Positions 1 through 52,482 of a DNA stretch of 52,482 bases are shown here, piece after piece. The stretch covers positions 1-52,482 of the forward strand of contig CAILTR010000092.1 of NCBI GenBank assembly GCA_903837175.1, read 5' to 3'. Made by a program: the position numbers and the translations under genes. This DNA comes from an uncultured bacterium (GTDB lineage: Bacteria > Patescibacteriota > Minisyncoccia > Moranbacterales > GWC2-37-73). Position 1 is the stretch's first letter. The number at the start of each line of letters is the position of its first letter. The notes below the pieces were generated by a model, which had not been told where the DNA came from, searched no databases, and saw nothing but the letters and a program-made list of their open reading frames with translations.

Positions 1-282
1 AAAAAATCGGGGGCGCGCAAAATGAAAAGAGCAAAGAGTATTTTTCTGTGGTGTGGCGAGCTTGTCGAGCGACGGCGGGGCTGGCTTCCTTATTGGGGGT
101 TTTGCTCAAAAAATATTCGAACATCAATCAAAAAACACCGCTTTGAAACTGAAAAGTGGCATACTAGAAATGGTATCGGGGGTTCGCCGTATCATTCGAT
201 ACGGCGCCATGTCGAATGACAAGGCGAATCCCCCCCCCTTCTTTCCTCCAATTAAACTAATAAAGAAAATAAGTAAGCAAGC

Positions 283-317
283 TAGGTTTCACCGAGGACG
301 GTCCTTGGCTGGGTTTC
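283..317. repeat. 35-bp palindromic repeat family A (consensus GAAACCCAGTCGAGGACnGTCCTCGACTGGGTTTC), copy 1
   Basis: ccgaggacggtccttggctgggtttc; related copies at 10598, 12487, 13928, 16616, 16709. Confidence 0.7.
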
Positions 318-431
318 AAATTAGCGAATAAAAAATATTTTTTGAAAACAAATAAATTTAAATTCGTTATATTTGTTATAAGCGTGATGTAAGCTGTTTT
401 AATTAGTTTCAATAATTATTATTAAAAAAAT

Positions 432-1073
432 ATGAAAAATAAAACTATCATAATTATCGTGGTTGTCTTGCTCGTTGGACTTCTGGGCGGATATGCCATT
501 TCATCTACTATTCCATCATTTTCACAAAAAAATTCACCTGATTTGGTTCAAAAACAAAATGGAATTAGGCAAGAACAACGAAACCAGAACCCGAACCCAA
601 GACCGAATTTGAGCAAGTCTAATTGCTTGGCTGATGAATGTTTGACTGTGAATAATTTTGATTATCCCGCTGGAAGTTTGTCAACTCAAGCAAAAGAGGC
701 TTTGATAGAGGCTATAAATGATGAATACAAAGCCCATGCGCTTTATGAAAAAACCATTGAAAAATTTGGATTAGTAAAACCATTTTCGATGATTATTCGA
801 GCAGAAGAACAGCACATTTCTTCTTTGAAAGCACTTTTTGATAAATATGGAATGGAAATTCCCAAAGACAATTGGGCTGAAAAGGTTTCCGCAGAGGAAA
901 CACTGAAGCAAACATGTCAGTCGGGTGTTGATGCAGAGATTGCCAATGCAAATTTATACAAGGATAAGCTATTGCCAATGATTACTGACTATGAAGATAT
1001 AGCGTTGGTTTTCACGAACCTGATGGACGCATCTCAAGAAAAACATCTTCCAGCTTTTGAACGGTGCAATTAA
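432..1073 (+). CDS. Membrane-anchored ferritin-like (DUF2202-type) protein
   Basis: N-terminal TM; EYKA..Y, AEEQH, EIAN..LY and SQEKHLPAF ExxH-type motifs. Confidence 0.75.
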   Translation: MKNKTIIIIVVVLLVGLLGGYAISSTIPSFSQKNSPDLVQKQNGIRQEQRNQNPNPRPNLSKSNCLADECLTVNNFDYPAGSLSTQAKEALIEAINDEYKAHALYEKTIEKFGLVKPFSMIIRAEEQHISSLKALFDKYGMEIPKDNWAEKVSAEETLKQTCQSGVDAEIANANLYKDKLLPMITDYEDIALVFTNLMDASQEKHLPAFERCN

Positions 1074-1106
1074 ATTTATAAATAATAATAAACTAACACA
1101 AAAAAC

Positions 1107-1886
1107 ATGAAAAACAAAATTTTAGTGGCAGGAGTAACGATGGCAACCTTTGTTTTGGCTGGCAACGCTTACGCGGTTGGTCAAGGTGGTGTTGGACAAG
1201 GAAGTGGCAGTGGAATACATGAGTCAGGCACGGGGGTTGCTAATCCTGAATTGAAAGAAGAAAGTCAAGGTACTGGCCAAGGATTGCAAGACGGAACAGG
1301 AACGCAAACTCAACAACAAACACAACAAAAGTTGCAGGACGGAACAGGAACAGAAAATCAAGTCAAAAATCAAAACCAAGTGAAAAATCAGGGTGAGACA
1401 ATTCAAATTCAAACTCAAACTAGCGAACAACTAGGAAGTCAAACTGGAAATAAGGCAGTTTCAGCTGTGTCAGGGCAGGGGAAAAGCAAAGTAGCTGATG
1501 CTTTGCAAGAAATTTTGCAGGTGGCAAATAGAAACAGCGGAATTGGTCAACAAGTTAAAGCCATCGCTCAAACTCAAAACCAAAATCAAGAAAAATTAGA
1601 GACAAGCTTGCAAAAAGTTCAAAGTCAAAGTGGTTTTGCTAAATTTTTTGTTGGACCAAATTATGGTGAGATAAACAATGCTAAAAAAATATTAGAACAA
1701 AATCGCGAGCAGATTAAAAAGCTGAACCAAGTCAAGAATCAACTTGCCAGTCAAGGCGATGCGCAAAATTTGACTCAGCAAATTCAAATATTAGAACAGG
1801 CTAATTTGGAAATTGAAAATTCTTTAGGAACAGCGCAAGAAGGATTTAGCTTGTTTGGTTGGATGTTTAGAGCGTTTTCCAATTAA
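1107..1886 (+). CDS. Secreted Gln/Gly-rich hypothetical protein with coiled-coil C-terminus
   Basis: Signal peptide ending AYA; repeated LQDGTG and QNQVKN; C-terminal FSLFGW. Confidence 0.7.
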   Translation: MKNKILVAGVTMATFVLAGNAYAVGQGGVGQGSGSGIHESGTGVANPELKEESQGTGQGLQDGTGTQTQQQTQQKLQDGTGTENQVKNQNQVKNQGETIQIQTQTSEQLGSQTGNKAVSAVSGQGKSKVADALQEILQVANRNSGIGQQVKAIAQTQNQNQEKLETSLQKVQSQSGFAKFFVGPNYGEINNAKKILEQNREQIKKLNQVKNQLASQGDAQNLTQQIQILEQANLEIENSLGTAQEGFSLFGWMFRAFSN

Positions 1887-2006
1887 TCGTCTTGAATAAT
1901 TTTTAAATGATTTTAGGTGGAGTGTCACTTTTCAGCTGGCACGAAATTAAGAAGTGAAAAAAGGGAAAAAGGTTTTAGTTTCGTTCGAAAAATATTTCCA
2001 GAATCT

Positions 2007-2034
2007 AAAAACAGCCATCAGTATGGCTGTTTTT
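2007..2034 (+). terminator. Intrinsic terminator
   Basis: aaaaacagccat-cagt-atggctgttttt. Confidence 0.7.
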
Positions 2035-2261
2035 GCTTTTAGATGGCCGAAATAAGCTTGGGATGGATTTTGGGTAACTTTATAAGGTTTACAAATATTG
2101 ACAAACTTTATAAAGTTTGAGTTGCAAATTTTTTAAAAGCAAGATTGCTTATTTTGATGAGGCTTGTTAAGATTAGACTATTGATTTGACTATTATTTTT
2201 GTGAGATTCTAGAGAGGAAATAAATAAAACTTTTTAATTTTTAGAATGATGTAAATTTATT

Positions 2262-3086
2262 ATGAAAAGCTTAAAAGCATTATTCATTTTGAATAAATTC
2301 AAAAAATTTAAAGTCGCCTCGCGTTGGAAATTGGCGCTCAAAACTGGGCCGTTTGTGTTGGCAATTGTGGCGTGCAAATTCTTGGCCCATTGGTTTGGTT
2401 GGGAATTTTTGTCGCTCAACTCACTTTTCACAGCGATTATCTCAGCTAATATTTTCCTGATTGGTTTTCTGATTTCTGGAACGCTGGTGGACTACAAGGA
2501 AAGTGAAAAATTGCCGGGCGATTTGGCGGCTAGCTTGGAAACTATGGCAGATGAAGGTCTGATTATTTTCAAAAACAAAAAAAGCCAGGAGGCCAAAAAA
2601 TATCTGCAAAAATTGTTGCAATTTAGCGAAGCATTGGTGGCTTGGTTTTACAAAAAAGAAAAAACCACCGACTTGATGAATAAATTGCTGGCCTTTAATG
2701 ATGATTTCCTGGCTTTTGAAAGTCAAACTCAAGCGAATTTTATCGCGCGTCTCAAGCAAGAACAAAATGTCATTCGCAAAATGCTCAATCGCATTCATAC
2801 GATCAGAGAAACTTCTTTCTTGGGAACAGGGTATGCTATTGTAGAAATCATTACTTCAATTTTGGTTTTTGGTTTGGTTTTTATTAAGATGGATCCTTTC
2901 TATGAGAGTGTTTTCTTTGTTTCCTTTGTGAGTTTCATTTTGATTTATATGCTGTATTTTATCAAGGATCTCGATAATCCCTTTGGTTTCAGTGAGGAAG
3001 AGAACCTGGTTGAAGAAGTTTCCCTCAAACCGATTTTAGACACCCGAAAAAGGCTCGAAGCGTATTGTCGAGAAATCGGGGAGTAG
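2262..3086 (+). CDS. Bestrophin-like (DUF4239-type) membrane protein
   Basis: Two N-terminal and two C-terminal TM helices; IKDLDNPFG motif. Confidence 0.6.
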   Translation: MKSLKALFILNKFKKFKVASRWKLALKTGPFVLAIVACKFLAHWFGWEFLSLNSLFTAIISANIFLIGFLISGTLVDYKESEKLPGDLAASLETMADEGLIIFKNKKSQEAKKYLQKLLQFSEALVAWFYKKEKTTDLMNKLLAFNDDFLAFESQTQANFIARLKQEQNVIRKMLNRIHTIRETSFLGTGYAIVEIITSILVFGLVFIKMDPFYESVFFVSFVSFILIYMLYFIKDLDNPFGFSEEENLVEEVSLKPILDTRKRLEAYCREIGE

Positions 3087-3235
3087 GCATTTTTGCTATA
3101 TGATTTTCAATTTTCTTCAACATTGCAAATCAGACCATATGGGTATGATTGCAATGTTTTGGTTTTAAAAAGATATTGCAAAAAGTCGCATGCTTAGACT
3201 CTAGAATCTATTGCAATACTTTTTGTTTTAAAATT

Positions 3236-3559
3236 ATGGCAACAAAGCAAGCAACCGTCGATTATATTTTGGATCAGCTGGCCTCACTTGGCGAGGTGAG
3301 TGCGCGCAAAATGTTTGGAGAATACGCGCTCTACTTCGAGGGGAAAGTGGTGGGGCTGATTTGCAATGACACCCTTTTTGTTAAAATCACCGAGGCGGGC
3401 AAGCAATTTGTGGGCGGTCATTATCAAGAAGGCTATGCTTACAAAGGCGCCAAGGCTTCGATGGAAATTTCTGGCGACCTGCTGGAAGATCATCACTGGC
3501 TTTGCGAATTGATTTTGACAACCGCCAGTCAGTTGCCACTGCCGAAGAAGAAAAAATAA
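3236..3559 (+). CDS. TfoX/Sxy N-terminal domain protein (start moved to MATKQ)
   Basis: ARKMFGEYALY..GKVVGLICNDTLFVK motif. Confidence 0.85.
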   Translation: MATKQATVDYILDQLASLGEVSARKMFGEYALYFEGKVVGLICNDTLFVKITEAGKQFVGGHYQEGYAYKGAKASMEISGDLLEDHHWLCELILTTASQLPLPKKKK

Positions 3560-3579
3560 ATTAACACAACTTACTATTT

Positions 3580-3614
3580 GGGAGCTCAACTCCCATAGGG
3601 GGAGTTGAGCTCCC
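3580..3614. repeat. 35-bp REP/REPIN-like palindrome family B, copy 1
   Basis: gggagctcaactccc-atagg-gggagttgagctccc; identical arms at 18014. Confidence 0.85.
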
Positions 3615-3693
3615 TTCGCGCGGCATGGTTGCAAGATGTCCATTCAACCACATAAGGACTTTTTTGAGAAATAATTTTTGTAAGAATAAATTT

Positions 3694-4092
3694 ATGAATG
3701 GCTATACTTGGTACTCGCAACTAATAAAACCAACTTGGTCGCCACCGGCTTGGCTTTTTGGGCCGGTGTGGACTTTTTTATACATTCTGATTTTTATTTC
3801 TTTTGGCAAGGTTTTCTTGATGACCTGGAAAAAAGAGATTGGACTAATGATTGCGTTGCCTTTCGTGCTCAATCTGATTTTCAACTTTGCTTTCACCTCG
3901 CTTCAATTTGGACTCAAAAATAATTATTTGGCAGCTGTTGATATTTTACTTATTCTTGGAACTTTAATTTGGGCTATGCTGGCAATTTATCCTTATGCTT
4001 CTTGGATAACTTATATCCAAATTCCATATCTGCTCTGGGTTTGTTTTGCAACTGTTTTGCAACTGACAATTACGTGGCTCAATAGAGGCTAA
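3694..4092 (+). CDS. tspO: TspO/MBR family tryptophan-rich sensory protein (start moved to MNGYTW)
   Basis: WYSQLIKPTWSPPAWLFGPVWTFLY and PYLLWVCFATVL motifs. Confidence 0.9.
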   Translation: MNGYTWYSQLIKPTWSPPAWLFGPVWTFLYILIFISFGKVFLMTWKKEIGLMIALPFVLNLIFNFAFTSLQFGLKNNYLAAVDILLILGTLIWAMLAIYPYASWITYIQIPYLLWVCFATVLQLTITWLNRG

Positions 4093-4101
4093 GGGCAATA
4101 A

Positions 4102-4140
4102 CCAAGATACAAGATACAAGATACAAGATACAAGATACAA
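4102..4140. repeat. Heptamer tandem repeat (caagata)x5
   Basis: Read directly from sequence. Confidence 0.9.
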
Positions 4141-4144
4141 TAAC

Positions 4145-4208
4145 CCTGCCTACCTGCCTATCGGCAGACAGGTCGGCAGACAGGCCGGCAGGCAGGTCGG
4201 CAGACAGG
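4145..4208. repeat. Nested copies of a 20-bp imperfect palindrome (cctgcctaYcggcagRcagg)
   Basis: cctgccta x2 followed by YcggcagRcagg x4. Confidence 0.8.
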
Positions 4209-4518
4209 CAAACAAATTTCAAATTCCAAATTCCAATATGCAAAGATACAAACTGTTTGAATATTTGATTTTTGATTATTGAATTTTGTTTGGTGCTTGT
4301 TTCTTAATGTTTGTATTTTGCATAAAAAATACTCTCCGTATTTTTTAGGTTCTTGCCTTTTTGGTCAAAGTTCTTTAGTCTTAGAATATGAATCCGGTAG
4401 TGAGAATTCGAAAAATATTCTTGGCTGGCTACTAGATTAAACAAAAAATAATTTTAAAGACTATTTTATGCAATAGAAGCTTGTTTTGGGCAAAGCCCAT
4501 TCGAATTTCTACTACCGG

Positions 4519-6336
4519 ATGAATAACAATGTTGAAGAAATCAAAGCGCGGCTCAATATTGTCGATGTGGTCGGCGAATATGTGAGATTGACTAAAGGCG
4601 GGGCAAACTGGAAAGGTTTGTGTCCTTTTCATAGTGAAAAAAGTCCTTCTTTTATGGTTAATGAGGAAAAACAAATTTTTCATTGTTTTGGTTGTAGCAA
4701 GGGGGGAGACGTTTTCACGTTTGTGCAGGAAATTGAAAGTCTGGATTTTCGAGAAACCTTGAAAATGTTGGCAGAAAAAGCGGGGGTGCAATTGGAAGAA
4801 TATAAGGGAGCTCCCCAGGAAAAAGATCACAAAAAAAGAGTCTTGGAAGCACTGGAACTGGCAACGAAATTTTTTGAAACCCAACTTTGGAAAGGCATGG
4901 GCAGGGAGAAAATCCTGGGCTATTTAAATGAACGTGGCATTAGTGATGATAGTATTCGCAACTTTCGCGTGGGCTTTGCTCCAGCCGGCTGGGATAATAT
5001 TTTAAAATTCTTATTGGAAAGAGGTTTTTCACTCGAAGAAATTTCTAAAACCGGACTACTAGTGCAAAAGAATCCAGATCCTCTAAAAGCTAACAGCTAT
5101 AAGCTAGAAGCTAGTTTCTATGATCGCTTTCGCGATCGAATTATGTTTCCAATTCAAGACGCGATGGGAGTGGTAGTTGGCTATACAGCCCGCGTAGCGC
5201 CAGGGCAAGATGAATCGCAAGCCAAGTATATTAATACCCCGGAAACGCTCGTTTATCATAAGAGTAAGGCGCTGTATGGTCTTTTTTACGCTAAGCAGGC
5301 GATTAAACAGAAAAATTTTACCCTACTGGTCGAAGGTCAAATGGACGTGATTGCTTGTCATCAAGCGGGGCTGACTAATACGGTGGCTGTTTCAGGAACA
5401 GCGCTGACCGGCGAACACGTCACGATTTTAAAAAGATATAGTGATAATGTTAAAATGCTTTTTGATATGGACAGTGCTGGTCGCCAAGCGGCCAAGAAAA
5501 GTGCGGATTTATGCTTCGGCCAAGATGTCAAAGTAAAAATCGTGACGCTTTCGCAAGGTAAGGACGCGGCCGAAGTGGCGCTTAAAGATCCGCAACTTTT
5601 ACTTTCAGCCGTAGCTGGTTCAATAGGCGCGGTGGAAGCTTTTTTTGCGGAGGCTTTAAAAGAATTTGATCAAAGAACCGCCGAAGGCAAAAGAAGTATC
5701 GCCAATAGCGTCCTTTCGCATGTGGCCAATATGCCTAATCAAATCGAGAAAAATTATTGGATTAAGAAACTAGCGCATCAACTGGACGTGGAAGAAAAAG
5801 TCATCAGCGACGTACTAAAGTCATTGACCCCAAGTAGTTTCATTTCGACCGCTGGCAGAAAGGAACCCGAAAAGGAAAGCCTTAAATTCCAAAATCGGGC
5901 TGAAATAGTGCGCGATCTCCTGGCGGGGCTTATCCTGAGTGAGAAGGAGATTTGGAAGGAAACTTTTGAAAAAGTTGGAACTAGCGCTTGGGTGCAGGCG
6001 GATAAGCTCTTGAAATTTTTATTTGAAAAAGGCCCGCAAGTTGATTTTTCCTATGAAAACTTACTCCAGGCAGTTGCGGAAGATCAAAAGAAACGACTTT
6101 CCGAGCTTTATTTCGTGGCTAAATACCGTTTTTCGCAGGATGGGGTGGTGGAATATGCCGGCGAGGAACTTCGTCAGCTAGTAAACGTGCACATCGAGCA
6201 ATACCTAAAAGAATTGCATAAAAACAAACTCCATAGTATCATGAAAGAAATTAAAAGTGCCGAGGAAAGAGGTGATAAGGAGGCGCTTGGTAAGTTAATG
6301 GGCGAGTTTGCAAAGCTTTCCCAAGAAAATAATTAA
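4519..6336 (+). CDS. dnaG: DNA primase (start moved to MNNNVEE)
   Basis: CPFH..CFGC zinc finger, [26 protein letters not shown] and FDMDSAG TOPRIM motifs. Confidence 0.97.
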
Positions 6337-6410
6337 GACAAACACTGGCAATGATGCCGGTTTTTGCTGTTTTTGATAAATTGCTAGTTTCATCATCTTT
6401 ACAAAGAATT

Positions 6411-7907
6411 ATGAAAATGAAAAAAAAGCTTTTAAGAAAAAAAACAGTCAAGCCAAAAGCTGTCAGCAAACCAAAGGCTTTAAAGCAAAAGCCTAAGAAA
6501 GTCGTAGCTAAAAAGCCTATGGCAAAGAAGGTTGTTTTACTTTCCCAGAAAAAGAAAGCTAAGCTGGTAAAAAAAGTTGTTACCCTGAAAAAGAAGAAGC
6601 AAGTTAAGAGTTCTAAAATTAATAAAGCAGCTCAGTCAAAAAAAATAAAAATGAAAATGATTAAAAAAAATTCAAAGAAAATTGTTCCCAAAAAAGCTGC
6701 TCCGCAACCTAAGCCAGTGGTAAAAAAGCCAGTCAAGAAAGATCTTCCAAAGAAAGTTTTGCCAAAAATAAAAAAGGAAACTCCCGTACGGATGGAAGAT
6801 CGAGAGCCTGGCAAGGTGGATATTTTAGCGGAACTAATTTCGCGCGGAAAAGTTCGCGGTTTTGTAACGGAAGATGAGATTATTCACCTAATGCCAGATG
6901 CCGAAGAAGATATTGAAGAGCTGGAAAATTTATATGAAAAATTAGAGACCTCCGGAATTAAGGTAGTAATTTCGGATGATATGTTAAAGATTGATAGCGA
7001 TAAAGAATCGCAAGCTTTTGAGAAAAGTAAAAAAGATAAAAATGCTGATATTAACCTGAGCGAATCGCTGGAGGATAGTTCTTCGGATTTAGTGCAAATG
7101 TATTTGCGTGAAATTGGAAGAGTGCCGTTGCTTAAATTTGAAGATGAGGTGAAACTGGCCAAAGCCAATGAAAAAGGGGACTTAGCGGCTAAGCAGAAAT
7201 TGACTGAAGCTAATTTGCGCCTTGTGGTCAGTATTGCGAAAAAATATGTGGGTCGCTCCCATAACCTTTCTCTACTTGATTTAATTCAAGAAGGTAATAT
7301 TGGGCTTTTCCGCGCCGTAGAAAAATTTGATTATCGTAAGGGCTATAAGTTCTCGACTTATGCTACCTGGTGGATTCGTCAAGCGATTACACGGGCCCTG
7401 GCTGACCAATCACGTACAATTCGCATTCCAGTGCATATGGTGGAAACGATTAATAAATACACTCAAATTACGCGTCGTTTAGTTCAGGAACTCGGGCGCG
7501 AACCTTTGCCGGAGGAAATTGCCGCCGAAATGAATATTGAAGTTGATAAAATTAGACACATCCAAAAAATTTCTCAGGAAACAGTTTCCCTGGAAACTTC
7601 CGTGGGGGATAGCGATGACGATAGCGTGTTGGGCGATTTTATTGAAGACACAGAAACGGTGATGCCTAATCAAGTTGCCTCGCGAAAACTACTAAAAAAT
7701 CATTTTAATGAAGTGCTTCGTGAACTAACTCCGCGCGAGCAAAAGATTTTAAAAATTCGTTTTGGCCTAGAAGATGGCGTGACGCATACCCTGGAAGAAG
7801 TCGGCAAAGAATTTGGCGTAACCCGCGAGCGTATCCGTCAAATCGAAGCCAAGGCGCTGGATAAAATTCGTCAGCACAAGAGTATTGAGAAGTTGAAAGA
7901 CTACTAA
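6411..7907 (+). CDS. rpoD: Primary sigma factor with long Lys-rich N-terminal extension (exact start uncertain)
   Basis: [46 protein letters not shown]; follows dnaG. Confidence 0.95.
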
Positions 7908-8087
7908 ACATCAAACATGGAACACATAACATGGAGCATGTAACATGAGACAGAAAGGAAAAATGTCTAAATCCTAATGTCTAAGGAGGGTAGGCAGCAA
8001 TCAATATACAACATACGACATACAATATACAATATACAATATACAAAATACAAGAGGCAAAATACAAGAGGCAAAATGCAAGAGGCA
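7906..8087. repeat. Degenerate heptamer-periodic tracts
   Basis: aaacatc aaacatg gaacaca taacatg...; aatatac aacatac gacatac aatatac...; aaaatac aagaggc repeats. Confidence 0.8.
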
Positions 8088-8089
8088 AT

Positions 8090-8122
8090 AAAAATAACCT
8101 TCGGAACGAAGGTTATTTTTTT
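8090..8122. terminator. Bidirectional terminator between rpoD and SDR gene
   Basis: aaaaataaccttcg-gaa-cgaaggttattttt. Confidence 0.8.
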
Positions 8123-8147
8123 AGCTCATATTAAATTTTTTGAGAAA

Positions 8148-8882
8148 CTATTTAATTGTCCAACCGCCATCGACGACAATAACTTGGCCAGTGATGTAAC
8201 TTGATTTTTCTGAAGCTAGGAAAACCACAGCGTTGGCGATATCTTCAGGTTGTCCCATTCTTTGAATTGGAATTCCAGTTAGCATGCCTTTGATTTGGTC
8301 GTCTGGCATTTGGGCGCCTGGGGTTTGGATTGCACCTGGAGCAACGGCGTTAACTGTGATATTTTTTCCAGCAGTTTCTAAAGCTAAAGCCCTGATCATG
8401 CCGTTTACTCCCCCTTTGGTGGCGCAGTAGTGAACCAAGCCGGCAAAGCCTTGAAGAGAAGCAATTGAAGAGATGTTGATAATTCTTCCGCCTTCAGGCA
8501 TCGTTTTTAAAGCTTCTTTCGAGGTCAAAAAAATGCTTTTCAGGTTTACATTCATCACTTTGTCCCAATCAGCTTCTTGCATATTTTCGAAAGGTACAAA
8601 AGGATAAATTCCAGCGTTATTAACTAAAATATCAACCTTGCCAAACTGGGATACGGTTTGACTAAAAAGTTCATTTACTTCATTTGAATTTGAAACATCG
8701 CATTTGACTGCTAGGGATTTAACTCCAAGCTGCGCAACTTCAGCTGCAACTTTCTCAGCATTTTCTTGGTTAATGTCGGTCACCACAATATCATAACCTT
8801 CGTTAGCCATTTCCAAAGCAATACCTCTGCCAATTCCGACCCCAGCTCCAGTGACGATGGCCACTTTGTTTTTTAATTTCAT
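8148..8882 (-). CDS. Short-chain dehydrogenase/reductase (FabG-like; start MKLKNK)
   Basis: TGAGVGIG, NNAG, YCATK catalytic YxxxK, VNAVAPG, VDGG. Confidence 0.93.
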   Translation of the reverse strand: MKLKNKVAIVTGAGVGIGRGIALEMANEGYDIVVTDINQENAEKVAAEVAQLGVKSLAVKCDVSNSNEVNELFSQTVSQFGKVDILVNNAGIYPFVPFENMQEADWDKVMNVNLKSIFLTSKEALKTMPEGGRIINISSIASLQGFAGLVHYCATKGGVNGMIRALALETAGKNITVNAVAPGAIQTPGAQMPDDQIKGMLTGIPIQRMGQPEDIANAVVFLASEKSSYITGQVIVVDGGWTIK

Positions 8883-9059
8883 TTTTTGTTTTTTTCTTTT
8901 CAAATTGCGCCAAAGCGCCGCTTGAGAAAGATTATTTTAAAACTTAATTAACAAAAAAAGAGGCGGGCTTTCACCCGTCTCTTTTACGACTTTTCTATTC
9001 TAGCACGTTTTTTAGCGTTTGTCTAGGTTCTCGGCTGGCGTATGCTCAAAATTTAAAGG

Positions 9060-10346
9060 TTACTTTTTCCCGAGTGCTATTTTTAAGGCTGCTTCCTGAC
9101 CTTTGTGGTAAATTTTTAAGGTGACTTCATCGCCAGGATTATATTTGGCGATAAGCTCAATTAGCGAAGTTCGCTCCGTTATTTTTTGACCGTTAAGTTC
9201 AAGGATAATATCGTTTTCAACAAGGCCGGCTTTGTCCGCGGGTGAGCCAGGCGTGACGGCAAGCGCAGTCGCATTTTGGCCACGACTAATGAGGGCGCCA
9301 TAATTATAAGGTAGATTATTACTGCTTTTAATAGCGTCATTGATCGGCAGATAACGCACACCTAGGAAAGCACTGGCTTTTTCTTTAATGCTGCCCGTAT
9401 CTCGAACTTGCTCAAAAACATCCTTGGCTTCGTTACCTAATAGCGCGAAGCTAATATTTTCAGCGCTGGCCATGGCGACATTAACTCCGATAACATTACC
9501 CTCAATATCCAACATCGGTCCGCCGGAATTTCCAGGGTTAATGGCAGCGTCACTTTGAATTAAATTTTTTAAACTTTCAGCTGGGCGGGCAAAGCCGCCG
9601 CCAGCGGTGATTGAGCGTGCAAGCCCTGAGATAACGCCCTTGCTGACTGTATTATCGAATTCGCCTAAGGCGTAGCCAATCGTAATAACCGTTTGACCAA
9701 CTTGCAGCTTGCTGGAATCGGAAAAAGTCAAAAAAGGTAAATTATTTTTTTCAATTTTTAAAATGGCTAAGTCGTTATTTGGATCTAGCGCGACTACGCG
9801 GGCTTTTATTTTTTCGCCTCGCTCGCTTTCATTGTTTAGATAAACAGTGTAATCGGCTTCTTTTTCATTGACGACATGCTTATTTGTGACAATAAAGCCG
9901 TCTGGCGAAACTAAAAAACCTGTGCCAGCCCCAATTTTTTGTTCCTGGGTGCCATTTTGACGTTGTTGGGGCATACTGAAAAATTGACCAAATCCTTCTG
10001 GGACTCCAGAAGGTGTGTCGAAATAGGTTTCGAAAGTTGGAACTTGTGCGGAAGCGACAATACTGACGACGGCTGGGGAAGTTTTTTTGACGACTTCGAT
10101 TACTTGCGATTGTTCATCAACAACTTTAATGGGTTGGACATTTTGCGGGACTTCTTTTTTGAAAAAGTCGGTTACGGCTGCAAGGGGATTGGCATGTTTT
10201 TCTGTTTTCCATTGCTGATATTTTTCCACACCAGTGGTCACTGATTTTACACCAAAATAAATAAGGCCTCCGCCCAAAAGGGCAGCAAAGAGGATAAGAC
10301 TAGCGAGGGTTTTTAAAGAGAGGCGATAGTTAGATTTTAGTTGCAT
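9060..10346 (-). CDS. htrA: HtrA/DegP-family serine protease with PDZ domain
   Basis: GTGF, TNKHVV, DLAILK, QSDAAINPGNSGGP; C-terminal GSPADKAGL PDZ; N-terminal TM. Confidence 0.93.
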   Translation of the reverse strand: MQLKSNYRLSLKTLASLILFAALLGGGLIYFGVKSVTTGVEKYQQWKTEKHANPLAAVTDFFKKEVPQNVQPIKVVDEQSQVIEVVKKTSPAVVSIVASAQVPTFETYFDTPSGVPEGFGQFFSMPQQRQNGTQEQKIGAGTGFLVSPDGFIVTNKHVVNEKEADYTVYLNNESERGEKIKARVVALDPNNDLAILKIEKNNLPFLTFSDSSKLQVGQTVITIGYALGEFDNTVSKGVISGLARSITAGGGFARPAESLKNLIQSDAAINPGNSGGPMLDIEGNVIGVNVAMASAENISFALLGNEAKDVFEQVRDTGSIKEKASAFLGVRYLPINDAIKSSNNLPYNYGALISRGQNATALAVTPGSPADKAGLVENDIILELNGQKITERTSLIELIAKYNPGDEVTLKIYHKGQEAALKIALGKK

Positions 10347-10597
10347 AGTTTTGTTTTTTTAAATTAATTTATAAAATTACGTAGATTACGCATATTAGTC
10401 AGTATAGCCTATTTTTCTATATTAGTAATACTCGTTGGGAATAATTTTTTTTCAAAATTTACCTAGCCGTAGCTACTGATATTTACAAAATAGAAAGGCT
10501 AATTCATATTTTATAAAAAATATTTTTCTTGTCAAGACCGTAAAAGTTTCAAGCAGATAGGTGGCAAAGCATCGAATTGTATAGGTGCTTGGCATCA

Positions 10598-10632
10598 GAA
10601 CCTAAGTTGATGAGCGTCCTTGACTGGGTTTC
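10598..10632. repeat. Palindrome family A, degenerate copy
   Basis: gaacctaagttgatgagcgtccttgactgggtttc. Confidence 0.6.
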
Positions 10633-10708
10633 TGACTAACTATAAAAAGTAGTTGCGGATTAAGTGAGTTGTTTAATAGGCCTAAAAATGATATAAATAT
10701 AATAATTA

Positions 10709-12484
10709 ATGAATAATTTATATCAAATGAATAAAGAAGTTTACAAATTTATATTTCATACTTATGGACGCAATTTTGGACAATGGATAGGTTTTCTTGC
10801 TGAAATGTTTCGAGTAGTTGTTATGCGAGTTTATATTGTCATCGCGATAGCACAAGTTACGGCTAATATTGCTTCAGGAAATTTCGATGCTGCTAAGAAG
10901 TATTCATTTTATTTTTTTATTGCCTATGTGGCAGCTTCTTTGGTGGGTACATTGGGTGAGTTACTCTCTACTCGCGCAGAGAATACTCAGTATGGCAGGT
11001 TGATGCTGAGCTTTTATCAAAAATTAGTAGGCAAGGATATTTCATTTTATCGTGATAACCAAACTGGTTACTTAACAAGTATTTATAGGCAACATTTGGA
11101 TGGTTCATTGCTTTTACTCCGTTTGTTAAGAGGTGAGGCATTGGGGGCTTTTATTTCGCTTATTATTCCACCATTTGTGTTGTTTTTCGCATCTCCGCAA
11201 ATTGGCTTAATCGCTATGACAGTTGTTTTAATCCAATTTATTTATGTAGTGTGGTCTTCTTCTAAGGCCAATAAATATCGTCAACTTTCGCATGAAATAT
11301 TTCGCAAGGTTACGGGTGAAGTTTCTGATGTGATAACGAATATGGTTGCCTTTAAGTCAGGTGGCGTGGAAGATAAGGCTCAAGAACGAATTTTAAAACT
11401 AATAAAACAAGAAACAGCTTCCTTTGGGCTACGACGTAAAACTGTTACCTTGTTGGATTTACCAAGAAATATTATTACAGCCTGTGGCATTACAGCTGCT
11501 GTTTATCTCATTATATCCAAATCTTCTGGTGCGGATCCGCAGTCACTAGGTTTGATTGTGCTGACACTTACATATATGTTTCAAATAATTAGAAGTGTTG
11601 ACATTTTACCCTCATTAGTGATAAACCATGACGATTTAGTTACTAAGGTCTATCCAACTCTAAAGTATTTGAGCAATAATTATGAAGAAATATGCGATCC
11701 AATAAAGCCTAAGAAGTTTTTAATTAAAAATGGGGCAATAGACATTGAGAAAGTTAATTTTAGTTATTCGACAAATTCTGGTAAAGATAAAAGAATATTA
11801 GTTTTCAAAAATCTTACTGTAAAAATAAAAGGTGGTGAACGAATTGGGATTGTCGGGTTAAGCGGAGCAGGCAAGAGCACCTTAGCAAGTCTCTTGCTTC
11901 GATTTGATGAGGTCGATAGTGGTTCAATTAAAATTGATGGAATTGATATTCGCGATGTGCGACAGAATGACCTGCGTAAAAAAATTGCCTATGTTCCGCA
12001 GGAGCCACTCCTTTTTCATCGAAGTGTTAAGGAGAATATTGCTTATTATGATAATAGCGTGAGTGACGCTGAGATTATCTCAGCTGCTAAGGCGGCACAT
12101 GCGCATGAATTTATTGAAAAATTGCCAAACGGATACGATACTATTGTGGGTGAAAGAGGTATTAAATTAAGTGGTGGACAAAAGCAACGCGTGGTAATCG
12201 CTAGAGCCGTTCTTAAAAAGGCGCCAATTATGATTTTTGATGAGGCTACTAGTGCCTTAGATAGTGAAAGCGAACAAATTATCCAAAAGGCCCTACCTGA
12301 AATTATCGGCAAACAGACCGCCATCGTAGTGGCGCATCGCCTAAGCACAGTCGCGGGGCTCGATCGCATTATTGTCATGCATGAAGGAAAAATTATTGAA
12401 TCTGGAAGTCATGAAGAATTGTTAAGCTTAAATGGTCGTTATAGTTCCTTGTGGAAAAAACAAACTTCAGAATTTGTTGCGTAA
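10709..12484 (+). CDS. ABC exporter, fused permease plus ATPase (MsbA/MdlB-like)
   Basis: N-terminal TM domain; GLSGAGKS, LSGGQKQR, IFDEATSALD, AHRLST. Confidence 0.93.
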   Translation: MNNLYQMNKEVYKFIFHTYGRNFGQWIGFLAEMFRVVVMRVYIVIAIAQVTANIASGNFDAAKKYSFYFFIAYVAASLVGTLGELLSTRAENTQYGRLMLSFYQKLVGKDISFYRDNQTGYLTSIYRQHLDGSLLLLRLLRGEALGAFISLIIPPFVLFFASPQIGLIAMTVVLIQFIYVVWSSSKANKYRQLSHEIFRKVTGEVSDVITNMVAFKSGGVEDKAQERILKLIKQETASFGLRRKTVTLLDLPRNIITACGITAAVYLIISKSSGADPQSLGLIVLTLTYMFQIIRSVDILPSLVINHDDLVTKVYPTLKYLSNNYEEICDPIKPKKFLIKNGAIDIEKVNFSYSTNSGKDKRILVFKNLTVKIKGGERIGIVGLSGAGKSTLASLLLRFDEVDSGSIKIDGIDIRDVRQNDLRKKIAYVPQEPLLFHRSVKENIAYYDNSVSDAEIISAAKAAHAHEFIEKLPNGYDTIVGERGIKLSGGQKQRVVIARAVLKKAPIMIFDEATSALDSESEQIIQKALPEIIGKQTAIVVAHRLSTVAGLDRIIVMHEGKIIESGSHEELLSLNGRYSSLWKKQTSEFVA

Positions 12485-12486
12485 AT

Positions 12487-12521
12487 GAAGCCCGGCTGAG
12501 GAATGTCCGCAGCTGGGTTTC
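12487..12521. repeat. Palindrome family A copy directly after ABC gene stop
   Basis: gaagcccggctgaggaatgtccgcagctgggtttc. Confidence 0.65.
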
Positions 12522-12871
12522 TACTTTTTTAATTTTAATTATTTTTGAAAATAAAAAAATGCATACTCTTGGAGTAGGCATTTAAGGACGCAGTTATTTT
12601 GTAAAGGTAACGGCGGTGCTAAAATAGCCACCGCCCTTGCTGAAAAGATTTTTCAATGCTGGCAGTTTTCGCTTGTAAAATAGTGAGCAAAGGTTGCTAT
12701 CCTCATTAATAAATTTCCGCAGACTTTTCTTAAAAGTACTAAAATTACTCCGAGGAAGTTCATCAGGAAAGAAATCCCTAGGATCAACCCTGCGAGGGCT
12801 TGATCGACGGGAATCTTATAAAAGAAAAGAATAGCGTAGCTAATGAAAACAACTGGAAAGAATAACAGCGA

Positions 12872-13858
12872 TTAAAACTCCATTCTTGAAAGGGTTAACT
12901 CCCATTTAGCGAGAATGAGCTCGGCTTTAGCTAGCTGCGCTAGGAAGTAGGCTTTCGAAAAACTGCGTTCGGAATTATTAGAAAGGACGAAATAAATTTT
13001 ATTATCAAGAAACATGAAACTAAATTCTGGCATTGTATCCATTAGTATGGCCATAATATCCGGGGGTAAAAATTGTCGAATTTCATCTTCAGCGCCAGCT
13101 TCAACAAAAAGAGAAAATGATTTTGAAAAATCTCCTTCTAGCTGGACCGAAAGACCTGGGAAAAGAGTGGGTACCTTAAACGTCTCTCCGAAGGCATCGT
13201 TGCTACTTATAATAAGCATCTTGGGACATTGCTTAAGACAGGTAACTTCAAGCATTGTCGCGCTATAGGAAGCCTCTCGCATCCATTCATAGTCAAAATC
13301 AAAGATTCTAACCGGATAACTTGTTAGCGTTCCAGAAAAAACGTTGCTTAGCTTTAAGTTTTTGCCAAGCGCTTGAAGCTGTTCAGGCAAGCTTGAACTA
13401 TCGCCGCTTACTGCAAAAGAGAACCCTTTCTCGCGAGCCAGTTGCGTTCGGGCATCGTTTTTTGAAGCTTTTTTTACACTAACAAAAAAGAAGATTACCG
13501 CTATTATACTAAACATATCAAGAAAAACCGGAGCCCCCAGATTTCTTGTTAAAACAAAAAGGAAAATATTGGCGCTGACAACTATAATGAAAAAAATTAG
13601 CAGTTTTTTAGTGTAGGGTTTAAAGAGAGCTGTATCTTCTAGCAGCATTTGTTCATACGCAAGGTCTTCTTTTGTTTTTGGTTGGTATCTTAGGATATTG
13701 CGATACAAAAATATCCAAGCGACTGTTCCTAAAATAAGCCCATTGCCTACGCCCTTATAACGGGCGATTATGACGCCTCCCGCAAGACAAAAAAGAAACA
13801 CAAGCAACTTTACAAAAAAACTCGCTCCTTTTTTATCAGGTTGATTTTCTGTTTGCAT
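12872..13858 (-). CDS. Hypothetical membrane protein (about 4 TM plus soluble C-terminal domain)
   Basis: 328-aa ORF; hydrophobic N-half; LEGDFSKSFSLF segment. Confidence 0.7.
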   Translation of the reverse strand: MQTENQPDKKGASFFVKLLVFLFCLAGGVIIARYKGVGNGLILGTVAWIFLYRNILRYQPKTKEDLAYEQMLLEDTALFKPYTKKLLIFFIIVVSANIFLFVLTRNLGAPVFLDMFSIIAVIFFFVSVKKASKNDARTQLAREKGFSFAVSGDSSSLPEQLQALGKNLKLSNVFSGTLTSYPVRIFDFDYEWMREASYSATMLEVTCLKQCPKMLIISSNDAFGETFKVPTLFPGLSVQLEGDFSKSFSLFVEAGAEDEIRQFLPPDIMAILMDTMPEFSFMFLDNKIYFVLSNNSERSFSKAYFLAQLAKAELILAKWELTLSRMEF

Positions 13859-13927
13859 AATTTTTTAAAAAATGAAAGCTTAGATTTTCATTATAACATA
13901 AGCTGTCTTTCGCTTGGGATAGTAACT

Positions 13928-13962
13928 GAAAATTAGCCCAGGACGGTCCTCGACTAATTCCA
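13928..13962. repeat. Palindrome family A copy
   Basis: gaaaattagcccaggacggtcctcgactaattcc. Confidence 0.65.
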
Positions 13963-13974
13963 GGATAGCTACCC

Positions 13975-14002
13975 TTGCCAAACTGGCTCCTTTTGCTATA
14001 AT
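13975..14002 (+). promoter_or_regulatory. sigma70 promoter for tRNA-Asn
   Basis: TTGCCA-16-TATAAT with TG extension. Confidence 0.65.
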
Positions 14003-14032
14003 AGCTTCATTGCTTGAAAAAGCATTTTTTAT

Positions 14033-14104
14033 TCCGCGATAGCTCAATGGTAGAGCGAAGGACTGTTAATCCTCAGGTTCTAGGTTCGAATCCTAGTCGC
14101 GGAG
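14033..14104 (+). tRNA. tRNA-Asn(GTT), CCA not encoded
   Basis: Acceptor tccgcga/tcgcgga, anticodon loop ctGTTaa, T-loop gttcgaa. Confidence 0.95.
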
Positions 14105-14239
14105 CATAGATACATTTTAAGGCTTAATAAAGCCTTTTTTATCTGTTCGAGATTGACAGATTATCCTTTTTCTTATAGGCTGTAATGTCAGTAAAATCTG
14201 ATATTATTTCTTGTAACTTAACAATTTGGAGGTGTCAAA

Positions 14240-15529
14240 ATGAAAATAGCCATCGTATATCCAGAGGTGTATGATATCGCGCGGTTCGGAAAAAAGAGAA
14301 AAGAGTTTCCTCCCTTTGGCGTGCTATATTTGGCGACAGTTGTGAGTGCTCAAAATGGAATGGAAGTGAAGGTTTTTAGTGTGGAATCTGATCAGGAAAT
14401 TTTAGACTTTACAAAGTTTGATGTTGTGGCGTTTAGCATACCATCTTCGGTTACTTATGATATTATCAAGTGCGTTCGTTTCAATAGCGCATATGCAAAG
14501 GATGCTCTCATAATAGCTGGCGGTGTGCATGTGACTATTTTTCCTGAACAAACATTGCGTGACTTAAAAATGCATGCTGTATGCATCGGCAATGGAGAGG
14601 ATGCTATACTTGAGTTATTGTGCGAGAAAGAAACGCGACAATTTTCTCATGTCAAGGGCGTTTGTTGTTTAGTTGATGGCAATACAATCTTCACCGAAAA
14701 ACGACCCTTAAAGAAGAATCTTGATCATCTGCCCGTTATCCCCGCAAGGCATTTATTGCCAGATCCTGATTTCATAATGACAAACAGGCTTTCCAATACG
14801 AATCTGAAAATGACTCACGTTATGATTTGCCAAGGTTGTCCATTTTCATGCAATTTTTGCGCATCACAGCAAAAGCAAATGCAATATCGTTCAGAATGGC
14901 ATATTCGCCAAGAGTTGCAACATTTAAAAGACAGTCATGGAATAGAGGGGTTTGCTGTTGTTGGTGACAACTTTCTTGTTAATAAAAGAAAGGTGCGCAA
15001 GATATGTGAATCCATCAGCAGTCTTAATCTTAAGTGGTCAACTTTATCGCGTGTAGATACCGTGGATTATGACTCTCTTGAGATTATGCATGATGCTGGT
15101 TGTATCGAAATAAAATTTGGTGTCGAGTCGGGAAGTGAGTTAATTTTGAAAGCAATGGGTAAGGGAATATCTGTGAATCAAATTTACAACACAATCAAAA
15201 TGACGCATTCCGTCGGCATCAAGGTGAAAGCTTTCATCATACACGGATATCCGGGTGAGAATATGGAAACAACACAAGAAACAATAGCTATACTGGACAA
15301 TCTATCTGATATGATAGAGAGAGTATCGCTATTTCGCTTCGTGCCTCTTCCGGGGAGTCGTGTCTATGATCAAGCGAAAGAAAATCGCCTACTTGTCACA
15401 GGAAATAATTGGAATAATTGTCATATTTACCATAATCCAAATCATTGGTGGGGAGATAAGGATGATTTTGCGGTTATAGAGGAATCTTATCAACAACTGG
15501 ATAAATTTATCTTCGAAAAATGGGGATAA
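14240..15529 (+). CDS. B12-binding-domain radical SAM protein
   Basis: PPFGVLYLA and AGGVHVT B12-binding domain; GCPFSCNFC; FGVESGS; SD ggaggt. Confidence 0.9.
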   Translation: MKIAIVYPEVYDIARFGKKRKEFPPFGVLYLATVVSAQNGMEVKVFSVESDQEILDFTKFDVVAFSIPSSVTYDIIKCVRFNSAYAKDALIIAGGVHVTIFPEQTLRDLKMHAVCIGNGEDAILELLCEKETRQFSHVKGVCCLVDGNTIFTEKRPLKKNLDHLPVIPARHLLPDPDFIMTNRLSNTNLKMTHVMICQGCPFSCNFCASQQKQMQYRSEWHIRQELQHLKDSHGIEGFAVVGDNFLVNKRKVRKICESISSLNLKWSTLSRVDTVDYDSLEIMHDAGCIEIKFGVESGSELILKAMGKGISVNQIYNTIKMTHSVGIKVKAFIIHGYPGENMETTQETIAILDNLSDMIERVSLFRFVPLPGSRVYDQAKENRLLVTGNNWNNCHIYHNPNHWWGDKDDFAVIEESYQQLDKFIFEKWG

Positions 15530-15556
15530 GCCGATTTTTGGATAAACAATTCAAAA

Positions 15557-15580
15557 AAGACCGTTCAAACGAACGGTCTT
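15557..15580. terminator. Hairpin terminator between convergent genes
   Basis: aagaccgttc-aaac-gaacggtctt. Confidence 0.75.
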
Positions 15581-15598
15581 CATTTTATGCAAAGGGGT

Positions 15599-16000
15599 TT
15601 ATTTCCAAAAATTTAACCATCCTAAGTCCACCCAGTGTTGTAGTTCTTCTGCATATGGCAAAGAAGTTGGGAATGGGTTGAGGCAGTAAACGCCTATTTC
15701 TTTGTTAGAATGGGATATCCTATTGAGACCAATTGCAAAAGCAATTTCCGCAAATACTGCAGCGCCAATATAGCCGTCAACGCCATTTTTTTTCATATTT
15801 AAAATAAGCACGATGTCAGATTGCGTCATTTTTTTATAGTGCTGAGTGAACTCTATTTTATAATTAGGTAAAAACTCTCCCGTGAACTGTTTAGGATATT
15901 GAATGACATCATAATCATCCTTTTCCAGTTTTTCCTTCCAATTAATTATATCATCCCAGAAGGCCATGCTTGCGCAAATAGTTATCTTTTTTTGTAGCAT
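15599..16000 (-). CDS. Nucleoside 2-deoxyribosyltransferase-like / nucleotide N-glycosidase fold protein
   Basis: ITICASMAF, SDIVLILN, GYIG..FAEIAFA pattern. Confidence 0.6.
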   Translation of the reverse strand: MLQKKITICASMAFWDDIINWKEKLEKDDYDVIQYPKQFTGEFLPNYKIEFTQHYKKMTQSDIVLILNMKKNGVDGYIGAAVFAEIAFAIGLNRISHSNKEIGVYCLNPFPTSLPYAEELQHWVDLGWLNFWK

Positions 16001-16146
16001 ATTTGATTATTTATAATTATTAACATTAGTATACACTAATTTCTTATTTTATAAAGTCTTTACATATTTATTAATAATCCCAAAACTGCATAATTCCAAT
16101 TCTTGCATAATATTGACACCATTCAAAGTTCTGAACATATCCACCA

Positions 16147-16291
16147 GCGGAGCCATGTACCGTCTGGTACATGGCGGATCCACCTTATTGTGAGTTCTGT
16201 CATGTATAGTTATGTACCGTCTGGTACATGGCGGAGCCGTATACCAGACGGTATACGGCGGAGCCACCTTATTGTGAGCTCCGTCTTGTAT
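16147..16291. repeat. Mini-array of 18-bp palindromes separated by ggcggagcc-like repeats
   Basis: atgtaccgtctggtacat x2, gtataccagacggtatac x1, duplicated accttattgtgag tail. Confidence 0.85.
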
Positions 16292-16342
16292 TCAAAAACA
16301 CACCTTGTTGGTGTGTTTTTGCTTTGTGTGTATAATTTAATT

Positions 16343-16624
16343 ATGGAAAAAACATATATTTTCTATTATGTGTATGTCTTACTCAGTAAAAATGATGGGA
16401 AATTTTATATTGGCTTCACTGAGGATCTAAAAAGAAGATTCGAGCAACATAATAAGGGGGAAAGTCCTGCAACTAAATGTCGAAGACCATTTGAATTAAT
16501 TTTTTACGAAGCCTATCGCAACAAATATGACGCACTGCGTCGAGAAAAATACTTCAAATCCACCAAGGGCAAAACTACTTTAAATACTATGCTAACGGAA
16601 TTCCTCGAAAATGACCCAAGTTAG
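16343..16624 (+). CDS. Small GIY-YIG nuclease (UPF0213-like; start MEKTY)
   Basis: YYVYVL..FYIGFT.DLKRR..QHN and ALRREKYFKS. Confidence 0.9.
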   Translation: MEKTYIFYYVYVLLSKNDGKFYIGFTEDLKRRFEQHNKGESPATKCRRPFELIFYEAYRNKYDALRREKYFKSTKGKTTLNTMLTEFLENDPS

Positions 16625-16743
16625 TCGAGAACCGTCCTCGACTGGATTTCGCGCATGGCACGCCAAGCACACCAAGTAGTGTTTTTTTGGTGCAATACCG
16701 AATTAACTGGGTTTTAGTTGAGAACGGTCCTCGCCTGGATTTC
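16616..16743. repeat. Two palindrome family A copies (16616-16650, 16709-16743)
   Basis: agtcgagaaccgtcctcgactggatttc and agttgagaacggtcctcgcctggatttc. Confidence 0.75.
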
Positions 16744-16801
16744 ATATCATTAGCCCTGCCATTCTTTTTGAGTAGCTTTAAAATGGTGCTAAAATTAAAA
16801 C

Positions 16802-18004
16802 ATGAGGAAAAACAAGCTAAAAATTATTTTTTTCTGCGCAAGTCTGGCGCTAATGGCGGGCGGGTTTTTTTGGCTGGCGCAATGGGAAAAACCTTGGCAA
16901 AAAGTTGAAAATAAAAGTGTTGAAAATAAAGTAGTTAATGCTGAAAAAGAAAAAGTTGAAATTGTCGCTGAAAAAACGGCGCCAGCTTTTTTGGTGGCAG
17001 GCTGGATCCCGTATTGGGCTAAGAGTGCGGGGGTTGCTTCCCTGCAAGGAAAGCTAAATTTATTTTCCCAGCTTAACCTTTTTGCTTTTAGCGTTGATGC
17101 GCGCGGGGAGCTTGTGGATACGTTAAAGCTTGACCTGGCTCCGTGGCCACAGCTTTTGCTTGACGCTCAAAAGGAAAAAATTAAAATTATCCCGACGATT
17201 CTTTGGGGTGATAGTGTGGCGATGCATCAAATATTTGCCGACGCTGGCCTCCGCGAAAAGCATGCTGACAAGGTTGTAAAAATGTTGACCCAGTATAATT
17301 TTACGGGCGTAGACCTTGACTATGAAGGTAAAGACATCGCAGATCGCGACAATTTTTCTTTGTTTTTGCAAACGCTACATGAAAAATTAAAAGCTGCGCC
17401 AGCGAAAACTTTAAGTTGTACCATTGAAGCGCGCACCCAGGATGAGCCCCCGGTTGGGTTTACTGGCGTGCGAGCGATGAGTTGGGCTAATGATTTTGCG
17501 GCCCTGAATAATTTTTGCGATAGCATAACGCTGATGGCGTATGATCAAGTTTTTCAAATTCAGCGCGCTAAAGTTTTCGAAGATAGGAGCTTGACCCTCA
17601 GTGCGCCTAACGCTGAAAATGCCTGGGTTGAAAAAAATATTGAGTATGCGCTGCGCTTTATCGCGCCAGAAAAATTAATCCTAGGCGTCTCAACTTATGG
17701 TTGGGAATTTCGGGTGGAAAAAATTGTCGAAGGTTATCGTTATAGTCGAGTTAGAAGTCTTAGTTATCCAGATGCCATGGTTTTGGCTGCTTCGGTCGGT
17801 GCAATTCCAACGCGAACCACTGGCGGAGAACTAGCTTTTACTTATCAAGCTACTGGTGGACAGTATCTGGTAACTGTCGATGACGCCCAAACGGTCAGCG
17901 ATAAAATTACCCTAGCTAAAAAATTCAAAATCAAAGGAATTAGTTTGTTTAAACTTGATGGCCTTACGGATCCAAAACTTTTTGAGGTGTTAGCGGGGAA
18001 GTAA
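16802..18004 (+). CDS. Membrane-anchored glycoside hydrolase family 18 protein
   Basis: GVDLDYE, LMAYDQ, KLILGV.TYG, GISLFKL; N-terminal TM. Confidence 0.85.
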   Translation: MRKNKLKIIFFCASLALMAGGFFWLAQWEKPWQKVENKSVENKVVNAEKEKVEIVAEKTAPAFLVAGWIPYWAKSAGVASLQGKLNLFSQLNLFAFSVDARGELVDTLKLDLAPWPQLLLDAQKEKIKIIPTILWGDSVAMHQIFADAGLREKHADKVVKMLTQYNFTGVDLDYEGKDIADRDNFSLFLQTLHEKLKAAPAKTLSCTIEARTQDEPPVGFTGVRAMSWANDFAALNNFCDSITLMAYDQVFQIQRAKVFEDRSLTLSAPNAENAWVEKNIEYALRFIAPEKLILGVSTYGWEFRVEKIVEGYRYSRVRSLSYPDAMVLAASVGAIPTRTTGGELAFTYQATGGQYLVTVDDAQTVSDKITLAKKFKIKGISLFKLDGLTDPKLFEVLAGK

Positions 18005-18013
18005 ATGAGTTTT

Positions 18014-18048
18014 GGGAGCTCAACTCCCATGAGGGGAGTTGAGCTCCC
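18014..18048. repeat. Palindrome family B, copy 2
   Basis: gggagctcaactccc-atgag-gggagttgagctccc. Confidence 0.85.
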
Positions 18049-18143
18049 TTTTTATGGTGGAGTGAATTATGCAGTTTAAAATATTTTAAGTTATTTTTTG
18101 TATTATATAATTGAATGCATAACATTTTAATTTTTTCAAAGAT

Positions 18144-18302
18144 ATGAAAAAAGAAACTTTTAGAAAAATTGATAAAGAGGTTGAGGCTCGTCAGCATTTT
18201 CAACTTACGCGTCCGCCGAGAATGGAAGGCAAAGTCAAAAATGCGATGATGAATCCTGTCAAAAAGCCCAAGTCGGTGAAAAATGAAATGAAAGGAAAAT
18301 AG
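18144..18302 (+). CDS. Small basic 52-aa hypothetical protein (below ORF track cutoff)
   Basis: MKKETFRKIDKEVEARQHFQLTRPPRMEGKVKNAMMNPVKKPKSVKNEMKGK; hairpin plus T-run overlapping the stop. Confidence 0.45.
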   Translation: MKKETFRKIDKEVEARQHFQLTRPPRMEGKVKNAMMNPVKKPKSVKNEMKGK

Positions 18303-18460
18303 CCCGCTAGTGAGCTATTTTTTAAAGGCGCTTGCATAAATAGAAGCGTTTGGTATCATAAAGAACCGCCTTTTTTGGCGATTGCATTTTAACAACAAGC
18401 AGAAAAAAGAAAAATTTTTCTCTAATATTTTTTATCAACAACTAATTTGTGGGGAGAGTT

Positions 18461-19783
18461 ATGACACCTAAATCTTTGAATGTTTTGATTATTGGAAACG
18501 GTGCCCGTGAACATGCTATGGCATATTATGCGGAGCTGAGCCCGCGGGTGAAAAAAGTTTTTGTCGCACCAGGCAATGGCGGAACTGCCATGATGGATGG
18601 CAAGGTCAGCAACGTTGCCATTGCGGCAACTGATATAAACGCATTGCTTCAATTTGCCTTGGAAAGCAGTGTCGACTTGACCGTTATTGGTCCTGAGCAA
18701 CCACTTGAACTCGGGATTGTGGATTTATTCCGCAAAGCGGGAAAAAAAATCGTCGGACCTACGCAGGCGGCAGCCAAACTCGAAACCAACAAGGGTTACG
18801 CTAAGATGTTTATGGACGGTAATAGTATTCCAACGGCTTCTTTCGGGATTTTTTACCGTGCTGTTGATGCAATGGAGTATATTTCTGCACCAAATTTTAA
18901 ATTTCCAGCAGTTATTAAGGCAAGCGGTTTGTGCGCCGGAAAAGGGGTTTTTATTACTCTCAACAGGGAACAGGCATTTAAGGCAATCAAAGATCTTTTT
19001 AAGGACCGTATTTTTGGGGCTGCCGGAGACAAAGTTGTTATTGAGGAATTTTTGCTGGGTCAGGAGGCGAGCATCTTTGCATTGGTAGCCGAAGAGGGAG
19101 AGACCTACAAGCTCTTTGCAGCGGCTCAGGATCATAAGCGCATCGGCAATGGCGATACCGGTAAAAATACTGGCGGGATGGGAGCTTATGCACCCGCACC
19201 AGTTGTTACTCCTGAAGTTATGCGTAAGGTTGAGGAAAGAATCATTCAACCTACGCTTAAGGGCATGAGAGATGAGGGCAGCCCTTACACTGGTTTTCTG
19301 TATATCGGTCTGATGATCGACGAAAATGGAGATCCAAGTGTGGTTGAGTATAATGCACGCATGGGTGATCCAGAGACTCAGGTGGTACTTCCGCTACTTA
19401 AGAGTGACTTTGTTGAGGCTCTTTGGGCCAGTGTGGGTGGTACGCTTGCGGATGCGCCCTGGGAAATGAAGGAAAAGACATCAGTAATGGCTATCGTGAT
19501 TGCAGCCACAGGCTATCCGGATGAGTATGAAACTGGGAAAGCTGTTAAAGTCCCAGGCTGGGTTGAATCTTTTCCAGCTTCTTTCCTTTTCCATGCTGGA
19601 ACAAGATTTGAAGGCGGGAAAATTTTAACGGCAGGTGGGCGGGTTCTTTCTGTAATGGCCATAGGTACAAGTCTTGGCGATAGCATTTTTCGTGCGTATG
19701 AGCTTGCTGAAGTGATTAGCTTTGAAGGTGGCGGTTCATACTATCGTAAAGATATCGGCACCAAAGGCCTTGAAAGAAAGTAA
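18461..19783 (+). CDS. purD: Phosphoribosylamine-glycine ligase (start MTPKSL)
   Basis: GAREHA, APGNGGT, GPEQPL, QDHKRIG.GDTG.NTGGMGAY, GDPETQV, FHAGT, GGRVL. Confidence 0.96.
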   Translation: MTPKSLNVLIIGNGAREHAMAYYAELSPRVKKVFVAPGNGGTAMMDGKVSNVAIAATDINALLQFALESSVDLTVIGPEQPLELGIVDLFRKAGKKIVGPTQAAAKLETNKGYAKMFMDGNSIPTASFGIFYRAVDAMEYISAPNFKFPAVIKASGLCAGKGVFITLNREQAFKAIKDLFKDRIFGAAGDKVVIEEFLLGQEASIFALVAEEGETYKLFAAAQDHKRIGNGDTGKNTGGMGAYAPAPVVTPEVMRKVEERIIQPTLKGMRDEGSPYTGFLYIGLMIDENGDPSVVEYNARMGDPETQVVLPLLKSDFVEALWASVGGTLADAPWEMKEKTSVMAIVIAATGYPDEYETGKAVKVPGWVESFPASFLFHAGTRFEGGKILTAGGRVLSVMAIGTSLGDSIFRAYELAEVISFEGGGSYYRKDIGTKGLERK

Positions 19784-19902
19784 CTGTCTAAAGAGTTTTT
19801 TCAATTTAAAAAATCCCATACACTAAACGGAGGCGTATGGGATTTAATTTTGTCAATTTTTACATTTTACGGAATCAATTTAATTAGTGGTGGAAAGACG
19901 TT

Positions 19903-19937
19903 GGAGGCTCGACCTCCATTAGGGAGGTCGAGCCTCC
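19903..19937. repeat. Palindrome family B variant
   Basis: ggaggctcgacctcc-attag-ggaggtcgagcctcc; same 15-5-15 geometry. Confidence 0.75.
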
Positions 19938-20052
19938 TTTAAACTAACAGTGATTTGTTTGATTTGGGATTAGACCGAAAAAATGCAAAGATTTATTATA
20001 AAACTCTTTCTATGCTAAAATTAAAAAGTCAGCTATTTTTTAAGAATCATTC

Positions 20053-20478
20053 ATGAAAAAATTCTTTCTTGCAACTACTTTGACTTTTGGTTTAAATTTC
20101 GTTTGGGAAGTTGCCCAGTCTTTTTTGTATGCTCCGCATTATCAGGGTCTTGGGCAATTAATTAGTGTGCATCTTTGGGCAAGCCTGGGGGACGTCGTGA
20201 TGGTAGCGGTTATTTTAAGCGTAGCCGAAGTTGTTTCAGGGCGGATTTCAAAAAACAAAAATAAAAAGCTTGAGTTATTGAGCATAATTTTTTTCGGTTT
20301 TCTGCTGGCGGTAGCGGTGGAAAAATACGCTTTAGTAAATTCAATGTGGGCCTATAATTCTTTAATGCCCGTACTGCCCTGGCTAAAGGTTGGGCTGACG
20401 CCCGTGCTTCAACTGATGCTGATTCCAATAGTCACTTGGATTTTTTTAAAAAATCAGCTAAAATATAAAAGTAATTAA
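20053..20478 (+). CDS. Hypothetical membrane protein
   Basis: LNFVWEVAQ..LY, WAY..LMP, GLTPVLQ; about 4 TM. Confidence 0.75.
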   Translation: MKKFFLATTLTFGLNFVWEVAQSFLYAPHYQGLGQLISVHLWASLGDVVMVAVILSVAEVVSGRISKNKNKKLELLSIIFFGFLLAVAVEKYALVNSMWAYNSLMPVLPWLKVGLTPVLQLMLIPIVTWIFLKNQLKYKSN

Positions 20479-20491
20479 AATTAAAAAACCT

Positions 20492-20857
20492 ATGCTTAAG
20501 AAAAAAACAAAGAAAAAAAGTACGGTTAAATTAGCGAAGAAAAATGAAAAGGTAGCTAAGCTAAATCTGAAAAAAATAATTTATGTTATTTTAACGATCT
20601 TTCTTGGAAAAATGCTGGCCTTTATTGTTTTCGAAATAATCTCATTGAACTTCGTTAGCGCGTTAGTTAGCGCTGACTTGCCAGTGGAATATAACCATAT
20701 ATTTGGTTTAGTTTATAGTCCGCTTTCGCCTTATCTTTTCTGGATTTTTATTGCCCTCGGTGCGGTTAGCGGTTTTTTTGTGGGACTGGCTTGGTGGCGG
20801 ATTATTTATATCGAGCATCGTCATTGGCGAAATAAAAAAGTTTCGCTTAAAAAATAG
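20492..20857 (+). CDS. Hypothetical membrane protein
   Basis: Two TM helices, WWRIIYIE C-terminus. Confidence 0.7.
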   Translation: MLKKKTKKKSTVKLAKKNEKVAKLNLKKIIYVILTIFLGKMLAFIVFEIISLNFVSALVSADLPVEYNHIFGLVYSPLSPYLFWIFIALGAVSGFFVGLAWWRIIYIEHRHWRNKKVSLKK

Positions 20858-20909
20858 CGTAGTTGCTTTTTTCTAAGTGGCTGTGGTATAGTTAAAAAAC
20901 AATTGAATA

Positions 20910-21031
20910 ATTTATCCAGAGTGATGGTAGAGCGCTGGCTCGACGACCCATCCGGCAACCGCCTTGAATGACTTTCAAGGAAAGGTGCCCCTTCCAGCTC
21001 GAACGCCTAGGGCTTTCGAGAAAAGATAAAT
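20910..21031 (+). ncRNA. SAM-I (S-box) riboswitch aptamer
   Basis: P1 tttatc/gataaa, atccagag, ggcaacc...aaggtgcc, ttcc, aaagat; upstream of metK; promoter TTGCTT-18-TATAGT at 20863-20892. Confidence 0.9.
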
Positions 21032-21038
21032 GGTCGAC

Positions 21039-21068
21039 TATCTCTTTTCTCGTAAAAGGGATTTTTTG
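21039..21068 (+). terminator. Riboswitch expression-platform terminator
   Basis: atctctttt-ctcgt-aaaagggat followed by T-run. Confidence 0.75.
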
Positions 21069-21075
21069 TTTGTTT

Positions 21076-21365
21076 TGTCTTCGCGATCATTTCTGTACTC
21101 GGAAATGCGTGGCGATCCAGAGCAGTGCAATATAGTTTTTAGAAACTAAGTCAGAAATTTTTACTTCGCTTGTTTACTTTTTAGGACACGCTCTTGGTCG
21201 GGAACTATAACCAATCGCTCAGAATTCGCTGTCGCTCATAATGGTCTAAAAAGTAAACAAGCTTGTAAAAATTCAGAGATAATTTTTTAGTTAGAGACGC
21301 TAAATGGGCGTATAACTCAGCAACACCCTGGATTGCTTCTCCGCCCAGGGCGGATCGCAATGACA
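21076..21365. mobile_element. REP-like palindromic element interrupted by a degenerate 200-bp MITE-like copy (about 21125-21318)
   Basis: Outer arms tgtcttcgcgatc/gatcgcaatgaca and gcgatccag/ctggattgc; inner part is reverse-complement homolog of 28092-28289. Confidence 0.7.
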
Positions 21366-21453
21366 CACAAAAAATAAAAAAGTAAGAGCGTTTAAAAGAT
21401 AAATAAGTGTAAGCAAGAAAATAATTAAAATAATTTTTTAAAAATATAAACAT

Positions 21454-22497
21454 ATGTATAAACCAAAAACCTACACCGTCGAAAGCGTCACCTCGGGTCA
21501 TCCGGATAAAGTTTGCGATCAAATTTCGGATGCCATTTTGGATGAGTGTTTAAGGCAGGATCCAGCCAGTCGAGTAGCAGTTGAAACTTTCGGTGGCCAC
21601 GGCACTTTGCTAATCGGCGGGGAAGTGACGACGAAAGCGCAAGTTGATTTTGAAAAAATTGCTCGCAGGGTTTATCGAGAAATTGGTTACGACCAAGCCT
21701 TAGAAGTTTTAGTTAAAATCGTTCAGCAGTCACCAGAAATCGCCCAAGGCGTTGATACTGGTGGCGCGGGTGACCAAGGCATTATGTATGGCTACGCTAC
21801 TGACGAAACGAAAGAGTTTATGCCAGCGGCGGTCGTCAAGGTGCACGCCCTCGCAAAAAAGTTAGAGGAGCTTCGCAAAAACGACCCAGCTTTTGCTTGG
21901 CTGCGGCCGGATGGCAAAACGCAAATCAGCGTCCACAATGGCAAAATTTCTGCCGTCTTAGTTAGTTGCCAACACAGCGAGGAAGTCGGCAATGAGCAAA
22001 TTCGGAGGCAAATTATTGACGGCGTCATCAAGCCAATTATTGGAGACATTTCCGACATCGAAATTTTTATTAACCCGACTGGAAAATTTGCCCAAGGTGG
22101 TTTCGAAGCTGATACAGGGCTGACAGGGCGTAAAATCATGGTTGATACTTATTGCGGACTCGTTCCCCACGGCGGGGGAGCATTTTCTGGCAAGGATGCG
22201 ACCAAGGTTGACCGCAGTGCCGCCTATATGGCCCGCTACGTCGCCAAACAACTGGTTGCCAGAGGACTAGCTAAAGAATGTTTAGTTTCAGTAGCTTACG
22301 CGATTGGTAAAGCCGAACCGCTCATGGTTGAAGCTATCAATGAGAAAGGTGAGAGCTTGGCAGAAATTGTTAAAAAAGAATTTGATTTTCGCCCCCAAGC
22401 CATCATCAAAACCCTTGATCTACGCAAGCCAATTTTCCAAGCTACCGCCACCTATGGACATTTTGGCAAAGAAGGTTTGCCCTGGGAAAAAATCTAA
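21454..22497 (+). CDS. metK: S-adenosylmethionine synthetase
   Basis: ESVTSGHPDKVCDQISD, GAGDQG, GLTGRKI, GGGAFSGKD..KVDRS, YGHFG. Confidence 0.98.
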   Translation: MYKPKTYTVESVTSGHPDKVCDQISDAILDECLRQDPASRVAVETFGGHGTLLIGGEVTTKAQVDFEKIARRVYREIGYDQALEVLVKIVQQSPEIAQGVDTGGAGDQGIMYGYATDETKEFMPAAVVKVHALAKKLEELRKNDPAFAWLRPDGKTQISVHNGKISAVLVSCQHSEEVGNEQIRRQIIDGVIKPIIGDISDIEIFINPTGKFAQGGFEADTGLTGRKIMVDTYCGLVPHGGGAFSGKDATKVDRSAAYMARYVAKQLVARGLAKECLVSVAYAIGKAEPLMVEAINEKGESLAEIVKKEFDFRPQAIIKTLDLRKPIFQATATYGHFGKEGLPWEKI

Positions 22498-22519
22498 AAG
22501 CAAAAAAATATTTTCAAAC

Positions 22520-22553
22520 CAAGAAAAAGAGTTGACACCAGCTCTTTTTCTTG
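22520..22553 (+). terminator. Terminator after metK
   Basis: caagaaaaagagttg-acac-cagctctttttcttg. Confidence 0.7.
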
Positions 22554-22616
22554 CTTTTATGAGGGTAATCTCAATTTTGAGATGTCTGCTTTTTTAATAA
22601 TTTAAATGTTTCAGCC

Positions 22617-23183
22617 ATGCTTGACGTTTTCAAAATAACCGGCGCCCTGCTCGATGGCCATTTCAGGCTGACCTCCGGTCGCCACAGCAATGCCTACTTT
22701 CAGTGCGCAAAGGTACTGCAGCACCCGGAACACCTGACGGCGGTATGCAGCAAAATTGCAGAGCATTTTACCGGCAAGGGAGTCGAAACGGTCATCTCTC
22801 CGGCCATTGGCGGGATCGTTGTCGGAACAGAGGTTGGACGGCAGCTCGGTGTCAAAACCATCTTTGCTGAACGCAAGGAGGACGTCATGACCATCCGGCG
22901 CGGCTTCACGCTGGAACCCGATGAACGGGTACTGGTTATCGAGGACGTCATCACCACCGGTGGATCGGTAGCCGAAGTGATTGATCTCATCAAGAGCGCA
23001 GGAGCATCACTTGTCGGGGTCGGCTCGGTTGTTGACCGCAGCAACGGGCGCGTGAAGCTTGCTGACGACCATTTTTCAGTCCTTTCGATGGAGGTGATAA
23101 GCTATACTCCTGAAGAGTGCCCTCTCTGCAAGGAGGGATTGCCAATTGACACTCCCGGAAGCCGGGCAAATTCGCAGAGCTGA
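22617..23183 (+). CDS. pyrE: Orotate phosphoribosyltransferase (GC-rich, recently acquired)
   Basis: [28 protein letters not shown] motif, CPLC..PGSR. Confidence 0.95.
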
Positions 23184-23335
23184 TTTTTTTTGAGTTGTTT
23201 TTTGTAAGTCGTGGCGTCCTATGTGAACCACGGCTTTTTTTCTTGCATTTTTCTGAGGATTTGCTAAGGTAATAGCGAATTAAAGCAACGTCTTTTATCT
23301 CAATCAATGCTTTTTAAAAACAAGGATGGTTTATT

Positions 23336-24610
23336 ATGACAAGAACGTTTTTGTTTGAAGGAAAAACTAAAAAATTTTTTTCAGATGATGGTTATCCTGG
23401 TTTTGTGGTTATTGAAAATAAGGATGATATCACCAAAAATGATGATCCCACGAAAACCCAAATAATGCCTGGCAAGGGAAAACTTGCAACCGACACAACT
23501 TGCGCCGTGTTTCAATTGCTCAAGGATGCGGGAATACCTGTGGCTTATGAAAAGCGCTTAAGCGACACGGAATTTTTAGTACCCCTGGCTGAGGAGATGA
23601 TTTCTTTAGAGGTGATTGCGCGACGCTTTGCAGCTGGAAGTTTCTTAAAGCGTCATCCTGAACTCATCACGACTAGTGGGGTACCGCATCGTTTTCACCA
23701 GCTAAGGTTTGAATTATTTCTCAAAACTACCAACGGCAGAGTTAACAGAAAGGGACTTGAAGACTTTTACGTAAATGCAGATGATCCATTCATCGCGAAT
23801 CCTTATGAGGATGAATGGAATCTTTTCCATTCAAAGAAACCAAACTGGGAGGTTGATGCAAATTTGAAAGTGCCAATTCGCGCAAACACGATCTTGCCGA
23901 AGGGCGTTACGGTTGCTCAAATTGAAAAACTGACTCGTAAAATTTTCTTAGTGCTTGAGAGTGCTTGGGGTCAATTGGGATTTCATTTTGTCGACTTTAA
24001 ACTGGAGTTCTGTTTCCTTAAGGGTGAACTCATGCTTGCTGATGTTCTTGATGCAGATAGTTGGCGTCTGCGGAATGCTGATTGGACCGGTGAGTTTTCC
24101 AAACAGCTTTTCCGCGATGACCAGCCGATGGAAAAAATCGCAGCAAATTATCAGGCAGTAGCTCGTATGGTGCAATTATTCCGAATTCCAAAACAGGCTA
24201 TTGTGATTTGGCGAGAATCCACGAGGGATCAGTTACCTGATTTTCCTGTGGTGCCGGGGGTAGTTTTTGAGGATATGGTTTTCTCTGCTCAAAAATCTCC
24301 AAAGACATGCATGGAAAAGCTGGAGGGATTACTCACGAAATATCCAGAAGGCGGTGTAATCTTGGGAATAACTAATGGCCCTGGTTTAATTCTTTCTGCC
24401 CGGACAAGCTGGCCTTCTATCAATGTTGTGACAACTGTTGGAACTTTTCCTGATGCTGTTTGGAGTAGTTTATGTGTGCCAGGCGGTGCTCCTAGCATGA
24501 CCATGCTATCACCTGATAATGCTGTTCTCGCGGCATTGGACATGCTTAGTTTAAAAAATCCAGCGGTGTATGCTCTTCGCCAACTAGCCATTGAAAAGCT
24601 GGATGTGTGA
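23336..24610 (+). CDS. purC: PAICS-like fusion: SAICAR synthetase plus degenerate class II PurE domain
   Basis: EGKTK, LEVIARR..AGSF, VDFKLEF, LADV.DADSWRL; C-terminal SAQK, VWSSL..P.G, LSPDNA. Confidence 0.85.
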   Translation: MTRTFLFEGKTKKFFSDDGYPGFVVIENKDDITKNDDPTKTQIMPGKGKLATDTTCAVFQLLKDAGIPVAYEKRLSDTEFLVPLAEEMISLEVIARRFAAGSFLKRHPELITTSGVPHRFHQLRFELFLKTTNGRVNRKGLEDFYVNADDPFIANPYEDEWNLFHSKKPNWEVDANLKVPIRANTILPKGVTVAQIEKLTRKIFLVLESAWGQLGFHFVDFKLEFCFLKGELMLADVLDADSWRLRNADWTGEFSKQLFRDDQPMEKIAANYQAVARMVQLFRIPKQAIVIWRESTRDQLPDFPVVPGVVFEDMVFSAQKSPKTCMEKLEGLLTKYPEGGVILGITNGPGLILSARTSWPSINVVTTVGTFPDAVWSSLCVPGGAPSMTMLSPDNAVLAALDMLSLKNPAVYALRQLAIEKLDV

Positions 24611-24733
24611 AGGTTATTTTCGTTAACTCAGTTAAGGTTGCAACGGTGCGACCTTAACTGAAAAACTTCAAAGTCTAACTTTATTAAAGTTTAGGCTTTT
24701 TTTGATGCTTTTTATTTTAGGATACGGCAGTAG

Positions 24734-24780
24734 TTGACTTTCAACTGTCCCTGAATTATACTTGACTTATCAAGTATAAT
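24734..24780 (+). promoter_or_regulatory. marR promoter with overlapping palindromic operator
   Basis: TTGACT-17-TATACT; ATTATACTTGA-ctta-TCAAGTATAAT at 24755-24780. Confidence 0.75.
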
Positions 24781-24786
24781 TTTAAC

Positions 24787-24935
24787 TTTACCCTGTTAAA
24801 TAATGCTAAATTTTTTAAGAAATTCAGCATTAAAATTCGAATTGTTGTTTTTCGTAATAGAGATAAACATTAATTTTTAAAAAAATAAAATATTGCCTCC
24901 TAGGCCTGGATTCAAATTTTATTTAACAAGGTAAA
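24787..24935. mobile_element. 149-bp MITE-like element in marR leader
   Basis: Terminal inverted repeats tttaccctgttaaataa / ttatttaacaaggtaaa (16/17). Confidence 0.55.
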
Positions 24936-25360
24936 TGCAAAAAATCAACCAGTCGGTAAATTTTATTTTGGAGCTAGCTAAAACTCAGGCGATGCTGAGT
25001 CGGCGTTTTGATAGTGGCTTGGGCGGCTTGGGCTTGAGCGAATTTATTATTTTGTATTGGCTTAGCGTGGCCAAGGGCGAAAAAATGCGGAGAATTGATT
25101 TGGCTGATAAAGTCGGACTAACCGCCTCAGGGATTACGAGACTCCTGCTACCAATGGAAAAAATTGGCTTGGTCAAAAGTGGGAAGAGGGAAGCTGACGC
25201 GCGGGCGCGCTACGTAATGATCGCAGCTGGCGGGAAGCGGAAACTCGAAGAGGCGCTTGAGCGAATGGAACTTTTATTAAAAGAAATTATCCCAACCGGA
25301 AAAAAAGAAAAAATTCAGGAATTTTCTAAATTACTCGACCAGCTACAAGCTCAAATTTAG
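24935..25360 (+). CDS. MarR-family transcriptional regulator
   Basis: DLADKVGLTASGITRLL..MEKIGLV and DAR winged-HTH pattern. Confidence 0.88.
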   Translation: MQKINQSVNFILELAKTQAMLSRRFDSGLGGLGLSEFIILYWLSVAKGEKMRRIDLADKVGLTASGITRLLLPMEKIGLVKSGKREADARARYVMIAAGGKRKLEEALERMELLLKEIIPTGKKEKIQEFSKLLDQLQAQI

Positions 25361-25417
25361 TGTTATAAAAATTTAAGTCATACGCTGTATGCTAGCTTAA
25401 CTTTAACTTAATTAATT

Positions 25418-26434
25418 ATGCCAAAACTAAAAAAAAATAGCAGTAAAAAGCAATGGGATATTATGGGCATCGGCAGTCCCTTGCTTGACGTGGTTATTAA
25501 CATTGAGGAAGAGATGCTGAAAAAACTGAAAATCAAAAAAGGTTCAATGACGCTAATTTCTAAAGAAGAAAGTCAAAAGATTCTTAAAAAATTTTCGCAT
25601 CTTACTCAAACCTTGGCCTTAGGGGGAAGCGCTTCGAATACGATTTTGGGGGCAAGTTTACTTGGTAGCCGCACGGCTTTTTGGGGCGTGGTCGGCAAAG
25701 ATGAATTTGGTAAAACTTACCATGCTGAAATGGAAAAAGAAGGCACGACTGCTCGGCTTGCTTGGCACACAAAGGATCAAACTGGTCACGTGCTAATTTT
25801 AATTACGCCGGATGGGGAAAGGACGATGCTATCTCATCTTGGCGCTTCACTAAACTTTACAAAGAGTCACCTTAATGAAGCTGAAATTGCCAAAAGTAAA
25901 ATCCTGCACATTGAGGCTTACCAGTTAGCAAGACAAGCCTTGCGCAAAACGGTTTTGCACGCTGTTGAAATCGCTAGTGAAAATGGGGCTTTAATTTCAC
26001 TGGATCTTTCGAGCGCCGTTTTAATTAATCAAAATAAAAAACTTTTTAGAAAAATAGTCAGAGAGCACATTGATATTGTTTTTGCTAATGAAGAAGAAGC
26101 GGTTGAATTTTCTGGTGAAAAAGATTCTTTGCAGGCGCTACATAAAATTGCTGAAAGCTGCCAGGTGGCCATAGTAAAGCTTGGCGGAAAGGGGAGCTTG
26201 ATTAAAAAAGGCGGAAAAGTTTTCAAAATTGCGCCACACCGGGTGAAAATGGTTAACACTAATGGCGCCGGGGATATGTACGCGGCTGGGATTTTACACG
26301 GTCTAGTTAATAAGTTAGACTTACAAGAGGCTGGAAAAATGGCTAGTCACGTTTCGGCCCTAGTAGTTGCTAGCGCTAGTGCGCGTTTGGATAAGAAGCA
26401 TTTTGGAAAAATAAGAAAATATAGGAAAAGGTAA
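25418..26434 (+). CDS. PfkB-family carbohydrate/nucleoside kinase (adenosine kinase-like)
   Basis: GGSASNT, ITPDGERTM, VFANEEE, NTNGAGDMYAAG; adjacent to ahcY. Confidence 0.88.
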   Translation: MPKLKKNSSKKQWDIMGIGSPLLDVVINIEEEMLKKLKIKKGSMTLISKEESQKILKKFSHLTQTLALGGSASNTILGASLLGSRTAFWGVVGKDEFGKTYHAEMEKEGTTARLAWHTKDQTGHVLILITPDGERTMLSHLGASLNFTKSHLNEAEIAKSKILHIEAYQLARQALRKTVLHAVEIASENGALISLDLSSAVLINQNKKLFRKIVREHIDIVFANEEEAVEFSGEKDSLQALHKIAESCQVAIVKLGGKGSLIKKGGKVFKIAPHRVKMVNTNGAGDMYAAGILHGLVNKLDLQEAGKMASHVSALVVASASARLDKKHFGKIRKYRKR

Positions 26435-26619
26435 CTGATGTTTTAGGGTATTTATTGAAAATAATTTTAGATTAGAAATAAGGAACGGGGGATATTGGAA
26501 ATAAGATTAAGAAAAAAGAAAAAAGAAAAAGGATTTCCAATTTCTTTTCCTATTTCCGTAGACCTTTGTTACCTATTTCCAGGATAAGGTAGATAATTTC
26601 TTAAAGAAAGTTTAAATAT

Positions 26620-28029
26620 ATGCAAACTCAAGATTACAAAATCAAAGACATTAAGTTAGCCGAATATGGGCGCAAGGAAATTATTATTGCGGAAAAAGAA
26701 ATGCCAGGGCTGATGGCGCTACGTAAAAAGTTCAGTAAGCAAAAGCCCTTGAAAGGTGCGCGAATTTTAGGGAGTTTGCATATGACTATTCAAACGGCGG
26801 TTTTAATTGAAACGCTGGTTGCGCTTGGCGCGAAGGTGCGCTGGGTTAGTTGCAATATTTTTTCGACCCAGGATCATGCGGCTGCGGCGATTGCGAAAGC
26901 TGGCGTGCCAGTTTTTGCTTGGAAAGGTGAAACCCTGGAGCAGTACTGGTGGTGCACTGAGCAAGCTTTTAAATTCGAAGGTGGGCTGGGACCAAATTTA
27001 ATTGTTGATGATGGGAGCGACGCGACGCTGATGCTCCATCTGGGCGTTGAGCTTGAAAAGGATCCAAAAATTTTAAAGCAAAGTTTGGCTGGCAAAGGTG
27101 AGGATGAAAGAGAACTCTTGAAAATTTTAGCCAGGATTTATCGGGAGCAGTCGAAATTTTGGAGTAAAATCATTAAAGATCTAAAAGGGGTTTCGGAAGA
27201 AACCACCACCGGTGTGCATCGGCTTTACCAAATGTTTGAGCAGGGTAGGTTGCTTTTTCCCGCAATTAACGTGAACGACTCCGTGACCAAGAGCAAGTTC
27301 GATAATTTATATGGTTGTCGCGAAAGTTTAGCCGATGGCATTAAGCGGGGGACAGATGTGATGGTGGCTGGAAAAGTCGTGGTAGTTTGCGGTTATGGCG
27401 ACGTTGGGAAAGGTTGCGCCCAAAGTATGAAAGGGCTTGGCGCTCGCGTGATTGTGACTGAAGTTGATCCGATCTGCGCTTTGCAGGCAACGATGGAAGG
27501 GTTTGAAGTTAAAACAGTGGAGCAGTCCTTAGCTGAGGCTAATATTTTTGTTACGACCACTGGCAATCGAGACATTATTACGATTGAACATTTAGAAAAA
27601 ATGAAGGACGAAGCTATCGTGTGCAATATTGGGCATTTTGACAACGAAATTCAAGTTGAAAAATTAGAAAAATATAAAGGGATTAAAGAAATTAACATTA
27701 AACCTCAAGTTGATAAATTTATTTTTCCTGACGGGCATGCTATCGTCCTGCTTTCGCGCGGGCGCCTAGTCAATCTTGGTAACGCGACTGGGCATCCTAG
27801 TTTCGTCATGAGTGCGTCTTTCACTAACCAGGTTCTGGCTCAGTTAGAGCTTTGGCAAAAAAAACATGCAATCGGAGTTTATACTTTGCCGAAAAAATTA
27901 GATGAAGAGGTAGCGCGCTTGCATTTAGAAAAACTTGGCGTGACGCTTACCAGGCTTACGAAAAAACAAGCCCAGTATATTAACGTGCCAGTTGAAGGCC
28001 CTTTCAAACAGGAGCGGTATCGGTACTAA
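26620..28029 (+). CDS. ahcY: Adenosylhomocysteinase
   Basis: [49 protein letters not shown]. Confidence 0.98.
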
Positions 28030-28040
28030 ATAAACCTCGA

Positions 28041-28076
28041 AAGAAAAAATCCACTTCGGTGGATTTTTTCTTTTTT
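28041..28076 (+). terminator. Terminator after ahcY
   Basis: aagaaaaaatccac-ttcg-gtggattttttctt. Confidence 0.85.
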
Positions 28077-28091
28077 GCTCACGCTAAAATG

Positions 28092-28289
28092 GGGTCATGC
28101 GCAATATAAGGTTCTAGTAAAGCGTTACCTCTAAATTTTTGCGAGCTTGTTTGCTCTTTAGGCAATATGAGCGACAGCGAATCTTAGCCCTTGGCCATTA
28201 TTTTCAGCCAAGGAGTGGCTCTGAAAAGTAAACAAGCGAAGTAAAAATTACTAACTTAGTTTCTGGGAACCCTAATTTGCGTATGACCC
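28092..28289. mobile_element. 198-bp MITE-like element
   Basis: TIR gggtcatgcgcaa / ttgcgtatgaccc (12/13); flanks ctaaaatg / ataaaatg (7/8, TSD-like); second copy near 21.2 kb. Confidence 0.75.
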
Positions 28290-28445
28290 ATAAAATGCTT
28301 TATTTGAGCCAAGAAGTGCCTAAAATGTGGATAAAGTGTTTGACTTGGCCGGATTTTGCTGATAGCCTTAAATCTGCGTCTTTGGAATGCAAAAGCTGAG
28401 CTTTGCAACAAACCCTAAAGACCATTAATTTGTTAAAAATACGCT

Positions 28446-29183
28446 ATGAGTGATCCCTTGCTTTATAGGGGGAAAAAATTGTTGAGATTTTTAAAAAATC
28501 GAAAGCAACGTTTGTTAGGTTGCGTTAGAAAAAATAAATTAATTTTTTTGATGCTTAGTCTAACTAGTGTCGTGTTGGTGGGGAAGGTCCTAATTTTAAA
28601 AACTACGCCTGAGGCCTACGCGGCTATCGGGGAGGAGGCGATTATTAGGCAGTTAAATTCGCCACTACTCGAAAAGAAAAATTTGTTTGGAGCTGGGGAC
28701 TGTAAAAAGCTAACTTTTGATAAGAAAGTAGTTTTTGGAGAAATTACTAAGGCCCAAACAACGGAAATGGAAAGTAAGCTTTTTAATATCGTCGGGGATA
28801 CTCCGATTGCTGAAATGGTGCCCTTCATCGCTAGGCGCGAGAGTAAAGTGGCCGCTTTCTTAGTCGGGATTGCTAAAAAGGAAAGTAGCTTCGGGCTAGC
28901 TTCACCTTCAAAGGGCGGTAGTACCTGTTATAATTACTGGGGCTATAAAGGCACTGGCTCAAGAGGCACCGCCCTAGGCTACAGCTGTTTCGGGAGCGCC
29001 CAAGAGGCAATTCAGATCGTAGGAGACCGCATTGAGGTTTTAGTCGCTAAGGAGCGTAATACGCCAGCCAGGATGGTAGACACCTGGAAATGTGGCCGAA
29101 GTTGCGTGGGTGATCCTGGCGCCCCAAGCTGGGTTTCAACTGTTGGGCTTTACTTTAATAGGATCGTCAGGGTTGAAGGATAG
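28446..29183 (+). CDS. Membrane-anchored lysozyme/glucosaminidase-like putative cell-wall hydrolase
   Basis: TM segment; IAKKESSFG and YNYWG motifs typical of lysozyme-fold enzymes. Confidence 0.55.
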   Translation: MSDPLLYRGKKLLRFLKNRKQRLLGCVRKNKLIFLMLSLTSVVLVGKVLILKTTPEAYAAIGEEAIIRQLNSPLLEKKNLFGAGDCKKLTFDKKVVFGEITKAQTTEMESKLFNIVGDTPIAEMVPFIARRESKVAAFLVGIAKKESSFGLASPSKGGSTCYNYWGYKGTGSRGTALGYSCFGSAQEAIQIVGDRIEVLVAKERNTPARMVDTWKCGRSCVGDPGAPSWVSTVGLYFNRIVRVEG

Positions 29184-29252
29184 AATTAGTTATAAAGTTG
29201 AAAAGTTTATAAAGTTTATAAAGTTTATAACGTTCATAAAGTGAATTGGAAT

Positions 29253-29283
29253 AAAAAAAATCCGCCGAGGGGCGGATTTTTTT
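29253..29283. terminator. Bidirectional terminator
   Basis: aaaaaaatccgcc-gagg-ggcggattttttt. Confidence 0.85.
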
Positions 29284-29323
29284 GTTGCTTCAAGTTATGT
29301 TTTCGTAGATTCGTATTAATTCG

Positions 29324-29364
29324 CCCGCCTGCAACGCTATGCTAAGCGTAGCATTGCGGGCAGG
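29324..29364. repeat. 41-bp imperfect palindromic element
   Basis: cccgcctgcaacgctatgct-a-agcgtagcattgcgggcagg. Confidence 0.7.
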
Positions 29365-29380
29365 TAGTTTCGTATCGGTT

Positions 29381-30559
29381 TTACAATTTAATTTTTTCAA
29401 CCCCTGCCAAAATTTCACTGACCATTTTAGGGATGTCGAGGACTTTTTCGGCTTCGAGGACGGCGGGGAGTTTGGCCCGAGTTTCGGGTTTCTTGGGCAT
29501 AAGTCGCGTGCAGCAATCATCATGCGCAAGTTTTGAGATATCGTAAGTCCCGATTGCCTTAGCTAGGTTCATGATATCTTCTTTGTCGGTTCCGATGAGC
29601 GGACGAAAAATTGGCAGCTCGCCAGCCTGACTAACTACAAAAATATTTTCTAAAGTTTGCGAAGCAACTTGGCCGATGGAATCGCCAGTGACTAAGGCGA
29701 GGGCTCTTTCTCTCTTGGCTAATTTTTCAGCGACCTTCAGCATTAAGCGACGATAAAAAATAATCCGCAAGGACTCGTGGCAACTCAGCATAATTTCTTT
29801 TTGGGCGTCAGCAAAAGGGACGCAGTATAAAATTCCGGAAGATTGATATTTTTTAAGTACGCGAATAAGATCGGTAACTTTTTCTAAGCTAGCTCGCGAG
29901 GTATAGGGCATCGAGTGAAAATGCACAAAGCGCGTAGTAACCCCTCGGCGCAGGATATTAAAGGCGGCTACCGGCGAATCGAATCCGCCTGACATTAAAA
30001 CTAACGCGCGACCACCAGTGCCAACTGGTAAACCGCCCAGCCCTTTTTGCTTATCCAATGAAACTAACGCGTAGTCATTAATAATTGCCAGGAAACATTC
30101 ACAGTCGGGATCTTTAAGGCTGACCGCTTTTTTTCTCTTAAATTTTTCGAAAAGATAACCACCAACTTCGCGCTGGATTTCTTCGGAGGTCATTGGAAAG
30201 TCCTTGTTCGATCTTTGGCAGGTGACTCGAAAAGTTTGGAAATCTTTTGCCTTAATTAATTCCCAGCAGAAAGCTTTAATTTCTACTAAATCCTGCTTAA
30301 CGCTGTAAGCGAAAGCGTAATTAACAATTCCAAAAGTGTGCGCAAGGGCGCTCTCAACTTCGCTGAGGCTGGTAAGCCCCTTTTGATTAAGTTTAATTAA
30401 AATAGCCCCCGAGATTTTTTTTACAAACTCAAAACTACCTGGAGCAAAAGAGCTTAGTTGGTCCTTGAGGTTTTTAATTAAACGCGCTTCAAAATAATTG
30501 CGATTTTTCCCTTTCAAGGAAATTTCTCCGTAGCGAATTAAGATGTGATTAGCTTGCAT
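29381..30559 (-). CDS. thiI: tRNA 4-thiouridine synthase
   Basis: RYGEISLKGKNR, THUMP domain, GLGGLPVG, SGGFDS PP-loop, GQVASQT, DCC. Confidence 0.95.
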   Translation of the reverse strand: MQANHILIRYGEISLKGKNRNYFEARLIKNLKDQLSSFAPGSFEFVKKISGAILIKLNQKGLTSLSEVESALAHTFGIVNYAFAYSVKQDLVEIKAFCWELIKAKDFQTFRVTCQRSNKDFPMTSEEIQREVGGYLFEKFKRKKAVSLKDPDCECFLAIINDYALVSLDKQKGLGGLPVGTGGRALVLMSGGFDSPVAAFNILRRGVTTRFVHFHSMPYTSRASLEKVTDLIRVLKKYQSSGILYCVPFADAQKEIMLSCHESLRIIFYRRLMLKVAEKLAKRERALALVTGDSIGQVASQTLENIFVVSQAGELPIFRPLIGTDKEDIMNLAKAIGTYDISKLAHDDCCTRLMPKKPETRAKLPAVLEAEKVLDIPKMVSEILAGVEKIKL

Positions 30560-31128
30560 AATTTTTTACTAGGAGTATCCTGAAGAAGATTAGATTTCTG
30601 ATGCCCGCATGGCTATCTAATATAGATAGCATGAATAAGTCCAAAAGAAAAGCTAGGGTAGGCATGGGTTATTTTTTGGTCCCTAAAAACTAAAAATCCT
30701 AAAGCATGGGGCTTAGGATTTTTAGAAAGATTGTAGTTCACAGATAGAATATTTTTTTCAAAAATTGTAAATTGTAATAAAATAATCAGTAATTACCGAC
30801 TGAAATTCGGAAGTTGCGGATAGCCGTAATTTTATTAAAAAATTTTGCTTAAAGGCAACTTGTTGTTTTACAACATTTCAAATTTTATTCCAAAGTACTG
30901 CTGGGTTTTTTATTATTAATTACCCAATAATTAATAAAAGCAGTTTTTTGAATTTTATATACTGTTTGCTTATCTGGAACTTGACGTTAAAGAACATGTC
31001 ACCGTATCTGTAAAGATGGTGATAAAGTAATGTTAGCAACTACTAGCAAATAGGTCAAAGATACAGAATATCACGTTTGCCATTAAATGCTTTAGATAAG
31101 CTTCAAAGTTAATGAAAAAGAATTATTC

Positions 31129-31167
31129 GTCAATACTATTGACTATATTTTAAATACCTGCTATTCT
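31129..31167 (+). promoter_or_regulatory. trmB promoter with palindromic operator over the -35
   Basis: GTCAATA-c-TATTGAC at 31129-31143; TTGACT-17-TATTCT; ATG 6 nt later (near-leaderless). Confidence 0.65.
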
Positions 31168-31173
31168 AAAAAT

Positions 31174-31908
31174 ATGGAACTAATAAAACCTCTAAAAGAT
31201 ATTGGACTTAACGATAAGGAAGCGCGTTGTTATCTAGCACTACTTCCGCTTAATCAAGCCACCGCCTATATGGTGGCGCTTCGCAGTGGGGTTAAAAAAC
31301 CTACCGCTTACGTAATTTTGGAAAGCTTAGTTAGCAAGGGCTTTGCCTTGAAAATACCTAGCCAGAAAAAAATTAAATATATGGCGAAATCCCCCGAAGA
31401 ATGTTTTGCTTTCGCTAGCGAAAAAATTAAATTAGCGCAAGAAGCTTTGCCAGCATTGATGGCGATTCGTAATAGTATCAGCGATAAACCTAAAGCTTAT
31501 TACTTTGAAGGGAAGAGTGGTCTCGACTTGATAGATGCGGATATTTTAAAAATTAAGAGCGAAGTTATTGCTTTTACAACTCCACTTTTTGTTATGACTG
31601 AAAATGAAAAAACCAGCAAAGCTTACATTAAAAAAAGAATTGCGACCGGCATTCAGGCCAGAGTGATTGGGCAAGTCTCGGCTGAGGTAGCGGATCTAAA
31701 AAAAATGGACAAAGCTGAATTGCGACAAACTAGAATGTTACCCGCAGAGCTTTTTTCTTCCGAAGTTGAATTGGGTATTTGTGGCGATAAGGTCTACGTC
31801 TCAAATTATAAGAAAAAGTTTGGTCTGATTATCGAAGATAAGGATATTAGCGCAACGCTTAAGAAAATCTTTGAAGTAGTTTGGAATAGCGAAAAAATAG
31901 TGAAATAG
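31174..31908 (+). CDS. TrmB-family transcriptional regulator
   Basis: IGLNDKEARCYLALL, KPTAY.ILESLVSKG, YFEGKSG, ICGDKV, FEVVW. Confidence 0.9.
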   Translation: MELIKPLKDIGLNDKEARCYLALLPLNQATAYMVALRSGVKKPTAYVILESLVSKGFALKIPSQKKIKYMAKSPEECFAFASEKIKLAQEALPALMAIRNSISDKPKAYYFEGKSGLDLIDADILKIKSEVIAFTTPLFVMTENEKTSKAYIKKRIATGIQARVIGQVSAEVADLKKMDKAELRQTRMLPAELFSSEVELGICGDKVYVSNYKKKFGLIIEDKDISATLKKIFEVVWNSEKIVK

Positions 31909-32035
31909 CTAGGTGAAATAATTAGGGCTGGTAATCGTATAACTAGTGTGCTATAACTATTTTAATGACACGGCAAGGCGTTTGTCGCGTTTTTATTTTT
32001 GGAGAACATTAACAAAAGAAAAAGTGAGGTGCACA

Positions 32036-33538
32036 GTGGAGCAAGAAAAAAGGATTTTGTTCATCCAGCCCTATGATAGGCCCTGGATGAATCCCAAGTT
32101 TTCTGCCGGTCGTAAAAACTCGCTGCCACCACGGGCAGTTTTCGAAGTAGGGCAGCGGATTCCTCTAGAATACGCGTTTGCCTTTTTGGATGTAAACTTA
32201 CGATCCAAGCAGGAACCGGCTTGGTCGATCGAAAAAATTGTTACTGAAAAAGTAAGGGAGTTCCAGCCGGACTTGATTCTATTAGCTTTCCCGACGTTTG
32301 CGCAAGGAGCGCAAGTTAAGGAAATTATTTTGACGGCTAAGAAAATTAGTCCAGCCGTAAAAATAATTTTAGGTGGGGCGACGCTTAATTTAATTGAGGA
32401 TGCTCCTCGGAGGCGTTGGGATTGGCCAGTGGATGCCTGTTATTGGGGCAATGGGGCTGGGATTACAGAGCTCATCGAGGAAGTTTTGGTCGCTGAGCCA
32501 GGTTGTTTTTTAACAAAATCAGACCCAGCAGGCTCGCTCATCGATGATTATACGCCAGAAGCTTTTTATACCGCTAATAGCCGTTTCGATTTTGATGGCT
32601 ATTTAGCGGAAACAAGAAGCGCGGGAATGAATCCTGGGGCAGTGGTCGAATTGGTTAGAGGGTGCGATCGCCGTTGTAATTATTGCGCTTTTGGGTTAAA
32701 TTCAGTTGCTAAGAGAAGTAGAAAACCTGCCACGGTACTGGCGGAATTTTACTATCTTGCCCAGGAGGGGATTGATTACATTTTAATCATCGATCCAACT
32801 TTTGGCCTGGCAGGAAGCGAGACGGATGAGTTGTTAAATGGGATGATGGTTTTTCATACTAACTATCCTGAAGTGCAATTTGATGTCATGACCTCCTCTG
32901 GGCACCTGACTGCGGAATTTGCTAGAAAATTAAAGGAAGCAAGTTGTGGGCGTTGTGGGCTTGGGTTTGAGACGATGAGTCAAGCTGGGCTGTATTTTTT
33001 AGCAAAGGCTTCAGGGCCAGCTTCAGGGCCGGAGATGGTGAGGAAGGCTGTCCAGAACCTAGTAAAAGCGGGGGTTCAAGTTAGATTGTTTCATATGCTG
33101 ATTCCTGGAGAATTTTCTACTGACACAATCGCTTTTTTATTGGAGCTTGCTGAAAGAAAAGTGGACTTCATCGTCCAAAGTTCTTTCTTGCGACCTTTAC
33201 CAGACAAGGAGGCACAAGAACTTTTCTGGACACAGGATCGGACCATATTTAATCCAGCAAGAGATACAGTCGAACATGTGATGGAGTACCTGCTAATTAA
33301 CATAGCTTTTCCTTCAATGGATCTTACCTTTGAGGATTTTAATTTAAGAGAAGCTATTAAGCAGGCTATTATCGAAAAAAGACCTTTAAAAAGCCTTTTT
33401 TCGCAAAGTTGCAGTGAAGGAAGAATTGTTCTTAAAAGCGGTGAGTATACATTCACCGAATCAAAAACGCACGATCCAATGTGGATGTGCATAAAAAAGG
33501 AGGCGCTATTATGCGAAACGTTCGCGCAGAGTGATTAG
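32036..33538 (+). CDS. Divergent B12-binding-domain radical SAM protein (GTG start after gaggt)
   Basis: FQPDLI, KIILGG, RGCDRRCNYC, GFETMS. Confidence 0.8.
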   Translation: MEQEKRILFIQPYDRPWMNPKFSAGRKNSLPPRAVFEVGQRIPLEYAFAFLDVNLRSKQEPAWSIEKIVTEKVREFQPDLILLAFPTFAQGAQVKEIILTAKKISPAVKIILGGATLNLIEDAPRRRWDWPVDACYWGNGAGITELIEEVLVAEPGCFLTKSDPAGSLIDDYTPEAFYTANSRFDFDGYLAETRSAGMNPGAVVELVRGCDRRCNYCAFGLNSVAKRSRKPATVLAEFYYLAQEGIDYILIIDPTFGLAGSETDELLNGMMVFHTNYPEVQFDVMTSSGHLTAEFARKLKEASCGRCGLGFETMSQAGLYFLAKASGPASGPEMVRKAVQNLVKAGVQVRLFHMLIPGEFSTDTIAFLLELAERKVDFIVQSSFLRPLPDKEAQELFWTQDRTIFNPARDTVEHVMEYLLINIAFPSMDLTFEDFNLREAIKQAIIEKRPLKSLFSQSCSEGRIVLKSGEYTFTESKTHDPMWMCIKKEALLCETFAQSD

Positions 33539-33542
33539 GGGT

Positions 33543-33577
33543 GGGGCTGGACTTTAATACGTTCAGCCCCCTTTTTT
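33543..33577 (+). terminator. Terminator after radical SAM gene
   Basis: ggggctggac...gttcagcccc plus T-run. Confidence 0.75.
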
Positions 33578-33683
33578 ATTGCTTAAAAACTTAATCTGCG
33601 GTACGCTTTACGTTATGAACGTTAGAACGTTAGAACGTTAAAACGTTCATAACGTTAAATTTGATTAACTTTATAACTAACAT

Positions 33684-34745
33684 ATGTCATTACAAATCGG
33701 AATCGTCGGGCTGCCGAATGTGGGGAAAAGTACCCTTTTTAAAGCCTTGACTAAAAATCCAGTGGAAATTAGTAATTACCCGTTCTGCACGATTGAGCCG
33801 AATGTGGGGGTGGTGAAGGTGCCAGACGAGCGCCTTTTAAAGTTGTCGGAAATGTCCCAGACGGAGAAAATTGTGCCGGCCGTGGTGGAATTTGTCGATA
33901 TCGCTGGGATTGTGAAGGGCGCCTCGGAAGGCGAAGGTCTAGGCAATAAATTTTTAGCCAATATCCGGGAAGTTGATGCCATTGCCCAGGTAGTCAGGGT
34001 TTTTAGTGATGATAAAATTACGCATGTCCACAATGCTATTAATCCAGTGGGTGACATCGAAGTGATTAATCTAGAACTTATTTTAGCCGATTTAGATACA
34101 ACGGCTAAGACGCAATTTCGGATCGAGAAAGAGGCCAAGGGCAATAAAAAAGGTGCCGGCAAACAATTAGAAGTAATTGAAAAAATTAAAGTGACGCTGG
34201 AGGCTGGGAAACTGGCTAACGAAACGCCTGACCTAGCAGAAATGCTCAAAGACGAATACGGAAAATTAATCATTCGAGAAATGTCACTGCTAACGCTGAA
34301 ACCATTTTTATATATTTTTAACGTGGCCGATGTTAGCGAAAAACTTTTACCTGAGCTAGAAAATAAAAAACATCTTAAGTTGGACATTAAAATTGAGGAA
34401 GAATTAATTGAAATGACGCAAGAGGAAAAAACTGAAATGGGTTTAGTTTCACATATTGATGATTTAATTGTCGCAGCCTATGATCTTTTAGGTTTGCAAA
34501 CTTTCCTGACGACGGGCAAAATCGAAACGCGCGCTTGGACGATTAAAAAGGGCGCGACCGCGCCGGAAGCGGGGGCAGCTATTCACACGGATTTTCAAGA
34601 AAAATTTATCAGGGCCGATGTCATTGCTTGGGATAAACTTTTAGAAATTGGCTCTTGGGGTAAAGCTAAGGAACTTGGGGCCGTTAAAACCGTCGGGCGT
34701 GATTACGTAATGACGGATGGGGAAGTGGTTGAATTTAAAGTCTAG
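33684..34745 (+). CDS. ychF: Redox-regulated ATPase YchF
   Basis: GIVGLPNVGKSTLF, NYPFCTIEPN, GASEGEGLGNKFL, IHTDF, DYVMTDG. Confidence 0.97.
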   Translation: MSLQIGIVGLPNVGKSTLFKALTKNPVEISNYPFCTIEPNVGVVKVPDERLLKLSEMSQTEKIVPAVVEFVDIAGIVKGASEGEGLGNKFLANIREVDAIAQVVRVFSDDKITHVHNAINPVGDIEVINLELILADLDTTAKTQFRIEKEAKGNKKGAGKQLEVIEKIKVTLEAGKLANETPDLAEMLKDEYGKLIIREMSLLTLKPFLYIFNVADVSEKLLPELENKKHLKLDIKIEEELIEMTQEEKTEMGLVSHIDDLIVAAYDLLGLQTFLTTGKIETRAWTIKKGATAPEAGAAIHTDFQEKFIRADVIAWDKLLEIGSWGKAKELGAVKTVGRDYVMTDGEVVEFKV

Positions 34746-34890
34746 ATCATATAATCAAACTGGCATTTAAACATTTAAACAAAAATACAAAATTCAAAAA
34801 GATAAGCAGCCCCTTCTGGTTGCTTTTTTTGAATTGTTTTTTGTGCTATAATATGAATAGTTAGTTAATAAGCTTTACATTCAAATTAAG

Positions 34891-35853
34891 ATGCTTGGAG
34901 CTAAGTTAAAAAAAAGAATTTATAATGAATTTAATTTAAAAAAACAAGCCGAGGAGCTTGGTTTAAAGGTTTGGCAAACTCCCAGTTTCTTATTTATTGT
35001 GATGGGTTTTGTGATTGTGGTAGCGATAGCGGGGGTTTACTTTATTTCCAATAATTATGATTCTCCGGACATTCTAGTTATTAGTGAGTCGGTGGTGGTA
35101 TCAATTCTTTTTATCATTGGAAATTTCATTATTAGTAGTGTTGACCAAGTAGCTAGAGCGAATAAAATGAAAACGGAATTTATTTCGATTGCCTCGCATC
35201 AACTCAAAACTCCAATTGCAGAAATTAATTGGCAAATTGAACTACTACTCTCGAAATTTCCTGGCGGCCTGAGCGAAAAACAGCAACTATTGATTGGCCA
35301 AATTGCTCATTCAAGTCAGAAAATGGCTAGACTGGTGGGTGACCTCCTAGACGTAGCCCACATTGATCAAGGAAAGTTAGCTCTAAATAAAGAGCAGATT
35401 AATTTATGCGATATTATTAATGAGGCGGTTATGAACCAGCGCCCGCTAGCTAGTGCTGCCGAGATTGAGCTGAAATATTTAGGTTCGGCAGTCCCGCTAG
35501 AGGTGTTGGTTGATAGGCGAAGAATTGTGGTTGTTTTGGACAACCTCATTTCAAATGCGATTAAATATACAGGTGAAAAAGGTAGGGTAGAAATCTTGTT
35601 AGAAAAAAAAGATGAGCTTGTCCAGGTATGTATTCGAGATAATGGGGTTGGTATCCCAAGAAATGAGCAAACTGATATCTTTAAAAAGTTTTTCCGTAGT
35701 AACAATAAAATGAAAAATAATACTGAAGGCACTGGGCTTGGATTATATATTGCAAAAAATATTATAGAACAATCGGGAGGTAAGCTCTGGTTTCAATCAA
35801 TTGAGAACACCGGTTCGGAGTTCTTTTTTAGCCTGCCATTAGCTAAAGCTTAA
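34891..35853 (+). CDS. Sensor histidine kinase (2 TM)
   Basis: ASHQLKTP H-box, NLISNAIKY, DNGVGI, GTGLGL. Confidence 0.93.
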   Translation: MLGAKLKKRIYNEFNLKKQAEELGLKVWQTPSFLFIVMGFVIVVAIAGVYFISNNYDSPDILVISESVVVSILFIIGNFIISSVDQVARANKMKTEFISIASHQLKTPIAEINWQIELLLSKFPGGLSEKQQLLIGQIAHSSQKMARLVGDLLDVAHIDQGKLALNKEQINLCDIINEAVMNQRPLASAAEIELKYLGSAVPLEVLVDRRRIVVVLDNLISNAIKYTGEKGRVEILLEKKDELVQVCIRDNGVGIPRNEQTDIFKKFFRSNNKMKNNTEGTGLGLYIAKNIIEQSGGKLWFQSIENTGSEFFFSLPLAKA

Positions 35854-35938
35854 TGATAAAGGGTATAAATAAAATTTATTATAGTAAGATTGTCTAGCTT
35901 TTATATTAAAGAGATTCTAATCTTATTTAACAAGCTAA

Positions 35939-36316
35939 ATGGAAAAGAAAAAACTACTTATTGTAGAAGACGATGTGGTTTTAAAAAATTCGCTGGAAGA
36001 ATTTTTAATTGCTGAGGGCTTTGAAGTTTCAAGTGCACTCGATGGCGAAATTGGAGTGGAGAAAGCTTTTGCAGAAAAGCCTGATTTGATTTTATTGGAT
36101 ATTGTCTTGCCTAAAAAAGATGGCTACGAAGTTCTTGCTGAAATTAAGGCTAATCCAGAAACGACCCATATTCCGGTGGTGTTACTGACTAACTTAGGCA
36201 GTATTGCGGATGTAGAAAAAGCCCTAGCCTTAGGCGCGACAACCTATTTAATTAAAGCTGACTATAAGCTTGATGAAATTACTCAGAAAATAAGAGAGAT
36301 TTTGAATCTGAAATAG
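35939..36316 (+). CDS. Single-domain response regulator
   Basis: LIVEDD, LLDIVLP, LTN, YLIK. Confidence 0.93.
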   Translation: MEKKKLLIVEDDVVLKNSLEEFLIAEGFEVSSALDGEIGVEKAFAEKPDLILLDIVLPKKDGYEVLAEIKANPETTHIPVVLLTNLGSIADVEKALALGATTYLIKADYKLDEITQKIREILNLK

Positions 36317-36451
36317 GCCCAGGAGGGTTTGTGGAACATAGAATAGGAAATTTCAAATTTCAAATTTCAAATTTCCAATGAAATGCAATAGAAATAAAAT
36401 AGAAATAGCGTAGCAATAAGGGCCAACAAAAAAATAAAAAACACAAACTAA

Positions 36452-38200
36452 ATGCAAATAACCAATAAACAACTGAGGGATTTCATCACCGATTCAGGTT
36501 TATTAGAACCGGAAGTGATTGAAGAAAATTTCCAGCAAGCAACCAAGCAGGTCAAAAAGTTAGGTGATTTATTGATGGAAAAAAAGTTAGTCAGTGAGAT
36601 TGATCTTAAGAAATTATATTCATATATTCTTGGGATTCCTTTTGTGAATTTAGAGAAAGAGGTTATCGCAAATGAAATTTTACATATTATTCCAGAACCG
36701 ATTGCGAAAAAATATGGTATTGTGGCCTTTGAAAAAAAAGGGAATGATTTAAAAGTGGCGATGAAAAATCCGGAGGATCTTCAGACGATAGATTTTATTA
36801 GAAAAAAGACCGGTCTGAAGATTATCCCGTGTCTTACGAGCGAAGATAATATTAAAATAGTTCTAAAGCAATATGAAAAAAGCTTAAAAGCTGAATTTGG
36901 TGACCTTATTAGCGATGACTCAGAAAAAATTTCTTCAGATAATTCTGATGATGATTTAGAGAAGATAGCGCAGGACCTTCCAATTGTGCGGATTGTAGAT
37001 ACACTTATTAAGCATGCAATATTGCAGTCTGCTAGTGACATTCACATTGAGCCAGATGAAAAAGAAGTTCGCGTTAGATATCGAATTGATGGAATTTTGC
37101 ATGACGCGATGACTCTGCCAAAGCAAGTCACGGGTGGCCTAATTGCTCGCCTGAAAGTGCTTTCCAGTTTAAAACTCGATGAGCATCGCTTGCCTCAAGA
37201 TGGACGTTTTAAAATTGAAAAAGATGGGTATAAAATTTCTTTTCGGGTTAGTATCTTACCAGTTTTTGAAGGCGAGAAAGTCGTAATGCGTTTACTAGAT
37301 GAAACTTCAAAAGGTTTGACTCTGGAAAAAATGGGTTTATATGGCGATGCCTTGGAGAAAGTTCATCAACATATCAAGCGTCCAAACGGCATGATTTTAG
37401 TAACTGGCCCAACGGGAAGCGGAAAAACTTCAACCTTATATACCGTGATGGATATTTTAAATACTTCAGAGGTTAATATTAGTACCGTTGAGGATCCAGT
37501 GGAGTATCGGATGCCGAGAGTAAATCAAACTCAAATTAATCCTAAAATAGGAATGACTTTTGCAGCCGCGCTGCGCAGTCTTTTGCGTCAAGATCCAGAC
37601 ATTATCATGGTCGGGGAAATTCGAGATGGCGAAACAATGCAGATTGCGATTGAAGCTGCGATGACTGGGCATCTAGTGCTTTCAACTTTGCATACTAATA
37701 GTGCGGCTGGCGCCTTGCCACGCCTTTTAGATATGGGCGCGGAAGCTTTTTTAGTAGCGTCCACCGTCAACATTGTAATCGCCCAACGCTTGGTGCGAAA
37801 ATTATGTAATGATTGCAAGGTCGAATATAATTTTGATCAGGCAACCATCAAAGATTTACAAGCTAGTTTTGAGCTGGCTGAGATTTTAGAAGTGATGAAA
37901 AAAACACCCCAATTAAAGGGGATTGTGAATGAAAAAAGTACTTGGAAAGATATTAAATTTTATAAAGCTAAAGGTTGTGAACAGTGCAATAATGAAGGGT
38001 ATCATGGCAGACAGGGGATTTTTGAGGTGCTAGTTATTGATGAAGAGATTGGCAAGCTAATAACTGCTAGTGCTTCAACGGATGAGATTGAACGAAAAGC
38101 TAAAGAGGAGGGTATGCATAAAATGTATGAAGATGGTTTCATTAAGGCTGCGATGGGCGTAACTTCGATCGAAGAAATAATTAGAGTAACTAAAGAGTAG
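36452..38200 (+). CDS. pilB: Type IV pilus assembly ATPase (PilB/GspE)
   Basis: ASDIHIEP, PQDGR, GPTGSGKT, EDPVE, LRQDPD, STLHTN, two CxxC. Confidence 0.95.
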   Translation: MQITNKQLRDFITDSGLLEPEVIEENFQQATKQVKKLGDLLMEKKLVSEIDLKKLYSYILGIPFVNLEKEVIANEILHIIPEPIAKKYGIVAFEKKGNDLKVAMKNPEDLQTIDFIRKKTGLKIIPCLTSEDNIKIVLKQYEKSLKAEFGDLISDDSEKISSDNSDDDLEKIAQDLPIVRIVDTLIKHAILQSASDIHIEPDEKEVRVRYRIDGILHDAMTLPKQVTGGLIARLKVLSSLKLDEHRLPQDGRFKIEKDGYKISFRVSILPVFEGEKVVMRLLDETSKGLTLEKMGLYGDALEKVHQHIKRPNGMILVTGPTGSGKTSTLYTVMDILNTSEVNISTVEDPVEYRMPRVNQTQINPKIGMTFAAALRSLLRQDPDIIMVGEIRDGETMQIAIEAAMTGHLVLSTLHTNSAAGALPRLLDMGAEAFLVASTVNIVIAQRLVRKLCNDCKVEYNFDQATIKDLQASFELAEILEVMKKTPQLKGIVNEKSTWKDIKFYKAKGCEQCNNEGYHGRQGIFEVLVIDEEIGKLITASASTDEIERKAKEEGMHKMYEDGFIKAAMGVTSIEEIIRVTKE

Positions 38201-38371
38201 CTATCTCTAAGGGTGGTACTATTGCGGGGAGTGTTTTGAAAGTAGTTTGTTTTTACTTAATGCACCCAAATTTTTAATTTTTAATTTATAATGAAATCTA
38301 AATTTTTTAATTTTAAAAATTTAAACATTGAAAAATTGATTTAAAATTTCAAATTTCAAATTATTTAAGTT

Positions 38372-39598
38372 ATGCCCAAATATATCTACACTGCTAAAAG
38401 TTATGATGGCCAAACCAAGGGTGGAGAGGTTATCGCTCAGAATGAAAAAGCCCTAGCTGCTCAACTACGGGGGGACGGTTTTTTAGTCACCTCGATAAAG
38501 CTAGTCAGTGAGCAGCAATTTGAAGGTATCGCCAAGGCTAAATTTTTAGATATATTTAATAGTGTTCCCTTGAAAGAAAAAATGGTCTTTGCCAGAAATT
38601 TAAGTGTGATGATTAGCTCAGGATTGACGGTCTCACGCGCCGTGAATAATTTAGCGCTTCAAGTTGAGCATAAGGGTTTCAGGAAAATTTTGGAAGATAT
38701 TTTTAATGAAATGCAAAGTGGGAAAACTCTAAGTGAAGGCTTTGCAAAATATCCTGGGGTTTTTGGCGATCTTTTTATTAATATGGTTAGGGTTGGGGAG
38801 GTGGCTGGTAATCTGGATGAGGTTTTAAAGATAGTTGCAGTTCAACTAGAGAAAGAACATGATCTAAAAGGAAAAGTGAAAGGCGCAATGATTTATCCAG
38901 CGGTTATTATTACGGTCATGCTCGTGATTGGAGTTCTGATGCTGACTTACGTGCTGCCCCAAATGCTGGGAGTATTTAAAGATATGGGCGCTGAGCTTCC
39001 ACCAATGACTAAATTTTTAATTTTGCTTAGTGATACAATGCGAAACAATGGCGTGACGGTAGCAATTGTTTTCATTGGCTTGGCTCTTTTTTTAAGATTT
39101 TTTTTACAACGAGAAGTTGGGAAAAAAGCTTTAAGTTATTTTACGGTGCATGTTCCAGTCTTTAGTCCTATCGTTAAGCAGGTTAATTGCGCTCGTTTTG
39201 CTAGAATTTTTAGTTCGCTTTTAAGAAGTGGAGTTAGTTCGATTGAAGCTTTAAAGATTATTTCTAACACGCTTTCAAATTATTATTACAAACAAGCCTT
39301 TCTGTCTGGGGCAGAAGAAATTCAAAAAGGAATTCCGCTGAGCGAGATTTTAGCCAAGCATCAAGATATTTTTCCACTATTAGTTTCTCAAATCGTGCAG
39401 GTGGGAGAAGAAACTGGAAAAACCGATGTTGTTTTAATTCAGCTAGCCGAATTCTACGAAGATGAGGTTGATCAAGTAACTAAAAATATGTCCTCTATCA
39501 TTGAGCCAATCCTGATGGTTGTGATTGGTGGTGCGGTTGGTTTTTTTGCAGTGGCTATGCTCCAGCCAATGTATAGCATGATGGGTAGTATTAAATAA
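38372..39598 (+). CDS. pilC: Type IV pilus platform protein (PilC/GspF)
   Basis: VGEVAGNL, AMIYP, VGEETG, IIEPIL. Confidence 0.95.
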   Translation: MPKYIYTAKSYDGQTKGGEVIAQNEKALAAQLRGDGFLVTSIKLVSEQQFEGIAKAKFLDIFNSVPLKEKMVFARNLSVMISSGLTVSRAVNNLALQVEHKGFRKILEDIFNEMQSGKTLSEGFAKYPGVFGDLFINMVRVGEVAGNLDEVLKIVAVQLEKEHDLKGKVKGAMIYPAVIITVMLVIGVLMLTYVLPQMLGVFKDMGAELPPMTKFLILLSDTMRNNGVTVAIVFIGLALFLRFFLQREVGKKALSYFTVHVPVFSPIVKQVNCARFARIFSSLLRSGVSSIEALKIISNTLSNYYYKQAFLSGAEEIQKGIPLSEILAKHQDIFPLLVSQIVQVGEETGKTDVVLIQLAEFYEDEVDQVTKNMSSIIEPILMVVIGGAVGFFAVAMLQPMYSMMGSIK

Positions 39599-39672
39599 GA
39601 AGCATGCAATCATATAATCATTTAAACATTTAAACACGGAAACATTTTGGAGTTTTGTGTTTTTAAGAGGCT

Positions 39673-41043
39673 ATGTCTCTGGAAAAAAAAATAAAAAAAA
39701 ATAAAAAGGCGGGTTTTTCTCTCTTGGAGGTCATGATTAGTATATTTATCATAACGATTGCCTTTTTGAGCTTCTATACGGTTTCTAACTTTGGCACAAG
39801 GTATATTATTGAAGCAAAAAATAGATTAGCGGCAACTGCTTTTGTAAATGAAAAAATGGAGATTATTCGTAATCTTGCTTACGATAAAGTTGGGACCCAA
39901 GGCAGTATTGATATTCCAGGTAATCTTCCGCAGGAGGAAAATGTGACTGCTAATGGCCGTACTTATCAAGTTTCAATAGCGGTTAGATATTTCGATGACC
40001 CTATGGATGGAACTGTAAGCTCGACGCCGGCCGATCTTATTCCAAACGATTATAAAATCGTCGAAGTTAATGTTTCCTGGGTAGATAGCAGTGGTCAGTT
40101 AAAAAGCGTTTCTTCCTCATCCCGCTTTGTGCCTCCAGGGCTGGAGACGAGCGCTGGTGGTTCGCCACTTTCAATTAATGTTATTGATGGAGAAACCTTA
40201 CTGCCAATTTCACAAGCGGTTGTTAATATTAAAAACACCATTGTTTCACCTCAAATCAACGATACGATTAAGACTGATGGTGAAGGGCATCTCTTACTTC
40301 CTTCAGCCAGAATTTCAAGTGGCGATAAAGTTACAATAACTAAAAGCAGGTATGAAACAATCGAAACTATGGATTCTTCCGCCACCTTTACTCCGATTTA
40401 TGGTCATATAAATGTGATTGCGGGTTTCTTGAATACCTATAATTATATTCAAAATCGACTGGCCAAGCTAACAGTCAAAGCCGTTGATTATCAAGATAAG
40501 CCAGTTGGAAACATTGGTTTTTCGATTGGTGGCGGAAAAATCATTGGGCATGATAATTTAGGTGGTAGTATTTTTAGCATGGCGGATACTAGTGGAACAA
40601 CTGATTCAATCGAGGGTAAAAAGGAATATGCGGATATCAGTGCAGGTAGTTACCTAATTTCGATGAGTCCAAATGCGCAGTATCAGTTAATTGATTATGA
40701 TCCTTCGGCCACCCCTTATTTTCTTTCCCCAGGTAGCGACTCAACTTACAAATTTCGTTTAGCTGATAAAGATATCAATGCTTTGTTTTTAGAAGTAAAC
40801 AATACTGAAAGTCCGAGTTCTCCAATAGCTGGCGCCAAGGTAACCTTGGTTGCCAATGGGGTGGATGTTTTTACAGATAAATTAAGTTCTTTGCGAGGAG
40901 TGGTTTTTTATCCCGACGGAGCTGAACTTTTACAAGTAGGCACATATACTTTAAAAATTGAAGCCGATGGCTATGATCCTTATGAGGGTCCGGTCCAAAT
41001 TGATAAATTAACTCATGAGATAGTTCAGTTGACGAAAAACTAA
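39673..41043 (+). CDS. Minor pilin (PilV-like) with C-terminal beta-sandwich repeats
   Basis: Class III signal KKAG/FSLLEV. Confidence 0.8.
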   Translation: MSLEKKIKKNKKAGFSLLEVMISIFIITIAFLSFYTVSNFGTRYIIEAKNRLAATAFVNEKMEIIRNLAYDKVGTQGSIDIPGNLPQEENVTANGRTYQVSIAVRYFDDPMDGTVSSTPADLIPNDYKIVEVNVSWVDSSGQLKSVSSSSRFVPPGLETSAGGSPLSINVIDGETLLPISQAVVNIKNTIVSPQINDTIKTDGEGHLLLPSARISSGDKVTITKSRYETIETMDSSATFTPIYGHINVIAGFLNTYNYIQNRLAKLTVKAVDYQDKPVGNIGFSIGGGKIIGHDNLGGSIFSMADTSGTTDSIEGKKEYADISAGSYLISMSPNAQYQLIDYDPSATPYFLSPGSDSTYKFRLADKDINALFLEVNNTESPSSPIAGAKVTLVANGVDVFTDKLSSLRGVVFYPDGAELLQVGTYTLKIEADGYDPYEGPVQIDKLTHEIVQLTKN

Positions 41044-41044
41044 A

Positions 41045-41683
41045 ATGAAAAATAAAAAACTTTTTTTTAGCCAAGGCATGACCCTTGTGGAGACGCTTAT
41101 TGCGATTGCGCTCTTCCTTTTGGCTACCCAGGCTACGGTAACAGTCTTTGCTAGAACCATAAAAACCAAAGCTTATACTTTGGAGATGGGTAGATCTTCT
41201 TTGATTTTATCTCGGAGTATGGGTGACTTAGCTCAATATATTCGTAGGGCCAAACAATCGAGTAATGGTGCTTATCCAATAGTTTCGGCGGATGATAATG
41301 ATTTGGTGCTCTATTCCGATTATAACAAGGATGATATTGTAGAACGCTTGCATGTTTATTTAGCTAATAAAAAAATTTATTTAGGAGTGCGAATCCCTTC
41401 AACTTCTTTCCCTTTTTCTTATGCTTCGGGTGATGGAGAGACTTTTCAATTGGCTGATCATATTATAAATTCAACGGCTGATCCCATGTTTGCTTATTAT
41501 AACGGCGATTACCCTCAAGACACGGTTAATAATCCAGTTAATACTCCCGCAGATGTCTCCGAGATCCGCTTAGTAAGAATGTTTTTAAAGATAAATATTG
41601 ATGAAAATAGAGCTCCAGATAACATCCAGCAGGAGACTTTTGTTGAAATAAGGAATTTAAATGACTATGATAGAATCCACTAA
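41045..41683 (+). CDS. Minor pilin (PilW-like)
   Basis: SQG/MTLVETL. Confidence 0.8.
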   Translation: MKNKKLFFSQGMTLVETLIAIALFLLATQATVTVFARTIKTKAYTLEMGRSSLILSRSMGDLAQYIRRAKQSSNGAYPIVSADDNDLVLYSDYNKDDIVERLHVYLANKKIYLGVRIPSTSFPFSYASGDGETFQLADHIINSTADPMFAYYNGDYPQDTVNNPVNTPADVSEIRLVRMFLKINIDENRAPDNIQQETFVEIRNLNDYDRIH

Positions 41684-41686
41684 ATT

Positions 41687-43240
41687 ATGATTAAATTAAA
41701 TTTCCAACAGCATAAAAAAGGCGGCGCGCTGGTGGCTGTATTAGTTATGGTTGTTATCGTGACTATTATTTTAAGTTCGCTCCTAGTTTATATTACTTCC
41801 CAGCTGAAATTTAGTGAGGACCGAGTTGAGCGGGAGCGCGCCTTTCAAATCGCCGAGGCTGGAGCGTATTATTATCGTTGGTACTTGGCACATGCTATTG
41901 AAGGAAAAACTGCTGCTCAAATTGAGAATTTTTGGCAAAATGGGAATCCTATCGGCATAGACCCTGATCATAAATATACTGCAGAATTTAAGGATCCAGA
42001 TGGGACAGCAGTCGGTCAGTACCAACTAGAGGTTACAGCTCCTGTGGCAGGTTCAACTATTGTTATTGTTAAATCAACTGGCTGGACGTATCGTAATGAT
42101 TCAATTAAGAGAATTGTCCAGGTTAGATTTCGCCGTCCCTCCTGGAGTGAGTTTGTTTTCTTATCTAATAGTTTTATGAATTTTGGCGACCAGGCCACAG
42201 TGTATGGGAAAGTTCATTCTAATGATGGCATCCGCTTTGATGGCAAAGCGTATAATGTGGTTAGCTCTGGCAAGTCACGTTTTGATGATAGCACCTATGG
42301 CGGCAACCGGATGGAATTTGGAGTTCATACCACGACAAATCCGGCCGATGGCGCGGCGCCTGCCTATCCTTGGGCTATTGGAACAGTTCCGTTGCGACCA
42401 GCCGTTTTTGTGGGTGGTCGGCAGTTTCCCGTCCCGGAAGTTAGCTTTACGGGAGTAATGACTGATTTAGGCAATATGAAAACCCAAGCTCAAAATGAGG
42501 GAAAATATTTTGATAACACGGGTTTTGGCAGAAGAATTAATTTAAAAAGTGATGGGACTTTTGATGTTTGTACGGTTAATTCCGCCAACACTAATACGCA
42601 CGCCATAACTAAATACAATGGGATTATCACTGGTGCAACGGGAGCCTATAGTGGTACGAACGGAATTGCTTGTAGTGCTAGTACTTGCTGCACGGGTGCG
42701 GCTTGCCCGTACGTTCAACCCAGTAAATCCGCTAGTGGAAGATGTATTAGCTTAAGTAACTATCCATTAGTTAGCGATAAAGTTATCTTTGTGGAAAACA
42801 ATATTTGGATTGAAGGTACAGTTAATAATAAGCGATTGACAATCGTGGCGGCTAACTTATCGGGAGGCGTAAATAGAGCTGATATTTACGTGGGCATCAG
42901 TAATCAAAATTTACTTTTCAGCGATTACAGTTGCGCTAATACTTTGGGCCTTGTCGCTCAACAGGATATACGCGTGCTGAATGATTGTCCGGATAACTTT
43001 ACTATTGATGCGGCGCTCTTGGCTCAAGAGGGAACAGTCGGAATCGTCAATGGCATGGGTGGAAAATACTCACTGACTTTTAACGGTGCCATCGCTTCTT
43101 ATCTGCAGCCTTATTTCCAGAGTGGTAATAGTGGTTTTTCCGACCGAACTTATAATTTTAATAACAACTTACTTTATTGTCCCCCTGCTTATTTCCCAAC
43201 TGGGACGGAATATTTAATCGACTTATGGGATGAGTTATGA
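41687..43240 (+). CDS. PilX-like minor pilin/adhesin with Cys-rich insert
   Basis: KKG/GALVAVL lacking E5; AFQIAEAG; GKVHSN. Confidence 0.78.
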   Translation: MIKLNFQQHKKGGALVAVLVMVVIVTIILSSLLVYITSQLKFSEDRVERERAFQIAEAGAYYYRWYLAHAIEGKTAAQIENFWQNGNPIGIDPDHKYTAEFKDPDGTAVGQYQLEVTAPVAGSTIVIVKSTGWTYRNDSIKRIVQVRFRRPSWSEFVFLSNSFMNFGDQATVYGKVHSNDGIRFDGKAYNVVSSGKSRFDDSTYGGNRMEFGVHTTTNPADGAAPAYPWAIGTVPLRPAVFVGGRQFPVPEVSFTGVMTDLGNMKTQAQNEGKYFDNTGFGRRINLKSDGTFDVCTVNSANTNTHAITKYNGIITGATGAYSGTNGIACSASTCCTGAACPYVQPSKSASGRCISLSNYPLVSDKVIFVENNIWIEGTVNNKRLTIVAANLSGGVNRADIYVGISNQNLLFSDYSCANTLGLVAQQDIRVLNDCPDNFTIDAALLAQEGTVGIVNGMGGKYSLTFNGAIASYLQPYFQSGNSGFSDRTYNFNNNLLYCPPAYFPTGTEYLIDLWDEL

Positions 43241-43366
43241 AATATTGAAAAAATAGTGTAAAATTAAAAAAGGTAAAAAGCTTAAAGACAAAAAATAAAA
43301 TAAAATAAAATAAAGCAGTGAGTAATATCTAACATTTTTTGTTTTGTGTTATGTGTTCCATGCTTC

Positions 43367-44461
43367 ATGATTAAAATGACTTTTTTAAATAAAAAAATTT
43401 TTAATAGTAGTGCAAGCATTTTTGGCTTGGATTTAAGTGATCTTTCAATCAAGTTGGTTAAACTTGAAGAAAATGGCAAAGAAGATGAATTAGTTAGTTA
43501 TGGAACAGTGCAACTGCCTTTTGGCGCAATTAGTGATGGCGAAATAAAAGAAAAGTCGCAAGTAATTGAGGCTATAAATAAACTCGTTAAAATTTCAGGA
43601 CCTAAAAAAGTAAAAACAAAAAAGGTTATCTGCTCAATTCCAGAGACCAAGGCTTTCCTAAGAATTATTAGCATTCCCAAGATGAGTGAAGAAGAAATTA
43701 GCGAAGCTGTAAAATGGGAAATCGAAGCTAATATCCCATTATCATTAGAACAGGTTTATTACGACTGGCAGATTGTGACCGAATCGCTGAAGATAGAGAA
43801 GAATAAAATAAATCTTTTGGTGGTAGCTGTTTCAAGAATAATTATTGATGAAATTATCTCGGTTATTGAGGAAGCAGGTCTTGATGTTGTTGGGTTAGAG
43901 ATAGAATCAATTTCTCAGGCACGCAGTCTACTTAGCCAAGAAGATTGCAATAAGACAGTTTTAATTGTTGACATCGGGGATCGGCGAACAAGTTTTTCAA
44001 TCGCCAAGGAAGGCGTCTTATGTTTTACGTCAAGCATTCCACTTAGTGGGCAATCTTTAACGGATACTATTGCTAGGGGAATGAGTATTTCCTCTAAGGA
44101 AGCGGAAGAAATAAAATTTAATTATGGGATTGGTAGCGATTTTAAAAATGATGCGTTATTTCAATTAACAAAGCCAATTTTAGAGAATTTTTCTCAAGAA
44201 ATAGAAAAGTCAGCTGATTTTTATTTATCAGGACTTGGCTACTCGAAGAGTATTGACAAGATAATTGTTTGCGGTGGCGGAGCTAATACGAAGGGAATCG
44301 TTCCATATCTATCAAAAAAGCTGGGGCGAGAGATTGAGCTTGGTAATCCTTGGTCTAACGTTAATTTTGGAAAAAAATTGCCACTCATTGAAAAAGGTCA
44401 GGCCGTACAATATTCAACCGCAATAGGTTTAGCTTTAAGGGGAATTCAATATGAAGATTAA
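43367..44461 (+). CDS. pilM: Type IV pilus assembly protein PilM (start 43367 or 43376)
   Basis: FGLDLSD.SIK, VDIG, CGGGA, NPW, AIGLALR. Confidence 0.92.
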   Translation: MIKMTFLNKKIFNSSASIFGLDLSDLSIKLVKLEENGKEDELVSYGTVQLPFGAISDGEIKEKSQVIEAINKLVKISGPKKVKTKKVICSIPETKAFLRIISIPKMSEEEISEAVKWEIEANIPLSLEQVYYDWQIVTESLKIEKNKINLLVVAVSRIIIDEIISVIEEAGLDVVGLEIESISQARSLLSQEDCNKTVLIVDIGDRRTSFSIAKEGVLCFTSSIPLSGQSLTDTIARGMSISSKEAEEIKFNYGIGSDFKNDALFQLTKPILENFSQEIEKSADFYLSGLGYSKSIDKIIVCGGGANTKGIVPYLSKKLGREIELGNPWSNVNFGKKLPLIEKGQAVQYSTAIGLALRGIQYED

Positions 44462-45002
44462 TTTGGATTTACTTCCACAAAACAAAAAAAATGAAATAAA
44501 AAAGGAAAAACTCTTCCGCGCTATTTTACATGAAGAGTTCTTATTTATTTTTCCAATGCTGGTGCTAGTTATTATGTTGGCCGGCATTTATAATTTACTG
44601 AGAATTCAGCGCAGTCAAGACTTAGCCTCTTATGAACTCGCCCAAGTTCAGGATCAATATCAACAATTAAATAAATATGATAAAGATTTTAAAAAAATAA
44701 ATGAAGCGACTAGTCTACTACTTGAAATTCAAGCGGGGCATCTGCATTGGTTTCATGTTTTAGAGCGCTTGAGTGCAGATGTGCCAGTGGGGATTAGGGT
44801 AGAAAATTTGGCTACTAAAAATTATAATGTTTATTTAATTGGGCAAGCAAGGTCGCGTGATGGCTTATTGGAATTTAAAGCTAAGTTAGAACAGGATGAT
44901 TGCTTTGAGACTGTTAATGTGCCACTTTCAAACTTGGTAGTTAAGGAAAATGTTGATTTTCAAATGGATTTTTTGGTTAAGCAAAATTGTTTAAGAGAAT
45001 AG
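44451..45002 (+). CDS. pilN: PilN-like protein
   Basis: INLDLLP N-terminal motif, TM, overlaps pilM stop. Confidence 0.8.
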   Translation: MKINLDLLPQNKKNEIKKEKLFRAILHEEFLFIFPMLVLVIMLAGIYNLLRIQRSQDLASYELAQVQDQYQQLNKYDKDFKKINEATSLLLEIQAGHLHWFHVLERLSADVPVGIRVENLATKNYNVYLIGQARSRDGLLEFKAKLEQDDCFETVNVPLSNLVVKENVDFQMDFLVKQNCLRE

Positions 45003-45031
45003 CTAATAAATTCTAGTAAGTTCATTATTCA

Positions 45032-45712
45032 ATGAAAAAATTTCTAAAAAAACAAAGAGAGTTTATAGCAGTGGCCCTTTTTTTATTGGCGCTTGGAATG
45101 AGCACTTACTTTGTAGTGGTGCCTTTGCTAAAAAAAATTACATTAACAAGAGATGAAATCGAAGAAAATAAGATTAAACAGGAAATAAAAAAACAACGCT
45201 TAGAAGAATTGCCAAAGATAGCTCAGCGCTATACCGAAGTTAGTAGTCAACAGGAAAAATTCGATATTTTATTGGAAAAGCAACAGGCAGTGGTTCTAAT
45301 AGAGCGCCTAGAAAGCCTCGCTCAAGATACTAACAATAAAATTCAAATTGTAGTGGTGCCCTCAGACACTGAGCCAAAAAAAGCAACAAGTAAAACTGCG
45401 CCCAAAGTGGTGTCATTGGCGGATGCGCTACCTAAGCAGGAATATTTAAAATTAAAAATTACCCTAGCTGGTGATTACGGCGGAGCCTTTAAATTTATAC
45501 ATGGTCTGGAGTCTTTGGATTACTATGCTGATACTATCGAAATTAGTATGGGCAACATAACTGGTAATGATCAGGCCACATCATCTGCCAGTGGGGGCCC
45601 TGATGCTAGTAGTCCTTTTGGCGCACAAGTTGCTAGGAATCCTGAGTTAGTGGTCTCGGATAGCGGTCATTTAGAGACAGTCTTAACGGTAGTTTTTTAT
45701 AGTAAAGATTAA
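45032..45712 (+). CDS. pilO: PilO-like protein
   Basis: TM plus coiled coil; GDY...KFI..LE; follows pilN. Confidence 0.7.
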   Translation: MKKFLKKQREFIAVALFLLALGMSTYFVVVPLLKKITLTRDEIEENKIKQEIKKQRLEELPKIAQRYTEVSSQQEKFDILLEKQQAVVLIERLESLAQDTNNKIQIVVVPSDTEPKKATSKTAPKVVSLADALPKQEYLKLKITLAGDYGGAFKFIHGLESLDYYADTIEISMGNITGNDQATSSASGGPDASSPFGAQVARNPELVVSDSGHLETVLTVVFYSKD

Positions 45713-45716
45713 TTAT

Positions 45717-46034
45717 ATGCAATTAAAAATAGGCGGCGAATTTAATAGTGCGAAAATAATTTCAAAATTGGGACTTTTTTGGAAAAAAGTTTACATTGTT
45801 TTATTTTTCGGTTTACTGCTTGGAACTATCGGCTTTAGTCTGTATATTTGGAATCAAAATATAATCGTCTCTACTTGGAACGCTGAGCGAAAACAACAGT
45901 TTATCAAAACGCAAGAGCGGGGAGTTGTGCTTAATGAAGATAAATATAAAAAAGCCCTCGAGGTTGTCGAAAAAAGAAAACAAGACTTTTCCAATTCGCC
46001 TGAGGCGGGCAAGGATTTTTTCAAGGCGGATTAA
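45717..46034 (+). CDS. Hypothetical pilus-locus membrane protein
   Basis: Single TM; last gene of the operon. Confidence 0.65.
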   Translation: MQLKIGGEFNSAKIISKLGLFWKKVYIVLFFGLLLGTIGFSLYIWNQNIIVSTWNAERKQQFIKTQERGVVLNEDKYKKALEVVEKRKQDFSNSPEAGKDFFKAD

Positions 46035-46060
46035 ATAAGCTTGATTATTTTAGGCAATAA

Positions 46061-46088
46061 AAAAACTTCAACTAGAGTTGAAGTTTTT
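46061..46088. terminator. Bidirectional terminator
   Basis: aaaaacttcaac-taga-gttgaagttttt. Confidence 0.85.
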
Positions 46089-46089
46089 A

Positions 46090-46108
46090 TTTGTGCGCGT
46101 GGCGGGAC
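46090..46108 (-). other. Degenerate copy of tRNA-Arg(TCG) 3' end (att-like)
   Basis: tttgtgcgcgtggcgggac vs tttgtgcgctcggcaggac at 50357-50375 (16/19). Confidence 0.5.
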
Positions 46109-46191
46109 AGCTTTCGAACTTTTGAGTGGTTGGGGGACTTGCCTGATCCAGACACGATTTTGAAGCAGGTAGGGCAGTTGTTGGCTTTAAT

Positions 46192-46449
46192 CTAATTTGT
46201 GCTTTCGTTATTGGACTGGGGCTCTTTTTCAACTCCGCCAAAAGCTATATATAAAAAACCCTTCCAAAGTCCAACCATGATAGCCCAGTAAATTGCAAAT
46301 CCCAATACAATATCAAATACGATAAAAATGTTTATTTCTTCTTTTGTGTAAAAAGCAGAAATTAGAACCATTGTCTGCACAATCCAAAAGAATACCTTTG
46401 CGCCTCTGAAATACCACTTTTTTTCTAAATCTGCTTTCTTTATTGGCAT
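46192..46449 (-). CDS. Small 2-TM hypothetical protein
   Basis: 85-aa ORF, KKWYFR..KVF and YIAFG. Confidence 0.65.
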   Translation of the reverse strand: MPIKKADLEKKWYFRGAKVFFWIVQTMVLISAFYTKEEINIFIVFDIVLGFAIYWAIMVGLWKGFLYIAFGGVEKEPQSNNESTN

Positions 46450-46539
46450 AGTCTTGTTCTTAGGTTTTATTAATTTAATTTTGTCGTTTATTCTTAACTT
46501 TCTTTAATTATACTTATCGGAAGCCAAAGTTATTTTTGG

Positions 46540-46905
46540 CTAGTTTTGGGGGTATCTTTTATAACAATTATTCTCATTTTCCTTGGCTCGCTTATTATTA
46601 TCATCAACCATATAACTTAAATCCGCATTGCTTATTTTTCCAGCTTTTTGCATTTCAGCAAAGCCCAAATTGGTGTTTAATTGATTTTTTCTATTTTTTT
46701 CTAAACACTCACTTAAATTAACTACCCTGGCTTCTTTTTCTTGTGAGCGTATTTCTTGTTCTTGCTTTTGTTGTTCAACTCTTCCTTTTTCCTTTTGAGG
46801 TAAAAATATAACCAGATAATAGGCAATTGATAAAGCAATAATTAAAGCCCCTGCAATGATGCTAATTTTAAATACTTTGTCTAATTTTGTAGATTGTTTC
46901 TCCAT
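46540..46905 (-). CDS. Hypothetical TM plus coiled-coil protein
   Basis: YYLVIFLP TM, two Cys, CYKRYP end. Confidence 0.7.
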   Translation of the reverse strand: MEKQSTKLDKVFKISIIAGALIIALSIAYYLVIFLPQKEKGRVEQQKQEQEIRSQEKEARVVNLSECLEKNRKNQLNTNLGFAEMQKAGKISNADLSYMVDDNNKRAKENENNCYKRYPQN

Positions 46906-46909
46906 ATTA

Positions 46910-48712
46910 TTATTGGTAAAAACTTCTTAAAAGATTATTGTATTTAGTGTTCAACTGGTTACGGGTTGCAATTTTATTATTGAAGTCTTTTCTGTCTTTT
47001 TCAAAATTAGAGTATGTTTTTTTATATTTAGAGTACAAGCTGTTATAGTCATTATATGCACTAGCATCACTACTCTTAGCTAGTTTGTTTAGTCTTTCCA
47101 CCATTTTGCCAATTTCTGCATCACGATCTTTCAAGTCATTTCTGGAATCATTAAGTTCGCGATCCATGCTTCTAATGGTAGTAATAAGACTAGCTAATTC
47201 CTTTTGAGTATTGAAGGTATCTATTACTCCAGTATAGGATAGTCCGTCAATTTTATTTAAAATTTCTATTTTTCCAAGAGGGCTGTAATCACTCTCGGTA
47301 GAATCATTTGAAAAATCGGTAAGTTCTATTTTTGAAGTAGCTGTTCCAAACTCTTTTGAGAGACTTGGGGTAGCCCCTATTTTATTTCCAAGGCTTGTTG
47401 TTTCAATAAAACAATATCCTGAATCATAATTGGAATACTCTACAGGACATTTTACTCCAATTGCCATATGATTATCTGCTGGATCTGGAAAAAGAAAAAT
47501 TGAAACGCCATAGCCCAAATCTTTCAGTAATGAATAAGCCAAATAGCTTTTATCTTGGCAGACCCCCTTGTTTCCATATAAAACTTCATAAGGATAGGTA
47601 ATCTTTTCTGAATACCCGCCGAGGCCTGCTTTTCTGTTGTTAAATTTCTCGGTATCGTATGGAATTGTTTGAACAAAGGTTGATACTAGCTCAACTAACT
47701 GATTTTCGTTAAGCTTGTTTTTTTCGCCAATATTTTTCAATGATTGAGCAAGCTCGTTTATTGTTTTGTCATCAGTATTTCCATTGATAAACATCTCGTT
47801 TGTTTTCTCTAGTTCTCCAATCATGGATTCGCCATTAAAGTTACTTTGGGCAGGAAGAGAATTGTAAAATTTATAATAGGAATCATACAGTTTTTCATGT
47901 AAGGTGTGGCCTTTTCCTTTATATCTCCAATCAAATGTTACTGTTTTTTCTCCTTCTGGGGCTGGAATTATAGTGTTGTCAGTTCCTGTTTTTGTGTTAA
48001 TTTTATCTACCCTCCAATAACCACCATCCATTTTTGTCATTATCAAATCAAAGCCATTATTATTGCCTGTCTTTATAATAGTTATTGTTGCACCATCTTT
48101 ATCTGTTATGCTTTTTCTTATTTTGAATCCATTTAGCATGCTAATCTTTTCTTCGCTAATCGAATCAACAATTAATTTGACTCTATTAGCATCCTGACCA
48201 GAAATAACAGCCTCACCATTCGTTATTTCAGTCTGGACAACTGGATCAATAACCAAAATACCATTCAAGAAAATAGCCAACTTTTTGTTAATGTTTCTTT
48301 TGGTAATTTCTGCAAAAAGCTCGGTGCCTTTGTCATTAAATTTTAATGAAACTTCAGGACTAGCAGTCCCATTATTTGAGTATGTCGTTGAAACATCCTT
48401 TAGATATTTTCCAGAAAGCCCTGTCGAAATATACACTTCCGCGTCCTTACTCTTTTCGGGATTCTCCTCTTTAATTTCAAGTATGGAGGTATTCATGCTA
48501 TCAATCCACTCCCGAGATTGTGCCGGAGATTCACCAAAATTTTCAGCAACACTTTCTATATTGAGATACTTTTCAACTTTTGCGTTCTCATTTTTTACAA
48601 TTGCATTTCTGAGTTCATATAAAGAATATTCAGGTGTACCAGTGAAATAGTAAACAAACCCAGCAGACACAACCAATAGAAGAATGATTATGCTAGCGGT
48701 TATTTTTAGCAT
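46910..48712 (-). CDS. Membrane-anchored multidomain protein with SecD P1-head-like and transglutaminase-like domains (start MLKITA)
   Basis: TPEYSLY; PEVSLKFNDKGTELFAEITKRNINKKLAIFLNG; GVCQDKS, HMAIG, FIETT. Confidence 0.7.
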   Translation of the reverse strand: MLKITASIIILLLVVSAGFVYYFTGTPEYSLYELRNAIVKNENAKVEKYLNIESVAENFGESPAQSREWIDSMNTSILEIKEENPEKSKDAEVYISTGLSGKYLKDVSTTYSNNGTASPEVSLKFNDKGTELFAEITKRNINKKLAIFLNGILVIDPVVQTEITNGEAVISGQDANRVKLIVDSISEEKISMLNGFKIRKSITDKDGATITIIKTGNNNGFDLIMTKMDGGYWRVDKINTKTGTDNTIIPAPEGEKTVTFDWRYKGKGHTLHEKLYDSYYKFYNSLPAQSNFNGESMIGELEKTNEMFINGNTDDKTINELAQSLKNIGEKNKLNENQLVELVSTFVQTIPYDTEKFNNRKAGLGGYSEKITYPYEVLYGNKGVCQDKSYLAYSLLKDLGYGVSIFLFPDPADNHMAIGVKCPVEYSNYDSGYCFIETTSLGNKIGATPSLSKEFGTATSKIELTDFSNDSTESDYSPLGKIEILNKIDGLSYTGVIDTFNTQKELASLITTIRSMDRELNDSRNDLKDRDAEIGKMVERLNKLAKSSDASAYNDYNSLYSKYKKTYSNFEKDRKDFNNKIATRNQLNTKYNNLLRSFYQ

Positions 48713-48713
48713 T

Positions 48714-49283
48714 TTAATTCTTTCTTTTTTTTTCTCTTTTTTGATAAAGAAAATAAATATAAAATAATATTGACAGTATCGGAAGAAACACACTTGCCAA
48801 TGTGGCTATTTTAGTGTTCATGCTCAATAGCTTTGCCAACTTTCTACAGTAATAAATACCAAGAATCCAAATGTAAAATAGCAACGAGGAAATTGTCACA
48901 CCTATCATATTAACATTCGCAATGTTTGTATGTAACTGAATACCCCCGTTTCCAGTTTTATAAGAAACAAAATAAACCAGTGCTCCGCCTAAAGCCCAAA
49001 ATAAAAAGAGGAATGAAGGTAATGTTATGTCTTCTTTTCTTCTAATCAAAAAATAAACCGCTGTTATGATAGACAAACAACCGAAACCAAGCACAATTCT
49101 CCATAAATTCACATTGCCAATTGATGCTTTTTCTACAACAGTAAGATTGTTAGCATCTATTAAAAAAGGGTTGCAAATAATAAGGAACACAAAAGACAAA
49201 AACAATGCCCGAAAGAAAGCTGACACATTTTTTTTAAATCTACCACCTTTTATTGGTTGTTCTAACGCTTTAGGTTTATCCAT
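48714..49283 (-). CDS. Hypothetical multi-TM protein
   Basis: 189 aa with about 5 hydrophobic segments. Confidence 0.65.
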   Translation of the reverse strand: MDKPKALEQPIKGGRFKKNVSAFFRALFLSFVFLIICNPFLIDANNLTVVEKASIGNVNLWRIVLGFGCLSIITAVYFLIRRKEDITLPSFLFLFWALGGALVYFVSYKTGNGGIQLHTNIANVNMIGVTISSLLFYIWILGIYYCRKLAKLLSMNTKIATLASVFLPILSILFYIYFLYQKREKKRKN

Positions 49284-49592
49284 ATTATTAAATAAGAAAT
49301 AAAAAAACAGCCAAAAAGAGGGCTGGGATGGTGAGGATTTTTTTGTTGAATTTTCCTTGATTTTTCATATCAATCTTAATTTAGTTCTAATTTAGCACCT
49401 TTCTTGATAATAGCAAGCTTTTGCGGGTTACAAAAAAGAACAACTGGAATCACCCCGTAGGGGATTTTAACGTTAATTTGAATATGGAAACAAGTGAATA
49501 ATAGCATTGAATAGAAAAAATTCAATTATCCTCATGTGCTCGAGGTTCTAAACTTTGTTTCTATTTATAATGTTGGGATAATGATAATTTTT

Positions 49593-50267
49593 TTAAAAAT
49601 CGAATTTTTTAATCATTGCTTGTAGCCAGCCCATTGTTTTCCAATAAAATTCAGATTTTAACACGCGCAATTGAATGCAGCCTTTATAGTCCGGATTCTT
49701 TTTTATTTTATGAATAGTTTGCTTGTAAATAGTTTTTTGAAATTGATTGACGGGAATGTTTGTAATCTCTGACCAAAATTTTTCGCATTTTTCATGGGCG
49801 TACAATTTGTGTGTATACAGACGAATTTTTATTTTTTCTTTTGGAACTTTGTGAATTTCTGTTAGCCAGCGCATCATTGCTCGAATTGCGTGTGGATCGG
49901 AATTTGTAAATTGAAACTGTTGTGTTTTCTTGTTTCCCTCTCCCCAATAAAGAGTTAGCCCTAACAAAAAAAGTGAATTTTTTGAGAGGATGACGTATTC
50001 CTTTTCCGCCAGTGCAAAGAGCTTGTTTATTTTTTCTAATCTTTGTTCTTTCTTTGTCCAGGCAGACTTAAGGCGGGCATTGTTGGTAATATTTGCAATA
50101 TTTTTCTCAAGTTTTTCTTTTTGGCTTGAGCTAAGTTTAATGTTTTTTAACCAGCCAGACAAAGTGCTTTTTGAAAGGTTGGGAATATGGCTTTGTATTT
50201 CTCTGTACGTCTTGCCTTGGATGCGTAATTTTATTGATTTGTTTTTATCTTCAAGTCGAAGTTTCAT
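49593..50267 (-). CDS. HTH plus LAGLIDADG-like putative nuclease next to tRNA (start MKLRLE)
   Basis: LR..GKTYREI..SKSTLSGWL HTH; LYWGEG, FTNSDP, FWS, YKGC. Confidence 0.6.
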   Translation of the reverse strand: MKLRLEDKNKSIKLRIQGKTYREIQSHIPNLSKSTLSGWLKNIKLSSSQKEKLEKNIANITNNARLKSAWTKKEQRLEKINKLFALAEKEYVILSKNSLFLLGLTLYWGEGNKKTQQFQFTNSDPHAIRAMMRWLTEIHKVPKEKIKIRLYTHKLYAHEKCEKFWSEITNIPVNQFQKTIYKQTIHKIKKNPDYKGCIQLRVLKSEFYWKTMGWLQAMIKKFDF

Positions 50268-50360
50268 GATTGTGAACTCGCGATTGTTTATTTTTTTAGT
50301 ATAACACAGGGGTTCATATGTAGCAATAAAAAAACCGACTTTCATCGGATTTTTTCTTTG

Positions 50361-50433
50361 TGCGCTCGGCAGGACTCGAACCTGCAACCCCTTGATCCGA
50401 AGTCAAGTGCTCTATCCTTTGAGCTACGAACGC
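50361..50433 (-). tRNA. tRNA-Arg(TCG)
   Basis: Anticodon arm cttga-ctTCGga-tcaag; T-loop gttcgag. Confidence 0.95.
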
Positions 50434-50469
50434 AGTTTAGTTGATGTGAAATTTTCTAAAACAAAACTG

Positions 50470-50542
50470 GGCGGGCACAGGGAATTGAACCCTGATTCTC
50501 GGTACCACAAACCGATGTCTTAACCGTTAGACGATGCTCGCC
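50470..50542 (-). tRNA. tRNA-His(GTG) with encoded G-1
   Basis: Anticodon arm tcggt-ttGTGgt-accga; G-1:C73. Confidence 0.93.
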
Positions 50543-50650
50543 ATATAGAAAATGTAAAATGTAAATCTCAAAATGAAAAATTAAAAAAGTCGTGAACGAA
50601 GTGAACACCAATATTTTAAATTTTGATTTTTAAATTTTAAACTATCTCCG

Positions 50651-50722
50651 TACCCCCACCAGGAATCGAACCTAGATCTTCAGCTTAGAAGGCTATTGCT
50701 CTATCCGTTGAGCTATGGGGGC
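50651..50722 (-). tRNA. tRNA-Arg(TCT)
   Basis: Loop ctTCTaa; acceptor gccccca/tgggggt. Confidence 0.93.
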
Positions 50723-50744
50723 AATTTCCTCTCCTTGCGAAAGG

Positions 50745-50820
50745 TGGTGGGTTATGCAGGATTCGAACCTGCGACCATTGGCTTAAGAGGCCACTGCTCT
50801 ACCAACTGAGCTAATAACCC
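50745..50820 (-). tRNA. tRNA-Lys(CTT), CCA encoded
   Basis: Loop ctCTTaa; acceptor gggttat/ataaccc. Confidence 0.95.
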
Positions 50821-50840
50821 ATTTTTTTAATAACTAGTCA

Positions 50841-50869
50841 AGCGTAACACTTTATTTTGCGCTCGTCAA
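50841..50869 (-). promoter_or_regulatory. Promoter of the tRNA cluster
   Basis: TTGACG-17-TACGCT on minus strand. Confidence 0.6.
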
Positions 50870-50871
50870 TG

Positions 50872-52191
50872 TTAGGGCTTTGCCTTGGCGGTTGCTTTGG
50901 CCATGTCACTTAAGGTTTTTTTATAATTTTTCCATTCCTCCTCTGACCAATTGGATGGCTTGACGCTTAGGGTTGGTCCACCTGGGTGCGGGTACTTATA
51001 AGGAGAGGCGTAAGAACTATTAAAAACATCTTTAATAATTTCTTTCCCATCTTTATCTACAACAAGTTGGGTAAAGGAGGCTTTTAAAGCTCCATCCGGT
51101 TGTCTTTCGGTAATAGTGGGCCCATCAACACTAGTTTTTCTACCATCATCGGTGCCGTAAAAACTAAAGGTGAGCACTGTTCCGACAATTTTTGTTTGAA
51201 TAAGAATGTAACTAGGGGTGTTATTAAGAAAGCGCAGGTCTGGGCGCGGGATATAAACGGTCGAATCCATGCCTTGCGGGTTATAATAGGAAACAGGGTA
51301 AGCATGATTTTTACGGGCTGTAATTTTGAGTCCGGAAAAAATGGCGGCCCGAAAAGCAGTGGTCGAAACTTGGCAAATTCCGCCTCCGAATTCTGGCTCT
51401 GTGACTCCTTGCTTGATGACTAATTCAGGGAGGTAACCATGCTCCGCGTCAACTTCACCCAAGAAAGAAACGAAAGAAAATTCTTCGCCTGGCTTAATTA
51501 AAACTCCATTGTAGCGTTCAGTCGCAACTTTGATATTGTGAATTCGATTAGCCGGGGAACCTTTGAAATTAGAAGTTCCTTCGCCGATAACCGAAGATAT
51601 CCCAAGGTTATTCACTTCGCCGTAATTTATTTCTGGTTTTTTTAAATCATAACGAAGAGCTATTTTTTCTGAGGTTGGCTGGGTTGTTACGGCAAGAAGA
51701 AGTGTTTCGAGATTATTATCAATATCTAGCGTTAGCCCATCTTGAGCTTCGGCAAAGGTGGTTACTTTGCCGTCGGTTACGGTGAACTTGGCATCCACTG
51801 GATCACGGTTAACTTTTCTGGCTAAATCTTCGAGATAAGCTTTGACGGCCTCCCGGTCAGCTATGGCTTGAGAAACTAATTTAAGATGTCTGTTGGCGTT
51901 TATGGATAAACTAAAATCGCAAAAGCTTTTACTGACTGGGCAATAAGTTATATTTTCAAATTCAGTTTTATAAATCGGTGAAAATTCTAAGTTTGATTTC
52001 TGGGTGATCCATTTGCTAGTAGTGTCACTAGAAATTTCTTCAGTGTATTGATCGACGGAAACTGTTAAAGTTTTTATTGGATCGGCACCACCAATAGCCG
52101 CTGGCGTTTTGTCTGCTGCGGCTGAAACTGGGGTGGTTATTGTGGTCAAAAAAAATACCACAAAAAAACAAAGAGATTGTTTGGTATTCAT
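50872..52191 (-). CDS. VanW-family exported protein with putative peptidoglycan-binding domain
   Basis: Signal peptide; NRIHNI, PGEEFSF, GGGICQVSTT, RKNH, DLRF.N. Confidence 0.9.
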   Translation of the reverse strand: MNTKQSLCFFVVFFLTTITTPVSAAADKTPAAIGGADPIKTLTVSVDQYTEEISSDTTSKWITQKSNLEFSPIYKTEFENITYCPVSKSFCDFSLSINANRHLKLVSQAIADREAVKAYLEDLARKVNRDPVDAKFTVTDGKVTTFAEAQDGLTLDIDNNLETLLLAVTTQPTSEKIALRYDLKKPEINYGEVNNLGISSVIGEGTSNFKGSPANRIHNIKVATERYNGVLIKPGEEFSFVSFLGEVDAEHGYLPELVIKQGVTEPEFGGGICQVSTTAFRAAIFSGLKITARKNHAYPVSYYNPQGMDSTVYIPRPDLRFLNNTPSYILIQTKIVGTVLTFSFYGTDDGRKTSVDGPTITERQPDGALKASFTQLVVDKDGKEIIKDVFNSSYASPYKYPHPGGPTLSVKPSNWSEEEWKNYKKTLSDMAKATAKAKP

Positions 52192-52254
52192 ACTTTTAAG
52201 TATACTTTAGTTCTCGCTGAGTCACAAGAGAAGACCTTAAAAAAGAAAGCCAAT

Positions 52255-52482
52255 TGAACTGTACCCCAAAAAGTAGACACGAAAGTGTCTACTTTTTGTT
52301 ATCTGCTAGAATGTAATTAATTAACAAACAACTACATGAAGAAAAAATGTTCACAAAAGAGGAAATCAAGGAGTTATTAAGTAATGAGAATGTTACAAAA
52401 TGCAGCGAGAAAGCAATTTCTTACAGTAAGGCATTTAAAATTGAAGCAGTAAGGCTTTACAATGAGGACGGTTTTGGATCTA
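52255..52482 (+). mobile_element. Left end of IS3-family (IS150-like) element with start of OrfA at 52347, truncated by window
   Basis: End TGAACTGTACCCCAAAAAGTAGACA; MFTKEEIKELLSNENVTKCSEKAISYSKAFKIEAV HTH-type N-terminus. Confidence 0.75.

Follow-up and report, generated by a model that had tools for sequence, protein, structure and literature searches.

The pyrE gene of a Moranbacteria genome (CPR/Patescibacteria) has probably been acquired from Chlorobium by xenologous gene displacement in situ, with the foreign gene displacing the one that held the same slot; on sequence comparison, this is the best explanation of the locus. The gene was studied in a stretch of 52,482 nucleotides (the window) that belongs to a lake-water MAG, G000, which is 95.9% complete. 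The pyrE ORF lies on the forward strand at 22617..23183, where a preliminary description of this DNA had placed it, and all three peptides quoted there were found in its translation.

The ORF runs from ATG to TGA and encodes 188 aa. Its product matched TIGR01367 (pyrE_Therm) with 202.5 bits against a cut-off of 150.25, over model positions 3-187 of 187, and the type I PRTase domain PF00156 with an E value of 5.2e-12. The 13-residue PRPP-binding loop was readable in the translation, and all 85 columns that are invariant among 84 Chlorobiaceae-clade orthologues are retained. The product is an intact predicted orotate phosphoribosyltransferase. The G+C content of the ORF is 55.9% and its GC3 about 63% (63.0-63.3%), compared with a G+C of 38.2% for the 1.37-Mb genome. 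When 567-bp segments were slid along the genome (n = 13,097; mean G+C 38.3%, sd 4.3%), only two exceeded pyrE; they overlap on contig C15 within an 820-aa ORF whose GC3 is just 0.30, indicating that the high G+C there is due to amino-acid composition. Other GC-rich segments correspond to large low-GC3 surface-protein ORFs and to one unexplained non-coding patch. With a GC3 of 0.633, pyrE ranked first of the 1116 ORFs compared, which do not overlap and have 100 aa or more (mean 0.358, sd 0.066), and no other ORF in this compositional scan came near it. The earlier hand counts of G+C were exact (33/60 at 22621-22680 and 36/60 at 22801-22860). AT-rich flanks do begin right at the ORF, as had been noticed, with a G+C of 27.7% on the 5′ side (22498-22609) and 32.9% on the 3′ side (23184-23335).

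The nearest Chlorobiaceae gene, L103, is 95% identical in amino acids and 90.4% in nucleotides over 22610-23170. Among the best 120 protein matches, all 25 rows that name an organism were Chlorobium, Chlorobiaceae, Chlorobaculum or Chlorobi, and the best 55 genome loci were titled Chlorobiaceae, Chlorobiales, Chlorobi or Chlorobiota (73-94% aa). Outside the Chlorobi group, identity to pyrE did not exceed 64%, with Ignavibacteria at about 62%. In the protein tree the window PyrE fell within a 56-row Chlorobi clade (SH-aLRT 95), and in the DNA tree it was sister to L103 (88/69), nested in clades supported at 97/84 and 99/94. The two genes are separated by a distance of 0.14, much less than the crown depth of Chlorobiaceae. 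G+C and GC3 of L103 (56.0% and 63.3%) equal those of the window gene, and the mean G+C of Chlorobium orthologues is 56.2% (n = 85). The Chlorobiaceae donor proposed in the preliminary description was thus borne out by the named matches, by the best 55 loci and by trees in which the gene falls within freshwater Chlorobium. When the window gene was put outside the 11-, 17-, 58-, 59- and 65-row Chlorobium clades, AU tests gave p-AU values of 0.56, 0.49, 0.40, 0.27 and 0.13, none rejected, so formal nesting in Chlorobium rests on the branch supports and distances.

Given that the AU tests have no power to fix the place of the gene inside Chlorobiaceae and that the true donor is unsampled, a third-party source for both lineages, or transfer from CPR to Chlorobium, was also considered. 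Either would be very unlikely: this gene type is spread over Chlorobium, Chlorobaculum and Pelodictyon-labelled genomes, its G+C matches the Chlorobium orthologues and not the 38% host, and G000 alone carries it among 61 Moranbacterales genomes. A search of the 60 relatives returned no homologue above 42% identity. On the other hand, no donor gene closer than 90.4% nt was found in GTDB species genomes, JGI metagenomes or the co-occurring Chlorobium alleles, the last being about 92% identical over 130 nt. This bears on the age of the transfer, which had been called very recent. The absence of amelioration and of AT-biased drift (11 GC>AT versus 8 AT>GC among 22 polarised changes on the window branch, 16 of them synonymous) agrees with that wording, whereas the distance to the nearest donor gene does not, and the transfer is very recent only in a relative sense. 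The window protein resembles Chlorobiaceae PyrE (TIGR01367) in the length of the 188-aa annotations, in G+C and GC3, and in all invariant columns. It differs in residing in a low-G+C CPR genome without Chlorobium neighbours, in having no ATG further upstream, from which many Chlorobiaceae proteins are annotated with 193 aa, in a diverged C-terminal tail (8 of the 22 branch changes lie in the last 31 nt) and the unique G89D and A179T, which fall at two near-invariant columns, and in having no pyrF partner found in the genome.

The foreign segment spans 22610..23183 (+), namely 7 nt 5′ of the ATG plus the ORF. Homology to Chlorobiaceae loci in blastn covered 22610-23170, and the alignment with 3′ ends from some Chlorobiaceae extends over the final 13 nt up to and including the TGA. 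At the left junction (22606..22609), 4 nt separate host homology, which ends at about 22605 of the window in comparison with the G005 spacer, from donor homology, and Logan contigs show Chlorobium alleles meeting the window sequence at precisely 22610. As first proposed, the capture follows the ORF almost exactly, with 7 nt of foreign DNA upstream and 0 nt downstream. The view that donor neighbours and IS ends are lacking also held, none being found beside the segment. A repeat scan showed no pair bracketing it in the manner of IS ends or a target-site duplication, the only repeats being T/A runs of low complexity and the hairpin of the host. A Pfam scan of 44 window ORFs detected no transposase or integrase domain, IMG/VR yielded no relative of pyrE (a single-protein viral scan that reveals close relatives only), and a plasmid search gave no match to pyrE. 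pyrE does not have the marks of mobile-element cargo, be it of an IS/transposon, integron cassette, phage or plasmid.

The preliminary description had raised the concern of a chimeric assembly, in which a Chlorobium read cluster was mis-joined or mis-binned into the Moranbacteria contig. Such an error would be favoured by the plentiful Chlorobium pyrE alleles in the same runs (depth 66-229) and by de Bruijn graphs that fork at 22610 and 22739. The junctions were therefore compared with Logan, an assembly of lake-water runs that is independent of the source contig. For run X1, Logan yields a chain of exact contigs over 22606-22610 and 23183/4 with depths of 38.8-44.1-33.2, which match the flanks and not the Chlorobium pyrE alleles of that run (65.6). 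A Logan contig of run X2 spans the right junction; the left junction was counted from X1 only, X2 having no spanning contig among the matches listed. An independent assembly crossing both junctions at even depth indicates that the pyrE locus is not chimeric. Moreover, pyrE sits in the middle of the 52-kb contig, differs by about 8% from every co-occurring Chlorobium allele over 130 nt and by at least 9.6% nt from all database genes, and its exact protein is recorded on 7 contigs, for which the longest-contig figure, 58,056, is the same as for metK, SAHH and the purC-like gene. The artefact reading is already largely refuted, and we regard it as extremely improbable.

Upstream of pyrE lie a SAM riboswitch (20909..21032, +; RF00162, 50.3 bits, gathering score 44.4) and, 3′ of it, the host gene metK (21454..22497, +; TIGR01034, 446.5 bits), with nucleotide identities of 94% to G001 and 81% to G005, two genomes of the same genus. 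The 3′ spacer of metK (22498..22605, +) is host leader and not donor DNA by homology to the spacers of G005 and G003: 22507-22605 is 89% identical to G005:C5:22934-23034, a metK-pyrF spacer, and 22505-22569 is 94% identical to G003:C90:793-857. What is new here is that the AT-rich 5′ flank is, judged by these alignments, the host metK-pyr spacer of genus relatives. It contains a 15-pair hairpin followed by a T-rich tail (22520..22553, +), recognised by a terminator scan and as an inverted repeat and terminator-like for metK, which is kept in G003 and G005 and has an 83% alike version in G006. Within it, TTGACA-17 nt-TTTTAT, read by eye and not listed by the scan, is a possible promoter of the pyr slot. 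On the other side, the host 3′ flank (23184..23335, +; homologous to G001 from 23188 at 92-95%) comprises a T-run, a terminator-like hairpin (stem at about 23209-23215/23229-23235 with a 13-nt loop, then T7; read by eye, not called by the scan) and a motif at 23242-23273 that is unique in G000. It is followed by a purC-type host gene for a SAICAR-synthase-like protein (23336..24610, +; PF01259, E 4.7e-33), which is present in G001 and whose C-terminal part is weakly AIR-carboxylase-like (PF00731, 25.7 bits, below the cut-off of 30).

The same slot holds pyrE-type genes in relatives. In G005 the order is metK, leader, pyrF and a pyrE-like gene. In G006 it is a 117-aa membrane protein orthologue (56% identity), hairpin/leader, a native pyrE-like gene (209 aa), terminator and a 30-nt motif, and 23242-23271 of the window is 97% identical to this motif just 3′ of the native gene. 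The downstream purC-like gene of G006 (342 aa) showed no BLASTP similarity to that of the window, so right-hand synteny rests on the 30-nt motif and the terminator layout. The pyrE-like proteins of G005 and G006 are 29% identical and both fall below the TIGR01367 cut-off; counting the window gene, three pyrE types, pairwise at most 35% identical, occupy the slot within one genus, and 4/7 genus genomes have no pyrE-type gene. A search of G000 detected no second pyrE among its 3 PRTase-domain genes. A same-slot homologue thus exists in G006 and G005 and no native copy is left in G000. The pyrE-like gene in the G006 slot suggests xenologous displacement in situ rather than neutral insertion; the preliminary description had implied that the gene landed in a neutral spacer, and this did not stand up, the slot being held by pyrE-type genes behind the same leader in G005 and G006.

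Simple gain at a neutral intergenic site would nevertheless be the direct reading of the closest relative, G001. With flanks 94-98% identical in nucleotides, G001 lacks leader and pyrE together and joins about 22520 directly to about 23184-23188, and a contig of run X4 has the same short form (it skips 907, with 250 letters between). From a G001-like ancestor, a 663-bp unit of leader plus pyrE would have been added and nothing displaced. The 5′ 85-100 nt of this unit, however, are Moranbacteria spacer common to G003 and G005 and, more loosely, G006, and a strain in X1/X2, represented in X2 by a 753-nt contig, is identical to G000 over 22470-22578 and continues with a G005-type leader. As the leader is common to G000, G003, G005 and G006, parsimony makes the G001 state a deletion, and the value of G001 as a clean pre-insertion site is weakened because it also lacks the hairpin/leader. 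These comparisons leave neutral gain quite unlikely. A MAFFT hint that the leader itself came from the donor (22521-22609 resembling the region upstream of Chlorobium pyrE) was rejected, the leader being host DNA. Against 49 Chlorobiaceae upstream regions its local alignment maximum was 24, with a null maximum across loci of 20.5 on average and 28 at the highest; in global alignment the median equalled the null and the maximum had a p of about 0.03-0.04 (controls were shuffled or composition-matched sequences).

Displacement in situ would have proceeded as follows. A Moranbacteria lineage took up freshwater Chlorobium DNA, perhaps by natural competence through a type IV pilus and ComEC. The pilus locus mentioned in the preliminary description was found by Pfam at 36452..44458 (+; PilB, PilC, pilins, PilX and PilM; PF00437, PF00482, PF07963, PF14341, PF11104), as context only for a possible DNA-uptake route, and ComEC is encoded elsewhere in the genome (C115:25382-26185). 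The Chlorobium pyrE (22610-23183) would then have come to fill the pre-existing pyrE slot of the recipient, between the metK-proximal hairpin/leader and the host terminator/promoter module ahead of the purC-type gene. Its ORF-precise ends may reflect illegitimate recombination followed by selection or deletional trimming. The foreign ORF, which appears to lack a Shine-Dalgarno sequence of its own and to end at the host terminator, is presumably expressed from host signals, by read-through from metK and/or from the leader. Omelchenko and colleagues reportedly described xenologous gene displacement in situ, in 'mosaic operons', in Genome Biology in 2003. The present case is alike in that a foreign orthologue occupies a slot and regulatory surroundings that relatives fill natively, with no native copy remaining. 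It is unlike in its ultra-small CPR recipient and donor from another phylum, in a swap precise to 7 nt upstream and 0 nt downstream, and in a slot with three mutually distant pyrE types in one genus.

A further question is whether the replacement was selected, since pyrE could also be a functionless passenger heading for loss. This reading is compatible with the transfer and competes only with selected replacement. Neither pyrF (PF00215), DHODH (PF01180), the PRPP synthase N-domain (PF13793, prs) nor UPRTase (PF14681, upp) was found in G000; PF00215 occurs in 1/7 genus genomes, G005 only, and tblastn of its PyrF against G000 gave no match. No Shine-Dalgarno sequence precedes the window ATG, in contrast to the GAGGAGG before the native gene of G006. 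The genus genomes without a pyrE-type gene, G89D and A179T, and the changes clustered near the 3′ end point in the same direction. However, the frame is intact, every invariant column is retained, most polarised changes are synonymous, and what was kept in the replacement is exactly the ORF, set among host signals. In G006, too, the pyrE-like gene is retained without pyrF, which suggests a pyrF-independent use; in G000 also, we infer, the product may have a role without PyrF. A passenger is possible, though doubtful.

The window contains a second gene of Chlorobium descent. purD (18449..19783, +) is 61-65% identical in amino acids to Chlorobiaceae genomes versus at most 45% to other Moranbacterales, and forms with P0122 a long-branch pair inside the Chlorobium clade. 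With a GC3 of 0.41 it is no compositional outlier. The derivation of purD from green sulfur bacteria therefore holds, but the gene is old, long-branched and ameliorated. A genome scan for more such ORFs had been suggested, and tblastn of the 1116 ORFs against one whole Chlorobiaceae genome (G063, 2.51 Mb) returned matches for 399 without yielding a further supported case. pyrE came first (92%), followed by a 102-aa cytidylyltransferase-like ORF (79%), an SDR on contig C6 (77.5%) and SAHH (72%); purD reached 64%. On C6, a block of sugar transferase, acyl ligase and SDR genes has the same gene order as in Chlorobium; it was rejected as Chlorobi-specific, the named best matches of the SDR mixing Massilia, Chlorobaculum, Burkholderiaceae, Limnobacter and Pseudomonas, and on these matches the block is a promiscuous cassette. 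Membrane proteins on C107 and C49 (70% and 64%) were likewise dismissed, the commonest phyla of their clusters being Moraniibacteriota, Pseudomonadota and Bacteroidota. Other high-scoring ORFs encode universally conserved proteins that on sequence reading resemble EF-Tu, ATP synthase and RecA, and a DapD-like ORF (65%) and an ORF on C79 were also among the matches.

We were also interested in what these genes may say about the host of the organism. A Chlorobium-derived pyrE hints at a close tie between Moranbacteria and Chlorobium. Chlorobium co-occurs with the window organism in the same runs, which is expected for any anoxic lake-water organism. To our knowledge, the hosts of most CPR/Patescibacteria are unknown. 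Vampirococcus and Absconditicoccus are ultra-small CPR epibionts or predators on purple sulfur bacteria in stratified waters, and this precedent on phototrophic sulfur bacteria makes a Chlorobium host plausible, although those organisms are Absconditabacteria living on Gammaproteobacteria. Literature searches found no Moranbacteria–Chlorobium association in titles or abstracts, no link between Patescibacteria and green sulfur bacteria in titles or abstract starts, and no identified partner of Moranbacteria. According to the main text of PMC12455944 (mSystems 2025), Patescibacteria received individual genes from Bacteroidota, Omnitrophota and other phyla, exchange is mostly intra-phylum (divergences 3.9-34.5%, mean 23.7%), recent transfers from other phyla are rare, and co-abundance is used as a hint of association; that main text has 0 occurrences of orotate, pyrE, purine, pyrimidine or Moranbacteria. 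The present case resembles those described there as a single gene gained by Patescibacteria from another phylum, and differs from them in its resolved donor genus and in a second, older gene from the same donor. It is conceivable, if unlikely, that this Moranbacteria lineage is a long-term epibiont or predator of freshwater Chlorobium that drew nucleotide-metabolism genes at least twice from its partner (purD early, pyrE recently), and that the metK-pyr-pur region is a cassette-exchange site where terminator/promoter modules are kept and ORFs swapped (three unrelated pyrE and two unrelated purC types in the same slots of one genus).

The locus would represent an unusually clean natural case in which one ORF replaced another across phyla, and this in a minimal genome; alternative alleles apparently co-exist in the same water samples. 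The retention of an orotate phosphoribosyltransferase where OMP decarboxylase, PRPP synthase and uracil PRTase are missing poses a biochemical question on the role of orphan enzymes in CPR cells. Moreover, two probable transfers, one older than the other, out of a single donor genus would provide a concrete, testable host hypothesis for this lineage.

An ORF of 188 aa was present on the + strand at 22617-23183. Its protein scored 202.5 bits with the NCBIfam model TIGR01367 (pyrE_Therm; cut-off 150.25) and matched Pfam PF00156 with an E value of 5.2e-12, and by these models the product is an orotate phosphoribosyltransferase. The window PyrE retained each of the 85 columns found invariant across 84 Chlorobiaceae-clade orthologues; it was unique at two near-invariant columns (G89D and A179T) as well as at positions 7 and 123. 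The hand counts made earlier (33/60 and 36/60 G+C), together with three quoted peptides, were exact on recount. The G+C content of pyrE was 55.9% and its GC3 63.0%, while the assembly (1,372,049 bp, 120 contigs; completeness 95.9%, contamination 3.9%) has a G+C content of 38.2%. Among 13,097 sliding windows of 567 bp across the genome (mean 38.3%, sd 4.3%), two were richer in G+C than pyrE. These overlap each other on contig C15 and lie inside an 820-aa ORF with a GC3 of 0.30, so their richness reflects amino-acid content. The GC3 of pyrE was the highest in the genome (0.633 versus a mean of 0.358, sd 0.066, for 1116 non-overlapping ORFs of at least 100 aa), and its flanks contained 27.7% (22498-22609) and 32.9% (23184-23335) G+C.

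The origin of the gene was examined by similarity and by trees. Of 7939 protein hits, the best 120 included 25 organism-named rows, all of them Chlorobium, Chlorobiaceae, Chlorobaculum or Chlorobi (74-94% identity). In contigs representing one genome per species, the best 55 loci were titled Chlorobiaceae, Chlorobiales, Chlorobi or Chlorobiota (73-94% aa), and the following 25 were Ignavibacteria, Kryptonia and others (58-64% aa). The top metagenome locus, L103, lies on a 203,776-bp contig and showed 95% aa identity to the window PyrE; it was also the top match at the DNA level (90.4% across 22610-23170), followed by four loci at 87.7%. In a protein tree of 142 rows (the window and 141 unique sequences from 163 extracted), the window fell in a 56-row clade containing 36 Chlorobi-labelled and 19 metagenome rows (SH-aLRT 95). 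In a DNA tree of 86 rows (the window and 85 unique genes with protein identity of at least 70%), L103 was sister to the window (88/69), within clades of support 85/94, 97/84 and 99/94, and the terminal branches were 0.064 for the window and 0.076 for L103. AU tests forcing the window outside the 11-, 17-, 58-, 59- and 65-row clades, which were picked post hoc from the tree, did not reject these placements over 564 columns (p = 0.56, 0.49, 0.40, 0.27 and 0.13), so the nesting in Chlorobium rests on the branch supports and the short distance to L103. The Chlorobiaceae source proposed in the preliminary description is borne out by the named hits and by the trees.

The edges of the transferred DNA were then located. 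Homology to the donor starts 7 nt 5′ of the ATG, at 22610, where Chlorobium contigs in the lake-water runs meet the window exactly and are preceded by Chlorobium-type upstream sequence. Strong donor homology ends at 23170, with the final codons and TGA still alignable to some Chlorobiaceae genes; 8 of the 22 changes on the window branch lay in the final 31 nt of pyrE. The 96 nt before the ATG were rejected as a donor leader, because their similarity to 49 Chlorobiaceae upstream regions did not exceed that of shuffled or composition-matched controls. Window 22507-22605 shared 89% identity with the metK-pyrF spacer of the genus relative G005, and 22505-22569 was 94% identical to the post-metK spacer of another, G003; only the 4 nt at 22606-22609 matched neither host nor donor. 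From 23184-23188 on, the DNA was 92-95% identical to G001, the closest relative. Since host spacer extends to 22605 and host DNA resumes at 23184-23188, the capture is ORF-precise on both sides, as had been claimed, with donor DNA at 22610-23183.

Logan contigs from four lake-water runs of one study were placed on window 21800-24000. In run X1, six exact contigs chained from 21800 to 24000 (depths 38.8, 40.9, 42.1, 44.1, 59 and 33.2). The left junction was spanned by an exact contig (22549-22739) and the right by 23102-24000, a section of a 5053-nt contig; Chlorobium alleles in this run had a depth of 65.6. In X2, a 1178-nt contig spanned the right junction, the left being uncovered among the rows listed. 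X1 is possibly the source sample of the window and would then represent an independent assembler, not independent data. The exact PyrE protein was recorded on seven contigs, and the longest-contig figure, 58,056, was the same for metK, SAHH and the purC-like gene. With both junctions crossed in X1 at even depth, the pyrE locus is not an assembly artefact. The reported absence of IS ends at pyrE was likewise confirmed; no IS ends or integrase were found in the window, and no virus or plasmid copy of the gene was found.

The gene order around metK was compared among relatives. In G006, which belongs to the same genus, a membrane protein of 117 aa shares 56% identity with window 20492-20857 and is followed by the hairpin/leader (83% identical to 22517-22560, by eye likewise with TTGACA-17-TTTTAT), a pyrE-like gene of 209 aa with GAGGAGG in front, a terminator, a motif of 30 nt at 97% identity to window 23242-23271, and a purC-type gene. 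In the window's genome the motif has no other copy. G005 has metK, the leader, pyrF (TIGR02127, 215 bits) and a pyrE-like gene of 227 aa, and G003 has metK, the hairpin and an unrelated gene of 214 aa. TIGR01367 was the best model for the pyrE-like proteins of G005 and G006, but their scores of 104 and 63 bits did not reach its cut-off. They share 29% identity with each other, and the G006-type protein was 56% identical to the product of a gene in G056, a relative from another family. No second pyrE-type gene was found in the window's genome. The concept of displacement in situ is established. Because the Chlorobium ORF lies after the same host leader and before the same host terminator/motif, where relatives keep a pyrE-type gene, its position indicates xenologous displacement in situ.

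G001, which was 94-95% identical to the window at the pyrE locus and 98.3% around purD, joins ~22520 straight to ~23184-23188, without hairpin, leader and gene; a contig in run X4 had the same short form. Given that hairpin and leader are common to G003, G005 and the window's genome, we read the G001 arrangement as a deletion, the right end of which falls at the pyrE stop codon. In X1 and X2, a contig matched the window exactly over 22470-22578 and then agreed with the G005 leader at all of its next 30 letters, which suggests that a close relative with a non-Chlorobium allele co-occurs in these samples. The intergenic modules bracketing pyrE (22541-22570 and 23233-23273) share an 18-nt direct repeat (89% identity) and a layout of hairpin 3′ arm, T-run, CTTGC..TTTT, TGAGG and GGTAAT, and could serve as anchors for cassette exchange among relatives. 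The 30-nt motif is followed in the window and G001 by a SAICAR-synthase-like protein of 424 aa whose tail is weakly AIR-carboxylase-like (23336-24610), and in G006 by a 342-aa PurC of different type (locus L085, 154-1185). BLASTP detected no similarity between these proteins, and the purC slot therefore looks displaced as well. Between the SAM riboswitch (20909-21032, 5′ of metK) and metK, a ~150-bp repeat (21131-21298) was seen, with many copies (~75-93% identical) in all 7 genus genomes and at least 10 further places in the window's genome; a second short repeat (21073-21130) lies just 5′ of it.

The capture had been described as very recent. The L103 pyrE has the same composition as the window gene (G+C 56.0%, GC3 63.3%), which is typical of 85 orthologues (means 56.2% and 63.1%). 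The 58 nucleotide differences between the window and L103 were polarised with 14 outgroup genes, leaving 14 unresolved. The window branch carried 22 changes (11 GC>AT, 8 AT>GC and 3 neutral; 16 synonymous, 6 nonsynonymous), and the L103 branch 9 GC>AT and 11 AT>GC. Had the window gene evolved along its entire branch in a genome of 36% GC3, about 3:1 GC>AT would be expected by our own estimate; the 11/19 found is suggestive of a departure, not decisive (binomial p = 0.077). No pyrE homologue above 42% identity was found in 60 Moranbacterales relatives searched, and no donor gene above 90.4% nt in the databases searched or among the Chlorobium alleles of the same runs, which differ from the window pyrE at ~10/130 positions. 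The unchanged GC3 indicates that the transfer is young relative to amelioration; absolute recency does not follow, the closest donor gene found being 90.4% identical.

Repeated uptake from green sulfur bacteria had also been proposed, with purD as a second case. The window PurD (TIGR00877, 482.9 bits) was 100% identical to that of G001 (975.8 bits; self-score 978.5), 72% to one unnamed protein, P0122, 61-65% to Chlorobiaceae genomes and at most 45% to other Moranbacterales. A quick tree (125 rows, five distant Moranbacterales PurDs as root) joined the window and P0122 in a long-branch pair (stem 0.35), nested in 24- and 68-row clades (SH-aLRT 98 each) with Chlorobium-named rows, apart from the C. 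limicola and Chlorobaculum groups. The GC3 of purD, 0.41, points to amelioration. On this evidence purD was acquired earlier than pyrE and from the same genus, with long-branch effects possible. A GIY-YIG nuclease-domain ORF (16103-16621) lies ~1.8 kb 5′ of purD, and near the contig end the minus strand carries a cluster of four tRNA genes (50361-50820).

A tblastn scan of the 1116 ORFs against a Chlorobiaceae genome (G063, 2.51 Mb) gave hits for 399, with pyrE alone at 92%. Universally conserved proteins among the other high scorers were not counted as Chlorobium-derived, nor were membrane proteins, which are common in Moranbacteria. A polysaccharide block (C6:1023-4611; sugar transferase, acyl-AMP ligase-like, SDR) was collinear with a Chlorobiaceae genome (65%, 59% and 77.5% aa), but the best named SDR hits span Betaproteobacteria, Pseudomonas and Chlorobaculum, indicating a widely shared cassette, and it was rejected too. 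Further candidates among the high scorers are a cytidylyltransferase-like ORF on C79 (79%) and a DapD-like ORF (65%). The supported count of Chlorobium-derived genes is thus two: purD upholds repeated uptake in part, as an old, ameliorated case, and the scan added no supported third gene. Separately, a 54-59% G+C patch beside a tRNA (C66:9400-10100), in which the only ORF, of 106 aa, is doubtful and no Rfam family reached its gathering threshold, is possibly an undescribed structured RNA. Paralogous small ORFs without assigned function (C7:3085-3441 and C63:2004-2399) share a ..FPEGR.DVCV.. stretch, the former having the third-highest GC3 (0.59).

The pyrE ORF begins 119 nt past the metK stop, behind a 15-pair hairpin (22520-22553) and with no Shine-Dalgarno motif ahead of its ATG. 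Transcription may come from metK read-through and/or from a promoter-like element within the hairpin, TTGACA-17-TTTTAT. Downstream lie a T-run, a hairpin and T7, which are shared with G001, and transcripts would end at this host terminator. Natural transformation is the probable entry route; a type IV pilus locus and a TfoX_N-domain gene are present in the window, and ComEC in the genome. The TfoX N-terminal-domain ORF (competence-regulator family; 3149-3559) has an unusually high GC3 for this genome (0.50). The ORF-precise ends may have arisen by illegitimate recombination, with selection then favouring an ORF that works in the slot, or through trimming of donor flanks by deletion.

OMP decarboxylase (PF00215) was not found in the genome and occurs in 1/7 genus genomes (G005 only); DHODH (PF01180) was also not found and occurs in 2/7 (G004 and G005). 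Searches for the PRPP synthase N-domain and UPRTase were likewise negative. CTP synthase was present, as were three PRTase-domain genes in total. Nucleotide metabolism is patchy, with purD, the purC-like gene, pyrE and CTP synthase present. G006 keeps its pyrE-like gene without pyrF, and 4/7 genus genomes have no pyrE-type gene. The window pyrE is therefore either dispensable and transient or put to some use that does not need pyrF, speculatively salvage or the reverse reaction.

The recipient belongs to Moranbacteria: the 90%-identity cluster mates of the window adenosylhomocysteinase are named Candidatus Moranbacteria or Moraniibacteriota, and relatives in the genome collection measure 0.7-1.4 Mb. 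Gene transfer into Patescibacteria from other phyla is documented, with transfers reported as mostly old and mostly intra-phylum (PMC12455944). Judged by titles and abstracts, no literature linking Moranbacteria with Chlorobium was found. Chlorobium as host of this lineage is an unproven hypothesis, as Chlorobium is simply abundant in these samples. The pyrE finding itself is real; it is valuable mainly as a very clean case of ORF replacement across phyla and for the host hypothesis that it offers for testing.
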